A stretch of DNA of 54,615 nucleotides from Bilabrum cf. latius. Its lineage: Eukaryota. Of this stretch, positions 1 to 54,615 are shown one piece after another. The notes beneath the pieces were generated by a model, which worked only from the letters and a program-made list of their open reading frames with translations, was not told the origin of the DNA and searched no databases. Position 1 is the first letter of the stretch, and each line of letters opens with the position of its first letter. The stretch is from NCBI GenBank assembly GCA_965178125.1, contig CBCXTV010000007.1:1-54615 (forward strand), given 5' to 3'. A program made the position numbers and the translations under genes.

Positions 1-164
1 GATTCTTTGGGAACTGAGATTGAATGTCATAGCAACTATGAACGCTAAACTGGCAACTTTCCTAATCTCGAAATGACGACGGCGACAGGCTCATTTCGTC
101 ATTTCAGCATTGCGCGGATAACAATGGCAGAAATCTCATGGCGCAAATATATCGAATGGGACCA

Positions 165-505
165 CGGGCGGGCGGACTGGCACGCGAACAGGCAGGCGGT
201 AGGACGTGCAGGCGGGCAAATGGGCGGGCGTACGGGCGGGCGAGCGGACGAACGGGCGGGCGGGCAGACGGACGGCCGGGCGGGCGGATGCGCGGGCGGG
301 CACGCTGGCGCGCACACGAGCGAGCGGACGGGTGCGCGGGCGGGCGAACGGACGGGCGGGCGGACGGGCGGGCGGGCGAAGGCGGACGGGCGAACGGACG
401 GGCGCGCGGGCAGGGACGGGCCGGACGCGCGCCGGCGGCCGCGCGGGCGCGGCGAACGCGCAAACGAGCGCGGGCGGCCGAGCGGGCGCGGTCGGGCGGG
501 CGCGA
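165..505 (+). repeat. Degenerate (GGGC)n tract 1 (also ~14843-15185, ~29525-29865, ~44214-44555)
   Basis: Visible gggc/ggac tetramer repeats. Confidence 0.95.
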
Positions 506-881
506 GCGAGTGGGGCGAGAACCCCATGACGAACCCACAGCACGCAATTTCAAACGTCGACCGCACGCCTCGCAAGCAAGCTGTTACGACTGTCACCGCG
601 AAGACGGACCTATACACACAGTAAAACAACCACAACCGAGATCCATCCCTGCATTCCCTGTACATCCGCAGAGACGAACACACTATCGAGACGGAACGTG
701 CCACACGCACAGGACAGCGGGATGGGTAGCAGACTCCTGATCCCGTTCTGCCCGACCCGTAGGGCAGTGGGATGAGTAAGGACTCGGGTTCCATTCAGCC
801 CTGCATGTGGATGGAGCGACAACATATTGCTGAAAGACATGACTGCAATGTTGTTCATTGCATGCGAAAGGCATATTGTCG

Positions 882-2536
882 TCACTCCATCCACAACGGG
901 TCTTTGACCCACACGTATGTCTGGTTGCCAAGAATCCACGCGCGGTCCTCGGCGGACAACGCTTGGAGAGCCGTGTCCCAATGATTCGATGTGCACACCA
1001 TGCGTGTTCGATGAGTGAAAATTTCATACTCGTAGCAGTTCGTGGACGAACTTGCAAGCTGTACGCGGGCCGTCGACGCCTGAAAAAGCTTCCGCTCCGC
1101 ACAACGACCGCGGGACTGACCTCGTCGAACAAGATCAATCCGTCCCGTTCCAGTCAAAATCTTTTAGTGACGGCAACGTCTGGCCCGAACAATTCACTTC
1201 GAACACACGCATGCCTTCGGGCTGTAACGTCCGCGCGAAGGACGTTTTTCCGGTGCACGTTGGACCGTCCAACACTAGGAAGCGGTAACGCTGCATCAAA
1301 ACGCCGTACTGACGGAGCCAACCTTCGCAGACTCCTCCACGTGCGACGTTGCAACGCGAAGTGCGCATCAACCGCGCGGCGGTACGCTTCCACGCGCTCG
1401 CGCGCGCGCGCCCGGTCCATGAGACCAAGGTCGGATAGATACCGAGTCGCACCAATGCCCACGCGCTCAAGAAGCGAACGCGCCGACTCCGTCGACAACT
1501 TTTCGCTCTGGGCCAGCTGCATGACCCACAGCGCGTGCACGGGGTAATCGCGGAACGGCTGCCGGTCGGAATCAGTCCACAGATGACCGACTTTCTCGAC
1601 ACAGCAGTAAAAGTATGGAAGCCACTCGCCGACACCGTTGCGCGACCGGCCCTCGAAACGTTCGGGAGGTCGCACGTGCGGGGAAACGCCACGAAACGAC
1701 GTTGCCCCGTGACTGAGCACGCGAAGGAAACCGGGCACCGCACCTCGGAGAAAGCACACGTGAAAATGCACTTGAGCGCTCCGCTCTCGGTGAAAGGTCT
1801 GCGGACATATCTCCGCACAGATGGCCCGGTGCGTTGCTCCGATGAACTCCCCAAGCGCGTGCGCATAGAACACAAACTCGTGCCAGAGACGCACAACGTC
1901 GGCACGACGCATAAGCAAAAGCGCAGCGTCGTCAACGCACGCGCACGCACGCACCTCCGCATCCGCAAAAAGCCATTCTGCGGAAATGAAGGTCAGAAAA
2001 GTCCTACGACGCGCGCCACATGACTCCTTGTGAGGCATCAGGAGATCGGCGACTGGATCGCGGTCTATGTTGGCCGCCGTCAGGTACAACTGCGACACGG
2101 CCTTCTTCGCTTCCAAAGACAATGAAGCGAACTTGACACGAAATTCACGGAAAGACTTCGCACTCGTCATAGGGACGGCCCCTGCACCGCCACAGGCATC
2201 TCCAAACCTCTCTGGACGGCTCGCCATAGAAACAGACGTGTCCGACCGCTCACAAAAGTCCCGACGCTGCCTGATGGTCCGGTCCTGCATGCTCTGCACC
2301 GTCGGAATATCGCCCAAGGACGCCGCTAAAACCTTCCACTGGGCAAAAGGCTCCTGAGCGGAACTATCAGTTGAGACAGCAGCTCCAGAAGAAGAAGACG
2401 ACGTGGACGGAGTTTGCGCGACGTCGATATATGACGACGCCAGAACACCCTTCGCAGACATACGCCGGCGCTTCAACTTGGGCGACGACGCGACAGCCAC
2501 GTCATCCGACGACGGCGCGGATGACGATACATTCAT
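882..2536 (-). pseudogene. rep: CRESS-like Rep, copy 1, frameshifted in the helicase half (real or sequencing error)
   Basis: HUH part lies in ORF 1154..2728, Walker A in ORF 1135..1968 and motif C in ORF 882..1157. Relative to copies 3/4 there is a 7-nt deletion near 1327 and 1-nt deletions near 1150 and 1100. Confidence 0.8.
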
Positions 2537-2758
2537 CGTCACAGGGACAAGGGAAACACAATGAATGCGAGGGACACACGACACTAGGCCAAACAGCATG
2601 GGATTCCGACACCGTGCACAAGAACTCGAGCAACAACGCATCTGACCATGCCACACCATTCGACTTCTGCCGGGACCGTCGCAGTCCGTCACACGACCCT
2701 GCTCGGATGCCCCTGACAGCCGCCGCAAACGCCTCTGTGGGAACTAGGATATCCGCCA

Positions 2759-2867
2759 CAAGACCCGGGCACGCGTGCCCGAGGGGACCCTTCGGTCCCG
2801 CAAGAGAGACGGGGTCCCACCATGTCCTGACGTTTCATGAACGCCGCAAGACCCGGGCCCGGGTCTT
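2759..2867. promoter_or_regulatory. Palindrome cluster just upstream of rep
   Basis: 16-bp palindrome 2766-2781, hairpin gggacc/ggtccc 2784-2799, 20-bp palindrome 2848-2867, and direct repeat caagacccgggc at 2759 and 2847. Confidence 0.45.
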
Positions 2868-3301
2868 CTGTCCCACATGACACCTTCCACCATCATTGAC
2901 GTCCCACCTATCTGCCCCCTCCCACCATGACATCCCAATCATCCACCAATTACCCGCGTTAACCCGCCACACACCACCTGGGGTTGCATCCTTATCCCAA
3001 CACGTACCCACCCTTCTCTCTAAGAGTGCTTCTTTTCCCGAATGCCTTTGTCTCTCATGGTCAAAATCCGTGTGCAGCATACAACACATATGACTCCCCC
3101 TCGAACTCGTGGGACACCACGTTCCGGAACACAACTCCTCCACCAACACATGCATAACACTGCCGCCTAGTTTGCGCGGGAACCCTTGCAATGAGGTGAA
3201 GTGACGCAGGCGAAATCCAGAAAGGCCTTGTGGCGACCCCTCTTTTCGCGTCTTTTTGGCCCCCAAAGGGGGTGCCACGGCCCCCTTTTTTTACTCGGCA
3301 A

Positions 3302-3359
3302 AAAGCGGTGTCACCATTCTCGGCCCTTAAAAATATTAATATGGCGGCGGCACCGCTTT
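3302..3359. promoter_or_regulatory. Candidate rolling-circle origin: stem-loop with AT-rich loop (also 17995-18052, 32672-32729, 47362-47419)
   Basis: Arms aaagcggtg/caccgcttt enclose AAATATTAA (3331-3339), which fits the CRESS consensus NANTANTAN. It lies upstream of rep with GGTGTC-like repeats nearby. Confidence 0.4.
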
Positions 3360-3732
3360 GGGGACACCATGGTTTTTTTCGAGCAAAATGGCCTGTTTTC
3401 CTTGTAAACCCCTAAAAAACACAGGACGGCGGTGGCACCGCATTTTTTCGAGTGAAATGGCCTTCCCTTTGAGAACTGATTTTCGAAAAAAAAACTCCCT
3501 CTTTGATGGTTTCTGTGCTTTTATTCTTGGTCAATCGTGGTGTTTAAACTGTATGTTGAGAACTTTTTGCCGTATTTCGAGTTCACTTTGGGCATTGAAG
3601 ACTGACATTTTGTAGTTTTCCGCTTCTATGTTGGTTCTTTTTTCTGCGTCAGTTCGTGTGCGGTGTGTTTCGACTGATGGGAATGTGCGTGCTTCCTGCT
3701 GACAATACGGGTGCTCTCCGAGCGGCGCCCGT

Positions 3733-4224
3733 TCAACCCTTCTTGGCTTTTGCCTTCGCTGTACGGGCCCTGACAGCCGTCGCGGAGACTGCGTCTCCGG
3801 AGGAACCGGGTCGCGCCTGCGGAGGATTCTGTCGCATCTGCAGCACTGCGACGAGATCCTCGTCGTTCAACTGACGCGCCTTGCGCTTCAGTCTCGCCTT
3901 TCTTCTCTCTGCGTTTTTGAGGTTCTTCGCGACCTCCTTCTTCAGGTCGCGCGCTCTGTTTTTCTCCGCTCTCATGCGGTCGATGTACTCGAGCAAAGTC
4001 TCAGCGCTCTCTACCATTGCCGGAGGCTTTGGTCGGTCCGATGCCTCCGATTTTGCCGGCGCTGCTTCTACCTCTTGCGCTTCTGCTGTGACCATTACAG
4101 CTTCTTCGCCTTTGTCGATGACGGCATCGACGGACGTGGTCCCAGGCGCACCCCCCGGGGATCGCGGTGGCGAGACGGTTCCGTGATCGCTGTCGGCGTC
4201 GCTGGTGGCGTCCTGGGTCGCCAT
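3733..4224 (-). CDS. 163-aa hypothetical protein with acidic low-complexity N-terminus and basic coiled-coil C-terminus
   Basis: GCCATGG start; protein-like helical segment RAEKNRARDLKKEVAKNLKNAERRKARLKRKARQL; open in all four copies. Confidence 0.75.
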   Translation of the reverse strand: MATQDATSDADSDHGTVSPPRSPGGAPGTTSVDAVIDKGEEAVMVTAEAQEVEAAPAKSEASDRPKPPAMVESAETLLEYIDRMRAEKNRARDLKKEVAKNLKNAERRKARLKRKARQLNDEDLVAVLQMRQNPPQARPGSSGDAVSATAVRARTAKAKAKKG

Positions 4225-6007
4225 GGCGCCGGTGTGCTGGGCTTTGGGACTAACTCGGCTGACGCTGTCGCGGCCGCCGCGCGTCGGGTGGCAATAGGGG
4301 AACGCTCAGCCCGACGTCGGTATGTCATGCGATGCGCGCGTGGAATGTTATGCATTCGCGGGCCATGCAGCAGAGTTGCGAAAACAGCATCGATGTCGAC
4401 AATGCTACGATCCGGGAAGACACTTTGTAAATCATGGAACGATGGCCACTCATGCACATCCTCGGGCACTGTTTGCCACTGCAGTAAGCTGAGAACGCGT
4501 TTTGACACACCTACTTGCGAGCCGTCAAGCCCATTGCTGTGGAATGCTTGATCCCACGTGCGTCGCCGTATGACACGTTCGAATGCCGTCAGCACGGCGT
4601 GGAAAAGCGCATGTGGCCATCGCTCGCGCGGCAGCGCGCGCGCGATGCGGAGCTGATATTCATGTTCTATGGCGCGCTTGTAAATTGCGAAGACGTGCGT
4701 GTCGCAAGGCTGGAGCGCCCACGTCATTTTCGCGGGGATTAAATGGTAGTGGAAATTGAGTCGAGATGCCGTATGCCACACGGCGCGACCCAGGTGAGCT
4801 CGATACGTGTCCGCGCTAACAGTAAAATGATGCGTGTCTCGGAATGCATGGACGGCATCCGCGAGCACGCGCAGCGCGCGACACATTAATTTGGTGGTCA
4901 TCCACCCCTTTGCGCCTCGCAAGAGAAGCACATTCGGAGGGAGCGCGAGGCGGAGCGCGTCAAATTGCTCGCGACTCACAATGCGGTCTGAGAAGAGGAA
5001 TATGGTCGGCAAGTGCGGTTGGATGTCGCTGTTGTTGGCGATGCAGACGATTTGTGTGATCATGCTCCGCATCTCACGTTTCGGGGTCGGTTGACGCAAG
5101 CCTCCCGCTGCGCGAACTCGGCGTCGGGCCTCTTCCACAAGAAAACCTGCCTGTGAAACTGCCGTCAGCCGGATGCTCGTTTCGTCCATGTTCACGTGGA
5201 CCGGGCACTTGTCCGGCGGCGCGAAGGCCCGCAAGAAGTTGCACCATTTCCACACCGCACGTGCCTCGAAATTCGTTTGGGTCGGCTTTTTGCTCAAATT
5301 TGGGGGGCGTTTTCCGGGTCCAGAGTGTATTTGTTCTATATGTGAGGACCCCGAAACCAGGGCCGCTATATGGCCCCGTTTTGGGTTTCCTTCGTGAAAC
5401 GTCGGACGTGTTTTTGCCACTGTCCGGTGGCCTTTAGGCGTCGTCGATCCACACATTCTGCATCGAGTCGAGGCACGGCTCCGAGCGACACCTGCCAGCG
5501 TCGCCGCCAGCGTCGGCACCACTGTCGGATGCTTTGTCTTCTTCTAGATGCCTCGGGTCCTGCTCCTGCGGATCGGTACCCGTGAGCCTGCGTAATCTCG
5601 AGAAAAACGTTCGTCGTCGGCGCGAGTGTATTGGCGAAGTTCTGCTCGTGAACCCACCTGTGCAGATTATGTTCTCGCAAGAACCGCGATGTCATCGTGG
5701 CAGCTTGTAGACGCTCTGGCGTCCATGGACGTTGTTGCTCTCGGAGCACACCGTCTTCCGTAAGAGTAGCGTGCCATGCACGAAGATTTGCGATCGCGTC
5801 GTCAAGAGTCGGAACCGGTGCATTCCGCCACTTCTGACGCAGATAAGCTTCTGCGGTGACGACGTCGACGATGACCGCCAAAAAGCGGGCGTGCCCCTCC
5901 AGTTGTGCTATGCGAGCTGTTTGCCGCCGGTGTTGCTCTCTGGCACGACGAACTGCTTGCTGAAGCGTCCGCATCGCGTTCGCGAGCGACGCGATTGTCG
6001 CTTCCAT
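4095..6007 (-). CDS. pogo/Tigger-family (DDE_1) DD35D transposase; two exons (6007-5432, 5264-4095), ~581 aa predicted
   Basis: Catalytic motifs VNMDETS, KGWMT, SADTYRAH and LIPAKMTWALQPCD, with 35 residues between D2 and D3. The upstream ORF ends in a CENP-B-HTH-like WCRRWRRRW. A phase-0 AAG|GC…GAG|G intron (5431-5265) joins RRRLK to ARAVWKW in frame. Start context GCCATGG. Confidence 0.88.
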
Positions 6008-6434
6008 GGCCCGAGTATGGTGGTACGATTCGATCGTACACAGCGAAGGAGGATGTGTCTCGAGTCGAGAGCAATGCGGGGCGAGCCACTGATGGGAAGT
6101 TTCATGTCAAGGCCCATTTCCGACAGTGCGCTCGATCCTGAGCCCCCTTTCGAACATGCGCCCGTGCATTGGTGCATGGTATCGGTGTGTCGCGTGCACT
6201 TTTGTGCTGTCGTTGCTCGGCCGGTCGTTCGTGTGCAAATGTCCGCGCGCCCCTGCCGTGCGCGGTAGACTTGCGGGTGATTTCACTTTCCCGGAATTGA
6301 TTGCCGGAGCGATTATGCCTGATCGATTCTGCGAGCATGCTGAGATGGAAATGAAGACGGCGACGGGCTCGTTTCATCATTTCGATATGGTGGAGATGGG
6401 CACAACGAAACTGTCGTTTCGCCAACGTCACCAG

Positions 6435-6792
6435 TGGGCGGGCGGGCGGGCAAGCGGGTGGGCTGGCGGGCGGTCGGGCGTGCGGGCGGGCGGGCGTGCG
6501 GGCGGGCGGGCGGGCGGGTGGGCGGGCGGGCGGGCGGGCGGGCGCGCGGGCGGGCGGGCGGGCGGGCGGGCGGGCGGGCGCTCGGGTGGGCGGGCGGGCG
6601 CCCGGACGGGCGGGCGGTCGCCTGCGCGGGCGGGCGGGCGGACGAGCGGGCGGACGGGCGGGCGGGTGGGCGGGCGCGGGCGGGCGGGCGGGCGGGCCCT
6701 TGCGGGTGGGCGGTCGGACGCTGGTGGGCGGGCGGGCCGGCGTGCGCGGGCGCGCGGGCGCTGGCGGGCGGGCGGGCGGGTCCGGGCGGGCG
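6435..6792 (+). repeat. (GGGC)n tract 2, the purest (also ~21129-21487, ~35810-36172, ~50498-50847)
   Basis: Long runs of gggc; repeat number varies between copies. Confidence 0.97.
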
Positions 6793-7019
6793 AGCACGTT
6801 TACCGCCAAACATAAGGAACCCTTGATTGCGCAACGGAGATACTGACGACATGAGACCACTTTATACGCGGGACGGCTGAAGGCTCGTTTCCCGGCTGAA
6901 GATGGAGCCGTGATGGTTTCTTCCTCGGCTGAAAATCTCGAAAGCATGTGCATTGACTTACAAGCCTTGGCATCCCAGATCGTGTCACACCTTACACACG
7001 ACCCACACGGTTCCGGATG

Positions 7020-8480
7020 CGCCCTGGGGTGGTCGGGGCTGCGGGACGGGAGACCGGTGGGAGGGAGTGAGAAGTATGTGGATGGGGGGTGGCTTGGTCG
7101 TGCGCGTGGGTGTGTCGGGGCGGGTGGGTGGGGATGAACGTGGTGGGACGAGGAAAGGGTTAGGACGGATGGTCGGGCGTGTGGTTGCCTGTGGATGATG
7201 TCGGAGCGCGTCACTTGCGCTCGATCCAAGTCGGTTTCGCGCGCCTGAGTTGCGTAGCCGTGCTGGCGACGCACCGTCCGGTGAGAGCTTGTTCCGTCCT
7301 CGCGCCTTGTTGCCGTCGACGGCTGCCTCGGCGGCAAAGGTGCCGGCCGGCGACTCCAGTGCGCGTGCAACCCGTTCGCGTTCCGCAGTCGTGGTCCAAT
7401 GCCGTCACTCGCAGCGTATCGGAGCGCGACCTCAATATGCTAGCGTGCTTGTCGCGAGCTCGCACACACACATTCGCTGGCCGTGTCATGGTTTGCGCAG
7501 CATGGTCGGCTGTTACGCAAATCGGTTCTTTGTGCGGTCTTCGTCGCACTGACATGACAACGAATGCACCCTGACTACTTGCGGTTCTCGACATAACCCG
7601 ACAGTATTCATGCTGCGACCGGAACATGCGAGACCTAAAAATAACCGACAAGCCGGATGATTGTGGAGCGCCGGGTTCGGTTCTCGTGCGGTCGCTTATC
7701 CTATAGTGGTATGGAAGATTTGAGCGTTTTGCATCACCGGGCTTTTCCCGTGCCTGGTGCAAATCGGCTGCTCGAAACGACTCTGGGCTGGCGGTGGGGA
7801 GGCCCGGATAGTGGCGGGATGATGCTGGTGGGGGGGGGTGTCGATGGAGTGTGCGTGGGGTCAGTCGGGGCGGGAGGCGGGGCTGGTGATGGTAAGGGGG
7901 GGAGATGGTGGAGCGGACAAATCGCGCGGATGGTCACCTGCACAAAATGTCGGAACGCATGAGATGTGACTGGTCCATTACGCGTTCGCATTCCCATGTT
8001 ATCTAGGTCTGCTGATTGCGCAGCATCATGCGGGACAAGAGTCTCTCTGAAGGCCTCGCCGTCGTCGACGGTTGTCACTGCGGCAGCGGCACCGGCTGCC
8101 GGCTCCAGCGCGCGTACGCCACGTTCGCGTCCAGCGGCTGCCGCTGGATGCTGTTCCGCGCGGCGTACACGAAGTCAGCCTTTGTATGCTAGCGTGCTAC
8201 CCGGCAACCCTCACACGTGCGCACGCGTTCGCATCGTGCGGACACGGTTGGCCGCAAGATAGTCCGGCCTTCGTCGAGCCACTGTTGCTTCGACATGAAA
8301 ACGATGCCATTTTGGAGTGTGGCGCGGACTGGCGTGACGTCATTGTCGAATGCTATCATCGCAACACTCATGTGCCGAAATTGTTTTGATAGGTTCCTGA
8401 ATTGTGGAGTCCCCTGTTTCGCCTCCGTCGGGTTGCGCACCCAGTAGCGGTACCCGAAGCTCTGGCCGATCTGTCTCAAA
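7020..8480. repeat. Old internal tandem duplication (~750-bp period) of the 3' end of the GT-like gene
   Basis: tatgctagcgtgct at 7436 and 8185. Aligned translations: YAARNSIQRQPLDANVAYARWSRQPVPLP vs YAASDGIGPRLRNANGLHAHWSRRPAPLP, and YRYWVRNPT vs YHYRISDRT (YHYWIRDPT in copy 4). Confidence 0.8.
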
Positions 8481-10177
8481 CGGCGCTGCTCGCGCTTGGT
8501 GCGCGGCGCCCCTGACGAGTCGGCACCGGCGGTTTCGACGGTGGGATCGGCGGCAGAAGGCTCGTTCCGACCCGACCGTCCGCCGCCTTTTCCCTTGCGG
8601 CCGCGGCCTTTCGTCGTGGACGACTGCGCCTCGCCTGTGATGTGATGGACGCCCGCCCTCCCCCCGTTTTTTTTCAGCGCTATAGCACGGACGTTTCAAC
8701 TCCTTAGCCCCAAAAGAAAAAGGAAAATCGGCCACCTTCGTCGCGCGTCGGCGGCCGCAGCGCCCGCGGATCGGCGAACCAAGCGTCCGCGTCCGCTGGG
8801 CCTACGGCCCACGCTGGCATGGGCTCCGGGAACGCCCAATGGCTGAGCCATCGGTGCGCGGCCGGCGTAGGCGCGTCGGCCAGCGTCGCGAGACGTTGGC
8901 ACTTGCCCTTCTTCTCGAAGCTCGCGAGGAACTTCTGCCGTTCGCGGGGGTCTTGACTGCGGCGCGTTCCTGGGCACACCCAACGTTCTGTCCACGCGGA
9001 CGGGCGCACCCAACCTGGTCCATGTGCAGTGTCGCAATGGGACACATGCTCCACGCAGGCGCCGATTCCGGGCACGACGTAGCACGCTCGGGCCGCTCGG
9101 CCCTTGGTTCCAAGGAACCATTTCAAGTCCAGGTCCCAGTGCCCTCGGGTTCCCCCGAGTTCATCGGGTTTCTTCATGGACTCCATCATCGTCGTCGCGC
9201 CGCTCTTCGTCACCATGATGAACTGCGATCCGAAGCCAAACTGTGCCTCATCGCGCACGTTCTGTCCCGGCTGGCCGCACGCCCACCCGCTCCAAACGAT
9301 ATCACCGCAGCTCGCACGATGCGCTTGCGTTGCTATGGCGCACACATCTTCTAGAACTTGTGGGCACGCGATGTGGCGTTCCGTCGGCCGCAACTGGATC
9401 GCGACGAAGTGGCCCGCCTTCGATATGGGTGCGACAACTTCGAGAAATGGAAAGAAGATGCGTACTCATGCACGTGCACGTCGCGTCAGTTCGTCGGCGA
9501 CTGTGCGATCATCACAGGTGGCGAAAGGCTCATGCCTGTCCTTTCTTCACGCTATCATGCCTACTGACCCTTCCCCCTTCAAAAAATACGTGCTCATCCG
9601 CCTGTTTCAGCCGTCGGTCCGGCTGCGGTTGCTGAGCCACCGCAGGGGGCTGGAGGCTCCTGCCTGCGTCGCGCATCGCCTGCAGCTCCAGCGCCACGCT
9701 TCCGCGTGGTCTCGGCGCCGGCGCCGCGTCCGGCTCGAAGCGAAAATCCTCTTCGAAGCACAAAAAGAGGACGTCATCGGGCCAGCGCTCGTCGAGCGCC
9801 AGCGGGATGAAGTAGTCCTGAGCATACGACATGGGGTCACTGGCATGTACTATTGCGCGTATACGCCACCGCTGGCACGACTGTTGTCGGCGACAATGGC
9901 ACATCACGTCAAATGCTGATACCAAACACGATCCACACTGTGATGACTCCATGCTTTCCTAATGCGTGCTACCATCCTCCCACCAGCTTCGCACTGTCGT
10001 CGACCGATCGCATCCTGGTTGCAACGCGGTCGTCCGCGCGATGCAAACCAGTGGTTGCAGCGGCAGTAGCTTCTCCGCCAGGTATGTCCCGGCGTCGTTT
10101 GGGTCGGCGCCGAAGTGCGTCACAATCAGCGCCTGGAATAAGAAATGGTCCGATTGCTCAAAAAGCCAATGAGACAT
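8075..10177 (-). CDS. Multi-exon gene, possibly GT-A/GT25-like glycosyltransferase; predicted exons 9817-9602, 9417-8736, 8634-8423, 8179-8075; 5' exon(s) uncertain
   Basis: Phase-compatible AG|GC or AG|GT donors and AG|G acceptors link separate ORF pieces. Motifs FLCFEEDFRF, GDIVWSGW, GSQFIMVTKSGA and HWDLDL resemble the order of GT25 motifs (judged by eye). Confidence 0.5.
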
Positions 10178-10386
10178 GTGACGAGCTTATGCACGGGACG
10201 GCGGTAGGCTCGTTTCCCGGCATGTAACGGGGCGGCAAGGGCTCGTTCCCCGGTTCACAATTGCGAAAGTTCGTGCATTGACCGACATGTCCTGTCCCGT
10301 GAAATCACGCCACACATCACAGCTCCTCGAAATGGCGTAAGACCCAATGCTCGGCACAAAAGAATGCGTGTCATGTTACGACTGCT

Positions 10387-10761
10387 TCATGGGAGCACCA
10401 CGACTGGCCGACCGTTCACCATGTGGACGAACCTCTGCGGCTCGAAGTCCGCATAGGTACTTCTGTTGCGCGTGAGATGACCGATCTCATCACGCGCTGA
10501 CAATCCGGCATCGACAAGAGTGTCATCGAAATCGATGACGAGACTATCGCTCGCGCTGGCTCTGCTTCCTGCGGCGCGACTTCCGGCCGGTGTCGGCGCT
10601 CCGCGACGCTCCTGCAGCGTGGCCTCCCCGCTGCGCTGGAGCTCCGTCGCGTGCGCTGCGTGGACCGGCAGCCATGTGCCGCCGATGCCTGCGTCGGGCT
10701 GACGCTTCTTCCTCTTCGGCATCGGTGTGCGAAGACGCGCGTGGGCCCGGACGGAATCCAT
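10387..10761 (-). CDS. Small hypothetical protein (124 aa) with NLS-like PKRKKR; also at 25079..25453 and 39769..40143
   Basis: Open in three copies and co-oriented with the other genes; could instead be a 5' exon of the GT-like gene. Confidence 0.45.
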   Translation of the reverse strand: MDSVRAHARLRTPMPKRKKRQPDAGIGGTWLPVHAAHATELQRSGEATLQERRGAPTPAGSRAAGSRASASDSLVIDFDDTLVDAGLSARDEIGHLTRNRSTYADFEPQRFVHMVNGRPVVVLP

Positions 10762-11140
10762 CCCAGTAAAGAAATGACGCGATAAGCGCGGGCGGACATG
10801 GATTCCGCAGCGTTCACATACGTCAGCACATGTTATGTCACGACATGTATATGTGCAATCTGCATCTTACGCATACACCAGCATTTCCGACATGTTTCAT
10901 GCTGTGAAACAAAACCAATCGCCAAATACCCGCAACAAATGAAAATTGGAAATTTCAACGCTCATATGCATAAAATGACAATGTGCATCATCCTCGAGTT
11001 GAACAGCTTGCCCGCTGCAGGAGTCGTGAAGGCGCCGACGGCATCCACGCCATCGCACGCGCCCGCGCGCCGGACCCCTCTGGACATGACGCCGAACCAC
11101 GGCGAAAGGCTCGTTTAGTTCGACGCGATCACTCACCGCA

Positions 11141-11530
11141 TCAGCCGCCGCGGCGCTGCCACACAGGCGCCGGGGGTGAGCGCGATCGACCGCTGGTCGA
11201 GTCCGCGCTGCGGCGCGCCGCGCGCCGCGCCTCGCCAGCGCGGCGCTCGTCGTTCCACAACTCGCCGCTCGGGGGGACGGTGCCATCTCCGGCACGTCCA
11301 GCCACGAAGGGAAGAAACTCCGCGCCGTTGATGCGCGCATGCAACGTGAGCACACCCGGCGGGCGCTCGACGTTAACGCGCCACGTTGTCCGCACCACCA
11401 GTCTGGTGCTTCCGTCGTCCTGCCGCTCACCGAGACAAGTCACGGAATCGACAGTAAGGGCACCACTCTGGGTGCCGACTTGCCGCTGCAATAGGGCTGT
11501 GACCCAACGCGCGTGGGTATCGCTCGCCAT
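11141..11530 (-). CDS. Small hypothetical protein (129 aa from MASDTH), beta-rich with Arg/Ser tail; also at 25832..26221, frameshifted at ~40522..40913
   Basis: ATGG start, protein-like composition and an RSRSP tail; first ORF inside the putative element end. Confidence 0.45.
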   Translation of the reverse strand: MASDTHARWVTALLQRQVGTQSGALTVDSVTCLGERQDDGSTRLVVRTTWRVNVERPPGVLTLHARINGAEFLPFVAGRAGDGTVPPSGELWNDERRAGEARRAARRSADSTSGRSRSPPAPVWQRRGG

Positions 11531-12624
11531 GTGGGCGACAACGCATGCGCACAAACGGGATTTTCCTGAAAGCCATGTATGAGCGCGCACGTAAAAACGC
11601 GTGAATGCGCGGAACCGAATTTCTACACGCTCGCCTGCATCAAGCATCCAAAATTTCCTCATACGAACTTCGAACCGTGTTTTACGTCGCTCGCAAAATG
11701 AAACGCGACAGCACCATATCAGCATGTCCCCTAATCAATGCTTCGCCCCGCGGTTTCAGAACCTGCCATCCATGCGCATGAATCGGAGACCAAACTTACA
11801 CAGCAAAGAAACAAGGGGGTTAGAAAACAGCGGGAGAAAGCTCAAAACGGCGAAAAATGCGGGACGCACAAACGATGGGAAGGGGGGGGCGAACAAAAGA
11901 AATATCCGTAGGAACACGTCATGTGGTAAAAAAAAAAAAAAATCACTCACAATCCCAAGGGGCCTACATAGGCTCATACATGTTGACACACTGTGCAACA
12001 GCATGATTTTGTCAACCATTATATGACGACATCTGCGAGTTGAGGGCAAAATCGTTTATGCGTTGGATGCAACATTCATGATCACACCGCCGAATATTCC
12101 GAAAATTGCCCTCGTTGTCAGCGACTCTCGGTGGAACGCACGCGTCACCGATGGCCGACTCGTAACAAGAAAATATGAGACATGCTTGCGATCACGTCGG
12201 CGTTTGCTTGGGCTGTGTGCGTACGGAGATTCCCAAACTAGGCTCACGTTAGCCCGAACGACATGATTACGGTTGCAATGACCCAGCGCTATACACGTGC
12301 AACACGTCCTGGGATGTTTCATCACACTGTCGCATAATCAGGCCCATCATGCGAGCCAAAGACACCCCAGGCCTCAAGAATGAGACGGCGAGGACCTGTG
12401 CGACGAGCAAAAGGACCGAGATTTGGGAAAAGAGCGGGGAGGGGTGGGAAGGGGGATAGGCACGAAAAAAAGGGGATCTCCTTCAGGGACGGACAGGGGA
12501 GGAGCGAGACGGGGGATGGGAAAGGGGGACCCGAATTGGGGCCGCAGGAAGGTGACGAATCCGCGGCCCCGACTTCAGGACCGCGGGGCTGGTTTTGAGA
12601 CCGTTTCCGGCCCAGGAAACTGGA

Positions 12625-12667
12625 CACGAAAAAGTGAAGCCCGACAGTCGGGCTTCACTTTTTCGTG
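12625..12667. repeat. Perfect 43-bp palindrome; putative TIR-TIR (circle) junction
   Basis: cacgaaaaagtgaagcccgac-a-gtcgggcttcactttttcgtg: 21-bp arms around a 1-nt centre, followed by ~40 bp of imperfect inverted similarity. The palindrome is certain; its role is inferred. Confidence 0.85.
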
Positions 12668-13024
12668 CTCGCTTTTCGGGGGCGAAAACAGCACCGAAAT
12701 CGAGGCCGTTTTTTGGCGCATGTGGCAGAAATCGAGCAAGCAATGTACACATGATTCCACCTTTGGAAGGACTTACCACCTTCAGTGGCTTCCGTCATAA
12801 TGTTTCAAGTCATAATCAACGAGATCCAGGACGCGACGCCACAACGCATGTGGCCACAACCGACACTTGGCCCCAAACAAACTGTGCTCGAACACCCTCA
12901 AGACCAAACGGCATCCAACTGACCGGAACACGAAATACACGGACCGCTATTTAAGGATCGTCCTGCATAACGAGACAAGCAAACTTACATGACGGACATG
13001 AAACATATCTCGATGCGTCTAACT

Positions 13025-13288
13025 GGCGGAGGGGCGGGCGGACAGGCGAACGGGCGAACAGACGACTGACCGGATGGGCAGCCGGGCGGGCTGGCGGGTG
13101 AGCGGCAGCGGGTGGGCGGGCGAGCGGCCGGATGTACGCGGACAAACGGGCGGGCGATCGAGCGCGGGCGGGCGCGCGGGCGGGCGGGCGGACGGGCGCG
13201 GGCGGGCGGACACGACGGGCGGGCGGGCGCAGGCGGGCAGGCGGGGCGCGGGCGGTCGGGCAGGCGGGCGGGCAGGCAGGCGGGCGGG
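13025..13288 (+). repeat. Degenerate (GGGC)n tract 3 (also ~27711-27975, ~42400-42663)
   Basis: Visible gggc/ggca repeats ~360 bp inside the palindromic junction. Confidence 0.95.
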
Positions 13289-13478
13289 ACGAAATACGAA
13301 AACGGGAAAAAACACGAACGCGCACGGGCTTTTCAAAACACGGCCACAGCCCGAGCCTCGACTGTGATCGTCCGCGCGGGGAGTCCCTGGCGCCGTTCAC
13401 GCCGCCCACTTGAAACGCGCCACGACGGCGGGCGCTGAGGCGACCACGGAGCGGCTCCCCGAACGGCGACAGGCTCGT

Positions 13479-14189
13479 TTACGGGCAAGTGTCGTGCGCC
13501 CCGTCCTCACACCCTGACGAGTCTGTGTCCATCACGGTCGTGATGGGATCCTGTAGTTCCATCGGATGTGTGCACTCCTCAAAATAACCACGCAAATGCT
13601 CCGCTGACTCAGCAAAGACAAGGCCCTCCACCATCTTCTGATTGCCTTGCCCCAGAACAAAAGAGCGAGTGGAGTCTGCGACACAATGCCCAGCATCCAC
13701 GATTCGAACGTTAAGACACACATGAACGTCGACAACGCCCTTCTGGCACATGTTCGACAAGTATGTCTTCGCAGACGTGAAGTCGGAACAGCCGCACCGT
13801 CGGCAAACGATGCGGCCTCGACCACACAAGGTGCGATGCTTCAAATCCGTCAACAATCTATACAATCGTCTGTGCGCCCGCTGCTGACCAGACACTGTAG
13901 TAAGCTGGTCATACGCAACCATCTCATCGCACATGCCGCACATCAAGCTATCCAGACGTAAAAAACAATCCGCAATGTCAGGAATGTGCATACCAGCCGG
14001 CGCCAACACGACTTCGCCAGGCTTTGCGAAAACTAACTTGGCACACCAGTCCCGCTTCTCAGTTGCCACAAGCACGACACCATCCCGGACGTCAAGCTTC
14101 ACTTCCATCACACGCGAATCCGCCTGGCACATCGAGTTCCGCGAGCGTTTCTGCGTCTCTGTCGCCGCTGCATCCGAACTGCAAGCCAT
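13479..14189 (-). CDS. Cys-rich hypothetical protein (~236 aa), possibly zinc-binding
   Basis: Likely start MACSSD in a GCCATGG context; CxxC pairs CGMC and CRRCGC; the only indel between copies is 3 nt and in frame. Confidence 0.65.
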   Translation of the reverse strand: MACSSDAAATETQKRSRNSMCQADSRVMEVKLDVRDGVVLVATEKRDWCAKLVFAKPGEVVLAPAGMHIPDIADCFLRLDSLMCGMCDEMVAYDQLTTVSGQQRAHRRLYRLLTDLKHRTLCGRGRIVCRRCGCSDFTSAKTYLSNMCQKGVVDVHVCLNVRIVDAGHCVADSTRSFVLGQGNQKMVEGLVFAESAEHLRGYFEECTHPMELQDPITTVMDTDSSGCEDGAHDTCP

Positions 14190-15560
14190 GGCACGGGCCG
14201 GACTGGCGAAGAAGGAAACGCGACACGACAGGATGCGAGGTTGGGCCTCCGAAACAGGCAATCTGCCAGCCAAAACGACTGTGCCGTCATGGTCCATTCG
14301 AGTGTAAGGCGTAATCGCATATCACTCAATACCCTTGCAATCACCCTGCATCAACGCATCACGCCTACAATTTTCGTACTGGTTGCGGTCCGATGATGCC
14401 CGACACGCAAACGCTGCGTGCCACAGAGCAATGGATCAATCGCTTGCAGATTCGTCTTCAGCCGACAGCGATGTGAGGGCGAAACTACCCATGCGAAGCC
14501 TCATGTAAAACACAAGCTTTCTACAATGTGATCCGTCATACATACAGGCTCGAACACGCGCCAGTACGCTCCTCCATGGAATCGATGAATAGCGCACTCT
14601 CGTCCGCAGTCTTCGCCCGGCGGACGATCGGCATGCGGATGCATTTGCACATTTATAATGCACAGAGATCCCTGCGCTGATTCTTTGGGAACTGAGATTG
14701 AATGTCATAGCAACTATGAACGCTAAACTGGCAACTTTCCTAATCTCGAAATGACGACGGCGACAGGCTCATTTCGTCATTTCAGCATTGCGCGGATAAC
14801 AATGGCAGAAATCTCATGGCGCAAATATATCGAATGGGACCACGGGCGGGCGGACTGGCACGCGAACAGGCAGGCGGCTAGGACGTGCAGGCGGGCAAAT
14901 GGGCGGGCGTACGGGCGGGCGAGCGGACGAACGGGCGGGCGGGCAGACGGACGGCCGGGCGGGCGGATGCGCGGGCGGGCACGCTGGCGCGCACACGAGC
15001 GAGCGGACGGGTGCGCGGGCGGGCGAACGGACGGGCGGGCGGACGGGCGGGCGGGCGAAGGCGGGACGGGCGAACGGACGGGCGCGCGGGCAGGGACGGG
15101 CGGACGCGCGCCGGCGGCCGCGCGGGCGCGGCGAACGCGCAAACGAGCGCGGGCGGCCGAGCGGGCGCGGTCGGGCGGGCGCGAGCGAGTGGGGCGAGAA
15201 CCCCATGACGAACCCACAGCACGCAATTTCAAACGTCGACCGCACGCCTCGCAAGCAAGCTGTTACGACTGTCACCGCGAAGACGGACCTATACACACAG
15301 TAAAACAACCACAACCGAGATCCATCCCTGCATTCCCTGTACATCCGCAGAGACGAACACACTATCGAGACGGAACGTGCCACACGCACAAGACAGCGGG
15401 GATGGGTAGCAGACTCCTGATCCGTTCTGCCCGACCCGTAGGGCAGTGGGATGAGTAAGGACTCGGGTTCCCATTCAGCCCTGCATGTGGATGGAGCGAC
15501 AACATATTGCTGAAGACATGACTGCAATGTTGTTCATTGCATGCGAAAGGCATATTGTCG

Positions 15561-17228
15561 TCACTCCATCCACAACGGGTCTTTGACCCACACGTATGTC
15601 TGGTTGCCAAGAATCCACGCGCGGTCCTCGGCGGACAACGCTTGGAGAGCCGTGTCCCAATGATTCGATGTGCACACCATGCGTGTTCGATGAGTGAAAA
15701 TTTCATACTCGTAGCAGTTCGTGGACGAACTTGCAAGCTGTACGCGGGCCGTCGACGCCTGAAAAAGCTTCCGCTCCGCCACAACGACCGCGGGACTGAC
15801 CTCGTCGAACAAGATCAATCCGTCCCGTTCCCAGTCAAAATCTTTTAGTGACGGCAACGTCTGGCCCGAAACAATTCACTTCGAACACACGCATGCCTTC
15901 GGGCTGTAACGTCCGCGCGAAGGACGTTTTTCCGGTGCACGTTGGACCGTCCAACACTAGGGAAGCGGTAACGCTGCATCAAAACGCCGTATTGACGGAG
16001 CCAACCTTCGACGTCCGGCAGACTCCTCCACGTGCGACGTTGCAACGCGAAGTGCGCATCAACCGCGCGGCGGTACGCTTCCACGCGCTCGCGCGCGCGC
16101 GCCCGGTCCATGAGACCAAGGGTCGGATAGATACCGAGTCGCACCAATGCCCACGCGCTCAAGAAGCGAACGCGCCGACTCCGTCGACAACTTTTCGCTC
16201 TGGGCCAGCTGCATGACCCACAGCGCGTGCACGGGGTAATCGCGGAACGGCTGCCGGTCGGAATCAGTCCACAGATGACCGACTTTCTCGACACAGCAGT
16301 AAAAGTATGGAAGCCACTCGCCGACACCGTTGCGCGACCGGCCCTCGAAACGTTCGGGAGGTCGCACGTGCGGGGAAACGCCACGAAACGACGTTGCCCC
16401 GTGACTGAGCACGCGAAGGAAACCGGGCACCGCACCTCGGAGAAAGCACACGTGAAAATGCACTTGAGCGCTCCCGCTCTCGGTGAAAGGTCTGCGGACA
16501 TATCTCCGCACAGATGGCCCGGTGCGTTGCTCCGATGAACTCCCCAAGCGCGTGCGCATAGAACACCAAACGTCGTGCCAGAGACGCACAACGTCGGCAC
16601 GACGCATAAGCAAAAGCGCAGCGTCGTCAACGCACGCGCACGGCACGCACCTCCGCATCCGCAAAAAGCCATTCTGCGGAAATGAAGGTCAGAAAAGTCC
16701 TACGACGCGCGCCACATGACTCCTTGTGAGGCATCAGGAGATCGGCGACTGGATCGCGGTCTATGTTGGCCGCCGTCAGGTACAACTGCGACACGGCCTT
16801 CTTCGCTTCCAAAGACAATGAAGCGAACTTGACACGAAATTCACGGAAAGACTTCGCACTCGTCAGGGACGGCCCCTGCACCGCCACAGGCATCTCCAAA
16901 CCTCTCTGGACGGCTCGCATAGAAACAGACGTGTCCGACCGCTCAAAAAGTCCCGACGCTGCCTGATGGTCCGGTCCTGCATGCTCTGCACCGTCGGAAT
17001 ATCGCCCAAGGACGCCGCTAAAACCTTCCACTGGGCAAAAGGCTCCTGAGCGGAACTATCAGTTGAGACAGCAGCTCCAGAAGAAGAAGACGACGTGGAC
17101 GGAGTTTGCGCGACGTCGATATATGACGACGCCAGAACACCCTTCGCAGACATACGCCGGCGCTTCAACTTGGGCGACGACGCGACAGCCACGTCATCCG
17201 ACGACGGCGCGGATGACGATACATTCAT
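15561..17228 (-). pseudogene. rep: CRESS-like Rep, copy 2, multiple frameshifts
   Basis: Rep motifs are split over ORFs 15561..15857, 15845..16672, 16059..16664 and 16627..17031 by small indels. Confidence 0.8.
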
Positions 17229-18426
17229 CGTCACAGGGACAAGGGAAACACAATGAATGCGAGGGACACACGACACTAGGCCAAACAGCATGGGATTCCG
17301 ACACCGTGCACAAGAACTCGAGCAACAACGCATCTGACCATGCCACACCATTCGACTTCTGCCGGGACCGTCGCAGTCCGTCACACGACCCTGCTCGGAT
17401 GCCCCTGACAGCCGCCGCAAACGCCTCTGTGGGAACTAGGATATCCGCCACAAGACCCGGGCACGCGTGCCCGAGGGGACCCTTCGGTCCCGCAAGAGAG
17501 ACGGGGTCCCACCATGTCCTGACGTTTCATGAACGCCGCAAGACCCGGGCCCGGGTCTTCTGTCCCACATGACACCTTCCACCATCATTGACGTCCCACC
17601 TATCTGCCCCCTCCCACCATGACATCCCAATCATCCACCAATTACCCGCGTTAACCCGCCACACACCACCTGGGGTTGCATCCTTATCCCAACACGTACC
17701 CACCCTTCTCTCTAAGAGTGCTTCTTTTCCCGAATGCCTTTGTCTCTCATGGTCAAAATCCGTGTGCAGCATACAACACATATGACTCCCCCTCGAACTC
17801 GTGGGACACCACGTTCCGGAACACAACTCCTCCACCAACACATGCATAACACTGCCGCCTAGTTTGCGCGGGAACCCTTGCAATGAGGTGAAATCGACGC
17901 AGGCGAAATCCAGAAAGGCCTTGTGGCGACCCCTCTTTTCGCGTCTTTTTGGCCCCCAAAGGGGGTGCCACGGCCCCCTTTTTTTACTCGGCAAAAAGCG
18001 GTGTCACCATTCTCGGCCCTTAAAAATATTAATATGGCGGCGGCACCGCTTTGGGGACACCATGGTTTTTTTCGAGCAAAATGGCCTGTTTTCCTTGTAA
18101 ACCCCTAAAAAACACAGGACGGCGGTGGCACCGCATTTTTTCGAGTGAAATGGCCTTCCCTTTGAGAACTGATTTTCGAAAAAAAAAACTCCCTCTTTGA
18201 TGGTTTCTGTGCTTTTATTCTTGGTCAATCGTGGTGTTTAAACTGTATGTTGAGAACTTTTTGCCGTATTTCGAGTTCACTTTGGGCATTGAAGACTGAC
18301 ATTTTGTAGTTTTCCGCTTCTATGTTGGTTCTTTTTTCTGCGTCAGTTCGTGTGCGGTGTGTTTCGACTGATGGGAATGTGCGTGCTTCCTGCTGACAAT
18401 ACGGGTGCTCTCCGAGCGGCGCCCGT

Positions 18427-18918
18427 TCAACCCTTCTTGGCTTTTGCCTTCGCTGTACGGGCCCTGACAGCCGTCGCGGAGACTGCGTCTCCGGAGGAAC
18501 CGGGTCGCGCCTGCGGAGGATTCTGTCGCATCTGCAGCACTGCGACGAGATCCTCGTCGTTCAACTGACGCGCCTTGCGCTTCAGTCTCGCCTTTCTTCT
18601 CTCTGCGTTTTTGAGGTTCTTCGCGACCTCCTTCTTCAGGTCGCGCGCTCTGTTTTTCTCCGCTCTCATGCGGTCGATGTACTCGAGCAAAGTCTCAGCG
18701 CTCTCTACCATTGCCGGAGGCTTTGGTCGGTCCGATGCCTCCGATTTTGCCGGCGCTGCTTCTACCTCTTGCGCTTCTGCTGTGACCATTACAGCTTCTT
18801 CGCCTTTGTCGATGACGGCATCGACGGACGTGGTCCCAGGCGCACCCCCCGGGGATCGCGGTGGCGAGACGGTTCCGTGATCGCTGTCGGCGTCGCTGGT
18901 GGCGTCCTGGGTCGCCAT
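18427..18918 (-). CDS. Basic coiled-coil hypothetical protein, copy 2
   Basis: Identical translation to 3733..4224. Confidence 0.75.
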   Translation of the reverse strand: MATQDATSDADSDHGTVSPPRSPGGAPGTTSVDAVIDKGEEAVMVTAEAQEVEAAPAKSEASDRPKPPAMVESAETLLEYIDRMRAEKNRARDLKKEVAKNLKNAERRKARLKRKARQLNDEDLVAVLQMRQNPPQARPGSSGDAVSATAVRARTAKAKAKKG

Positions 18919-20701
18919 GGCGCCGGTGTGCTGGGCTTTGGGACTAACTCGGCTGACGCTGTCGCGGCCGCCGCGCGTCGGGTGGCAATAGGGGAACGCT
19001 CAGCCCGACGTCGGTATGTCATGCGATGCGCGCGTGGAATGTTATGCATTCGCGGGCCATGCAGCAGAGTTGCGAAAACAGCATCGATGTCGACAATGCT
19101 ACGATCCGGGAAGACACTTTGTAAATCATGGAACGATGGCCACTCATGCACATCCTCGGGCACTGTTTGCCACTGCAGTAAGCTGAGAACGCGTTTTGAC
19201 ACACCTACTTGCGAGCCGTCAAGCCCATTGCTGTGGAATGCTTGATCCCACGTGCGTCGCCGTATGACACGTTCGAATGCCGTCAGCACGGCGTGGAAAA
19301 GCGCATGTGGCCATCGCTCGCGCGGCAGCGCGCGCGCGATGCGGAGCTGATATTCATGTTCTATGGCGCGCTTGTAAATTGCGAAGACGTGCGTGTCGCA
19401 AGGCTGGAGCGCCCACGTCATTTTCGCGGGGATTAAATGGTAGTGGAAATTGAGTCGAGATGCCGTATGCCACACGGCGCGACCCAGGTGAGCTCGATAC
19501 GTGTCCGCGCTAACAGTAAAATGATGCGTGTCTCGGAATGCATGGACGGCATCCGCGAGCACGCGCAGCGCGCGACACATTAATTTGGTGGTCATCCACC
19601 CCTTTGCGCCTCGCAAGAGAAGCACATTCGGAGGGAGCGCGAGGCGGAGCGCGTCAAATTGCTCGCGACTCACAATGCGGTCTGAGAAGAGGAATATGGT
19701 CGGCAAGTGCGGTTGGATGTCGCTGTTGTTGGCGATGCAGACGATTTGTGTGATCATGCTCCGCATCTCACGTTTCGGGGTCGGTTGACGCAAGCCTCCC
19801 GCTGCGCGAACTCGGCGTCGGGCCTCTTCCACAAGAAAACCTGCCTGTGAAACTGCCGTCAGCCGGATGCTCGTTTCGTCCATGTTCACGTGGACCGGGC
19901 ACTTGTCCGGCGGCGCGAAGGCCCGCAAGAAGTTGCACCATTTCCACACCGCACGTGCCTCGAAATTCGTTTGGGTCGGCTTTTTGCTCAAATTTGGGGG
20001 GCGTTTTCCGGGTCCAGAGTGTATTTGTTCTATATGTGAGGACCCCGAAACCAGGGCCGCTATATGGCCCCGTTTTGGGTTTCCTTCGTGAAACGTCGGA
20101 CGTGTTTTTGCCACTGTCCGGTGGCCTTTAGGCGTCGTCGATCCACACATTCTGCATCGAGTCGAGGCACGGCTCCGAGCGACACCTGCCAGCGTCGCCG
20201 CCAGCGTCGGCACCACTGTCGGATGCTTTGTCTTCTTCTAGATGCCTCGGGTCCTGCTCCTGCGGATCGGTACCCGTGAGCCTGCGTAATCTCGAGAAAA
20301 ACGTTCGTCGTCGGCGCGAGTGTATTGGCGAAGTTCTGCTCGTGAACCCACCTGTGCAGATTATGTTCTCGCAAGAACCGCGATGTCATCGTGGCAGCTT
20401 GTAGACGCTCTGGCGTCCATGGACGTTGTTGCTCTCGGAGCACACCGTCTTCCGTAAGAGTAGCGTGCCATGCACGAAGATTTGCGATCGCGTCGTCAAG
20501 AGTCGGAACCGGTGCATTCCGCCACTTCTGACGCAGATAAGCTTCTGCGGTGACGACGTCGACGATGACCGCCAAAAAGCGGGCGTGCCCCTCCAGTTGT
20601 GCTATGCGAGCTGTTTGCCGCCGGTGTTGCTCTCTGGCACGACGAACTGCTTGCTGAAGCGTCCGCATCGCGTTCGCGAGCGACGCGATTGTCGCTTCCA
20701 T
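18789..20701 (-). CDS. pogo-like DD35D transposase, copy 2 (exons 20701-20126, 19958-18789)
   Basis: Both ORF translations are identical to copy 1. Confidence 0.88.
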
Positions 20702-22767
20702 GGCCCGAGTATGGTGGTACGATTCGATCGTACACAGCGAAGGAGGATGTGTCTCGAGTCGAGAGCAATGCGGGGCGAGCCACTGATGGGAAGTTTCATG
20801 TCAAGGCCCATTTCCGACAGTGCGCTCGATCCTGAGCCCCCTTTCGAACATGCGCCCGTGCATTGGTGCATGGTATCGGTGTGTCGCGTGCACTTTTGTG
20901 CTGTCGTTGCTCGGCCGGTCGTTCGTGTGCAAATGTCCGCGCGCCCCTGCCGTGCGCGGTAGACTTGCGGGTGATTTCACTTTCCCGGAATTGATTGCCG
21001 GAGCGATTATGCCTGATCGATTCTGCGAGCATGCTGAGATGGAAATGAAGACGGCGACGGGCTCGTTTCATCATTTCGATATGGTGGAGATGGGCACAAC
21101 GAAACTGTCGTTTCGCCAACGTCACCAGTGGGCGGGCGGGCGGGCAAGCGGGTGGGCTGGCGGGCGGTCGGGCGTGCGGGCGGGCGGGCGTGCGGGCGGG
21201 CGGGCGGGCGGGTGGGCGGGCGGGCGGGCGGGCGGGCGCGCGGGCGGGCGGGCGGGCGGGCGGGCGGGCGGGCGCTCGGGTGGGCGGGCGGGCGCCCGGA
21301 CGGGCGGGCGGTCGCCTGCGCGGGCGGGCGGGCGGACGAGCGGGCGGACGGGCGGGCGGGTGGGCGGGCGCGGGCGGGCGGGCGGGCGGGTCCTTGCGGG
21401 TGGGCGGTCGGACGCTGGTGGGCGGGCGGGCCGGCGTGCGCGGGCGCGCGGGCGCTGGCGGGCGGGCGGGCGGGTCCGGGCGGGCGAGCACGTTTACCGC
21501 CAAACATAACGAACCCTTGATTGCGCAACGGAGATACTGACGACATGAGACCACTTTATACGCGGGACGGCTGAAGGCTCGTTTCCCGGCTGAAGATGGA
21601 GCCGTGATGGTTTCTTCCTCGGCTGAAAATCTCGAAAGCATGTGCATTGACTTACAAGCCTTGGCATCCCAGATCGTGTCACACCTTACACACGACCCAC
21701 ACGGTTCCGGATGCGCCCTGGGGTGGTCGGGGCTGCGGGACGGGAGACCGGTGGGAGGGAGTGAGAAGTATGTGGATGGGGGGTGGCTTGGTCGTGCGCG
21801 TGGGTGTGTCGGGGCGGGTGGGTGGGGATGAACGTGGTGGGACGAGGAAAGGGTTAGGACGGATGGTCGGGCGTGTGGTTGCCTGTGGATGATGTCGGAG
21901 CGCGTCACTTGCGCTCGATCCAAGTCGGTTTCGCGCGCCTGAGTTGCGTAGCCGTGCTGGCGACGCACCGTCCGGTGAGCTTGTTCCGTCCTCGCGCCTT
22001 GTTGCCGTCGACGGCTGCCTCGGCGGCAAAGGTGCCGGCCGGCGACTCCAGTGCGCGTGCAACCCGTTCGCGTTCCGCAGTCGTGGTCCAATGCCGTCAC
22101 TCGCAGCGTATCGGAGCGCGACCTCAATATGCTAGCGTGCTTGTCGCGAGCTCGCACACACACATTCGCTGGCCGTGTCATGGTTTGCGCAGCATGGTCG
22201 GCTGTTACGCAAATCGGTTCTTTGTGCGGTCTTCGTCGCACTGACATGACAACGAATGCACCCTGACTACTTGCGGTTCTCGACATAACCCGACAGTATT
22301 CATGCTGCGACCGGAACATGCGAGACCTAAAAATAACCGACAAGCCGGATGATTGTGGAGCGCCGGGTTCGGTTCTCGTGCGGTCGCTTATCCTATAGTG
22401 GTATGGAAGATTTGAGCGTTTTGCATCACCGGGCTTTTCCCGTGCCTGGTGCAAATCGGCTGCTCGAAACGACTCTGGGCTGGCGGTGGGGAGGCCCGGA
22501 TAGTGGCGGGATGATGCTGGTGGGGGGGGTGTCGATGGAGTGTGCGTGGGGTCAGTCGGGGCGGGAGGCGGGGCTGGTGATGGTAAGGGGGGGGAGATGG
22601 TGGAGCGGACAAATCGCGCGGATGGTCACCTGCACAAAATGTCGGAACGCATGAGATGTGACTGGTCCATTACGCGTTCGCATTTCCCATGTTATCTAGG
22701 TCTGCTGATTGCGCAGCATCATGCGGGACAAGAGTCTCTCTGAAGGCCTCGCCGTCGTCGACGGTTG

Positions 22768-24869
22768 TCACTGCGGCAGCGGCACCGGCTGCCGGCTCCA
22801 GCGCGCGTACGCCACGTTCGCGTCCAGCGGCTGCCGCTGGATGCTGTTCCGCGCGGCGTACACGAAGTCAGCCTTTGTATGCTAGCGTGCTACCCGGCAA
22901 CCCTCACACGTGCGCACGCGTTCGCATCGTGCGGACACGGTTGGCCGCAAGATAGTCCGGCCTTTGTCGAGCCACTGTTGCTTCGACATGAAAACGATGC
23001 CATTTTGGAGTGTGGCGCGGACTGGCGTGACGTCATTGTCGAATGCTATCATCGCAACACTCATGTGCCGAAATTGTTTTGATAGGTTCCTGAATTGTGG
23101 AGTCCCCTGTTTCGCCTCCGTCGGGTTGCGCACCCAGTAGCGGTACCCGAAGCTCTGGCCGATCTGTCTCAAACGGCGCTGCTCGCGCTTGGTGCGCGGC
23201 GCCCCTGACGAGTCGGCACCGGCGGTTTCGACGGTGGGATCGGCGGCAGAAGGCTCGTTCCGACCCGACCGTCCGCCGCCTTTTCCCTTGCGGCCGCGGC
23301 CTTTCGTCGTGGACGACTGCGCCTCGCCTGTGATGTGATGGACGCCCGCCCTCCCCCCGTTTTTTTCAGCGCTATAGCACGGACGTTTCAACTCCTTAGC
23401 CCCAAAAGAAAAAGGAAAATCGGCCACCTTCGTCGCGCGTCGGCGGCCGCAGCGCCCGCGGATCGGCGAACCAAGCGTCCGCGTCCGCTGGGCCTACGGC
23501 CCACGCTGGCATGGGCTCCGGGAACGCCCAATGGCTGAGCCATCGGTGCGCGGCCGGCGTAGGCGCGTCGGCCAGCGTCGCGAGACGTTGGCACTTGCCC
23601 TTCTTCTCGAAGCTCGCGAGGAACTTCTGCCGTTCGCGGGGGTCTTGACTGCGGCGCGTTCCTGGGCACACCCAACGTTCTGTCCACGCGGACGGGCGCA
23701 CCCAACCTGGTCCATGTGCAGTGTCGCAATGGGACACATGCTCCACGCAGGCGCCGATTCCGGGCACGACGTAGCACGCTCGGGCCGCTCGGCCCTTGGT
23801 TCCAAGGAACCATTTCAAGTCCAGGTCCCAGTGCCCTCGGGTTCCCCCGAGTTCATCGGGTTTCTTCATGGACTCCATCATCGTCGTCGCGCCGCTCTTC
23901 GTCACCATGATGAACTGCGATCCGAAGCCAAACTGTGCCTCATCGCGCACGTTCTGTCCCGGCTGGCCGCACGCCCACCCGCTCCAAACGATATCACCGC
24001 AGCTCGCACGATGCGCTTGCGTTGCTATGGCGCACACATCTTCTAGAACTTGTGGGCACGCGATGTGGCGTTCCGTCGGCCGCAACTGGATCGCGACGAA
24101 GTGGCCCGCCTTCGATATGGGTGCGACAACTTCGAGAAATGGAAAGAAGATGCGTACTCATGCACGTGCACGTCGCGTCAGTTCGTCGGCGACTGTGCGA
24201 TCATCACAGGTGGCGAAAGGCTCATGCCTGTCCTTTCTTCACGCTATCATGCCTACTGACCCTTCCCCCTTCAAAAAATACGTGCTCATCCGCCTGTTTC
24301 AGCCGTCGGTCCGGCTGCGGTTGCTGAGCCACCGCAGGGGGCTGGAGGCTCCTGCCTGCGTCGCGCATCGCCTGCAGCTCCAGCGCCACGCTTCCGCGTG
24401 GTCTCGGCGCCGGCGCCGCGTCCGGCTCGAAGCGAAAATCCTCTTCGAAGCACAAAAAGAGGACGTCATCGGGCCAACGCTCGTCGAGCGCCAGCGGGAT
24501 GAAGTAGTCCTGAGCATACGACATGGGGTCACTGGCATGTACTATTGCGCGTATACGCCACCGCTGGCACGACTGTTGTCGGCGACAATGGCACATCACG
24601 TCAAATGCTGATACCAAACACGATCCACACTGTGATGACTCCATGCTTTCCTAATGCGTGCTACCATCCTCCCACCAGCTTCGCACTGTCGTCGACCGAT
24701 CGCATCCTGGTTGCAACGCGGTCGTCCGCGCAATGCAAACCAGTGGTTGCAGCGGCAGTAGCTTCTCCGCCAGGTATGTCCCGGCGTCGTTTGGGTCGGC
24801 GCCGAAGTGCGTCACAATCAGCGCCTGGAATAAGAAATGGTCCGATTGCTCAAAAAGCCAATGAGACAT
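22768..24869 (-). CDS. Multi-exon GT-like gene, copy 2
   Basis: Same ORF pieces as copy 1; the T-tract length difference falls inside a predicted intron. Confidence 0.5.
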
Positions 24870-27310
24870 GTGACGAGCTTATGCACGGGACGGCGGTAGG
24901 CTCGTTTCCCGGCATGTAACGGGGCGGCAAGGGCTCGTTCCCCGGTTCACAATTGCGAAAGTTCGTGCATTGACCGACATGTCCTGTCCCGTGAAATCAC
25001 GCCACACATCACAGCTCCTCGAAATGGCGTAAGACCCAATGCTCGGCACAAAAGAATGCGTGTCATGTTACGACTGCTTCATGGGAGCACCACGACTGGC
25101 CGACCGTTCACCATGTGGACGAACCTCTGCGGCTCGAAGTCCGCATAGGTACTTCTGTTGCGCGTGAGATGACCGATCTCATCACGCGCTGACAATCCGG
25201 CATCGACAAGAGTGTCATCGAAATCGATGACGAGACTATCGCTCGCGCTGGCTCTGCTTCCTGCGGCGCGACTTCCGGCCGGTGTCGGCGCTCCGCGACG
25301 CTCCTGCAGCGTGGCCTCCCCGCTGCGCTGGAGCTCCGTCGCGTGCGCTGCGTGGACCGGCAGCCATGTGCCGCCGATGCCTTCGTCGGGCTGACGCTTC
25401 TTCCTCTTCGGCATCGGTGTGCGAAGACGCGCGTGGGCCCGGACGGAATCCATCCCAGTAAAGAAATGACGCGATAAGCGCGGGCGGACATGGATTCCGC
25501 AGCGTTCACATACGTCAGCACATGTTATGTCACGACATGTATATGTGCAATCTGCATCTTACGCATACACCAGCATTTCCGACATGTTTCATGCTGTGAA
25601 ACAAAACCAATCGCCAAATACCCGCAACAAATGAAAATTGGAAATTTCAACGCTCATATGCATAAAATGACAATGTGCATCATCCTCGAGTTGAACAGCT
25701 GCCCGCTGCAGGAGTCGTGAAGGCGCCGACGGCATCCACGCCATCGCACGCGCCCGCGCGCCGGACCCCTCTGGACATGACGCCGAACCACGGCGAAAGG
25801 CTCGTTTAGTTCGACGCGATCACTCACCGCATCAGCCGCCGCGGCGCTGCCACACAGGCGCCGGGGGTGAGCGCGATCGACCGCTGGTCGAGTCCGCGCT
25901 GCGGCGCGCCGCGCGCCGCGCCTCGCCAGCGCGGCGCTCGTCGTTCCACAACTCGCCGCTCGGGGGGACGGTGCCATCTCCGGCACGTCCAGCCACGAAG
26001 GGAAGAAACTCCGCGCCGTTGATGCGCGCATGCAACGTGAGCACACCCGGCGGGCGCTCGACGTTAACGCGCCACGTTGTCCGCACCACCAGTCTGGTGC
26101 TTCCGTCGTCCTGCCGCTCACCGAGACAAGTCACGGAATCGACAGTAAGGGCACCACTCTGGGTGCCGACTTGCCGCTGCAATAGGGCTGTGACCCAACG
26201 CGCGTGGGTATCGCTCGCCATGTGGGCGACAACGCATGCGCACAAACGGGATTTTCCTGAAAGCCATGTATGAGCGCGCACGTAAAAACGCGTGAATGCG
26301 CGGAACCGAATTTCTACACGCTCGCCTGCATCAGCATCCAAAATTTCCTCATACGAACTTCGAACCGTGTTTTACGTCGCTCGCAAAATGAAACGCGACA
26401 GCACCATATCAGCATGTCCCCTAATCAATGCTTCGCCCCGCGGTTTCAGAACCTGCCATCCATGCGCATGAATCGGAGACCAAACTTACACAGCAAAGAA
26501 ACAAGGGGGTTAGAAAACAGCGGGAGAAAGCTCAAAACGGCGAAAAATGCGGGACGCACAAACGATGGGAAGGGGGGGGCGAACAAAAGAAATATCCGTA
26601 GGAACACGTCATGTGGTAAAAAAAAAAAATCACTCACAATCCCAAGGGGCCTACATAGGCTCATACATGTTGACACACTGTGCAACAGCATGATTTTGTC
26701 AACCATTATATGACGACATCTGCGAGTTGAGGGCAAAATCGTTTATGCGTTGGATGCAACATTCATGATCACACCGCCGAATATTCCGAAAATTGCCCTC
26801 GTTGTCAGCGACTCTCGGTGGAACGCACGCGTCACCGATGGCCGACTCGTAACAAGAAAATATGAGACATGCTTGCGATCACGTCGGCGTTTGCTTGGGC
26901 TGTGTGCGTACGGAGATTCCCAAACTAGGCTCACGTTAGCCCGAACGACATGATTACGGTTGCAATGACCCAGCGCTATACACGTGCAACACGTCCTGGG
27001 ATGTTTCATCACACTGTCGCATAATCAGGCCCATCATGCGAGCCAAAGACACCCCAGGCCTCAAGAATGAGACGGCGAGGACCTGTGCGACGAGCAAAAG
27101 GACCGAGATTTGGGAAAAGAGCGGGGAGGGTGGGAAGGGGGATAGGCGCGAAAAAAAGGGGATCTCCTTCAGGGACGGACAGGGGAGGAGCGAGACGGGG
27201 GATGGGAAAGGGGGACCCGAATTGGGGCCGCAGGAAGGTGACGAATCCGCGGCCCCGACTTCAGGACCGCGGGGCTGGTTTTGAGACCGTTTCCGGCCCA
27301 GGAAACTGGA

Positions 27311-27353
27311 CACGAAAAAGTGAAGCCCGACAGTCGGGCTTCACTTTTTCGTG
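27311..27353. repeat. Perfect 43-bp palindrome; putative TIR-TIR junction (copy 2)
   Basis: Identical to 12625-12667. Confidence 0.85.
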
Positions 27354-28163
27354 CTCGCTTTTCGGGGGCGAAAACAGCACCGAAATCGAGGCCGTTTTTT
27401 GGCGCATGTGGCAGAAATCGAGCAAGCAATGTACACATGATTCCACCTTTGGAAGGACTTACCACCTTCAGTGGCTTCCGTCATAATGTTTCAAGTCATA
27501 ATCAACGAGATCCAGGACGCGACGCCACAACGCATGTGGCCACAACCGACACTTGGCCCCAAACAAACTGTGCTCGAACACCCTCAAGACCAAACGGCAT
27601 CCAACTGACCGGAACACGAAATACACGGACCGCTATTTAAGGATCGTCCTGCATAACGAGACAAGCAAACTTACATGACGGACATGAAACATATCTCGAT
27701 GCGTCTAACTGGCGGACGGGCGGGCGGACAGGCGAACGGGCGAACAGACGACTGACCGGATGGGCAGCCGGGCGGGCTGGCGGGTGAGCGGCAGCGGGTG
27801 GGCGGGCGAGCGGCCGGATGTACGCGGACAAACGGGCGGGCGATCGAGCGCGGGCGGGCGCGCGGGCGGGCGGGCGGACGGGCGCGGGCGGGCGGACACG
27901 ACGGGCGGGCGGGCGCAGGCGGGCAGGCGGGGCGCGGGCGGTCGGGCAGGCGGGCGGGCAGGCAGGCGGGCGGGACGAAATACGAAAACGGGAAAAACAC
28001 GAACGCGCACGGGCTTTTCAAAACACGGCCACAGCCCGAGCCTCGACTGTGATCGTCCGCGCGGGGAGTCCCTGGCGCCGTTCACGCCGCCCACTTGAAA
28101 CGCGCCACGACGGCGGGCGCTGAGGCGACCACGGAGCGGCTCCCCGAACGGCGACAGGCTCGT

Positions 28164-28871
28164 TTACGGGCAAGTGTCGTGCGCCCCGTCCTCACACCCT
28201 GACGAGTCTGTGTCCATCACGGTCGTGATGGGATCCTGTAGTTCCATCGGATGTGTGCACTCCTCAAAATAACCACGCAAATGCTCCGCTGACTCAGCAA
28301 AGACAAGGCCCTCCACCATCTTCTGATTGCCTTGCCCCAGAACAAAAGAGCGAGTGGAGTCTGCGACACAATGCCCAGCATCCACGATTCGAACGTTAAG
28401 ACACACATGAACGTCGACAACGCCCTTCTGGCACATGTTCGACAAGTATGTCTTCGCAGACGTGAAGTCGGAACAGCCGCACCGTCGGCAAACGATGCGG
28501 CCTCGACCACACAAGGTGCGATGCTTCAAATCCGTCAACAATCTATACAATCGTCTGTGCGCCCGCTGCTGACCAGACACTGTAAGCTGGTCATACGCAA
28601 CCATCTCATCGCACATGCCGCACATCAAGCTATCCAGACGTAAAAAACAATCCGCAATGTCAGGAATGTGCATACCAGCCGGCGCCAACACGACTTCGCC
28701 AGGCTTTGCGAAAACTAACTTGGCACACCAGTCCCGCTTCTCAGTTGCCACAAGCACGACACCATCCCGGACGTCAAGCTTCACTTCCATCACACGCGAA
28801 TCCGCCTGGCACATCGAGTTCCGCGAGCGTTTCTGCGTCTCTGTCGCCGCTGCATCCGAACTGCAAGCCAT
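28164..28871 (-). CDS. Cys-rich hypothetical protein, copy 2
   Basis: Lies within ORF 28164..28979. Confidence 0.65.
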   Translation of the reverse strand: MACSSDAAATETQKRSRNSMCQADSRVMEVKLDVRDGVVLVATEKRDWCAKLVFAKPGEVVLAPAGMHIPDIADCFLRLDSLMCGMCDEMVAYDQLTVSGQQRAHRRLYRLLTDLKHRTLCGRGRIVCRRCGCSDFTSAKTYLSNMCQKGVVDVHVCLNVRIVDAGHCVADSTRSFVLGQGNQKMVEGLVFAESAEHLRGYFEECTHPMELQDPITTVMDTDSSGCEDGAHDTCP

Positions 28872-30240
28872 GGCACGGGCCGGACTGGCGAAGAAGGAAA
28901 CGCGACACGACAGGATGCGAGGTTGGGCCTCCGAAACAGGCAATCTGCCAGCCAAAACGACTGTGCCGTCATGGTCCATTCGAGTGTAAGGCGTAATCGC
29001 ATATCACTCAATACCCTTGCAATCACCCTGCATCAACGCATCACGCCTACAATTTTCGTACTGGTTGCGGTCCGATGATGCCCGACACGCAAACGCTGCG
29101 TGCCACAGAGCAATGGATCAATCGCTTGCAGATTCGTCTTCAGCCGACAGCGATGTGAGGGCGAAACTACCCATGCGAAGCCTCATGTAAAACACAAGCT
29201 TTCTACAATGTGATCCGTCATACATACAGGCTCGAACACGCGCCAGTACGCTCCTCCATGGAATCGATGAATAGCGCACTCTCGTCCGCAGTCTTCGCCC
29301 GGCGGACGATCGGCATGCGGATGCATTTGCACATTTATAATGCACAGAGATCCCTGCGCTGATTCTTTGGGAACTGAGATTGAATGTCATAGCAACTATG
29401 AACGCTAAACTGGCAACTTTCCTAATCTCGAAATGACGACGGCGACAGGCTCATTTCGTCATTTCAGCATTGCGCGGATAACAATGGCAGAAATCTCATG
29501 GCGCAAAGATATCGAATGGGACCACGGGCGGGCGGACTGGCACGCGAACAGGCAGGCGGCAGGACGTGCAGGCGGGCAAATGGGCGGGCGTACGGGCGGG
29601 CGAGCGGACGAACGGGCGGGCGGGCGGACGGACGGCCGGGCGGGCGGATGCGCGGGCGGGCACGCTGGCGCGCACACGAGCGAGCGGACGGGTGCGCGGG
29701 CGGGCGAACGGACGGGCGGGCGGACGGGCGGGCGGGCGAAGGCGGACGGGCGAACGGACGGGCGCGCGGGCAGGGACGGGCGGACGCGCGCCGGCGGCCG
29801 CGCGGGCGCGGCGAACGCGCAAACGAGCGCGGGCGGCCGAGCGGGCGCGGACGGGCGGGCGCGAGCGAGTGGGGCGAGAACCCCATGACGAACCCACAGC
29901 ACGCAATTTCAAACGTCGACCGCACGCCTCGCAAGCAAGCTGTTACGACTGTCACCGCGAAGACGGACCTATACACACAGTAAAACAACCACAACCGAGA
30001 TCCATCCCTGCATTCCCTGTACATCCGCAGAGACGAACACACTATCGAGACGGAACGTGCCACACGCACAGGACAGCGGGATGGGTAGCAGACTCCTGAT
30101 CCCGTTCTGCCCGACCCGTAGGGCAGTGGGATGAGTAAGGACTCGGGTTCCCATTCAGCCCTGCATGTGGATGGAGCGACAACATATTGCTGAAGACATG
30201 ACTGCAATGTTGTTCATTGCATGCGAAAGGCATATTGTCG

Positions 30241-31707
30241 TCACTCCATCCACAACGGGTCTTTTACCCACACGTATGTCTGGTTGCCAAGAATCCACGC
30301 GCGGTCCTCGGCGGACAACGCTTGGAGAGCCGTGTCCCAATGATTCGATGTGCACACCATGCGTGTTCGATGAGTGAAAATTTCATACTGGTAGCAGTTC
30401 GTGGACGAACTTGCAAGCTGTACGCGGGCCGTCGACGCCTGAAAAAGCTTCCGCTCCGCCACAACGACCGCGGGACTGACCTCGTCGAACAAGATCAATC
30501 CGTCCCGTTCCCAGTCAAAATCTTTTAGTGACGGCAACGTCTGGCCCGAACAATTCACTTCGAACACACGCATGCCTTCGGGCTGTAACGTCCGCGCGAA
30601 GGACGTTTTTCCGGTGCACGTTGGACCGTCCAACACTAGGAAGCGGTAACGCTGCATCAAAACGCCGTACTGACGGAGCCAACCTTCGACGTCCGGCAGA
30701 CTTCTCCACGTGCGACGTTGCAACGCGAAGTGCGCATCAACCGCGCGGCGGTACGCTTCCACGCGCTCGCGCGCGCGCGCCCGGTCCATGAGACCAAGGT
30801 CGGATAGATACCGAGTCGCACCTATGCCCACGCGCTCAAGAAGCGAACGCGCCGACTCCGTCGACAACTTTTCGCTCTGGGCCAGCTGCATGACCCACAG
30901 CGCGTGCACGGGGTAATCGCGGAACGGCTGCCGGTCGGAATCAGTCCACAGATGACCGACTTTCTCGACACAGCAGTAAAAGTATGGAAGCCACTCGCCG
31001 ACACCGTTGCGCGACCGGCCCTCGAAACGTTCGGGAGGTCGCACGTGCGGGGAAACGCCACGAAACGACGTTGCCCCGTGACTGACCACGCGAAGGAAAC
31101 CGGGCACCGCACCTCGGAGAAAGCACACGTGAAAATGCACTTGAGCGCTCCGCTCTCGGTGAAAGGTCTGCGGACATATCTCCGCACAGATGGCCCGGTG
31201 CGTTGCTCCGATGAACTCCCCAAGCGCGTGCGCATAGAACACAAACTCGTGCCAGAGACGCACAACGTCGGCACGACGCATAAGCAAAAGCGCAGCGTCG
31301 TCAACGCACGCGCACGCACGCACCTCCGCATCCGCAAAAAGCCATTCTGCGGAAATGAAGGTCAGAAAAGTCCTACGACGCGCGCCACATGACTCCTTGT
31401 GAGGCATCAGGAGATCGGCGACTGGATCGCGGTCTATGTTGGCCGCCGTCAGGTACAACTGCGACACGGCCTTCTTCGCTTCCAAAGACAATGCAGCGAA
31501 CTTGACACGAAATTCACGGAAAGACTTCGCACTCGTCAGGGACGGCCCCTGCACCGCCACAGGCATCTCCAAACCTCTCTGGACGGCTCGCCATAGAAAC
31601 AGACGTGTCCGACCGCTCAAAAAGTCCCGACGCAATGCCTGATGGTCCGGTCCTGCATGCTCTGCACCGTCGGAATATCGCCCAAGGACGCCGCTAAAAC
31701 CTTCCAC
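30241..31707 (-). CDS. rep: CRESS/geminivirus-like replication initiator (HUH endonuclease + SF3 helicase), catalytic core intact
   Basis: Motif I TFLTF, motif II VHFHVCF, GRS-like FRGVSPHV, motif III-like YFYCCVEK, Walker A GPTCTGKT, Walker B LILFDE and motif C VCTSN, in canonical order. The true N-terminus is uncertain; a Ser-rich extension to 31904 is out of frame in this copy. Confidence 0.9.
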   Translation of the reverse strand: MEGFSGVLGRYSDGAEHAGPDHQALRRDFLSGRTRLFLWRAVQRGLEMPVAVQGPSLTSAKSFREFRVKFAALSLEAKKAVSQLYLTAANIDRDPVADLLMPHKESCGARRRTFLTFISAEWLFADAEVRACACVDDAALLLMRRADVVRLWHEFVFYAHALGEFIGATHRAICAEICPQTFHRERSAQVHFHVCFLRGAVPGFLRVVSHGATSFRGVSPHVRPPERFEGRSRNGVGEWLPYFYCCVEKVGHLWTDSDRQPFRDYPVHALWVMQLAQSEKLSTESARSLLERVGIGATRYLSDLGLMDRARARERVEAYRRAVDAHFALQRRTWRSLPDVEGWLRQYGVLMQRYRFLVLDGPTCTGKTSFARTLQPEGMRVFEVNCSGQTLPSLKDFDWERDGLILFDEVSPAVVVAERKLFQASTARVQLASSSTNCYQYEIFTHRTRMVCTSNHWDTALQALSAEDRAWILGNQTYVWVKDPLWME

Positions 31708-33103
31708 TGGGCAAAAGGCTCCTGAGCGGAACTATCAGTTGAGACCGCAGCTCCAGAAGAAGAAGACGACGTGGACGGAGTTTGCGCGACGTCGATATAT
31801 GACGACGCCAGAACACCCTTCGCAGACATACGCCGGCGCTTCAACTTGGGCGACGACGCGACAGCCACGTCATCCGACGACGGCGCGGATGACGATACAT
31901 TCATCGTCACAGGGACAAGGGAAACACAATGAATGCGAGGGACACACGACACTAGGCCAAACAGCATGGGATTCCGACACCGTGCACAAGAACACGAGCA
32001 ACAACGCATCTGACCATGCCACACCATTCTACTTCTGCCGGGACCGTCGCAGTCCGTCACACGACCCTGCTCGGATGCCCCTGACAGCCGCCGCAAACGC
32101 CTCTGTGGGAACTAGGATACCCGCCACAAGACCCGGGCACGCGTGCCCGAGGGGACCCTTCGGTCCCGCAAGAGAGACGGGGTCCCACCATGTCCTGACG
32201 TTTCATGAACGCCGCAAGACCCGGGCCCGGTCTTCTGTCCCACATGACACCTTCCACCATCATTGACGTCCCACCTATCTGCCCCCTCCCACCATGACAT
32301 CCCAATCATCCACCAATTACCCGCGTTAACCCGCCACACACACCACCTGGGGTTGCATCCTTATCCCAACACGTACCCACCCTTCTCTCTAAGAGTGCTT
32401 CTTTTCCCGAATGCCTTTGTCTCTCATGGTCAAAATCCGTGTGCAGCATACAACACATATGACTCCCCCTCGAACTCGTGGGACACCACGTTCCTGAACA
32501 CAACTCCTCCACCAACACATGCATAACACTGCCGCCTAGTTTGCGCGGGAACCCTTGCAATGAGGTGAAGTCGACGCAGGCGAAATCCAGAAAGGCCTTG
32601 TGGCGACCCCTCTTTTCGCGTCTTTTTGGCCCCCAAAGGTGGTGCCACGACCCCCTTTTTTTACTCGGCAAAAAGCGGTGTCACCATTCTCGGCCCTTAA
32701 AAATATTAATATGGCGGCGGCACCGCTTTGGGGACACCATGGTTTTTTTCGAGCAAAATGGCCTGTTTTCCTTGTAAACCCCCAAAAAACACAGGAAGGC
32801 GGTGACACCGCATTTTTTTCGAGTGAAATGGCCTTCCCTTTGAGAACTGATTTTCGAAAAAAAAACTCCCTCTTTGATGGTTTCTGTGCTTTTATTCTTG
32901 GTCAATCGTGGTGTTTAAACTGTATGTTGAGAACTTGTTGCCGTATTTCGAGTTCACTTTGGGCATTGAAGACTGACATTTTGTATTTTTCCGCTTCTAT
33001 GTTGGTTCTTTTTTCTGCGTCAGTTCGTGTGCGGTGTGTTTCGACTGATGGGAATGTGCGTGCTTCCTGCTGACAATACGGGTGCTCTCCGAGCGGCGCC
33101 CGT

Positions 33104-33598
33104 TCAACCCTTCTTGGCTTTTGCCTTCGCTGTACGGGGCCCTTTGACAGCCGTCGCGGAGACTGCGTCTCCGGAGGAACCGGGTCGCGCCTGCGGAGGA
33201 TTCTGTCGCATCTGCAGCACTGCGACGAGATCCTCGTCGTTCAACTGACGCGCCTTGCGCTTCAGTCTCGCCTTTCTTCTCTCTGCGTTTTTGAGGTTCT
33301 TCGCGACCTCCTTCTTCAGGTCGCGCGCTCTGTTTTTCTCCGCTCTCATGCGGTCGATGTACTCGAGCAAAGTCTCAGCGCTCTCTACCATTGCCGGAGG
33401 CTTTGGTCGGTCCGATGCCTCCGATTTTGCCGGCGCTGCTTCTACCTCTTGCGCTTCTGCTGTGACCATTACAGCTTCTTCGCCTTTGTCGATGACGGCA
33501 TCGACGGACGTGGTCCCAGGCGCACCCCCCGGGGATCGCGGTGGCGAGACGGTTCCGTGATCGCTGTCGGCGTCGCTGGTGGCGTCCTGGGTCGCCAT
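33104..33598 (-). CDS. Basic coiled-coil hypothetical protein, copy 3
   Basis: Same ORF with a net +1 codon. Confidence 0.75.
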   Translation of the reverse strand: MATQDATSDADSDHGTVSPPRSPGGAPGTTSVDAVIDKGEEAVMVTAEAQEVEAAPAKSEASDRPKPPAMVESAETLLEYIDRMRAEKNRARDLKKEVAKNLKNAERRKARLKRKARQLNDEDLVAVLQMRQNPPQARPGSSGDAVSATAVKGPRTAKAKAKKG

Positions 33599-35382
33599 GG
33601 CGCCGGTGTGCTGGGCTTTGGGACTAACTCGGCTGACGCTGTCGCGGCCGCCGCGCGTCGGGTGGCAATAGGGGAACGCTCAGCCCGACGTCGGTATGTC
33701 ATGCGATGCGCGCGTGGAATGTTATGCATTCGCGGGCCATGCAGCAGAGTTGCGAAAACAGCATCGATGTCGACAATGCTACGATCCGGGAAGACACTTT
33801 GTAAATCATGGAACGATGGCCACTCATGCACATCCTCGGGCACTGTTTGCCACTGCAGTAAGCTGAGAACGCGTTTTGACACACCTACTTGCGAGCCGTC
33901 AAGCCCATTGCTGTGGAATGCTTGATCCCACGTGCGTCGCCGTATGACACGTTCGAATGCCGTCAGCACGGCGTGGAAAAGCGCATGTGGCCATCGCTCG
34001 CGCGGCAGCGCGCGCGCGATGCGGAGCTGATATTCATGTTCTATGGCGCGCTTGTAAATTGCGAAGACGTGCGTGTCGCAAGGCTGGAGCGCCCACGTCA
34101 TTTTCGCGGGGATTAAATGGTAGTGGAAATTGAGTCGAGATGCCGTATGCCACACGGCGCGACCCAGGTGAGCTCGATACGTGTCCGCGCTAACAGTAAA
34201 ATGATGCGTGTCTCGGAATGCATGGACGGCATCCGCGAGCACGCGCAGCGCGCGACACATTAATTTGGTGGTCATCCACCCCTTTGCGCCTCGCAAGAGA
34301 AGCACATTCGGAGGGAGCGCGAGGCGGAGCGCGTCAAATTGCTCGCGACTCACAATGCGGTCTGAGAAGAGGAATATGGTCGGCAAGTGCGGTTGGATGT
34401 CGCTGTTGTTGGCGATGCAGACGATTTGTGTGATCATGCTCCGCATCTCACGTTTCGGGGTCGGTTGACGCAAGCCTCCCGCTGCGCGAACTCGGCGTCG
34501 GGCCTCTTCCACAAGAAAACCTGCCTGTGAAACTGCCGTCAGCCGGATGCTCGTTTCGTCCATGTTCACGTGGACCGGGCACTTGTCCGGCGGCGCGAAG
34601 GCCCGCAAGAAGTTGCACCATTTCCACACCGCACGTGCCTCGAAATTCGTTTGGGTCGGCTTTTTGCTCAAATTTGGGGGGCGTTTTCCGGGTCCAGAGT
34701 GTATTTGTTCTATATGTGAGGACCCCGAAACCAGGGCCGCTATATGGCCCCGTTTTGGGTTTCCTTCGTGAAACGTCGGACGTGTTTTTGCCACTGTCCG
34801 GTGGCCTTTAGGCGTCGTCGATCCACACATTCTGCATCGAGTCGAGGCACGGCTCCGAGCGACACCTGCCAGCGTCGCCGCCAGCGTCGGCACCACTGTC
34901 GGATGCTTTGTCTTCTTCTAGATGCCTCGGGTCCTGCTCCTGCGGATCGGTACCCGTGAGCCTGCGTAATCTCGAGGAAAACGTTTCGTCGTCGGCGCGA
35001 GTGTATTGGCGAAGTTCTGCTCGTGAACCCACCTGTGCAGATTATGTTCTCGCAAGAACCGCGATGTCATCGTGGCAGCTTGTAGACGCTCTGGCGTCCA
35101 TGGACGTTGTTGCTCTCGGAGCACACCGTCTTCCGTAAGAGTAGCGTGCCATGCACGAAGATTTGCGATCGCGTCGTCAAGAGTCGGAACCGGTGCATTC
35201 CGCCACTTCTGACGCAGATAAGCTTCTGCGGTGACGACGTCGACGATGACCGCCAAAAAGCGGGCGTGCCCCTCCAGTTGTGCTATGCGAGCTGTTTGCC
35301 GCCGGTGTTGCTCTCTGGCACGACGAACTGCTTGCTGAAGCGTCCGCATCGCGTTCGCGAGCGACGCGATTGTCGCTTCCAT
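33469..35382 (-). CDS. pogo-like transposase, copy 3 (catalytic exon intact; 1-nt frameshift near 34985 in exon 1)
   Basis: ORF 33469..34896 is identical to copy 1; the exon-1 ORF is truncated to 154 aa. Confidence 0.8.
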
Positions 35383-37456
35383 GGCCCGAGTATGGTGGTA
35401 CGATTCGATCGTACACAGCGAAGGAGGATGTGTCTCGAGCCGAGAGCAATGCGGGGCGAGCCACTGATGGGAAGTTTCATGTCAAGGCCCATTTCCGACA
35501 GTGCGCTCGATCCTGAGCCCCCTTTCGAACATGCGCCCGTGCATTGGTGCATGGTATCGGTGTGTCGCGTGCACTTTTGTGCTGTCGTTGCTCGGCCGGT
35601 CGTTCGTGTGCAAATGTCCGCGCGCCCCTGCCGTGCGCGGTAGACTTGCGGGTGATTTCACTTTCCCGGAATTGATTGCCGGAGCGATTATGCCTGATCG
35701 ATTCTGCGAGCATGCTGAGATGGAAATGAAGACGGCGACGGGCTCGTTTCATCATTTCGATATGGTGGAGATGGGCACAGCGAAACTGTCGTTTCGCCAA
35801 CGTCACCAGTGGGCGGGCGGGCGGGCAAGCGGGTGGGCTGGCGGGCGGTCGGGCGTGCGGGCGGGCGGGCGTGCGGGCGGGCGGGCGGGCGGGCGGGTGG
35901 GCGGGCGGGCGGGCGGGCGGGCGCGCGGGCGGGCGGGCGGGCGGGCGGGCGGGCGGGCGCTCGGGTGGGCGGGCGGGCGCCCGGACGGGCGGGCGGTCGC
36001 CTGCGCGGGCGGGCGGGCGGACGAGCGGGCGGACGGGCGGGCGGGCGGGCGGGCGCGGGCGGGCGGGCGGGCGGGCCCTTGCGGGTGGGCGGTCGGACGC
36101 TGGTGGGCGGGCGGGCCGGCGTGCGCGGGCGCGCGGGCGCTGGCGGGCGGGCGGGCGGGTCCGGGCGGGCGAGCACGTTTACCGCCAAACATAAGGAACC
36201 CTTGATTGCGCAACGGAGATACTGACGACATGAGACCACTTCATACGCGGGACGGCTGAAGGCTCGTTTCCCGGCTGAAGATGGAGCCGTGATGGTTTCT
36301 TCCTCGGCTGACAATCTCGAAAGCATGTGCATTGACTTACAAGCCTTGGCATCCCAGATCGTGTCACACCTTACACACGACCCACACGGTTCCGGATGCG
36401 CCCTGGGGTGGTCGGGGCTGCGGGACGGGAGACCGGTGGGAGGGAGTGAGAAGTATGTGGATGGGGGGGGGTGGCTTGGTCGTGCGCGTGGGTGTGTCGG
36501 GGCGGGTGGGTGGGGATGAACGTGGTGGGACGAGGAAAGGGTTAGGACGGATGGTCGGGCGTGTGGTTGCCTGTGGATGATGTCGGAGCGCGTCACATGC
36601 GCTCGATCCAAGTCGGTTTCGCGCGCCTGAGTTGCGTAGCCGTGCTGGCGACGCACCGTCCGGTGAGAGCTTGTTCCGTCCTCGCGCCTTGTTGCCGTCG
36701 ACGGCTGCCTCGGCGGCAAAGGTGCCGGCCGGCGACTCCAGTGCGCGTGCAACCCGTTCGCGTTCCGCAGTCGTGGTCCAATGCCGTCACTCGCAGCGTA
36801 TCGGAGCGCGACCTCAATATGCTAGCGTGCTTGTCGCGAGCTCGCACACACACATTCGCTGGCCGTCGCATGGTTTGCGCAGCATGGTCGGCTGTTACGC
36901 AAATCGGTTCTTTGTGCGGTCTTCGTCGCACTGACATGACAACGAATGCACCCTGACTACTTGCGGTTCTCGACATAACCCGACAGTATTCATGCTGCGA
37001 CCGGAACATGCGAGACCTAAAAATAACCGACAAGCCGGATGATTGTGGAGCGCCGGGTTCGGTTCTCGTGCGGTCGCTTATCCTATAGTGGTATGGAAGA
37101 TTTGAGCGTTTTGCATCACCGGGCTTTTCCCGTGCCTGGTGCAAATCGGCTGCTCGAAACGACTCTGGGCTGGCGGTGGGGAGGCCGGGATAGTGGCGGG
37201 ATGATGCTGGTGGGGGGGGGTGTCGATGGAGTGTGCGTGGGGTCAGTCGGGGCGGGAGGCGGGGCTGGTGATGGTAAGGGGGGGAGATGGTGGAGCGGAC
37301 AAATCGCGCGGATGGTCACCTGCACAAAATGTCGGAACGCATGAGATGTGACTGGTCCATTACGCGTTCGCATTCCCATGTTATCTAGGTCTGCTGATTG
37401 CGCAGCATCATGCGGGACAAGAGTCTCTCTGAAGGCCTCGCCGTCGTCGACGGCTG

Positions 37457-39559
37457 TCACTGCGGCAGCGGCACCGGCTGCCGGCTCCAGCGCGCGTACG
37501 CCACGTTCGCGTCCAGCGGCTGCCGCTGGATGCTGTTCCGCGCGGCGTACACGAAGTCAGCCTTTGTATGCTAGCGTGCTACCCGGCAACCCTCACACGT
37601 GCGCACGCGTTCGCATCGTGCGGACACGGTTGGCCGCAAGATAGTCCGGCCTTCGTCGAGCCACTGTTGCTTCGACATGAAAACGATGCCATTTTGGAGT
37701 GTGGCGCGGACTGGCGTGACGTCATTGTCGAATGCTATCATCGCAACACTCATGTGCCGAAATTGTTTTGATAGGTTCCTGAATTGTGGAGTCCCCTGTT
37801 TCGCCTCCGTCGGGTTGCGCACCCAGTAGCGGTACCCGAAGCTCTGGCCGATCTGTCTCAAACGGCGCTGCTCGCGCTTGGTGCGCGGCGCCCCTGACGA
37901 GTCGGCACCGGCGGTTTCGACGGTGGGATCGGCGGCAGAAGGCTCGTTCCGACCCGACCGTCCGCCGCCTTTTCCCTTGCGGCCGCGGCCTTTCGTCGTG
38001 GACGACTGCGCCTCGCCTGTGATGTGATGGACGCCCGCCCTCCCCCCGTTTTTTTTCAGCGCTATAGCACGGACGTTTCAACTCCTTAGCCCCAAAAGAA
38101 AAAGGAAAATCGGCCACCTTCGTCGCGCGTCGGCGGCCGCAGCGCCCGCGGATCGGCGAACCAAGCGTCCGCGTCCGCTGGGCCTACGGCCCACGCTGGC
38201 ATGGGCTCCGGGAACGCCCAATGGCTGAGCCATCGGTGCGCGGCCGGCGTAGGCGCGTCGGCCAGCGTCGCGAGACGTTGGCACTTGCCCTTCTTCTCGA
38301 AGCTCGCGAGGAACTTCTGCCGTCCGCGGGGGTCTTGACTGCGGCGCGTTCCTGGGCACACCCAACGTTCTGTCCACGCGGACGGGCGCACCCAACCTGG
38401 TCCATGTGCAGTGTCGCAATGGGACACATGCTCCACGCAGGCGCCGATTCCGGGCACGACGTAGCACGCTCGGGCCGCTCGGCCCTTGGTTCCAAGGAAC
38501 CATTTCAAGTCCAGGTCCCAGTGCCCTCGGGTTCCCCCGAGTTCATCGGGTTTCTTCATGGACTCCATCATCGTCGTCGCGCCGCTCTTCGTCACCATGA
38601 TGAACTGCGATCCGAAGCCAAACTGTGCCTCATCGCGCACGTTCTGTCCCGGCTGGCCGCACGCCCACCCGCTCCAAACGATATCACCGCAGCTCGCACG
38701 ATGCGCTTGCGTTGCTATGGCGCACACATCTTCTAGAACTTGTGGGCACGCGATGTGGCGTTCCGTCGGCCGCAACTGGATCGCGACGAAGTGGCCCGCC
38801 TGCGATATGGGTGCGACAACTTCGAGAAATGGAAAGAAGATGCGTACTCATGCACGTGCACGTCGCGTCAGTTCGTCGGCGACTGTGCGATCATCACAGG
38901 TGGCGAAAGGCTCATGCCTGTCTTTTCTTCACGCTATCATGCCTACTGACCCTTCCCCCTTCAAAAAATACGTGCTCATCCGCCTGTTTCAGCCGTCGGT
39001 CCGGCTGCGGTTGCTGAGCCACCGCAGGGGGCTGGAGGCTCCTGCCTGCGTCGCGCATCGCTTGCAGCTCCAGCGCCACGCTTACCGCGTGGTCTCGGCG
39101 CCGGCGCCGCGTCCGGCTCGAAGCGAAAATCCTCTTCGAAGCACAAAAAGAGGACGTCATCGGCCAGCGCTCGTCGAGCGCCAGCGGGATGAAGTAGTCC
39201 TGAGCATACGACATGGGGTCACTGGCATGTACTATTGCGCGTATACGCCACCGCTGGCACGACTGTTGTCGGCGACAATGGCACATCACGTCAAATGCTG
39301 ATACCAAACACGATCCACACTGTGATGACTCCATGCTTTCCTAATGCGTGCTACCATCCTCCCACCAGCTTCGCACTGTCGTCGACCGATCGCATCCTGG
39401 TTGCAACGCGGTCGTCCGCGCGATGCAAACCAGTGGTTGCAGCGGCAGTAGCTTCTCCGCCAGGTATGTCCCGGCGTCGTTTGGGTCGGCGCCGAAGTGC
39501 GTCACAATCAGCGCCTGGAATAAGAAATGGTCCGATTGCTCAAAAAGCCAATGAGACAT
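37457..39559 (-). CDS. Multi-exon GT-like gene, copy 3 (local frameshifts near 39083-39163)
   Basis: Same pieces; acceptor AAG|G becomes CAG|G, so the AG is retained. Confidence 0.45.
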
Positions 39560-41998
39560 GTGACGAGCTTATGCACGGGACGGCGGTAGGCTCGTTTCCC
39601 GGCATGTAACGGGGCGGCAAGGGCTCGTTCCCCGGTTCACAATTGCGAAAGTTCGTGCATTGACCGACATGTCCTGTCCCGTGAAATCACGCCACACATC
39701 ACAGCTCCTCGAAATGGCGTAAGACCCAATGCTCGGCACAAAAGAATGCGTGTCATGTTACGACTGCTTCATGGGAGCACCACGACTGGCCGACCGTTCA
39801 CCATGTGGACGAACCTCTGCGGCTCGAAGTCCGCATAGGTACTTCTGTTGCGCGTGAGATGACCGATCTCATCACGCGCTGACAATCCGGCATCGACAAG
39901 AGTGTCATCGAAATCGATGACGAGACTATCGCTCGCGCTGGCTCTGCTTCCTGCGGCGCGACTTCCGGCCGGTGTCGGCGCTCCGCGACGCGCCTGCAGC
40001 GTGGCCTCCCCGCTGCGCTGGAGCTCCGTCGCGTGCGCTGCGTGGACCGGCAGCCATGTGCCGCCGATGCCTTCGTCGGGCTGACGCTTCTTCCTCTTCG
40101 GCATCGGTGTGCGAAGACGCGCGTGGGCCCGGACGGAATCCATCCCAGTAAAGAAATGACGCGATAAGCGCGGGCGGACATGGATTCCGCAGCGTTCACA
40201 TACGTCAGCACATGTTATGTCACGACATGAATATGTGCAATCTGCATCTTCCGCATACACCAGCATTTCCGACATGTTTCATGCTGTGAAACAAAACCAA
40301 TCGCCAAATACCCGCAACAAATGAAAATTGGAAATTTCAACGCTCATATGCATAAAATGACAATGTGCATCATCCTCGAGTTGAACAGCCGCCCGCTGCA
40401 GGAGTCGTGAAGGCGCCGACGGCATCCACGCCATCGCAGGCGCCCGCGCGCCGGACCCCTCTGGACATGACGCCGAACCACGGCGAAAGGCTCGTTTAGT
40501 TCGACGCGATCACTCACCGCATCAGCCGCCGCGGCGCTGCCACACAGGCGCCGGGGGTGAGCGCGATCGACCGCTGGTCGAGTCCGCGCTGCGGCGCGCC
40601 GCGCGCCGCGCCTCGCCAGCGCGGCGCTCGTCGTTCCACAACTCGCCGCTCGGGGGGACGGTGCCATCTCCGGCACGTCCAGCCACGAAGGGAAGAAACT
40701 CCGCGCCGTTGATGCGCGCATGCAACGTGAGCACACCCGGCGGGCGCTCGACGTTAACGCGCCACGTTGTCCGCACCACCAGTCTGGTGCTTCCGTCGTC
40801 CTGCCGCTCACCGAGACAAGTCACGGAATCGACAGTAAGGGGCACCACTCTGGGTGCCGACTTGCCGCTGCAATAGGGCTGTGACCCAACGCGCCGTGGG
40901 TATCGCTCGCCATGTGGGCGACAACGCATGCGCACAAACGGGATTTTCCTGAAAGCCATGTATGAGCGCGCACGTAAAAACGCGTGAATGCGCGGAACCG
41001 AATTTCTACACGCTCGCCTGCATCAGCATCCAAAATTTCCTCATACGAACTTCGAACCGTGTTTTACGTCGCTCGCAAAATGAAACGCGACCAGCACCAT
41101 ATCAGCATGTCCCCTAATCAATGCTTCGCCCGCGGTTTCAGAACCTGCCATCCATGCGCATGAATCGGAGACCCAAACTTACACAGCAAAGGGGGTTAGA
41201 AAACAGCGGGAGAAAGCTCAAAACGGCGAAAAATGCGGGACGCACAAACGATGGGAAGGGGGGGCGAACAAAAGAAATATCCGTAGGAACACGTCATGTG
41301 GTAAAAAAAAAAAAAATCACTCACAATCCCAAGGGGCCTACATAGGCTCATACATGTTGACACACTGTGCAACAGCATGATTTTGTCAACCATTATATGA
41401 CGACATCTGCGAGTTGAGGGCAAAATCGTTTATGCGTTGGATGCAACATTCATGATCACACCGCCGAATATTCCGAAAATTGCCCTCGTTGTCAGCGACT
41501 CTCGGTGGAACGCACGCGTCACCGATGGCCGACTCGCAACAAGAAAATATGAGACATGCTTGCGATCACGTCGGCGTTTGCTTGGGCTGTGTGCGTACGG
41601 AGATTCCCAAACTAGGCTCACGTTAGCCCGAACGACATGATTACGGTTGCAATGACCCAGCGCTATACGCGTGCAACACGTCCTGGGATGTTTCATCACA
41701 CTGTCGCATAATCAGGCCCATCATGCGAGCCAAAGACACCCCAGGCCTCAAGAATGAGACGGCGAGGACCCGTGCGACGAGCAAAAGGACCGAGATTTGG
41801 GAAAAGAGCGGGGAGGGTGGGAAGGGGGATAGGCGCGAAAAAAAGGGGATCTCCTTCAGGGACGGACAGGGGAGGAGCGAGACGGGGGATGGGAAAGGGG
41901 GACCCGAATTGGGGCCGCAGGAAGGTGACGAATCCGCGGCCCCCGACTTCAGGACCGCGGGGCCGGTTTTGAGACCGTTTCCGGCCCAGGAAACTGGA

Positions 41999-42041
41999 CA
42001 CGAAAAAGTGAAGCCCGACAGTCGGGCTTCACTTTTTCGTG
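41999..42041. repeat. Perfect 43-bp palindrome; putative TIR-TIR junction (copy 3)
   Basis: Identical to 12625-12667. Confidence 0.85.
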
Positions 42042-42852
42042 CTCGCTTTTCGGGGGCGAAAACAGCACCGAAATCGAGGCCGTTTTTTGGCGCACGTGGC
42101 AGAAATCGAGCAAGCAATGTACACATGATTCCACCTTTGGAAGGACTTACCACCTTCAGTGGCTTCCGTCATAATGTTTCAAGTCATAATCAACGAGATC
42201 CAGGACGCGACGCCACAAACGCATGTGGCCACAACCGACACTTGGCCCCAAACAAACTGTGCTCGAACACCCTCAAGACCAAACGGCATCCAACTGACCG
42301 GAACACGAAATACACGGACCGCTATTTAAGGATCGTCCTGCATAACGAGACAAGCAAACTTACATGACGGACATGAAACATATCTCGATGCGTCTAACTG
42401 GCGGACGGGCGGGCGGACAGGCGAACGGGCGAACAGACGACTGACCGGATGGGCAGCCGGGCGGGCTGGCGGGTGAGCGGCAGCGGGTGGGCGGGCGAGC
42501 GGCCGGATGTACGCGGACAAACGGGCGGGCGATCGAGCGCGGGCGGGCGCGCGGGCGGGCGGGCGGACGGGCGCGGGCGGGCGGACACGACGGGCGGGCG
42601 GGCGCAGGCGGGCAGGCGGGGCGCGGGCGGTCGGGCAGGCGGGCGGGCAGGCAGGCGGGCGGGACGAAATACGAAAACGGGAAAAACACGAACGCGCACG
42701 GGCTTTTCAAAACACGGCCACAGCCCGAGCCTCGACTGTGATCGTCCGCGCGGGGAGTCCCTGGCGCCGTTCACGCCGCCCACTTGAAACGCGCCACGAC
42801 GGCGGGCGCTGAGGCGACCACGGAGCGGCTCCCCGAACGGCGACAGGCTCGT

Positions 42853-43560
42853 TTACGGGCAAGTGTCGTGCGCCCCGTCCTCACACCCTGACGAGTCTGT
42901 GTCCATCACGGTCGTGATGGGATCCTGTAGTTCCATCGGATGTGTGCACTCCTCAAAATAACCACGCAAATGCTCCGCTGACTCAGCAAAGACAAGGCCC
43001 TCCACCATCTTCTGATTGCCTTGCCCCAGAACAAAAGAGCGAGTGGAGTCTGCGACACAATGCCCAGCATCCACGATTCGAACGTTAAGACACACATGAA
43101 CGTCGACAACGCCCTTCTGGCACATGTTCGACAAGTATGTCTTCGCAGACGTGAAGTCGGAACAGCCGCACCGTCGGCAAACGATGCGGCCTCGACCACA
43201 CAAGGTGCGATGCTTCAAATCCGTCAACAATCTATACAATCGTCTGTGCGCCCGCTGCTGACCAGACACTGTAAGCTGGTCATACGCAACCATCTCATCG
43301 CACATGCCGCACATCAAGCTATCCAGACGTAAAAAACAATCCGCAATGTCAGGAATGTGCATACCAGCCGGCGCCAACACGACTTCGCCAGGCTTTGCGA
43401 AAACTAACTTGGCACACCAGTCCCGCTTCTCAGTTGCCACAAGCACGACACCATCCCGGACGTCAAGCTTCACTTCCATCACACGCGAATCCGCCTGGCA
43501 CATCGAGTTCCGCGAGCGTTTCTGCGTCTCTGTCGCCGCTGCATCCGAACTGCAAGCCAT
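42853..43560 (-). CDS. Cys-rich hypothetical protein, copy 3
   Basis: Lies within ORF 42853..43668. Confidence 0.65.
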   Translation of the reverse strand: MACSSDAAATETQKRSRNSMCQADSRVMEVKLDVRDGVVLVATEKRDWCAKLVFAKPGEVVLAPAGMHIPDIADCFLRLDSLMCGMCDEMVAYDQLTVSGQQRAHRRLYRLLTDLKHRTLCGRGRIVCRRCGCSDFTSAKTYLSNMCQKGVVDVHVCLNVRIVDAGHCVADSTRSFVLGQGNQKMVEGLVFAESAEHLRGYFEECTHPMELQDPITTVMDTDSSGCEDGAHDTCP

Positions 43561-44929
43561 GGCACGGGCCGGACTGGCGAAGAAGGAAACGCGACACGAC
43601 AGGATGCGAGGTTGGGCCTCCGAAACAGGCAATCTGCCAGCCAAAACGACTGTGCCGTCATGGTCCATTCGAGTGTAAGGCGTAATCGCATATCACTCAA
43701 TACCCTTGCAATCACCCTGCATCAACGCATCACGCCTACAATTTTCGTACTGGTTGCGGTCCGATGATGCCCGACACGCAAACGCTGCGTGCCACAGAGC
43801 AATGGATCAATCGCTTGCAGATTCGTCTTCAGCCGACAGCGATGTGAGGGCGAAACTACCCATGCGAAGCCTCATGTAAAACACAAGCTTTCTACAATGT
43901 GATCCGTCATACATACAGGCTCGAACACGCGCCAGTACGCTCCTCCATGGAATCGATGAATAGCGCACTCTCGTCCGCAGTCTTCGCCCGGCGGACGATC
44001 GGCATGCGGATGCATTTGCACATTTATAATGCACAGAGATCCCTGCGCTGATTCTTTGGGAACTGAGATTGAATGTCATAGCAACTATGAACGCTAAACT
44101 GGCAACTTTCCTAATCTCGAAATGACGACGGCGACAGGCTCATTTCGTCATTTCAGCATTGCGCGGATAACAATGGCAGAAATCTCATGGCGCAAAGATA
44201 TCGAATGGGACCACGGGCGGGCGGACTGGCACGCGAACAGGCAGGCGGCAGGACGTGCAGGCGGGCAAATGGGCGGGCGTACGGGCGGGCGAGCGGACGA
44301 ACGGGCGGGCGGGCGGACGGACGGCCGGGCGGGCGGATGCGCGGGCGGGCACGCTGGCGCGCACACGAGCGAGCGGACGGGTGCGCGGGCGGGCGAACGG
44401 ACGGGCGGGCGGACGGGCGGGCGGGCGAAGGCGGACGGGCGAACGGACGGGCGCGCGGGCAGGGACGGGCGGACGCGCGCCGGCGGCCGCGCGGGCGCGG
44501 CGAACGCGCAAACGAGCGCGGGCGGCCGAGCGGGCGCGGACGGGCGGGCGCGAGCGAGTGGGGCGAGAACCCCATGACGAACCCACAGCACGCAATTTCA
44601 AACGTCGACCGCACGCCTCGCAAGCAAGCTGTTACGACTGTCACCGCGAAGACGGACCTATACACACAGTAAAACAACCACAACCGAGATCCATCCCTGC
44701 ATTCCCTGTACATCCGCAGAGACGAACACACTATCGAGACGGAACGTGCCACACGCACAGGACAGCGGGATGGGTAGCAGACTCCTGATCCCGTTCTGCC
44801 CGACCCGTAGGGCAGTGGGATGAGTAAGGACTCGGGTTCCCATTCAGCCCTGCATGTGGATGGAGCGACAACATATTGCTGAAGACATGACTGCAATGTT
44901 GTTCATTGCATGCGAAAGGCATATTGTCG

Positions 44930-46396
44930 TCACTCCATCCACAACGGGTCTTTTACCCACACGTATGTCTGGTTGCCAAGAATCCACGCGCGGTCCTCGG
45001 CGGACAACGCTTGGAGAGCCGTGTCCCAATGATTCGATGTGCACACCATGCGTGTTCGATGAGTGAAAATTTCATACTGGTAGCAGTTCGTGGACGAACT
45101 TGCAAGCTGTACGCGGGCCGTCGACGCCTGAAAAAGCTTCCGCTCCGCCACAACGACCGCGGGACTGACCTCGTCGAACAAGATCAATCCGTCCCGTTCC
45201 CAGTCAAAATCTTTTAGTGACGGCAACGTCTGGCCCGAACAATTCACTTCGAACACACGCATGCCTTCGGGCTGTAACGTCCGCGCGAAGGACGTTTTTC
45301 CGGTGCACGTTGGACCGTCCAACACTAGGAAGCGGTAACGCTGCATCAAAACGCCGTACTGACGGAGCCAACCTTCGACGTCCGGCAGACTTCTCCACGT
45401 GCGACGTTGCAACGCGAAGTGCGCATCAACCGCGCGGCGGTACGCTTCCACGCGCTCGCGCGCGCGCGCCCGGTCCATGAGACCAAGGTCGGATAGATAC
45501 CGAGTCGCATCTATGCCCACGCGCTCAAGAAGCGAACGCGCCGACTCCGTCGACAACTTTTCGCTCTGGGCCAGCTGCATGACCCACAGCGCGTGCACGG
45601 GGTAATCGCGGAACGGCTGCCGGTCGGAATCAGTCCACAGATGACCGACTTTCTCGACACAGCAGTAAAAGTATGGAAGCCACTCGCCGACACCGTTGCG
45701 CGACCGGCCCTCGAAACGTTCGGGAGGTCGCACGTGCGGGGAAACGCCACGAAACGACGTTGCCCCGTGACTGACCACGCGAAGGAAACCGGGCACCGCA
45801 CCTCGGAGAAAGCACACGTGAAAATGCACTTGAGCGCTCCGCTCTCGGTGAAAGGTCTGCGGACATATCTCCGCACAGATGGCCCGGTGCGTTGCTCCGA
45901 TGAACTCCCCAAGCGCGTGCGCATAGAACACAAACTCGTGCCAGAGACGCACAACGTCGGCACGACGCATAAGCAAAAGCGCAGCGTCGTCAACGCACGC
46001 GCACGCACGCACCTCCGCATCCGCAAAAAGCCATTCTGCGGAAATGAAGGTCAGAAAAGTCCTACGACGCGCGCCACATGACTCCTTGTGAGGCATCAGG
46101 AGATCGGCGACTGGATCGCGGTCTATGTTGGCCGCCGTCAGGTACAACTGCGACACGGCCTTCTTCGCTTCCAAAGACAATGCAGCGAACTTGACACGAA
46201 ATTCACAGAAAGACTTCGCACTCGTCAGGGACGGCCCCTGCACCGCCACAGGCATCTCCAAACCTCTCTGGACGGCTCGCCATAGAAACAGACGTGTCCG
46301 ACCGCTCATAAAGTCCCGACGCTGCCTTTGATGGTCCGGTCCTGCATGCTCTGCACCGTCGGAATATCGCCCAAGGACGCCGCTAAAACCTGCCAC
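44930..46396 (-). CDS. rep: CRESS-like Rep, copy 4, catalytic core intact
   Basis: Same HUH and SF3 motifs in one uninterrupted ORF. Confidence 0.9.
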   Translation of the reverse strand: MAGFSGVLGRYSDGAEHAGPDHQRQRRDFMSGRTRLFLWRAVQRGLEMPVAVQGPSLTSAKSFCEFRVKFAALSLEAKKAVSQLYLTAANIDRDPVADLLMPHKESCGARRRTFLTFISAEWLFADAEVRACACVDDAALLLMRRADVVRLWHEFVFYAHALGEFIGATHRAICAEICPQTFHRERSAQVHFHVCFLRGAVPGFLRVVSHGATSFRGVSPHVRPPERFEGRSRNGVGEWLPYFYCCVEKVGHLWTDSDRQPFRDYPVHALWVMQLAQSEKLSTESARSLLERVGIDATRYLSDLGLMDRARARERVEAYRRAVDAHFALQRRTWRSLPDVEGWLRQYGVLMQRYRFLVLDGPTCTGKTSFARTLQPEGMRVFEVNCSGQTLPSLKDFDWERDGLILFDEVSPAVVVAERKLFQASTARVQLASSSTNCYQYEIFTHRTRMVCTSNHWDTALQALSAEDRAWILGNQTYVWVKDPLWME

Positions 46397-47791
46397 TGGG
46401 CAAAAGGCTCCTGAGCGGAACTATCAGTTGAGACCGCAGCTCCAGAAGAAGAAGACGACGTGGACGGAGTTTGCGCGACGTCGATATATGACGACGCCAG
46501 AACACCCTTCGCAGACATACGCCGGCGCTTCAACTTGGGCGACGACGCGACAGCCACGTCATCCGACGACGGCGCGGATGACGATACATTCATCGTCACA
46601 GGGACAAGGGAAACACAATGAATGCGAGGGACACACGACACTAGGCCAAACAGCATGGGATTCCGACACCGTGCACAAGAACACGAGCAACAACGCATCT
46701 GACCATGCCACACCATTCTACTTCTGCCGGGACCGTCGCAGTCCGTCACACGACCCTGCTCGGAGGGCCCTGACAGCCGCCGCAAAACGCCTCTGTGGGA
46801 ACTAGGATACCCGCCACAAGACCCGGGCACGCGTGCCCGAGGGGACCCTTCGGTCCCGCAAGAGAGACGGGGTCCCACCATGTCCTGACGTTTCATGAAC
46901 GCCGCAAGACCCGGGCCCGGGTCTTCTGTCCCACATGACACCTTCCACCATCATTGACGTCCCACCTATCTGCCCCCTCCCACCATGACATCCCAATCAT
47001 CCACCAATTACCCGCGTTAACCCGCCACACACACCACCTGGGGTTGCATCCTTATCCCAACACGTACCCACCCTTCTCTCTAAGAGTGCTTCTTTTCCCG
47101 AATGCCTTTGTCTCTCATGGTCAAAATCCGTGTGCAGCATACAACACATATGACTCCCCTCGAACTCGTGGGACACCACGTTCCTGAACACAACTCCTCC
47201 ACCAACACATGCATAACACTGCCGCCTAGTTGCGCGGGAAACCCTTGCAATGAGGTGAAGTCGACGCAGGCAAAATCCAGAAAGGCCTCTTGGCGACCCC
47301 TCTTTTTCGCGTCTTTTGGCCCCCAAAGGTGGTGTCACGGCCCCCTTTTTTTACTCGGCAAAAAGCGGTGTCACCATTCTCGGCCCTTAAAAATATTAAT
47401 AGGGCGGCGGCACCGCTTTGGGGACACCATGGTTTTTTTCGAGCAAAATGGCCTGTTTTCCTTGTAAACCCCCAAAAAACACAGGAAGGCGGTGACACCG
47501 CATTTTTTCGAGTGAAATGGCCTTCCCTTTGAGAACTGATTTTCGAAAAAAAACTCCCTCTTTGATGGTTTCTGTGCTTTTATTCTTGGTCAATCGTGGT
47601 GTTTAAACTGTATGTTGAGAACTTTTTGCCGTATTTCGAGTTCACTTTGGGCATTGAAGACTGACATTTTGTATTTTTCCGCTTCTATGTTGGTTCTTTT
47701 TTCTGCGTCAGTTCGTGTGCGGTGTGTTTCGACTGATGGGAATGTGCGTGCTTCCTGCTGACAATACGGGTGCTCTCCGAGCGGCGCCCGT

Positions 47792-48283
47792 TCAACCCTT
47801 CTTGGCTTTTGCCTTCGCTGTACGGGCCCTGACAGCCGTCGCGGAGACTGCGTCTCCGGAGGAACCGGGTCGCGCCTGCGGAGGATTCTGTCGCATCTGC
47901 AGCACTGCGACGAGATCCTCGTCGTTCAACTGACGCGCCTTGCGCTTCAGTCTCGCCTTTCTTCTCTCTGCGTTTTTGAGGTTCTTCGCGACCTCCTTCT
48001 TCAGGTCGCGCGCTCTGTTTTTCTCCGCTCTCATGCGGTCGATGTATTCGAGCAAAGTCTCAGCGCTCTCTACCATTGCCGGAGGCTTTGGTCGGTCCGA
48101 TGCCTCCGATTTTGCCGGCGCTGCTTCTACCTCTTGCGCTTCTGCTGTGATCATTACAGCTTCTTCGCCTTTGTCGATGACGGCATCGACGGACGTGGTC
48201 CCAGGCGCACCCCCCGGGGATCGCGGTGGCGAGACGGTTCTGTGATCGCTGTCGGCGTCGCTGGTGGCGTCCTGGGTCGCCAT
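47792..48283 (-). CDS. Basic coiled-coil hypothetical protein, copy 4
   Basis: Still open, with two amino-acid changes. Confidence 0.75.
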   Translation of the reverse strand: MATQDATSDADSDHRTVSPPRSPGGAPGTTSVDAVIDKGEEAVMITAEAQEVEAAPAKSEASDRPKPPAMVESAETLLEYIDRMRAEKNRARDLKKEVAKNLKNAERRKARLKRKARQLNDEDLVAVLQMRQNPPQARPGSSGDAVSATAVRARTAKAKAKKG

Positions 48284-50067
48284 GGCGCCGGTGTGCTGGG
48301 CTTTGGGACTAACTCGGCTGACGCTGTCGCGGCCGCCGCGCGTCGGGTGGCAATAGGAGAACGCTCAGCCCGACGTCGGTATGTCATGCGATGCGCGCGT
48401 GGAATGTTATGCATTCGCGGGCCATGCAACAGATTTGCGAAAACAGCATCGATGTCGACAATGCTACGATCCGGGAAGACACTTTGTAAATCATGGAACG
48501 ATGGCCACTCATGCACATCCTCGGCACTGTTTGCCACTGCAGTAAGCTGAGCACCGCGTTTTGACACACCTACTTGCGAGCCGTCAAGCCCATTGCTGTG
48601 GAATGCTTGATCCCACGTGCGTCGCCGTATGACACGATCGAATGCCGCCAGCACGGCGTGGAAAAGCGCATGTGGCCATCGCTCGCGCGGCAGCGCGCGC
48701 GCGATGCGGAGCTGATATTCGTGTTCATGGCGCGCTTGTAAATTGCGAAGACGTGCGTGTCGCAAGGCTGGAAGCGCCCACGTCATTTTCGCGGGGATTA
48801 GATGGTAGTGGAAATTGAGTCGACTTGCCGTATGCCACACGGCGCGACCCAGGTGAGCTCGATACGTGTCCGCGCTAACAGTAAAATGATGCGTGTCTCG
48901 GAATGCATGGACGGCATCCGCGAGCACGCGCAGCGCGCGACACATTAATTTGGTGGTCATCCACCCCTTTGCGCCTCGCAAGAGAAGCACATTCGGAGGG
49001 AGCGCGAGGCGGAGGGCGTCAAATTGCTCGCGACTTATAATGCGGTCTGAGAAGAGAATATGGTCGGCAAGTGCGGTTGGATGTCGCTGTTGTTGGCGAT
49101 GAAGATGATCTGTGTGATCATGCTCCGCATCTCACGCTTCGGAGTCGGTTGACGCAAGCCTCCCGCTGCGCGAACTCGGCGTCGGGCTTCTTCCACAAGA
49201 AAACCTGCCTGTGAAACTGCCGTGAGCCGGATGCTCGTTTTGTCCATGTTCACGTGGACCGGGCACTTGTCCGGCGGCGCGAAGGCCCGCAAGAAGTTGC
49301 ACCATTTCCACACCGCGCGTGCCTCGAAATTCGTTTTGGGCCGGTTTTTTACTCAAATTTGGGGGGCGTTTTCCGGGCCCAGAGTGTATTTGTTCTATAT
49401 GTGAGGACCCCGAAACCAGGGCCTCTATATGGCCCCGTTTTGGGTTTCCTTCGTGAAACGTCGGATGTGTTTTTGCCACTGTCCGGTGGCCTTTAGGCGT
49501 CGTCGATCCACACATTCTGCATCGAGTCGAGGCGCGGTTTCCGAGCGACACCTGCCAGCGTCGCCGCCAACGCCGGCACCACTGTCGGATGCTTTGTCTT
49601 CTTCTAGATGCCTCGGGTCCGGCTCCCGCGGATCGGTACCCGTGAGCCTGCGTAATCTCGAGGAAAACGTTCGTCGTCGGCGCGAGTGTATTGGCGAAGT
49701 TCTGCTCGTGAACCCACCTGTGCAGATCATGTTCTCGCAAGAACCGCGATGTCATCGTGGCAGCTTGTAGACGCTCTGGCGTCCATGGACGTTGTTGCTC
49801 TCGGAGCACACCGTCTTCCGTAAGAGGAGCGTGCCATGCACGAAGATTTGCGATCGCGTCGTCAAGAGTCGGAGCCGGTGCATTCCGCCACTTCTGGCGC
49901 AGATAAGCCTCTGCGGTGACGACGTCGACGAAGACCGCCAAAAATCGGGCGTGCCCCTCCAGTTGTGCTATGCGAGCTGTTTGCCGCCGGTGTTGCTCTC
50001 TGGCACGACGAACTGCTTGCTGAAGCGCCCGCGTCGCGTTCGCGAGCGACGCGATTGTCGCTTCCAT
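48154..50067 (-). pseudogene. Degenerate pogo-like transposase, copy 4
   Basis: NMDETS has become NMDKTS, and frameshifts disrupt the region around QPCD and elsewhere. Confidence 0.8.
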
Positions 50068-53010
50068 GGCCCGAGTGTGGTGGTACGATTCGATCGTACA
50101 CAGGCATATTAGGATGTGTCTCGAGTCGGGAGCAATGCGGGGGCGAGCCACTGATGGGAAGCTTCATGTCAAGGCCCATTTCCGACAGTGCGCTCGATCC
50201 TGAGCCCCCCTCCCGAACATGCGCCCGTGCGTTAGTGCATGGTATCGGTGTGTCGCGCGCACTTTTGTGCTGTCGTTACTCGGCCGGTCGTTCGTGTGCA
50301 GATGTCCGCGCGCCCCTGCCGTGCGCGGTAGACTTGCGGGTGATTTCACTTTCCCGTAATTGCGTGCCGGAGCGATTATGTCTGATCGATTCTGCGATCG
50401 TGCTGAGATCGAAATGAAGACGGCGACGGGCTCTTTTCATCATTTCGATATGGTGGAGATGGGCACAGCGAAACTGTCGTTTCGCCAACGTCACCAGTGG
50501 GCGGGCGGGTGGGCAGGCGGGCGGGCGGGCGGGCGGACGGGCGTGCGGGCGGGCGGGCGCGCGGGCGGGCGGCGGGCGGGCGGGCGGGCGGGCGGGCGAG
50601 CGGGCGCGCGGGCGGGCGGGCGGGCGGGCGGGCGCTCGGCCGGGCGGGCGGGCGCCCGGACGGGCGGGCGGTCGCCTGCGCGGGCGGGCGGGCGGGCGGG
50701 CGGGCGGACGGGCGGGCGGGTGGGCGGGCGCGGGCGGGCGGGCGGGCGGGCGCTTGCGGGTGGGCGGTCGGACGCGGATGGGCGGGCGGGCCGGCGCGGG
50801 CGGGCGCGCGGGCGCGGGCGGGCGGGCGGGCGGGTGCGGGCGGGCGAGCACGCTTACAGTCAAACATAAGGAACGCTCGATTGCGCAACGGGGATACTGA
50901 CGACATGAGACCACTTCATGCGCGGGACGGCTGAAGGCTCGTTTCCCGGCTGAAGATGGAGTCGCGATGGTTCCTTCCTCGGCTGACAATCTCGAAAGCA
51001 TGTGCATTGACAAACAAGCCTTGGCACCCAGATCGTGTCACACCTTACACACGACCCACACGGTTCCGGATGCGCTCTGGGGTGGTCGGGGCTGCGGGAG
51101 GGGAGGCCGGTGGGAGGGGAGGGAGGAGTATGTGGATGGGGGGGCGGCTTGGTCGTGCGCGTGGGTGTGTCGGGGCGGGTGGGGTGGGGATGAAGGTGGT
51201 GGGACGAGAAGAAGGTTAGGACGGATGGTCGGGCGGGTGGTTGCCTGTGGATGATGTCGGAGCGCGCCACATGCGCTCGATCCAAGTCGGTTTCGCCCGC
51301 CCGAGTCGCGTAGCAGTGCTGGCGACGCACCGTCCGGTGAGGCGCGTGTTCCGTCCTCGCGCCTCGCTGCCGTCGACGGCTGCCACGGCGGCAAAGGTGC
51401 CGGCCGGCGACTCCAGCGCGCGTGCAGCCCGTTCGCGTTCCGCAGGCGTGGTCCGATGCCGTCACTTGCAGCGTATCGGAGCACGACCTCAGTATGCTAG
51501 CGTGCTTGTCGCGAGCTCGCACACACATTCGCTGGCCGTCGCATGGTTTGCGCAGCATGGTCGGCTGTTACGCAAATCGGTTCTTTGTGCGGTCGCCGTC
51601 GCACTGACATGAGAACGAATGCACCCTGACTGTTTGCGGTTCCTGACATAACCCGACAGTATTCATGCTGCGACCGGAACATGCGTGACCCAAAAATGCC
51701 CGACAAGCCGGATGATTGTGGAGCGCCGGGTTCGGCTCTCGTGGGGTCGCGGATCCAATAGTGGTATGGAAGATCTGAGCGTTTTGCATCACCGGGCCTT
51801 TCCCGTGCCTGGTGCGAATGGGCTGCTCGAAACGACTCTGGGCTAGCGGCGGGGAGGCCGGGATAGGGCGGGATGATGTTTGTGTGGTGGGGGGGGGGGG
51901 GGGTCGGTGGAGTGTGCGTGGGGTCAGTCGGGGCCGGAGGCGGGCCTCGTGATGGTGAGGGGGGGGAGATGGTGGAGCGGACAGATCGCGCGGATGGTCG
52001 CCTGCACAAAATGTCGGAACGCATAAGATGTGACTGGTCCATTACACGTTCGCATTCCCATGTTGTCTAGGTCTGCTGATTGCGCAGCGTCATGCGGACA
52101 AAAGTCCTCTCTGAAGGCGTTGCCGTCGTCGACGGCTGTCACTGCGGCAGCGGCACCGGCTGCCGGCTCCAGCGCGCGTACGCCACGTTCGCGTCCTGCG
52201 GCTGCCGCTGGATGCTGTTCCGCGCGGCATACACGAAGTCAGCCTTTGTATGCTAGCGTGCTACCCGGGAACCCTCACGCGTGCGCACGCGTTCGCATCG
52301 TGCGGACACGGTTGGCCGCAAGATAGTCCGGCCCTCGTCGAGCCACTGTTGCTTCGACATGAAAAACGATCCCATTGTGGAGTGTGGCGCGGACTGGCGT
52401 GACGTCACTGTCCGAATGCTATCATCGCAACACTCATGCCCCGAAATTGTTTTTGATAGGTTCCTGAATTGTGGAGTCCCTCCGTCGGGTCGCGCACCCA
52501 ATAGCGGTACCTGAAGCTGTGGCCGATCTGTCTCAAACGGCGCTGCTCGCGCTTTGGTGCGCGGCGCCCCTGACGAGTCGGCACCGGCGGTTTCGACGGT
52601 GGGATGGGCGGCTGAAGGCTCGTTCCGACCCGACCGTCCGCCGCCCTTTCCCTTGCGACCGCGGCCCTTCGTCGTGGACGACTGCGCCTCGTCTGTGATG
52701 TGATGGACGCCCACCGCGCCCCGCTTTTTTTCAGCGCTATAGCATGGACGTTTCAACGTCCTAGCCCCAAAAGAAAAAGGAAAATCGGCTACCTTCGTCG
52801 CGCGTCGGCGGCCGCAGCGCCCGTGGATCCGCGAACCAAGCGTCCGCGTCCGCTGGGCCTACGGCCCATGTTGGCATAGGCTCCGGGAACGCCCAATGGC
52901 TGAGCCATCGGTGCGCGGCCGGCGCAGGCGCATCGGCCAGCGTCGCGAGACGCTGGCACTTGCGCTTCTTCTCGAAGCTCGCGAGGAACTTCTGCCGTCC
53001 GCGGGGGTCT

Positions 53011-53902
53011 GGGTACCGATGACAAACAGAAGGCGGAAATCAGAAACCTACTGTTGATCGTTGCGCGGGGTTCCGGAGGGGCCGTGGGCCGCTTCGTGTG
53101 ACTGGCCTCAAAGAGGCACTGAGTTATAAGAACGGTGGTGGTGGCCAGGGGGCGGGGTGCGGAAAAAAGCATGACCCGAAATTGACGCATTCTACACTCC
53201 TTGGGCAGCCTTCCGGTCAACGCGGCGGCGGTGAATTCCCCCGCCTTGTCGCCTGTGTCCTCCCACACAGGCCCGGCGTGTCATGACGGCTGCCATCCCG
53301 CAGTCGTGACGGGACGGCGTGGTGGGCTATGTTATGTGGCCGAGTTGAGCTATTCCGCGTGCTCTGCGACCACCAGGTACTGAAGGCAGAGCATACGACC
53401 CTCCGCTTCTTCGGCGGCTGGCGCGACGCGTACAGCGAGCGGCACGCCAAGTGGAACGTCCGTGGCGCGAAGGTACGGGCCCAACCAACGGTTCACTTGG
53501 AACGGTGGGGAACCTGGCATGCGACATGGATACATGAAACGGCAACGTTGGCAGCCGGAGCAATGATGAGGCCTGGTGGGGTGAAGCGCGGTGTGCACCC
53601 GGGGCGCAGCAGGTGGAAAAAGTGCTGGTGGATGGTAAGGCTATCATCAACATCACATCTACAACAAGTGCACTCGGAACTCCTCGCCATGATCAGCCAA
53701 TCCAAAACGCCAGGCATCTTTTTTGTTTTGTCATCGGTGCCGCCAGGGTCTGCTATCAAGGTGAGTCCCGCAAGCGTCCATACCCTCAATTCATGCCAGA
53801 CCCAGGCGCACCATACCCACCCGCGCTTCCTCAATGGCGGCGGAAAATGCCGGCTCCCCCTCGTGCGTGCGGGCGGGCGGGCGGGCGGGCGGATGAACGG
53901 GG
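53011..53902. other. 892-bp foreign segment replacing 897 bp of the unit in copy 4; contains an inverted-repeat pair
   Basis: Homology to the unit stops after gcgggggtct (unit-1 position 8953) and resumes at tattacgcgtatacgcc (9851). Inverted repeats ggtaccgatgacaaa (53012) and tttgtcatcggtgcc (53727-53741). Confidence 0.85.
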
Positions 53903-54615
53903 TATTACGCGTATACGCCACCGCTAGCACGACTGTTGTCGGCGACAATGGCACATCACATCGAATGCTGATACCAAGCACGATCCGCACTGTGATAACT
54001 CCATGCTTTCCTAATGCGTCCTACCATTTTCCCACCAGCTTCGCACTGTCGTCGATTGATCGCACCCTGGTTGCAGCGCGGTCGTCCGCGCGATGCAAAC
54101 CAGCGATTGCAGCGGCAGCAGCTTCTCCGCCAGGTATGTCCCGGCGTCGTTTGGGTCGGCGCCGAAGCGTGTGACAATCAGCGCCCGGAATAAAAATGGT
54201 CCGATTGCTCAAAAAGCCAATGAGGACATGTGACGAGCTTATGCACGGGACGGCGGCAGGCTCGTTTCCCGGCATGGGACGGGGCGGCGAAGGGCTCGTT
54301 CCCCGGTTCACAATTGCGAGAGCTCGTGCATTGATCAACATGTCCTGTCTCGAGAAATCATTCCACACTCACACCTCCTCGAAATGGCGTAACACCAAAT
54401 GCTCGGCACAAAAGAATGCGTGTCATGCAACGATTGCTTCATGGGAGCACCACGACTGGCCGACCGTTCACCATGTGGACGAAACTCTGCGGCTCGAAGT
54501 CCGCATAGGTACTTCTGTTGTGCATGAGATGCCCGATCTCATCAGGCGCTGACAATCCGGCATCGACAAGGACGTCATCGAAATCGATGACGAGACTACC
54601 GCTCACGCTGACTCC

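Follow-up and report, generated by a model that had tools for sequence, protein, structure and literature searches.

In CRESS-type origins a hairpin with a conserved centre, on stems that differ between replicons, is recognized on a specific strand by an HUH-SF3 Rep; nanoviruses have one origin stem-loop per segment, co-oriented with the genes. The Rep protein of AAV reads a structured hairpin plus tetranucleotide repeats; REP/RAYT and IS200/IS605 hairpins are dispersed and imperfect, with an HUH enzyme reading one strand. Integron attC sites are co-oriented, structure-specific single-strand signals, located just behind ORFs, with extrahelical bases and little sequence conservation. The locus analyzed here, a stretch of 54,615 nt from Bilabrum cf. 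latius (the window), consists of a 14.7-kb unit (14.68-14.69 kb) repeated in tandem about 3.7 times. The unit encodes a virus-like Rep and contains a family of hairpins. These are a putative signal for recognition by a protein, of a type missing from existing catalogues, for which we infer a reader below.

Census of the hairpins

The exact motif CGGCNNNNGGCTCGTT occurs 22 times in the window, always on the plus strand, against 0.04 occurrences expected, and this number was reached in 0 of 100 shuffles. A stem-free regular expression ([CTG]GGC N3-4 GGCTC N T N) found 40 matches on the plus strand of the window and 0 on the minus strand, all 40 with flanking complementarity of 4-10 bp. R1, a 36-nt covariance model of the hairpin, identified 12 hairpins per unit, with 43 matches at E < 1e-3 on the minus strand and 0 on the other; 40 window matches score 25.7-40.7 bits, against a best score of 24.7 bits in control loci (291 kb). 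As the window holds 3.7 tandem copies, these roughly 40 matches amount to 12 independent sites. They are spaced along the unit at 34-4017 nt. Each of the ten hairpins named in the sequence-only reading was located where it had been placed; the estimate of about ten per unit rises to 12 with the addition of h9647 (found by the regular expression) and h714 (found by R1).

Positions are given below for unit 1, on the minus strand, followed by those of the copies and by the R1 score. The longest stems are those of two clear paralogues, h80 and h6358, both with a (GGGC)n array on one side and the next gene on the other. h80 (70-105; copies at 14748-14783, 29430-29465 and 44119-44154; 37.3 bits) has a 10-bp outer stem with perfect 10-nt arms and the core AA-TG-A-GC-CTGTC-GC-CG. 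It lies 117 nt from an array called by TRF at 222-502 (plus strand, period 4, 67 copies), between h714 and h80, although by eye the G-rich repeat starts near 130. h6358 (6348-6383; 21042-21077, 35723-35758 and 50411-50446; 37.4 bits) has a 10-bp stem with one T.T, and its copy-4 version carries a core change (33.9 bits); beside it, a second array (6436-6792, plus strand, TRF period 4, 87 copies) extends between h6874 and h6358.

h714 (714-749; 30073-30108 and 44762-44797; 21.9 bits, E 3.7e-4) starts 133 nt past the Rep stop and has U-A as innermost core pair, which is C-G in the other 11 sites; its copy-2 version (15394-15429) reaches only 12 bits. h2341 (2331-2366; 17023-17058, 31699-31734 and 46388-46423; 32.5 bits), with the variant core CA-GG-A-GC, is contained in the Rep N-terminal ORF, in frame as QEPFA, within a region variable among the Rep family. 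h6874 (6864-6899; 21558-21593, 36243-36278 and 50918-50953; 40.4 bits) sits in an internal duplicate, 83% identical to 10170-10221. The latter holds h10199 (10189-10224; 24881-24916, 39571-39606 and 54241-54276; 39.7 bits), the first of an adjacent pair with h10233 (10223-10257; 24917-24949 and 39607-39639; 25.7 bits), whose tip is of 4 nt in unit 1 and of 5 nt in copy 4 (54277-54310, 31.0 bits).

h8551 (8541-8576; 23234-23269, 37923-37958 and 52599-52634; 34.6 bits) reads NEPSA in the frame of ORF P0004 and is probably intronic. h9519 (9509-9544; 24201-24236 and 38891-38926; 36.1 bits), with the variant core CA-TG-A-GC...GC-CA, overlaps the stop of the ORF at 9530-9952, and h9647 (9637-9672; 24329-24364 and 39019-39054; 31.9 bits) has the variant core CA-GG-A-GC...GC-CC. 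Both are missing from copy 4, where the segment is replaced. h11100 (11090-11125; 25781-25816 and 40471-40506; 31.3 bits), with a minus-strand fold z-score of -3.04, lies 16 nt past the stop of the ORF at 11141-11725. h13464 (13454-13489; 28139-28174 and 42828-42863; 36.8 bits) overlaps the TAA stop of a 272-aa Cys-rich ORF (13479-14297), and a third array (13147-13288, plus strand, TRF period 4, 35 copies) is found just downstream of it in the sense direction. A core position of h13464, 13472, is a frequent variant in three runs. Copy 4 also carries stem-weakening changes, with one stem weakened.

Fold and folding strand

The hairpins had been described as a conserved 16-nt loop on variable stems. 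The fixed centre on varied stems stands; the pairing pattern and covariation indicate, however, that the centre is itself a bulged mini-helix and not an open loop. On the minus strand, the elements follow in the order stem, AA bulge, 2 bp, A bulge, 2 bp and 5-nt tip: core positions 1-14, 2-13, 3-11 and 4-10 are paired, and the tip, a 1-nt bulge and a 2-nt bulge remain. Pair 1-14 occurs as C-G, G-C, U-A and U-G. The stem sequence differs at nearly every position between hairpins and, as had been proposed, structure is kept while sequence is free, since 81.7% of the cells of the hairpin alignment pair, compared with 57.7% after shuffling. Covariation scores 0.605 versus 0.179 in shuffles, none of which (0/500) was equally high, and it backs the inner pairs as well as the outer stem. 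Exact core motifs were also collected from 174 unrelated loci (1.3 Mb): of these 246, none has 5/5 flanking pairs and 7 have 4/5, whereas 6/6 exact core motifs of the first unit of the window have at least 4/5, so that the core motif alone does not account for the stems.

The choice of the minus strand as the folding strand was borne out, since 11/11 hairpins have the same minimum-energy architecture on it and the plus strand gives mixed results. The description of the mismatches also proved right: the 99 pair cells of the 11 unit-1 hairpins comprise, on the minus strand, 93 Watson-Crick pairs, 4 G.T, 2 T.T and 0 A.C. Loss of stem complementarity in homologues, raised earlier as evidence against a conserved structure, was checked with a partly favourable outcome. 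P0008, a homologue at 50% identity, retains both the core, which is read in frame as NEPSA, and the potential for a stem, its flanking codons permitting 9 consecutive pairs; as many are permitted at 2/480 control positions.

These data bear on two readings which give the hairpins a lesser or a different role. They could be functionless relics, left by a tiny palindromic insertion or by duplicated sequence and multiplied together with the array. The 83%-identical duplicate holding h6874 and h10199, the paralogy of h80 and h6358, the non-independence of the four tandem copies, the loss of two sites and the weakening of one stem in copy 4, and the core position polymorphic in the runs would all agree with this. 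Flanks, however, lack similarity outside these two paralogous pairs, 93/99 cells pair despite near-total stem divergence, the strand bias is 43 to 0 and the hairpin is apparently kept at 50% protein identity. Moreover, insertion copies would vary in the middle and keep their stems, the opposite of the pattern found here, which makes relics quite unlikely.

Alternatively, the sites, which are inverted repeats, could act in double-stranded DNA, as cruciform-prone targets of a protein that binds DNA, for instance the DDE_1 transposase or a zinc-finger-like ORF. The unit does contain a DDE_1-type transposase ORF, which shows some purifying selection, with 18 synonymous versus 13 non-synonymous codon changes. 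This reading is very unlikely: the asymmetry between G.T and A.C and an asymmetric core on one strand are unexpected for a duplex or a cruciform, extrusion is poor for stems of 4-6 bp around a 16-nt centre, and by eye there are no target-site duplications or TIR-like termini.

Genes and candidate readers of the hairpin

All coding-like ORFs (Rep, the DDE_1 transposase, a coiled-coil ORF and G1-G5) lie on the hairpin strand and have GC2 lower than GC1 and GC3. Hairpins are found in intergenic sequences, overlapping stop codons, in probably intronic positions and inside ORFs; with gene models being predicted, the proposed spread over intergenic, intronic and exonic sequence is plausible. Since every type of context is occupied, this fits a signal independent of gene structure.

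In 6/9 coding-like ORFs, on the other hand, a hairpin is found at -14, -10, +16, +128, +130 or +133 nt from the stop, where by our own estimate chance would place about 0.9 of 12 hairpins that close. This looks like a feature of transcripts, and counts against a site read by Rep. The main rival, which we regard as possible if somewhat doubtful, is an RNA element, folding in sense transcripts and bound by an RNA-binding protein. It could serve 3'-end formation or stability, as histone mRNA stem-loops do, the cutting of long array transcripts into single messages, or RNA transport or packaging. The location of the ORFs on the hairpin strand, the stop-proximal hairpins, the three spacers of about 130 nt, not homologous to each other, and wobble cells that are G.T in 4/4 cases and never A.C speak for it, as do the bulged adenines on a short helix, typical of RNA-protein recognition. 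Against it, h80 and h6358, with the longest stems, are not behind an ORF, h2341 is inside the Rep ORF, and a 3'-end signal at h8551, h9519 and h9647, which look intronic or internal, would truncate messages. The G5 stop behind the 128-nt distance also probably lies in an intron, in a GT-AG model drawn by eye. Finally, no Rfam family matches, and the statement that the motif is not a known one held: no family reached its gathering score in the scans. In positions 1-15000, at E up to 1, the sole match was MIR1858 (26.2 bits, gathering 137), at a palindrome at 12.6 kb; pieces of 106 nt and 76 nt, scanned at E up to 10, had either no match or scores of 14.6 and 13 bits, where 35 and 100 are needed.

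The Rep gene (P0001, 882-2728, minus strand) encodes an HUH nuclease and an SF3 helicase, the latter frame-shifted in unit 1; an extra C at 1149, present in most copies in the runs, would by our reading restore the frame there. P0001 is 44% identical to P0003 (E 1.8e-73). The protein matches no Pfam family; its relatives at E up to 1e-3 number 1224. T, HxH, Y..K and GK are invariant in the family, and 60 relatives all share the HUH and Walker residues. The structural model (mean pLDDT 84.6) best matches AAV2 Rep68 (E 1.7e-7 over 497 columns), followed by Vientovirus Rep (1.2e-6), and predicts an HUH-SF3 fold like that of AAV Rep68 and of CRESS Rep. The helicase part matches the SF3 proteins AAV Rep, SV40 T antigen and E1. 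In the Atlas, the closest clusters that bear a name are Cressdnaviricota Reps (score 0.95), to be taken as a lead only. The canonical nonanucleotide origin ANTATTAC has 0 matches on both strands of the whole window, which leaves the hairpin family as the main repeated candidate for the cognate structure of this Rep.

The reading that we tentatively prefer is that the hairpins are single-strand DNA recognition sites of Rep. They would be a cis-acting signal, read by a protein while the sense (minus) strand is single-stranded. The reader would recognize a fixed bulged mini-helix (a 5'-AA bulge, C-G and G-C, an A bulge, G-C and C-G, and a pyrimidine-rich 5-nt tip), placed atop a helix of freely varying sequence. 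The single strand would most likely be DNA and the reader most likely the element's own HUH-SF3 Rep, which would bind, nick and rejoin at the hairpins; that Rep is the reader, DNA and not RNA the substrate, and any nicking or release, we infer. As the hairpins are co-oriented and repeated within and between units, we propose that rolling-circle copying could run from one hairpin to a later one.

The presence of 12 sites per unit on one strand only, covariation, a single minus-strand architecture, the fold of Rep and the core and stem potential kept in a distant homologue all favour sites of Rep. Several observations count against them: 0/15 listed joints, of 558 in total from four runs, fall at a hairpin; the core is unlike the CRESS nonanucleotide; gene co-orientation and wobbles limited to G.T suit RNA at least as well; the Rep copy in the window is frame-shifted; position 13472 in the core of h13464 varies at high frequency in three runs; and copy 4 is without two hairpins and has weakened stems. 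Furthermore, we know of no Rep replicon with twelve origin-like sites per unit.

A further, rather unlikely step would make the array a cassette-like multipartite eukaryotic Rep replicon. Hairpin-to-hairpin intervals (0.1-4 kb, mostly one gene) would be released by Rep as ssDNA circles, and the tandem array, chromosomal or episomal, would be the master copy of nanovirus-like segments. If true, eukaryotes would have an analogue of integron cassettes, with an HUH enzyme reading a new bulged-hairpin code that replaces the nonanucleotide.

A signal on ssDNA might also be something other than a nick site of Rep, namely a site for complementary-strand priming, as in the sso origins of rolling-circle plasmids, or for nucleation of a coat or ssDNA-binding protein, such as the Cys-rich 272-aa ORF. 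Strand-specific signals dispersed over the whole unit would fit, the conserved loop of ssoA origins parallels the fixed core on variable stems, and several element proteins with no Pfam family could be the reader. The Cys-rich ORF has no recognizable fold or family, however, and the Rep-encoding ssDNA virions known to us are far smaller than 14.7 kb; we consider this unlikely.

Comparison with known systems

If the hairpins are Rep sites, a large unannotated branch of HUH-SF3 Reps (1224 relatives, no Pfam model) has a new origin code of its own, and it would follow that such a Rep can run a 14.7-kb multigene element with many internal sites. If they are RNA elements, they form a new class of gene-linked hairpins comparable to histone 3' stem-loops. 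In either case, the 36-nt model is a specific probe for related elements, and for their boundaries, in marine protist genomes.

Two candidates were rejected: a Helitron 3' hairpin, the helicase being SF3 and not Pif1-type, with one invariant tyrosine instead of two, and a miniature inverted-repeat transposon, as the interior is fixed, the arms are variable and flanks are dissimilar outside the two paralogous pairs. The histone mRNA 3' stem-loop (RF00032) is similar in being a short conserved sense-strand hairpin found soon after stops in a tandem gene cluster, but its architecture is different, the hairpins described here have no Rfam match and several of them are not behind an ORF. In comparison with attC sites, the conserved part is the centre and not the stem ends, the context looks eukaryotic and no tyrosine recombinase was found among the scanned ORFs. 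RAYT and IS200/IS605 enzymes are single-domain bacterial Y1 transposases, whereas the enzyme of the element has an SF3 helicase and the hairpins lie inside the element.

The origin stem-loops of CRESS-DNA viruses, nanoviruses and satellites share with the hairpins a conserved centre and strand specificity, and an HUH-SF3 Rep is encoded nearby, as the CRESS type requires. However, NANTATTAC is absent from the window, the CRESS origin is an open loop and not a bulged mini-helix, and CRESS replicons are small circles without twelve hairpins per 14.7-kb unit, some overlapping ORFs, in a tandem array. Likeness to the parvovirus AAV lies in the fold of Rep, closest to AAV2 Rep68, and in the (GGGC)n tetranucleotide arrays adjoining hairpins; it is structural, with no claim on sequence, and the element has numerous internal hairpins instead of terminal T-shaped palindromes. 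If Rep reads them, the hairpins would be a non-canonical counterpart of both the CRESS-DNA origin stem-loop and the Rep-binding hairpins of parvoviruses.

The hairpin family and its folded core

The exact motif CGGCNNNNGGCTCGTT occurs 22 times in the window, exclusively on the plus strand, against an expectation of 0.04. A looser regular expression, imposing no requirement on the stem, detected 40 sites on the plus strand and none on the minus strand, i.e. 11 per unit, and all 40 have complementary flanks, pairing over 4-10 bp. A 36-nt covariance model of the hairpin (R1), run unfiltered over the window, gave 43 matches at E < 1e-3, all on the minus strand, the top plus-strand match scoring 10 bits. 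The co-oriented hairpins of the sequence-only reading, about ten per unit, are therefore real, and their number rises to 12: the regular expression added h9647, and R1 recovered h714 (714-749), in which the innermost pair is U-A where the others have C-G.

Pair counts were taken on 16 distinct versions of the hairpin (alignment A3), for a structure proposed by the analyst. Three to four pair types occur at each of the five stem pairs next to the core, and paired cells amount to 81.7%, where shuffles give 57.7%. Covariation scored 0.605, against 0.179 for shuffles; no shuffle out of 500 reached that value, and slid controls ranged over 0.13-0.25. These results support the view that structure is kept while stem sequence varies.

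The conserved centre, initially described as an open loop of 16 nt, turned out to be folded. On the minus strand it comprises an AA bulge, C-G and G-C pairs, an A bulge, G-C and C-G pairs, and a 5-nt tip made of C and four mostly pyrimidine bases. The outermost core pair covaries (CG 10, GC 3, UA 1, UG 1). The minimum-energy architecture is identical for 11/11 hairpins on the minus strand and mixed on the plus strand; among 99 pair cells, 93 are Watson-Crick, four are G.T on the minus strand, two are T.T and none is A.C. Both results bear out the earlier proposal that the minus strand is the one which folds. It is also the sense strand of all coding-like ORFs, i.e. Rep, a DDE_1 transposase, a coiled-coil ORF and five others. 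The analysis establishes the hairpins as a recognition signal of protein type, read on the single-stranded sense strand, as DNA or RNA; sites acting as duplex or cruciform are very improbable.

No shared motif was found beside the hairpins, and their flanks are without similarity, except within the paralogous pairs h6874/h10199 and h80/h6358.

The control set consisted of 174 unrelated loci, 1.3 Mb in total, selected for the presence of the core motif. None of their 246 exact motifs has 5/5 flanking pairs and seven have 4/5, while at least 4/5 are found for 6/6 exact motifs in unit 1. Similarly, R1 reached a maximum of 24.7 bits in 291 kb of the control loci, versus 25.7-40.7 bits for 40 window matches. 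It is thus the element, and not the motif, that accounts for the stems. A pattern of two cores within 40 nt detected 54 metagenome contigs (L121-L174), all tandem repeats in GC-rich DNA and without stems; since such repeats inflate pattern matches, these loci served as controls only. Among the matches listed, the single-hairpin pattern gave single chance matches alone against viral contigs.

No Rfam family was matched by the hairpins, either over 15 kb or on short pieces, in agreement with the initial failure to recognise a known motif. In the part of the literature covered, no earlier description of the motif or topic was found, which does not by itself show absence, and searches with motif strings returned primer noise alone. 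Five other identities were discarded: a frameshift site (GGGAAAC is present in just 2/12 hairpins), a dinoflagellate spliced-leader relic, group II intron domain 5, a K-turn and a MITE.

The tandem array and its Rep

The unit is repeated head-to-tail about 3.7 times in the 54.6-kb window, with a spacing of 14,673-14,694 nt. Copies 1-3 are close to identical, while copy 4 diverges to about 6% and carries an unrelated 892-nt segment (53011-53902) in place of unit positions 8954-9850. The replacement, whose edges are not at hairpins, removes most of the coding-like ORFs G4 and G5, along with two hairpin sites.

The stretch, or part of it, is present in 17 public sequencing runs from ten studies; none of the 24 runs listed is recorded as RNA, which has no bearing on expression. 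In four runs compared with the window the repeat family is very abundant and diverse, run X1 alone containing 51,922 contigs at 80-100% likeness. The comparison listed 40 of about 1426 differences and 15 of 558 joints, too few for a test of hairpin conservation. Among the differences listed, most run copies have small indels relative to the window at 1149 (an extra C), 2169, 2253, 13897 and other positions. Among the joints listed, one connects 12947 to 2654 in contigs of X5, X8 and X9, three runs from other organisms, implying a 10.3-kb unit or circle without Rep and the Cys-rich ORF. In X9, depth rises to about 5,900 at 3609-3645, compared with about 30 in the adjoining sequence, and the loose ends there are AT-rich; the peak is probably a short match to an abundant sequence of another organism.

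The ORF at 1154-2728 (minus strand) contains the motifs FLTF, HFHVCF and YFYCCVEK. Its nearest relative, P0003, additionally has a Walker-A helicase; reading by eye, the helicase part exists in the window in frame-shifted form. Given the indels which separate run copies from the window, these frame-shifts are copy-specific or assembly errors. An exhaustive search gave 1224 Rep relatives at E <= 1e-3, 256 of them at E <= 1e-30; the invariant residues of the family are T, HxH, Y..K and GK. The Rep (882-2728 on the minus strand) is one member of this large family, which includes P0003 and P0010-P0158; its N-terminal extension is long and variable, and close to the N-terminus there is a basic motif resembling KRRRL.

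Sequence searches with the Rep family gave no match in Pfam and, in PDB, a single chain, poliovirus 2C (E 0.39); a profile search of PDB gave nothing. A model built from a two-sequence alignment was unusable (pLDDT 36.8). The one built from 60 sequences (pLDDT 84.6) matches AAV2 Rep68 (E 1.7e-7), Vientovirus Rep, SV40 T antigen, B19 NS1 and E1; its nearest neighbours in the Atlas are Cressdnaviricota Reps, a lead only. By its modelled fold, its invariant residues and the lack of sequence matches in Pfam and PDB, the protein is a predicted HUH-SF3 Rep of an uncatalogued branch. The window contains no copy of the canonical origin motif, ANTATTAC.

Relatives with DNA were found neither with the Rep protein among viral contigs nor with the Rep alignment among metagenome and genome contigs. 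A degenerate FDE...RKLFQA pattern gave no viral match and six bacterial ones, by chance.

Other features of the unit

The DDE_1 (pogo-like) transposase ORF, at 4095-6007 on the minus strand, scores 22.8 bits against a Pfam cut-off of 22; it could belong to the element itself or represent a transposon nested within it. Between copies it shows 18 synonymous versus 13 non-synonymous changes (4:28 and 10:23 in the other two frames), i.e. some purifying selection. The coiled-coil ORF lies upstream, overlapping it in another frame. No Atlas match was found for the Cys-rich ORF (13479-14297, 272 aa), and no homologue of the ORF P0004 by its own search. A TATAAA-like box was noted by eye at about 14655-14665 on the minus strand; in sense direction it follows h80 by about 100 nt, and the ATG of the Cys-rich ORF comes about 350 nt after the box.

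Three (GGGC)n arrays, G-rich on the plus strand and made of 35-87 repeats each, are located at 222-502, 6436-6792 and 13147-13288. In sense direction a hairpin precedes each of them, and the long-stemmed h80 and h6358 come after two. Among the joints listed, run contigs connect array to array, passing over 6.4 or 12.8 kb, which may reflect recombination or an assembly artefact. Between the third array and the ORF at 11141-11725 sits a large imperfect palindrome (12603-12689), whose 43-nt arms are 81% complementary and whose 20-bp core (12625-12667) is near-perfect. A role as an alternative structure resembling an origin or a terminator is conceivable. Its resemblance to MIR1858, the sole Rfam near-match, was dismissed as noise (26.2 bits versus a gathering score of 137).

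Placement and possible role of the hairpins

For six of nine ORFs, a hairpin lies near the stop codon, at distances of -14, -10, +16, +128, +130 and +133 nt; the three spacers near 130 nt show no homology to one another. Such proximity, together with the co-orientation with all genes and the G.T-only mismatches, speaks for an RNA element in sense transcripts, a possible explanation and nearly as good as recognition by Rep. Other hairpins follow no ORF: h80 and h6358 come after arrays, h2341 lies within the variable part of the Rep ORF, and h8551 is probably in an intron, a GT-AG model drawn by eye from 8741 to 8520 joining G5 in frame to the conserved P0004 block.

This disregard for gene structure, the missing canonical origin, the predicted HUH-SF3 Rep encoded by the element, and the likeness of a conserved centre on variable stems to Rep origins across replicons lead us to favour, tentatively, Rep recognition sites on ssDNA. 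Priming or coating sites on ssDNA are an unlikely alternative. Against every functional reading stand the two sites lost from copy 4, the core position 13472 (h13464), polymorphic in three runs among the differences listed, and the non-independence of the four window copies. That the hairpins are functionless relics is quite improbable.

A distant homologue, P0008, shares 50% identity with G5 and continues into the P0004-homologous block (E 2e-13). It keeps NEPSA, the exact in-frame reading of the core, within an otherwise unconserved stretch, and its adjacent codons (GP...VGP, versus GR...ADP in the window) permit nine consecutive pairs, as do only 2/480 control positions. The comparison, made on protein alone with pairing deduced from possible codons, suggests that core and pairing may persist in P0008 while stem sequence changes. 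Across 153 fetched proteins, eight coding sites were compatible with a hairpin, versus 1-4 in controls, which is not convincing beyond P0008.

Overall, the hairpins are regarded as a signal linked either to an HUH replicon or to its transcripts. The nearest known systems are CRESS/nanovirus origin stem-loops, parvovirus Rep-binding hairpins, integron attC sites, histone 3' stem-loops and REP/RAYT; as tested or inspected, the hairpins miss at least one defining feature of each of the five.

Follow-up and report, generated by a model that had tools for sequence, protein, structure and literature searches.

The window (the whole stretch of 54,615 nt that was analysed) consists of units repeated head to tail in the same direction, a partial one, two that are full and a last partial one, and the array runs off both window ends. 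A perfect 43-bp palindrome recurs once per unit, and the one recognisable gene of the unit codes for a pogo-type transposase. Our tentative reading, to which we give a probability of about 0.45, is that the right end of one large pogo-like copy became linked to the left end of the following one when an excised copy joined to itself, and that the joined form was then amplified. We infer the parts of this reading, namely the palindrome arms as ends, a 3-nt stagger, a circle and a mode of amplification, from the letters of the joint and the content of the units.

Array structure and the unit junctions

All units lie on the + strand. The first, partial unit (u0, positions 1 to 12645) begins at unit offset 2034 and is 99.6% identical to the first full unit (u1, 12646 to 27331; 14,686 bp), which is a putative complete element. 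The second full unit (u2, 27332 to 42019; 14,688 bp) is 99.2% identical to u1; the alignment of the two has 40 gap openings, and many of the differences are single-base indels. The last, partial unit (u3, 42020 to 54615) is a mosaic with 97% and lower identity. Its first ~3.5 kb are identical to u2, after which it diverges gradually to ~6%, and its last ~700 bp are 92% identical; over ~8 kb it differs from the other units by 3-8%. One stretch of u3 (53011 to 53902, no strand) is unalignable, with 892 bp standing in place of 897 bp in u1 (23646 to 24542), and no nucleotide or six-frame protein similarity was found between these 892 bp and the 897 bp of the other units (8954 to 9850 in u0 and 38336 to 39232 in u2). 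The boundaries of the replacement are sharp, its flanks are both 92-93% identical, and the swapped stretches are near-equal in length. In u1, the 897-bp stretch takes in that portion of ORF P0086 for which the database contains a relative at 74% identity. A last unit that is both diverged and mosaic suggests that the right edge of the array is near. Such a unit would fit an event in which a circle or concatemer recombined with a resident copy that had diverged, and ordinary divergence of edge repeats also explains it. If a circle or concatemer did recombine with a resident copy, the array is predicted to end ~2.1 kb past the window, with a full end plus TA.

The palindrome at the first junction (12625 to 12667, centre 12646) reads CACGAAAAAGTGAAGCCCGAC-A-GTCGGGCTTCACTTTTTCGTG and is perfect and of odd length (21 + 1 + 21 nt). 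Identical copies, likewise assigned to no strand, lie at 27311 to 27353 and 41999 to 42041, with centre-to-centre distances of 14,686 and 14,688 bp. In a scan of the window, the 25-nt palindrome core matched three times on the + strand with no mismatches (12634, 27320 and 42008) and three times on the - strand with one mismatch, which is the centre; none were expected by chance (100 shuffles). The statement of the sequence-only reading that a perfect palindrome occurs once per unit in three identical copies is thereby borne out, and the central "mismatch" to which it drew attention is merely the unpaired middle base common to every odd palindrome. The 23-mer that it had named as the terminal inverted repeat (TIR) matched only the three junctions when up to 3 mismatches were allowed across the window (0 mismatches on the + strand, 1 on the - strand), and the 14-mer end motif matched the same three junctions only with up to 2 mismatches. 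No degenerate or extra half-palindromes were found elsewhere in the window at up to 3 mismatches, and matches to a 12-mer with 2 mismatches were at chance level (13 found against 7 expected). The longest perfect hairpin-type arm in the window is 21 nt, against a maximum of 12 nt when the window was simulated 30 times with a first-order Markov model. The ORF spanning the first junction (12384 to 12797), used as a protein query for other junctions or solitary ends, gave 0 matches.

Weaker inverted symmetry continues outside the perfect arms. At positions 22-60 from the centre, the left flank (12586 to 12624) and its mirror on the right (12668 to 12706) share 21 of 39 in-register matches, where the null mean is 10.1 of 39 and the observed value is reached by 0.04% of 14,647 test windows. 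Symmetry is thus 100% to 21 nt from the centre, ~54% to ~60 nt and at background beyond ~70 nt, and this step-like drop points to a TIR pattern, in which the tip is conserved best, rather than to a decaying long palindrome. As single-stranded DNA, the junction region forms a strong fold (-51.8 kcal/mol, z = -6.65). A small hairpin stands on either side of the palindrome (12560 to 12730), to the left GTTTCC...GGAAAC and to the right TTTTCG-GGGG-CGAAAA, and both belong to a strongly structured region of ~170 nt. A subterminal AGTCGGGGC motif had 6 matches against 1.3 expected; they are confined to one side of the junction, and for that reason the motif was not built upon.

The unit contains a second perfect palindrome of 20 bp (10 + 10, no spacer), found at 2848 to 2867, 17540 to 17559 and 46906 to 46925, with a copy in u2 (32216 to 32234) that lacks one base. 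The sign of the unit's AT skew switches at this second palindrome, which is ~1.2 kb downstream of the transposase stop. Each unit also has three long (GGGC)n-like microsatellite tracts on the + strand (13086 to 13288, 14901 to 15181 and 21130 to 21486 in u1) of up to ~88 copies. These tracts are G-quadruplex-prone by composition and give rise to spurious long ORFs rich in proline, alanine and arginine, for example at 20799 to 22625 (-).

Transposase gene and remaining unit content

From one unit, 147 stop-to-stop ORFs of at least 70 aa were scanned against Pfam, and one of them, at 18792 to 20237 (-), reached the cut-off. The match is to DDE_1 (PF03184; 22.8 bits against a cut-off of 22, E 7.5e-5), a domain of the pogo/Tigger/CENP-B transposase family. 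Being just above the cut-off, the match is thin alone and is supported by the annotation of its relatives: 72 of the 80 database homologues are annotated PF03184, with DDE_1 scores of 22.1-36.4 bits among the relatives. Identity is 85% for one homologue and mostly 30-42% for the others. In a 30-sequence alignment, N-x-D-E-T, D245 and Q-P-x-D281 are invariant, which gives the triad D120/D245/D281 (P0001 numbering); the last two D are 35 residues apart (D-D-35-D), inside the pogo range of DD29-56D.

The N-terminal region of the ~660-aa relatives maps to a second ORF just upstream, 20063 to 20800 (-), which aligns from residue 1 of a 661-aa relative. Between the two ORFs lies a 167-nt GC...AG stretch (20125 to 19959), a predicted intron, and splicing it out joins K|A exactly as in the uninterrupted relative P0065. 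An intron and a shortage of further long ORFs speak for a eukaryote, and the GC...AG|G form of the intron may be reminiscent of dinoflagellates. The predicted gene of u1 (18789 to 20701, -) thus comprises exon 1 (20701 to 20126), the intron and exon 2 (19958 to 18792) plus the stop, and would encode 581 aa when spliced. In u0 (4095 to 6007, -), as in u1, both ORFs are open. The copy in u2 (33469 to 35382, -) has a 1-nt length difference in exon 1, which is a frameshift or a read error, and that in u3 (48154 to 50067, -) has diverged and is broken: it shows 7 gap columns, and 13 stops interrupt the frame of the DDE ORF. Given its ATG, the N-terminal alignment from residue 1 and a predicted intron with a matching splice joint, the gene looks functional in u0 and u1.

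No Pfam match was found in the N-terminal region (P0083) or in the N-termini of the long relatives. An AlphaFold (AF2) model of this region is all-helical with a mean pLDDT of 65; it had 0 matches to PDB folds at E<=0.001 using Foldseek, and the family profile had 0 matches to PDB sequences. A run of 69 codons (18493 to 18699, -), in a different frame and downstream of the transposase stop, matches the C-terminal part (residues 410-478) of the relative P0015 at 49% identity, which suggests either one more conserved exon or a second, small ORF.

Three related loci (L001 3036-3764, L002 58-819 and L003 799-1568; 26-34% identity) are on short contigs of 2.2-4.0 kb in MAGs, in bins assigned to Kiritimatiellae, Actinomycetota and Wenzhouxiangellaceae. 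Mis-binned eukaryotic DNA seems likelier than bacterial genes as the source of these relatives. Neither terminal inverted repeats nor the half-palindrome were found at the three loci; the contigs, being short and lacking terminal repeats, are uninformative on the ends of the family.

Selection was assessed from synonymous versus non-synonymous single-codon changes between u1-type sequence and the diverged u3-type sequence, for 49 ORFs in the diverged part of u3. The two transposase ORFs show a synonymous excess, 17:12 (p=1.4e-4) and 10:10 (p=0.014). Among the remaining 47 ORFs (P0086 included) none reached p<0.02, and three at nominal p 0.027-0.046 were lost after correction for 49 tests. The non-coding DNA on both sides of the transposase is co-linear over at least 8.6 kb between the u1-type and the u3-type. 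The synonymous excess in the transposase implies that the two lineages diverged under selection on the transposase, with at least 8.6 kb of non-coding DNA travelling along. As read from these alignments, selection together with co-linear flanks would fit a large mobile element better than decay in place.

About 12 kb of the unit is without recognised function and evolves neutrally. The 280 aa of ORF P0084 (13482 to 14321, -) resemble a protein in composition and include two C-x2-C pairs. Just two database relatives were found, at 97% and 72% identity, and neither Pfam nor the Atlas gave a match; the ORF falls where u3 and u2 do not differ. P0084 may be an orphan gene carried by the element, or not a gene. 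ORF P0086 has 11 weak matches and no Pfam family.

Several other identities of the unit were considered and rejected. An rDNA or other structured RNA unit is ruled out by 0 Rfam matches and 0 tRNAs in the unit. The junction of a hairpin-telomere replicon (a poxvirus or N15-like concatemer) needs units of alternating orientation, and all units here are direct. Site-specific recombinase targets of the lox or att type consist of inverted binding sites around a 6-8-bp spacer; the spacer here is only 1-3 nt, and there is no recombinase family among the 147 ORFs.

Possible element ends and proposed origin of the joint

The best inverted-repeat pair across the unit is the palindrome itself. Closer inverted repeats flanking the transposase are no better than 70-85% complementary. 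The idea that the unit contains a smaller pogo element bounded by TIRs of its own was rejected, since the best pair for it (16571 to 16599 and 20616 to 20644) has one arm in the N-terminal coding region of the transposase. It is plausible that the palindrome arms are the TIRs of the element, ~21 bp perfect and ~60 bp imperfect, beginning 5'-CAGT. Ends of Tc1 and pogo elements usually begin CAG(T), and the arms read CAGT/CTGT outward from the centre. The first palindrome is accordingly read as a right-end TIR minus its last 3 nt, abutting an intact left-end TIR that begins CAGT; on the premise that the arms are ends, two full ends would be 3 nt longer than the joint. The arms were seen solely abutted. 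No element-host boundary lies inside the window, and no solitary end TA-CAGTCGGG... beside unique DNA was seen in it, both array edges being outside. A search of PMC7386202 for the string CAG gave 0 hits.

On these observations we infer that the unit is one unusually large pogo-like transposon. Its length of 14,686 or 14,688 bp is outside the 1.2-5.2 kb given for the pogo elements surveyed in PMC7386202, for which the last spacing is given as DD29-56D; the length range is descriptive, not mechanistic. The proposal of the sequence-only reading that 23-bp TIRs are joined end to end in this array is accordingly upheld in part. The presence of a pogo-type transposase in the unit and the arms as the sole good spanning inverted repeat support it, and the 14.7 kb size and the lack of a half-palindrome elsewhere weigh against it.

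A less probable account, which we consider possible and on the whole doubtful, is that the palindrome is internal to a tandemly duplicated segment, as a cruciform-prone site, an origin or a terminator-like hairpin, and is not made of transposon ends. The transposase would then be a passenger, domesticated or decayed, whose own ends have been lost. A unit three times longer than any pogo element surveyed in PMC7386202 and the ~12 kb of it that carry no recognisable transposon function would be natural under this account, as would the failure to see a TA-flanked end in the window or at the three related loci. Any point in a tandem array may be named the junction, and edge units of ordinary arrays diverge too. 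The strong fold with its small flanking hairpins suits a structural site, and the 20-bp perfect palindrome shows that palindromes are not unique in this unit. What such an account leaves unexplained is the CAGT/CTGT start beside a pogo-type transposase as the only recognisable gene, a start that by our own estimate ~1/32 of random odd palindromes would have. The step in symmetry from 100% to ~54% at 21 nt suits TIRs, and beside the transposase gene there are no other TIR candidates. Purifying selection on the transposase between copy lineages whose flanks are co-linear also speaks against this account, as does the absence of Rfam and tRNA features.

Should the arms be ends, the lack of a TA at the joint excludes simple insertion of copies side by side. 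The sequence-only reading had remarked that independent adjacent insertions would read CTG-TA-CAG and that this is not seen, and indeed TA between the arms is absent at 3/3 junctions. Under the circle reading, an excised copy would carry 3-nt 3' overhangs, CTG at both ends, and these would anneal end to end to form a circle with no TA target duplication. The central T:T mismatch would be fixed as A/T, giving either the observed joint or its CTG twin. The joined form could then be amplified in the chromosome to a head-to-tail array, either through rolling-circle replication or through homologous recombination involving a resident copy, and unequal exchange would follow amplification. The canonical footprints of Sleeping Beauty are given as cag/ctg in PMC5224488, as the sequence-only reading had stated. 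A 3-nt stagger is known from Sleeping Beauty rather than from this family; for a pogo element, the Passer paper gives only 0-4-bp footprints. Arrays with intact TIRs are argued in PMC5932611 to be short-lived, which counts against the circle and array reading.

The same letters could be reached with no circle. Two same-orientation insertions at one TA would give end-TA-end, a perfect even palindrome, from which a 5-bp deletion of the centre (TA + 3 nt) followed by unequal exchange would produce the array. Removing 5 nt from such a joint yields the exact observed sequence, and after expansion identical junctions are expected, matching the three seen. According to PMC5932611, double insertion is the usual route to tandem P and hobo dimers and has been raised for Bari1, and 24 of 36 hobo dimers bear junction deletions. 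The insertion of two copies into one TA is described there for P, hobo and R1, with none given in its available text for Tc1, mariner or pogo elements. The deletion would also have to preserve a perfect palindrome, and many small deletions are possible, whereas a circle predicts just this joint and its CTG twin. The circle is favoured because it predicts the exact joint, and we hold double insertion with deletion to be improbable. For the circle origin claimed in the sequence-only reading, the centre is what annealed 3-nt CTG overhangs would give, and double insertion with a 5-bp deletion gives the same sequence.

The joined ends may further be conceived as a working form, in which the element, much as bacterial insertion sequences do with their circles and (IS)2 dimers, would cycle regularly via a circle or tandem dimer and the joint would be the preferred substrate of the transposase. 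This is a speculative extension that we rate as very improbable. If true, it would explain how near-intact ends, an open transposase and purifying selection coexist with an array, and it would move a eukaryotic cut-and-paste family toward a circle-based cycle. Least probable of all is a non-chromosomal array, that is, a circular episome, eccDNA or rolling-circle concatemer that a long-read assembler rendered as repeats: u0 to u2 are 99.2-99.6% identical with differences that are often single-base indels, as from read errors, but u3, with 3-8% difference over ~8 kb and its 892-bp non-homologous replacement, is unlike a copy of one circle, and the unit had no match in plasmid and phage collections.

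Comparison with known systems

The transposase of the unit shares with those of the pogo superfamily (Passer, Tigger, pogoR and Lemi, as well as Mover and Fot; PMC7386202) the DDE_1 domain, a DDD triad and an in-range spacing. In that source, the Mover family has no DNA-binding domain detectable by hmmscan, as is the case for the transposase here; N-terminal DNA-binding domains in pogo are of the helix-turn-helix type (CENP-B_N, HTH_Tnp_Tc5, psq and BrkDBD). Insertion of pogo elements duplicates a TA, or else TAA/TAAA. The superfamily differs from the present unit in length, at 1.2-5.2 kb (PMC7386202) against 14.7 kb. The haptophyte element Luffy is 2.6 kb.

Abutted inverted repeats a few bp apart are found in the circles and (IS)2 tandem dimers of bacterial elements such as IS911 and IS30 and in the translocatable units of IS26, where they derive from a circular or dimeric form. 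In bacterial insertion sequences, copy-out-paste-in transposition cannot proceed without such junctions, which are highly reactive intermediates, whereas the junction here has no sign of activity. In PMC9587614, a circular intermediate with abutted TIRs is hypothesised for multimers of KolobokP, a eukaryotic DDD/E element; neighbouring KolobokP copies share a long terminal direct repeat, whereas here there are abutted inverted ends alone.

Free excised circles are described in PMC5224488 and PMC2803484 for Tc1, Tc3, Minos, Sleeping Beauty K248A and the hobo/Hermes episomes. They resemble the present joint in having the ends of the two inverted repeats linked, with a gain or loss of zero to few nt. 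Their junctions, as described there, are heterogeneous and they are mostly seen as by-products, whereas one junction type is fixed in the array here. We note that the circles of Tc1 were reportedly the subject of a paper by Radice and Emmons in 1993.

The closest counterpart is Bari1, a Tc1-like element of Drosophila melanogaster with head-to-tail arrays at h39 (~80 copies) and on the X (6 copies), as described in PMC8834629 and PMC5932611. In both systems, whole elements of the IS630-Tc1-mariner group would stand in direct tandem with junctions that have no TSD. Given arms that are ends, the junction features of the Bari1 type are present in the window: 3/3 junctions are identical, have no TA and are 3 nt short. 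In the Bari1 array each copy lacks its first 2 nt, compared with 3 nt at the joint here, and the perfect 43-bp palindrome is kept here, unlike in Bari1. Bari1 is a 1.7 kb Tc1-like element of a fly, and the present unit is 14.7 kb, pogo-like (DDE_1, D-D-35-D) and from what is probably a GC-rich protist. The 5' edge of the Bari1 array is a partial element; the edges of the present array are outside the window. A circle followed by rolling-circle replication has been proposed for Bari1 (PMC8834629, PMC5932611), and the same origin is proposed here. Bari1 is the one well-studied case in the Tc1/mariner group, for which PMC5932611 still considers two routes, a circle copied by rolling-circle replication and double insertion followed by deletion, and a 2022 review (PMC8834629), in its available text, knows of no example comparable to the Bari1 arrays.

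No published description of the present array or element was found in the literature searched. Such arrays address the question of how whole DNA transposons become satellite-like tandem arrays. If our reading is true, the array would be a second case that is independent of Bari1 and belongs to another superfamily and a distant host, and a joint equal to the predicted annealing product of 3-nt overhangs would amount to a sequence-level test of the circle model. The nearly intact ends would make the joint a natural substrate on which to study whether cleavage of abutted ends is possible, and the size range of pogo-like elements would be extended ~3x. Judged by the systems compared here, the array would be a second example of the rare Bari1-like arrangement rather than a new principle.

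Follow-up and report, generated by a model that had tools for sequence, protein, structure and literature searches.

A 14.7-kb tandemly repeated unit encoding a pogo-like transposase and an HUH-SF3 Rep, a probable new family of replicative-integrative elements

The 54,615-nt stretch of DNA analysed here (the window) is an array in which a 14.69-kb unit is repeated head to tail about 3.7 times; the unit encodes a Rep protein, a pogo-like transposase and a third conserved gene, XY, and probably represents a new family of replicative-integrative elements. Four observations lead to this proposal, namely the identities of the proteins, the conserved gene order, the array itself and a conserved palindrome at the unit junctions, and from these we infer every step of the mechanism. 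In our preferred reading, to which we assign a probability of roughly 0.45, the parts of the unit are inherited together as a single mobile element of a GC-rich eukaryote, not as two elements brought together by chance, and this element would spread by the excision and replication mechanism proposed below.

A repeat search of the window returned families of direct repeats with four occurrences each, spaced 14,673-14,694 nt apart and spanning its whole length. The full unit (unit 2, minus strand, 14,687 nt) lies at 12645-27332 and is followed head to tail by unit 3 (27333-42020), with partial copies, units 1 and 4, at the two sides of the array. Between units 2 and 3 the identity is 99.24%, with 54 mismatches and 40 gap openings, and between unit 3 and the partial unit 4 it is 97.3%; with 0.8-3% difference between units, the array is therefore not a fresh concatemer. 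Frame breaks occur in all four copies in the window, so that none is open throughout, and they are not the same from copy to copy. A (GGGC)n microsatellite block was located at 35811-36171, and two further blocks are found per unit (27833-27974 and 29582-29861). All the ORFs supported by homology, that is Rep, the transposase, XY and the ORF that overlaps the transposase at its 3' end, are on the minus strand. The initial annotation, which had described a repeating unit with a Rep and a DDE_1-type transposase on the same strand, is thus borne out by the direct repeats, the identification of both proteins and their orientation.

The transposase catalytic ORF (18789-20237, minus strand; copies at 33472-34917 and 4098-5543) matched Pfam DDE_1 with 22.8 bits (E 7.5e-5), barely over the cutoff of 22, and scored 368 bits against a profile of 28 homologues, all but one of which contain PF03184. 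Its translation shows the triad D(ETS)...D(TYR)...35 residues...D(THVF), i.e. DD35D, a spacing also counted in the metagenome contig L005. The N-terminal ORF (20060-20800, minus strand) carries a helix-turn-helix region, RQWCRRWRRRWQVSLG, matching KQWVRRWRKRWGVQLG in L005. This ORF lies partly over the catalytic one but in a different frame, so that the two can only be joined through an intron or a frameshift. Every copy needs this frame switch, and an extra base is present at 34986 in unit 3. The HTH_Tnp_Tc5 profile gave 19.2 bits in the L005 transposase, under its cutoff of 22.2, and no match in the window ORFs in the Pfam search, although the W-rich motif aligns with L005. A further ORF overlapping the 3' end in another frame (18427-18999, minus strand) is a possible C-terminal exon, and this overlap is kept in L005 (52.6% over 57 aa). 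No inverted repeats bracket the transposase within the unit, the sole nearby pair falling inside both coding regions. Hence the DDE_1 match and the triad spacing agree with the earlier assignment as a pogo-like DD35D enzyme, and the lack of close inverted repeats of its own agrees with the view that the gene is not nested.

The best copy of the Rep core (P0001, 496 aa) is in unit 3 (30244-31731, minus strand) and has a twin at 44933-46420 on the same strand; it comprises an HUH-Y1 nuclease, a helical linker and an SF3-type ATPase. An uninterrupted 477-residue core is present only in units 3 and 4 (30250-31650 and 44939-46339), Rep being frame-shifted in units 1 and 2, where the unit 2 gene (15570-17219, minus strand) is split over three frames. 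The N-terminal part (31620-32111, minus strand) contains a Ser-rich region and a KRRR motif, which unit 1 shows in one frame. The same part is out of frame with the core in units 3 and 4, in unit 3 through a frameshift or an intron. All of HUH motifs I-III and Walker A, B and C are present in Rep, and a pattern search of the window found the Walker A pattern in Rep in all four copies. A second site with this pattern (3769, 18463 and 47828; three of the four copies) is in a short frame without ATPase features. In an alignment of 45 relatives T124 (motif I), E184, H199/H201, Y252/K257, K375, E417 and N463 are invariant, and the AlphaFold model (pLDDT 89.4) places the HUH residues on strands 120-132 and 196-205 and helix 244-254.

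Foldseek against the PDB gave AAV2 Rep68 as the best match of this model (E 6.7e-8 over 481 columns, both domains), with Vientovirus Rep, E1 and B19 NS1 among the other top matches. In the viral library the best match reached E 2.4e-13 over about 400 columns, and of the 50 matches listed 25 were named, every one of them a Rep, NS1 or E1. In VIA-align the ATPase domain scored level with generic AAA+ domains (Z 10-12), the PCV2 Rep ATPase giving Z 10.5 (rmsd 2.9, 123 aligned). At the sequence level, Rep had no Pfam match and no PDB match: none of the 45 family members matched Viral_Rep or Gemini_AL1 at E 0.01 or better, nor did P0001 at E 1 or better, and thus, of the profile matches proposed in the initial annotation, the one to DDE_1 (22.8 bits) was obtained and those to Viral_Rep and Gemini_AL1 were not. 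The family is large: a threshold of E 1e-3 gives 2,083 cluster representatives and one of 1e-30 gives 570. None of the libraries searched, Pfam included, has an annotation for it. By its predicted fold, which matches AAV Rep68 and CRESS Reps, and by its invariant catalytic residues, the protein is a bona fide HUH-Y1 and SF3 protein, as first annotated.

XY, the third conserved gene (22882-25558, minus strand), is in pieces at 25079-25558, 24222-24650 and 23396-24157 with a tail at 22882-23493, and its predicted fold has a pLDDT of 50. It is the only cargo gene backed by conservation; for the other ORFs among the several cargo genes first proposed (13479-14321, 14814-15533 and similar), neither a relative in the loci examined nor a Pfam match was found. 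In L005 the order is XY, transposase and Rep, all on one strand as in the window, at protein identities of 33.9%, 30.9% and 33.8%, respectively. Its transposase (692 aa, DDE_1 33 bits) and Rep (667 aa) are open frames on the same strand 2.4 kb apart. The linkage predicted for a diverged family was thus found in the sole locus long enough to test it: of the 17 Rep loci a single one extends far enough upstream for a transposase to be visible, the other 16 being too short, so that family-wide linkage stands at n=1. XY is absent from the 3.2 kb downstream of Rep in locus L015. The gene order kept in L005 at 31-34% identity, together with the lack of inverted repeats around the transposase, makes a chance nested insertion unlikely.

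Each unit junction is marked by a palindrome (12603-12689, with the same structure at 27289-27375 and 41964-42076) centred at 12645, 27332 and 42020. It consists of perfect 21-nt arms around one A (21+1+21 nt), or of 43-nt arms at 81%, and its 13-nt core has three occurrences in the window where 0.01 would be expected. The predicted DNA fold (-41.2 kcal/mol, z -6.5) has a hairpin loop of only about 3 nt, which is atypical of a Rep nick site. The palindrome of a second lineage, L009, reads ...AAAAAGT(n)CCCGAC-A-GTCGGG(n)ACTTTT..., sharing the core with the window but differing in the inner arms. A third lineage (L007 and L015) has a different palindrome with 57-nt arms, centred on TA and 1.3 kb downstream of Rep. 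The junction palindrome is a candidate for abutted terminal inverted repeats and/or a replication origin. In this regard, the inverted arms of the TIR transposon first described are real, but they are halves of the junction palindrome, and the spacer is a single A/T against the TA expected of pogo. Neither the window nor the loci examined contain a free end of the element, the arms appearing there only as abutted palindromes, and no target-site duplication, circle or ssDNA was seen; with no solo end or target duplication, a TIR transposon and a circular or concatemeric replicon are indistinguishable.

In the preferred reading, the transposase would recognise the 21-43-nt inverted termini and cut and paste the element, and the conserved palindrome would form wherever the termini abut, be it in tandem copies or in a circle after excision. 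Rep would then nick at or near the palindrome and start rolling-circle replication, producing head-to-tail concatemers with the one-base spacer identical at all junctions, and integration of concatemers, or over-replication in situ, would leave arrays like the one in the window. A more far-reaching version we offer tentatively: an undescribed superfamily of mobile elements in eukaryotes uniting a cut-and-paste pogo-type transposase with a CRESS-like rolling-circle Rep of the large family above. The element would be excised, amplified as head-to-tail concatemers from an origin formed by its joined ends and re-integrated, uniform tandem arrays being its footprint.

The unit could instead derive from integrated copies of a circular plasmid- or virus-like replicon, a 14.7-kb circle with the palindrome as internal origin, the pogo-type enzyme as integrase only and the arrays as integrated concatemers, which we consider somewhat doubtful. 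The gene order continues across the junction, with the palindrome between Rep and XY, in both the window and L009, and every junction seen has both arms, no half-site being found. The available text of 10.64898/2026.10.13.758929 also describes small eukaryotic dsDNA viruses integrated in tandem, as well as lineages whose nickases are circovirus Rep-like, and tandem integration of polinton-like elements is described there and in that of PMC11296320. Against a replicon, a Pfam search of the other ORFs of the unit recognised no capsid or packaging gene, the Walker A pattern outside Rep is confined to the short frame in three of the four copies, and a search of IMG/VR gave no relative. Furthermore, besides the 0.8-3% divergence of the units, 12,818 of the 26,393 contigs aligned from run X1 are only 90-95% alike (7,694 are at 95-99% and 5,881 at 99% or more), which together fits long genomic residence. 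The element family is highly repeated and diverse, which supports our preferred reading, and 29 or 30 of 30 depth bins of the unit were covered in each of the four runs compared.

Rep could also be a passenger, captured from a CRESS-like virus or plasmid by a pogo-like transposon and without a role in mobility, the arrays having arisen by unequal crossing-over or segmental duplication. All four runs compared contain a variant in which a 4,388-nt segment with Rep and three downstream ORFs (27634-32021, minus strand) is skipped and 27633 is joined to 32022 (two contigs in X1, one each in X5, X6 and X9), so Rep is dispensable for the persistence of at least some copies. In X6 this contig has a depth of 776 against 118-470 in most Rep-segment bins, depth being a poor measure of copy number. 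The frame-shifted Rep of units 1 and 2 also fits a passenger, as does the L005 Rep, which has Ala at the second Walker A Gly and Ser at the motif C Asn and may not be an active helicase. However, the borders of the skipped segment show no terminal repeats and no duplication, XY, transposase and Rep still follow one another in this order on one strand in L005, with long open frames and at protein identities of about 31-34%, and the catalytic residues of Rep are invariant across the family. In addition, the Rep cores of units 3 and 4 differ at 10 of 1,488 nt, compared with 2-4% for the transposase and XY, and taken together these data make a passenger Rep unlikely. Lastly, one-strand genes in head-to-tail repeats would suit an ordinary host tandem gene array with Rep and transposase as domesticated host genes, which is nevertheless highly improbable given the copy-specific frame breaks, the tens of thousands of diverged contig fragments with many deletion joints among them, and the occurrence of the family both in sediment metagenomes of 11 studies and in runs carrying the labels of 9 coded organisms.

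Among known systems, pogo/Tigger elements (Tc1/mariner superfamily, Pfam DDE_1) share with the unit the DDE_1 core and the DDD triad with 35-residue spacing; short inverted termini are plausible for it, and an N-terminal Tc5/CENP-B-like helix-turn-helix may be present in L005, where the score is under the cutoff. They differ from it in that the unit measures 14.7 kb, has two further conserved genes and a one-base A/T spacer instead of TA, and shows its termini only abutted in tandem arrays. CRESS-DNA virus Reps and parvovirus Rep/NS1, the best structural matches, likewise combine a one-tyrosine HUH nuclease, a helical linker and an SF3 ATPase in one chain, whereas the Rep described here has no sequence-level membership in Viral_Rep or Gemini_AL1, a motif III of the form Y-x4-K and an N-terminal extension of about 110-250 aa. 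Unlike the small circular ssDNA genomes of CRESS-DNA viruses, with their capsid gene and nonanucleotide stem-loop, the unit belongs to a tandem dsDNA array, and neither of these two features was recognised in it. Helitrons and Replitrons are also eukaryotic mobile elements encoding an HUH Rep, with palindromes common near their ends; according to the available text of PMC10288648, the Helitron Rep carries two tyrosines and is fused to an SF1B (Pif1) helicase, the Replitron Rep lacks a helicase domain, and a DDE transposase is encoded by neither kind of element. We rejected a Helitron, as invariance is limited to Y252, with F in place of Y250 in P0006, and the ATPase matches SF3/AAA+ and not SF1, and a Replitron, as the Rep has a conserved C-terminal P-loop ATPase. 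Mriyaviruses (10.1101/2024.02.29.582850) and a polinton-like lineage with circovirus Rep-like nickases (10.64898/2026.10.13.758929) similarly use an HUH initiator for a dsDNA genome well above CRESS size but are capsid-encoding viruses of 14-45 kb, and the accessible parts of both sources report no pogo-type transposase alongside Rep. Polintons/Mavericks and casposons follow a comparable logic, in which one element with inverted termini encodes both its replication protein and an integrase, of the DDE type or another; they rely on protein-primed PolB together with either an rve integrase or Cas1, and most polintons have capsid genes (see also the available text of 10.64898/2026.10.13.758929 and PMC11296320). 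The unit has in their place a rolling-circle initiator and a pogo transposase, and the Pfam search found no morphogenetic genes in it. Teratorn, a piggyBac fused to a herpesvirus, resembles it as a cut-and-paste transposase joined to a replicon, and the circle junctions of the bacterial IS30 and IS911 resemble it in that abutted inverted ends form a reactive junction, though enzymes, sizes and hosts differ in both cases.

The pairing of Rep and transposase assumed for a new class of element is kept in L005; nevertheless, the precedent for dsDNA elements with an HUH or Rep-like initiator and integration functions (available text of 10.64898/2026.10.13.758929 and 10.1101/2024.02.29.582850), the Rep-less variant and the shortness of 16 of the 17 Rep loci mean that this term overstates the evidence. 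That so large a Rep family is missed by Pfam and PDB sequence searches points to a sizeable annotation blind spot in eukaryotic and metagenomic DNA. To our knowledge, self-replicating elements of eukaryotes that are also able to integrate combine an integrase with either a DNA polymerase or a viral replicon (Polintons and Teratorn, with casposons in prokaryotes). If our reading is true, a rolling-circle initiator and a Tc1/mariner-superfamily transposase in one element would be a third route, CRESS-like Reps would be tied to transposons more directly than via Helitrons or Replitrons, and long, uniform transposon tandem arrays would have a mechanistic origin.

The linkage of Rep, a protein with HUH and SF3-like domains, to a pogo-type DDE_1 transposase, which the initial annotation had described within a single repeating unit, is kept in a diverged relative. 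A scan of JGI/ENA metagenome contigs yielded 17 loci bearing Rep relatives, and the pair is present in L005 (a 17.7-kb contig), the single locus among them in which the sequence upstream of Rep exceeds 2.5 kb and is long enough to be informative. This contig carries XY (the third conserved gene, 22882-25558 in unit 2 of the window), an open transposase frame of 692 codons and a Rep frame of 667 codons, in the same order and on the same strand as in the window and at identities of 33.9% (XY), 30.9% (transposase) and 33.8% (Rep). Three genes that agree in order and strand and are similarly diverged would not be expected from a recent chance insertion. In addition, inverted repeats bracketing the transposase are absent within the unit, where the closest pair (27 nt, 81%) falls inside both coding regions, in agreement with the earlier view that neither gene is nested in the other. 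We give a probability of about 0.7 to the reading that the transposase and Rep have long been co-inherited in a single composite element family. Among the 17 Rep loci, profile searches recovered the transposase in one and XY in two, the contigs other than L005 being 1.4-4.6 kb long and mostly uninformative on linkage; in L015, another of these loci, the 3.2 kb downstream of Rep do not contain XY. Compared pairwise between the window, L005 and L009, Rep and XY give identities that all fall within 27-39%, from which no common branching order emerges. L005 also has direct repeats, each of some 600 nt and with 80-86% identity, at 1689-3441 and 4127-4262 upstream of the transposase and, on the far side of Rep, at 12744-13182 where the contig ends. 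In a further locus, L011 (1-3303), the final 27 nt equal the first 27 nt and the contig end is a 91% match to the part of Rep immediately preceding that at the contig start; this contig could represent a small derivative, circular or tandem, with only the helicase half of Rep.

The Rep core ORF (minus strand, 30244-31731 in unit 3 and 44933-46420 in unit 4; 496 open codons) was found via a Walker A scan and is frame-shifted in units 1 and 2. Searches of Pfam, PDB sequences and PHROGs gave no match to any replication protein, tblastn against phage and plasmid collections gave no match, and no relatives were found in IMG/VR or, with a 4-sequence alignment as query, in 185,579 prokaryote genomes. 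A word-index search returned three relatives and an exhaustive profile search 2,083 cluster representatives at E ≤1e-3, 570 of them at ≤1e-30. In an alignment of 45 relatives, the nuclease residues T124 (motif I), E184, H199 and H201 (HUH), and Y252 and K257 (motif III, with one tyrosine) are invariant, as are the ATPase residues K375 (Walker A), E417 (Walker B) and N463 (motif C), which is the set predicted for a HUH Rep with an SF3 helicase. The L005 protein has alanine for the second Walker A glycine and serine for the motif C asparagine. In the AlphaFold model (mean pLDDT 89.4), motif I and the HUH are parts of strands and the tyrosine belongs to a helix. When the whole model was compared with solved structures using Foldseek, AAV2 Rep68 ranked first (E 6.7e-8, 481 columns), followed by Vientovirus Rep, papillomavirus E1 and B19 NS1. 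Among predicted viral structures the best E was 2.4e-13 over about 400 columns, and all 25 named proteins in the best 50 rows were Rep, NS1 or E1, mainly from CRESS-DNA viruses. VIA-align lists were dominated by the ATPase domain and put PCV2 Rep ATPase (Z 10.5) and E1 (Z 11.0) level with generic AAA+ proteins (Z 11-12), so the predicted SF3 assignment rests on how Foldseek ranked the matches, on motif C and on the order of the domains. The Rep cores of units 3 and 4 show 10 differences in 1,488 nt, eight of them in the first 112 nt, compared with 2.8% for the transposase ORF and 4% for XY; possible explanations are gene conversion and a selective constraint acting on Rep, and the dN/dS of 0.95, taken from 10 differences, has no power.

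The catalytic ORF of the transposase (minus strand, 18789-20237, repeated at 4098-5543 and 33472-34917) scored 22.8 bits against Pfam DDE_1, barely over the cutoff of 22. A word-index search with the L005 orthologue as query found 28 homologues, 27 of which carry PF03184, and the window ORF reached 368 bits against a profile made from them. Its translation reads VNMDETS ... SADTYR ... 35 residues ... PCDTHVF, which bears out the DD35D triad originally proposed. The N-terminal helix-turn-helix ORF (minus strand, 20060-20800) overlaps the catalytic ORF in a different frame, so that an intron or a frameshift must link the two in every copy. Its stretch RQWCRRWRRRWQVSLG aligns with KQWVRRWRKRWGVQLG in L005, whose transposase scored 33 bits for DDE_1 and 19.2 bits, below the cutoff, for HTH_Tnp_Tc5. 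The unit 3 transposase has an additional A at 34986. Another ORF overlaps the 3' end of the gene in a different frame (18427-18999 and 33107-33679, minus strand in the window; 6801-7310 in L005). This overlap is kept in L005 (52.6% over 57 aa), and the ORF, rich in basic, coiled-coil-like sequence, may represent either a frameshift product or a C-terminal exon. The Walker A pattern is matched a second time in units 1, 2 and 4 (GPYSEGKS at 3769, 18463 and 47828, minus strand), within a short frame that follows the transposase; the frame lacks other ATPase features and the match is probably due to chance. Contigs of two sequencing runs, X1 and X5, depart from the unit at one point within the transposase gene (34650-34652) with identical loose-end sequence, possibly a nested insertion common to some copies.

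XY had no Pfam match. Its family comprises nine relatives (P0155-P0163) with invariant positions that include His, Asp, Cys and Trp. The Atlas gave a weak lead to Glyco_transf_25 (glycosyltransferase family 25; rank 10, score 0.89, 15% of members), and the AlphaFold model had a pLDDT of 50. The ORF at 28167-29003 had no usable Atlas match.

The 54.6-kb window (GC 55-68%) consists of head-to-tail copies of a unit measuring about 14.69 kb, and its direct-repeat families occur four times each at spacings of 14,673-14,694 nt. Cutting at the junction centres (12645, 27332 and 42020) gives two complete units of 14,687 and 14,688 nt with 99.24% identity (54 mismatches, 40 gap openings); unit 3 and the partial unit 4 are 97.3% identical. 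An Rfam search of one unit returned no matches. Each unit has three (GGGC)n microsatellite blocks at equivalent positions (27833-27974, 29582-29861 and 35811-36171 in unit 3), which give rise to long but spurious ORFs rich in Pro, Ala and Arg. In contigs of other runs there are many joints linking these blocks, a pattern suggestive of recombination or of confused assembly at these sites.

Neighbouring units meet at a palindrome, CACGAAAAAGTGAAGCCCGAC-A-GTCGGGCTTCACTTTTTCGTG, with arms of 21 nt when perfect or 43 nt at 81%; as single-stranded DNA it is predicted to fold at -41.2 kcal/mol (z -6.5), leaving a loop of about 3 nt. The window has three occurrences of its core, where 0.01 would be expected, and the core occurs once in the 17 Rep loci. 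This is in L009 (Rep 35% identical), where the palindrome follows Rep by 0.7 kb, precedes XY and shares with the window the CCCGAC-A-GTCGGG centre and the outer AAAAAGT/ACTTTT, with different inner arms; reading through the window junction gives the same order of Rep, palindrome and XY. Palindromes were present in three of eight loci examined, those of L007 and L015 being unrelated to the junction (57-nt arms, TA centre, 1.3 kb downstream of Rep). A search of IMG/VR with the palindrome pattern gave 11 matches, within a rough chance estimate and none near Rep, the transposase or XY. A second window palindrome (32204-32255) folded no better than shuffles (z -0.11), and the short direct repeats considered as iterons beside the junction were just two-copy 8-13-mers indistinguishable from chance. 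In L015, the flanks of the 262-nt stretch bearing the palindrome (1642-1903) recur 1.7 kb downstream at 72-79% identity around only 20 unrelated nt (3334-3353), which indicates that a palindrome-less version of the site exists in this lineage.

The junction arms are paired wherever the site was seen, and no half-site adjoining foreign DNA was found in the window or the Rep loci. Because both arms occur together at every site, the palindrome fits equally the abutted ends of a transposon in tandem or circular copies and the internal origin of a circular replicon. We tentatively favour, at somewhat less than even odds, a model in which the element ends would double as the replication origin and rolling-circle concatemers would seed the tandem arrays, each mechanistic step being one that we infer. 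An integrated circular replicon using the transposase merely as an integrase, to which the paired arms are equally suited, is unlikely.

The stretch 28000-35000 was partly or wholly present in 20 runs; these come from 11 studies and bear the labels of nine coded organisms and of marine sediment metagenomes. In four runs (X1, X5, X6 and X9), contigs covered 29 or 30 of 30 depth bins of unit 3; X1 alone gave 26,393 matched contigs, 12,818 at 90-95% identity. Summed contig depth, which is not a copy number, was higher over the transposase segment than over the rest in all four. Two X1 contigs contain a joint from 27633 to 32022 that omits 4,388 nt, corresponding to Rep and three ORFs downstream, and an equivalent joint (42322 to 32022) occurs in one contig each of X5, X6 and X9. 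Neither repeats nor a duplication were found at the borders of the omitted segment. Since Rep of L005 occupies the same place as in the window, we read the Rep-less variant as a presumed deletion derivative that spread. It shows that copies persist without Rep; a pogo-like transposon carrying Rep as a passenger, on which both this variant and the gene order kept in L005 bear, is rather improbable. A host gene array, set beside a unit that recurs across these runs, is very hard to credit.

Returning to the composite element, the contrasts drawn earlier with Helitrons, in which a two-tyrosine Rep is combined with an SF1B helicase, and with Replitrons, which have no helicase, agree with the main text of PMC10288648. 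As described in the text of 10.64898/2026.10.13.758929, one lineage of polinton-like viruses has circovirus Rep-like nickases, and these viruses integrate in tandem, with DDE integrases mainly accompanying pPolB. Mriyaviruses, according to the text of 10.1101/2024.02.29.582850, have HUH initiators in dsDNA viruses of 35-45 kb. Full-text literature searches, supplements excepted, gave no description of an HUH and SF3 Rep together with a pogo/DDE_1 transposase; one might be listed in the supplementary tables of PMC10288648 or of 10.64898/2026.10.13.758929. The design of a replication protein and an integrase within one element is already known, and it is doubtful that the element will prove to be a distinct superfamily; the pairing of an HUH and SF3 Rep with a pogo-type transposase appears to be new.
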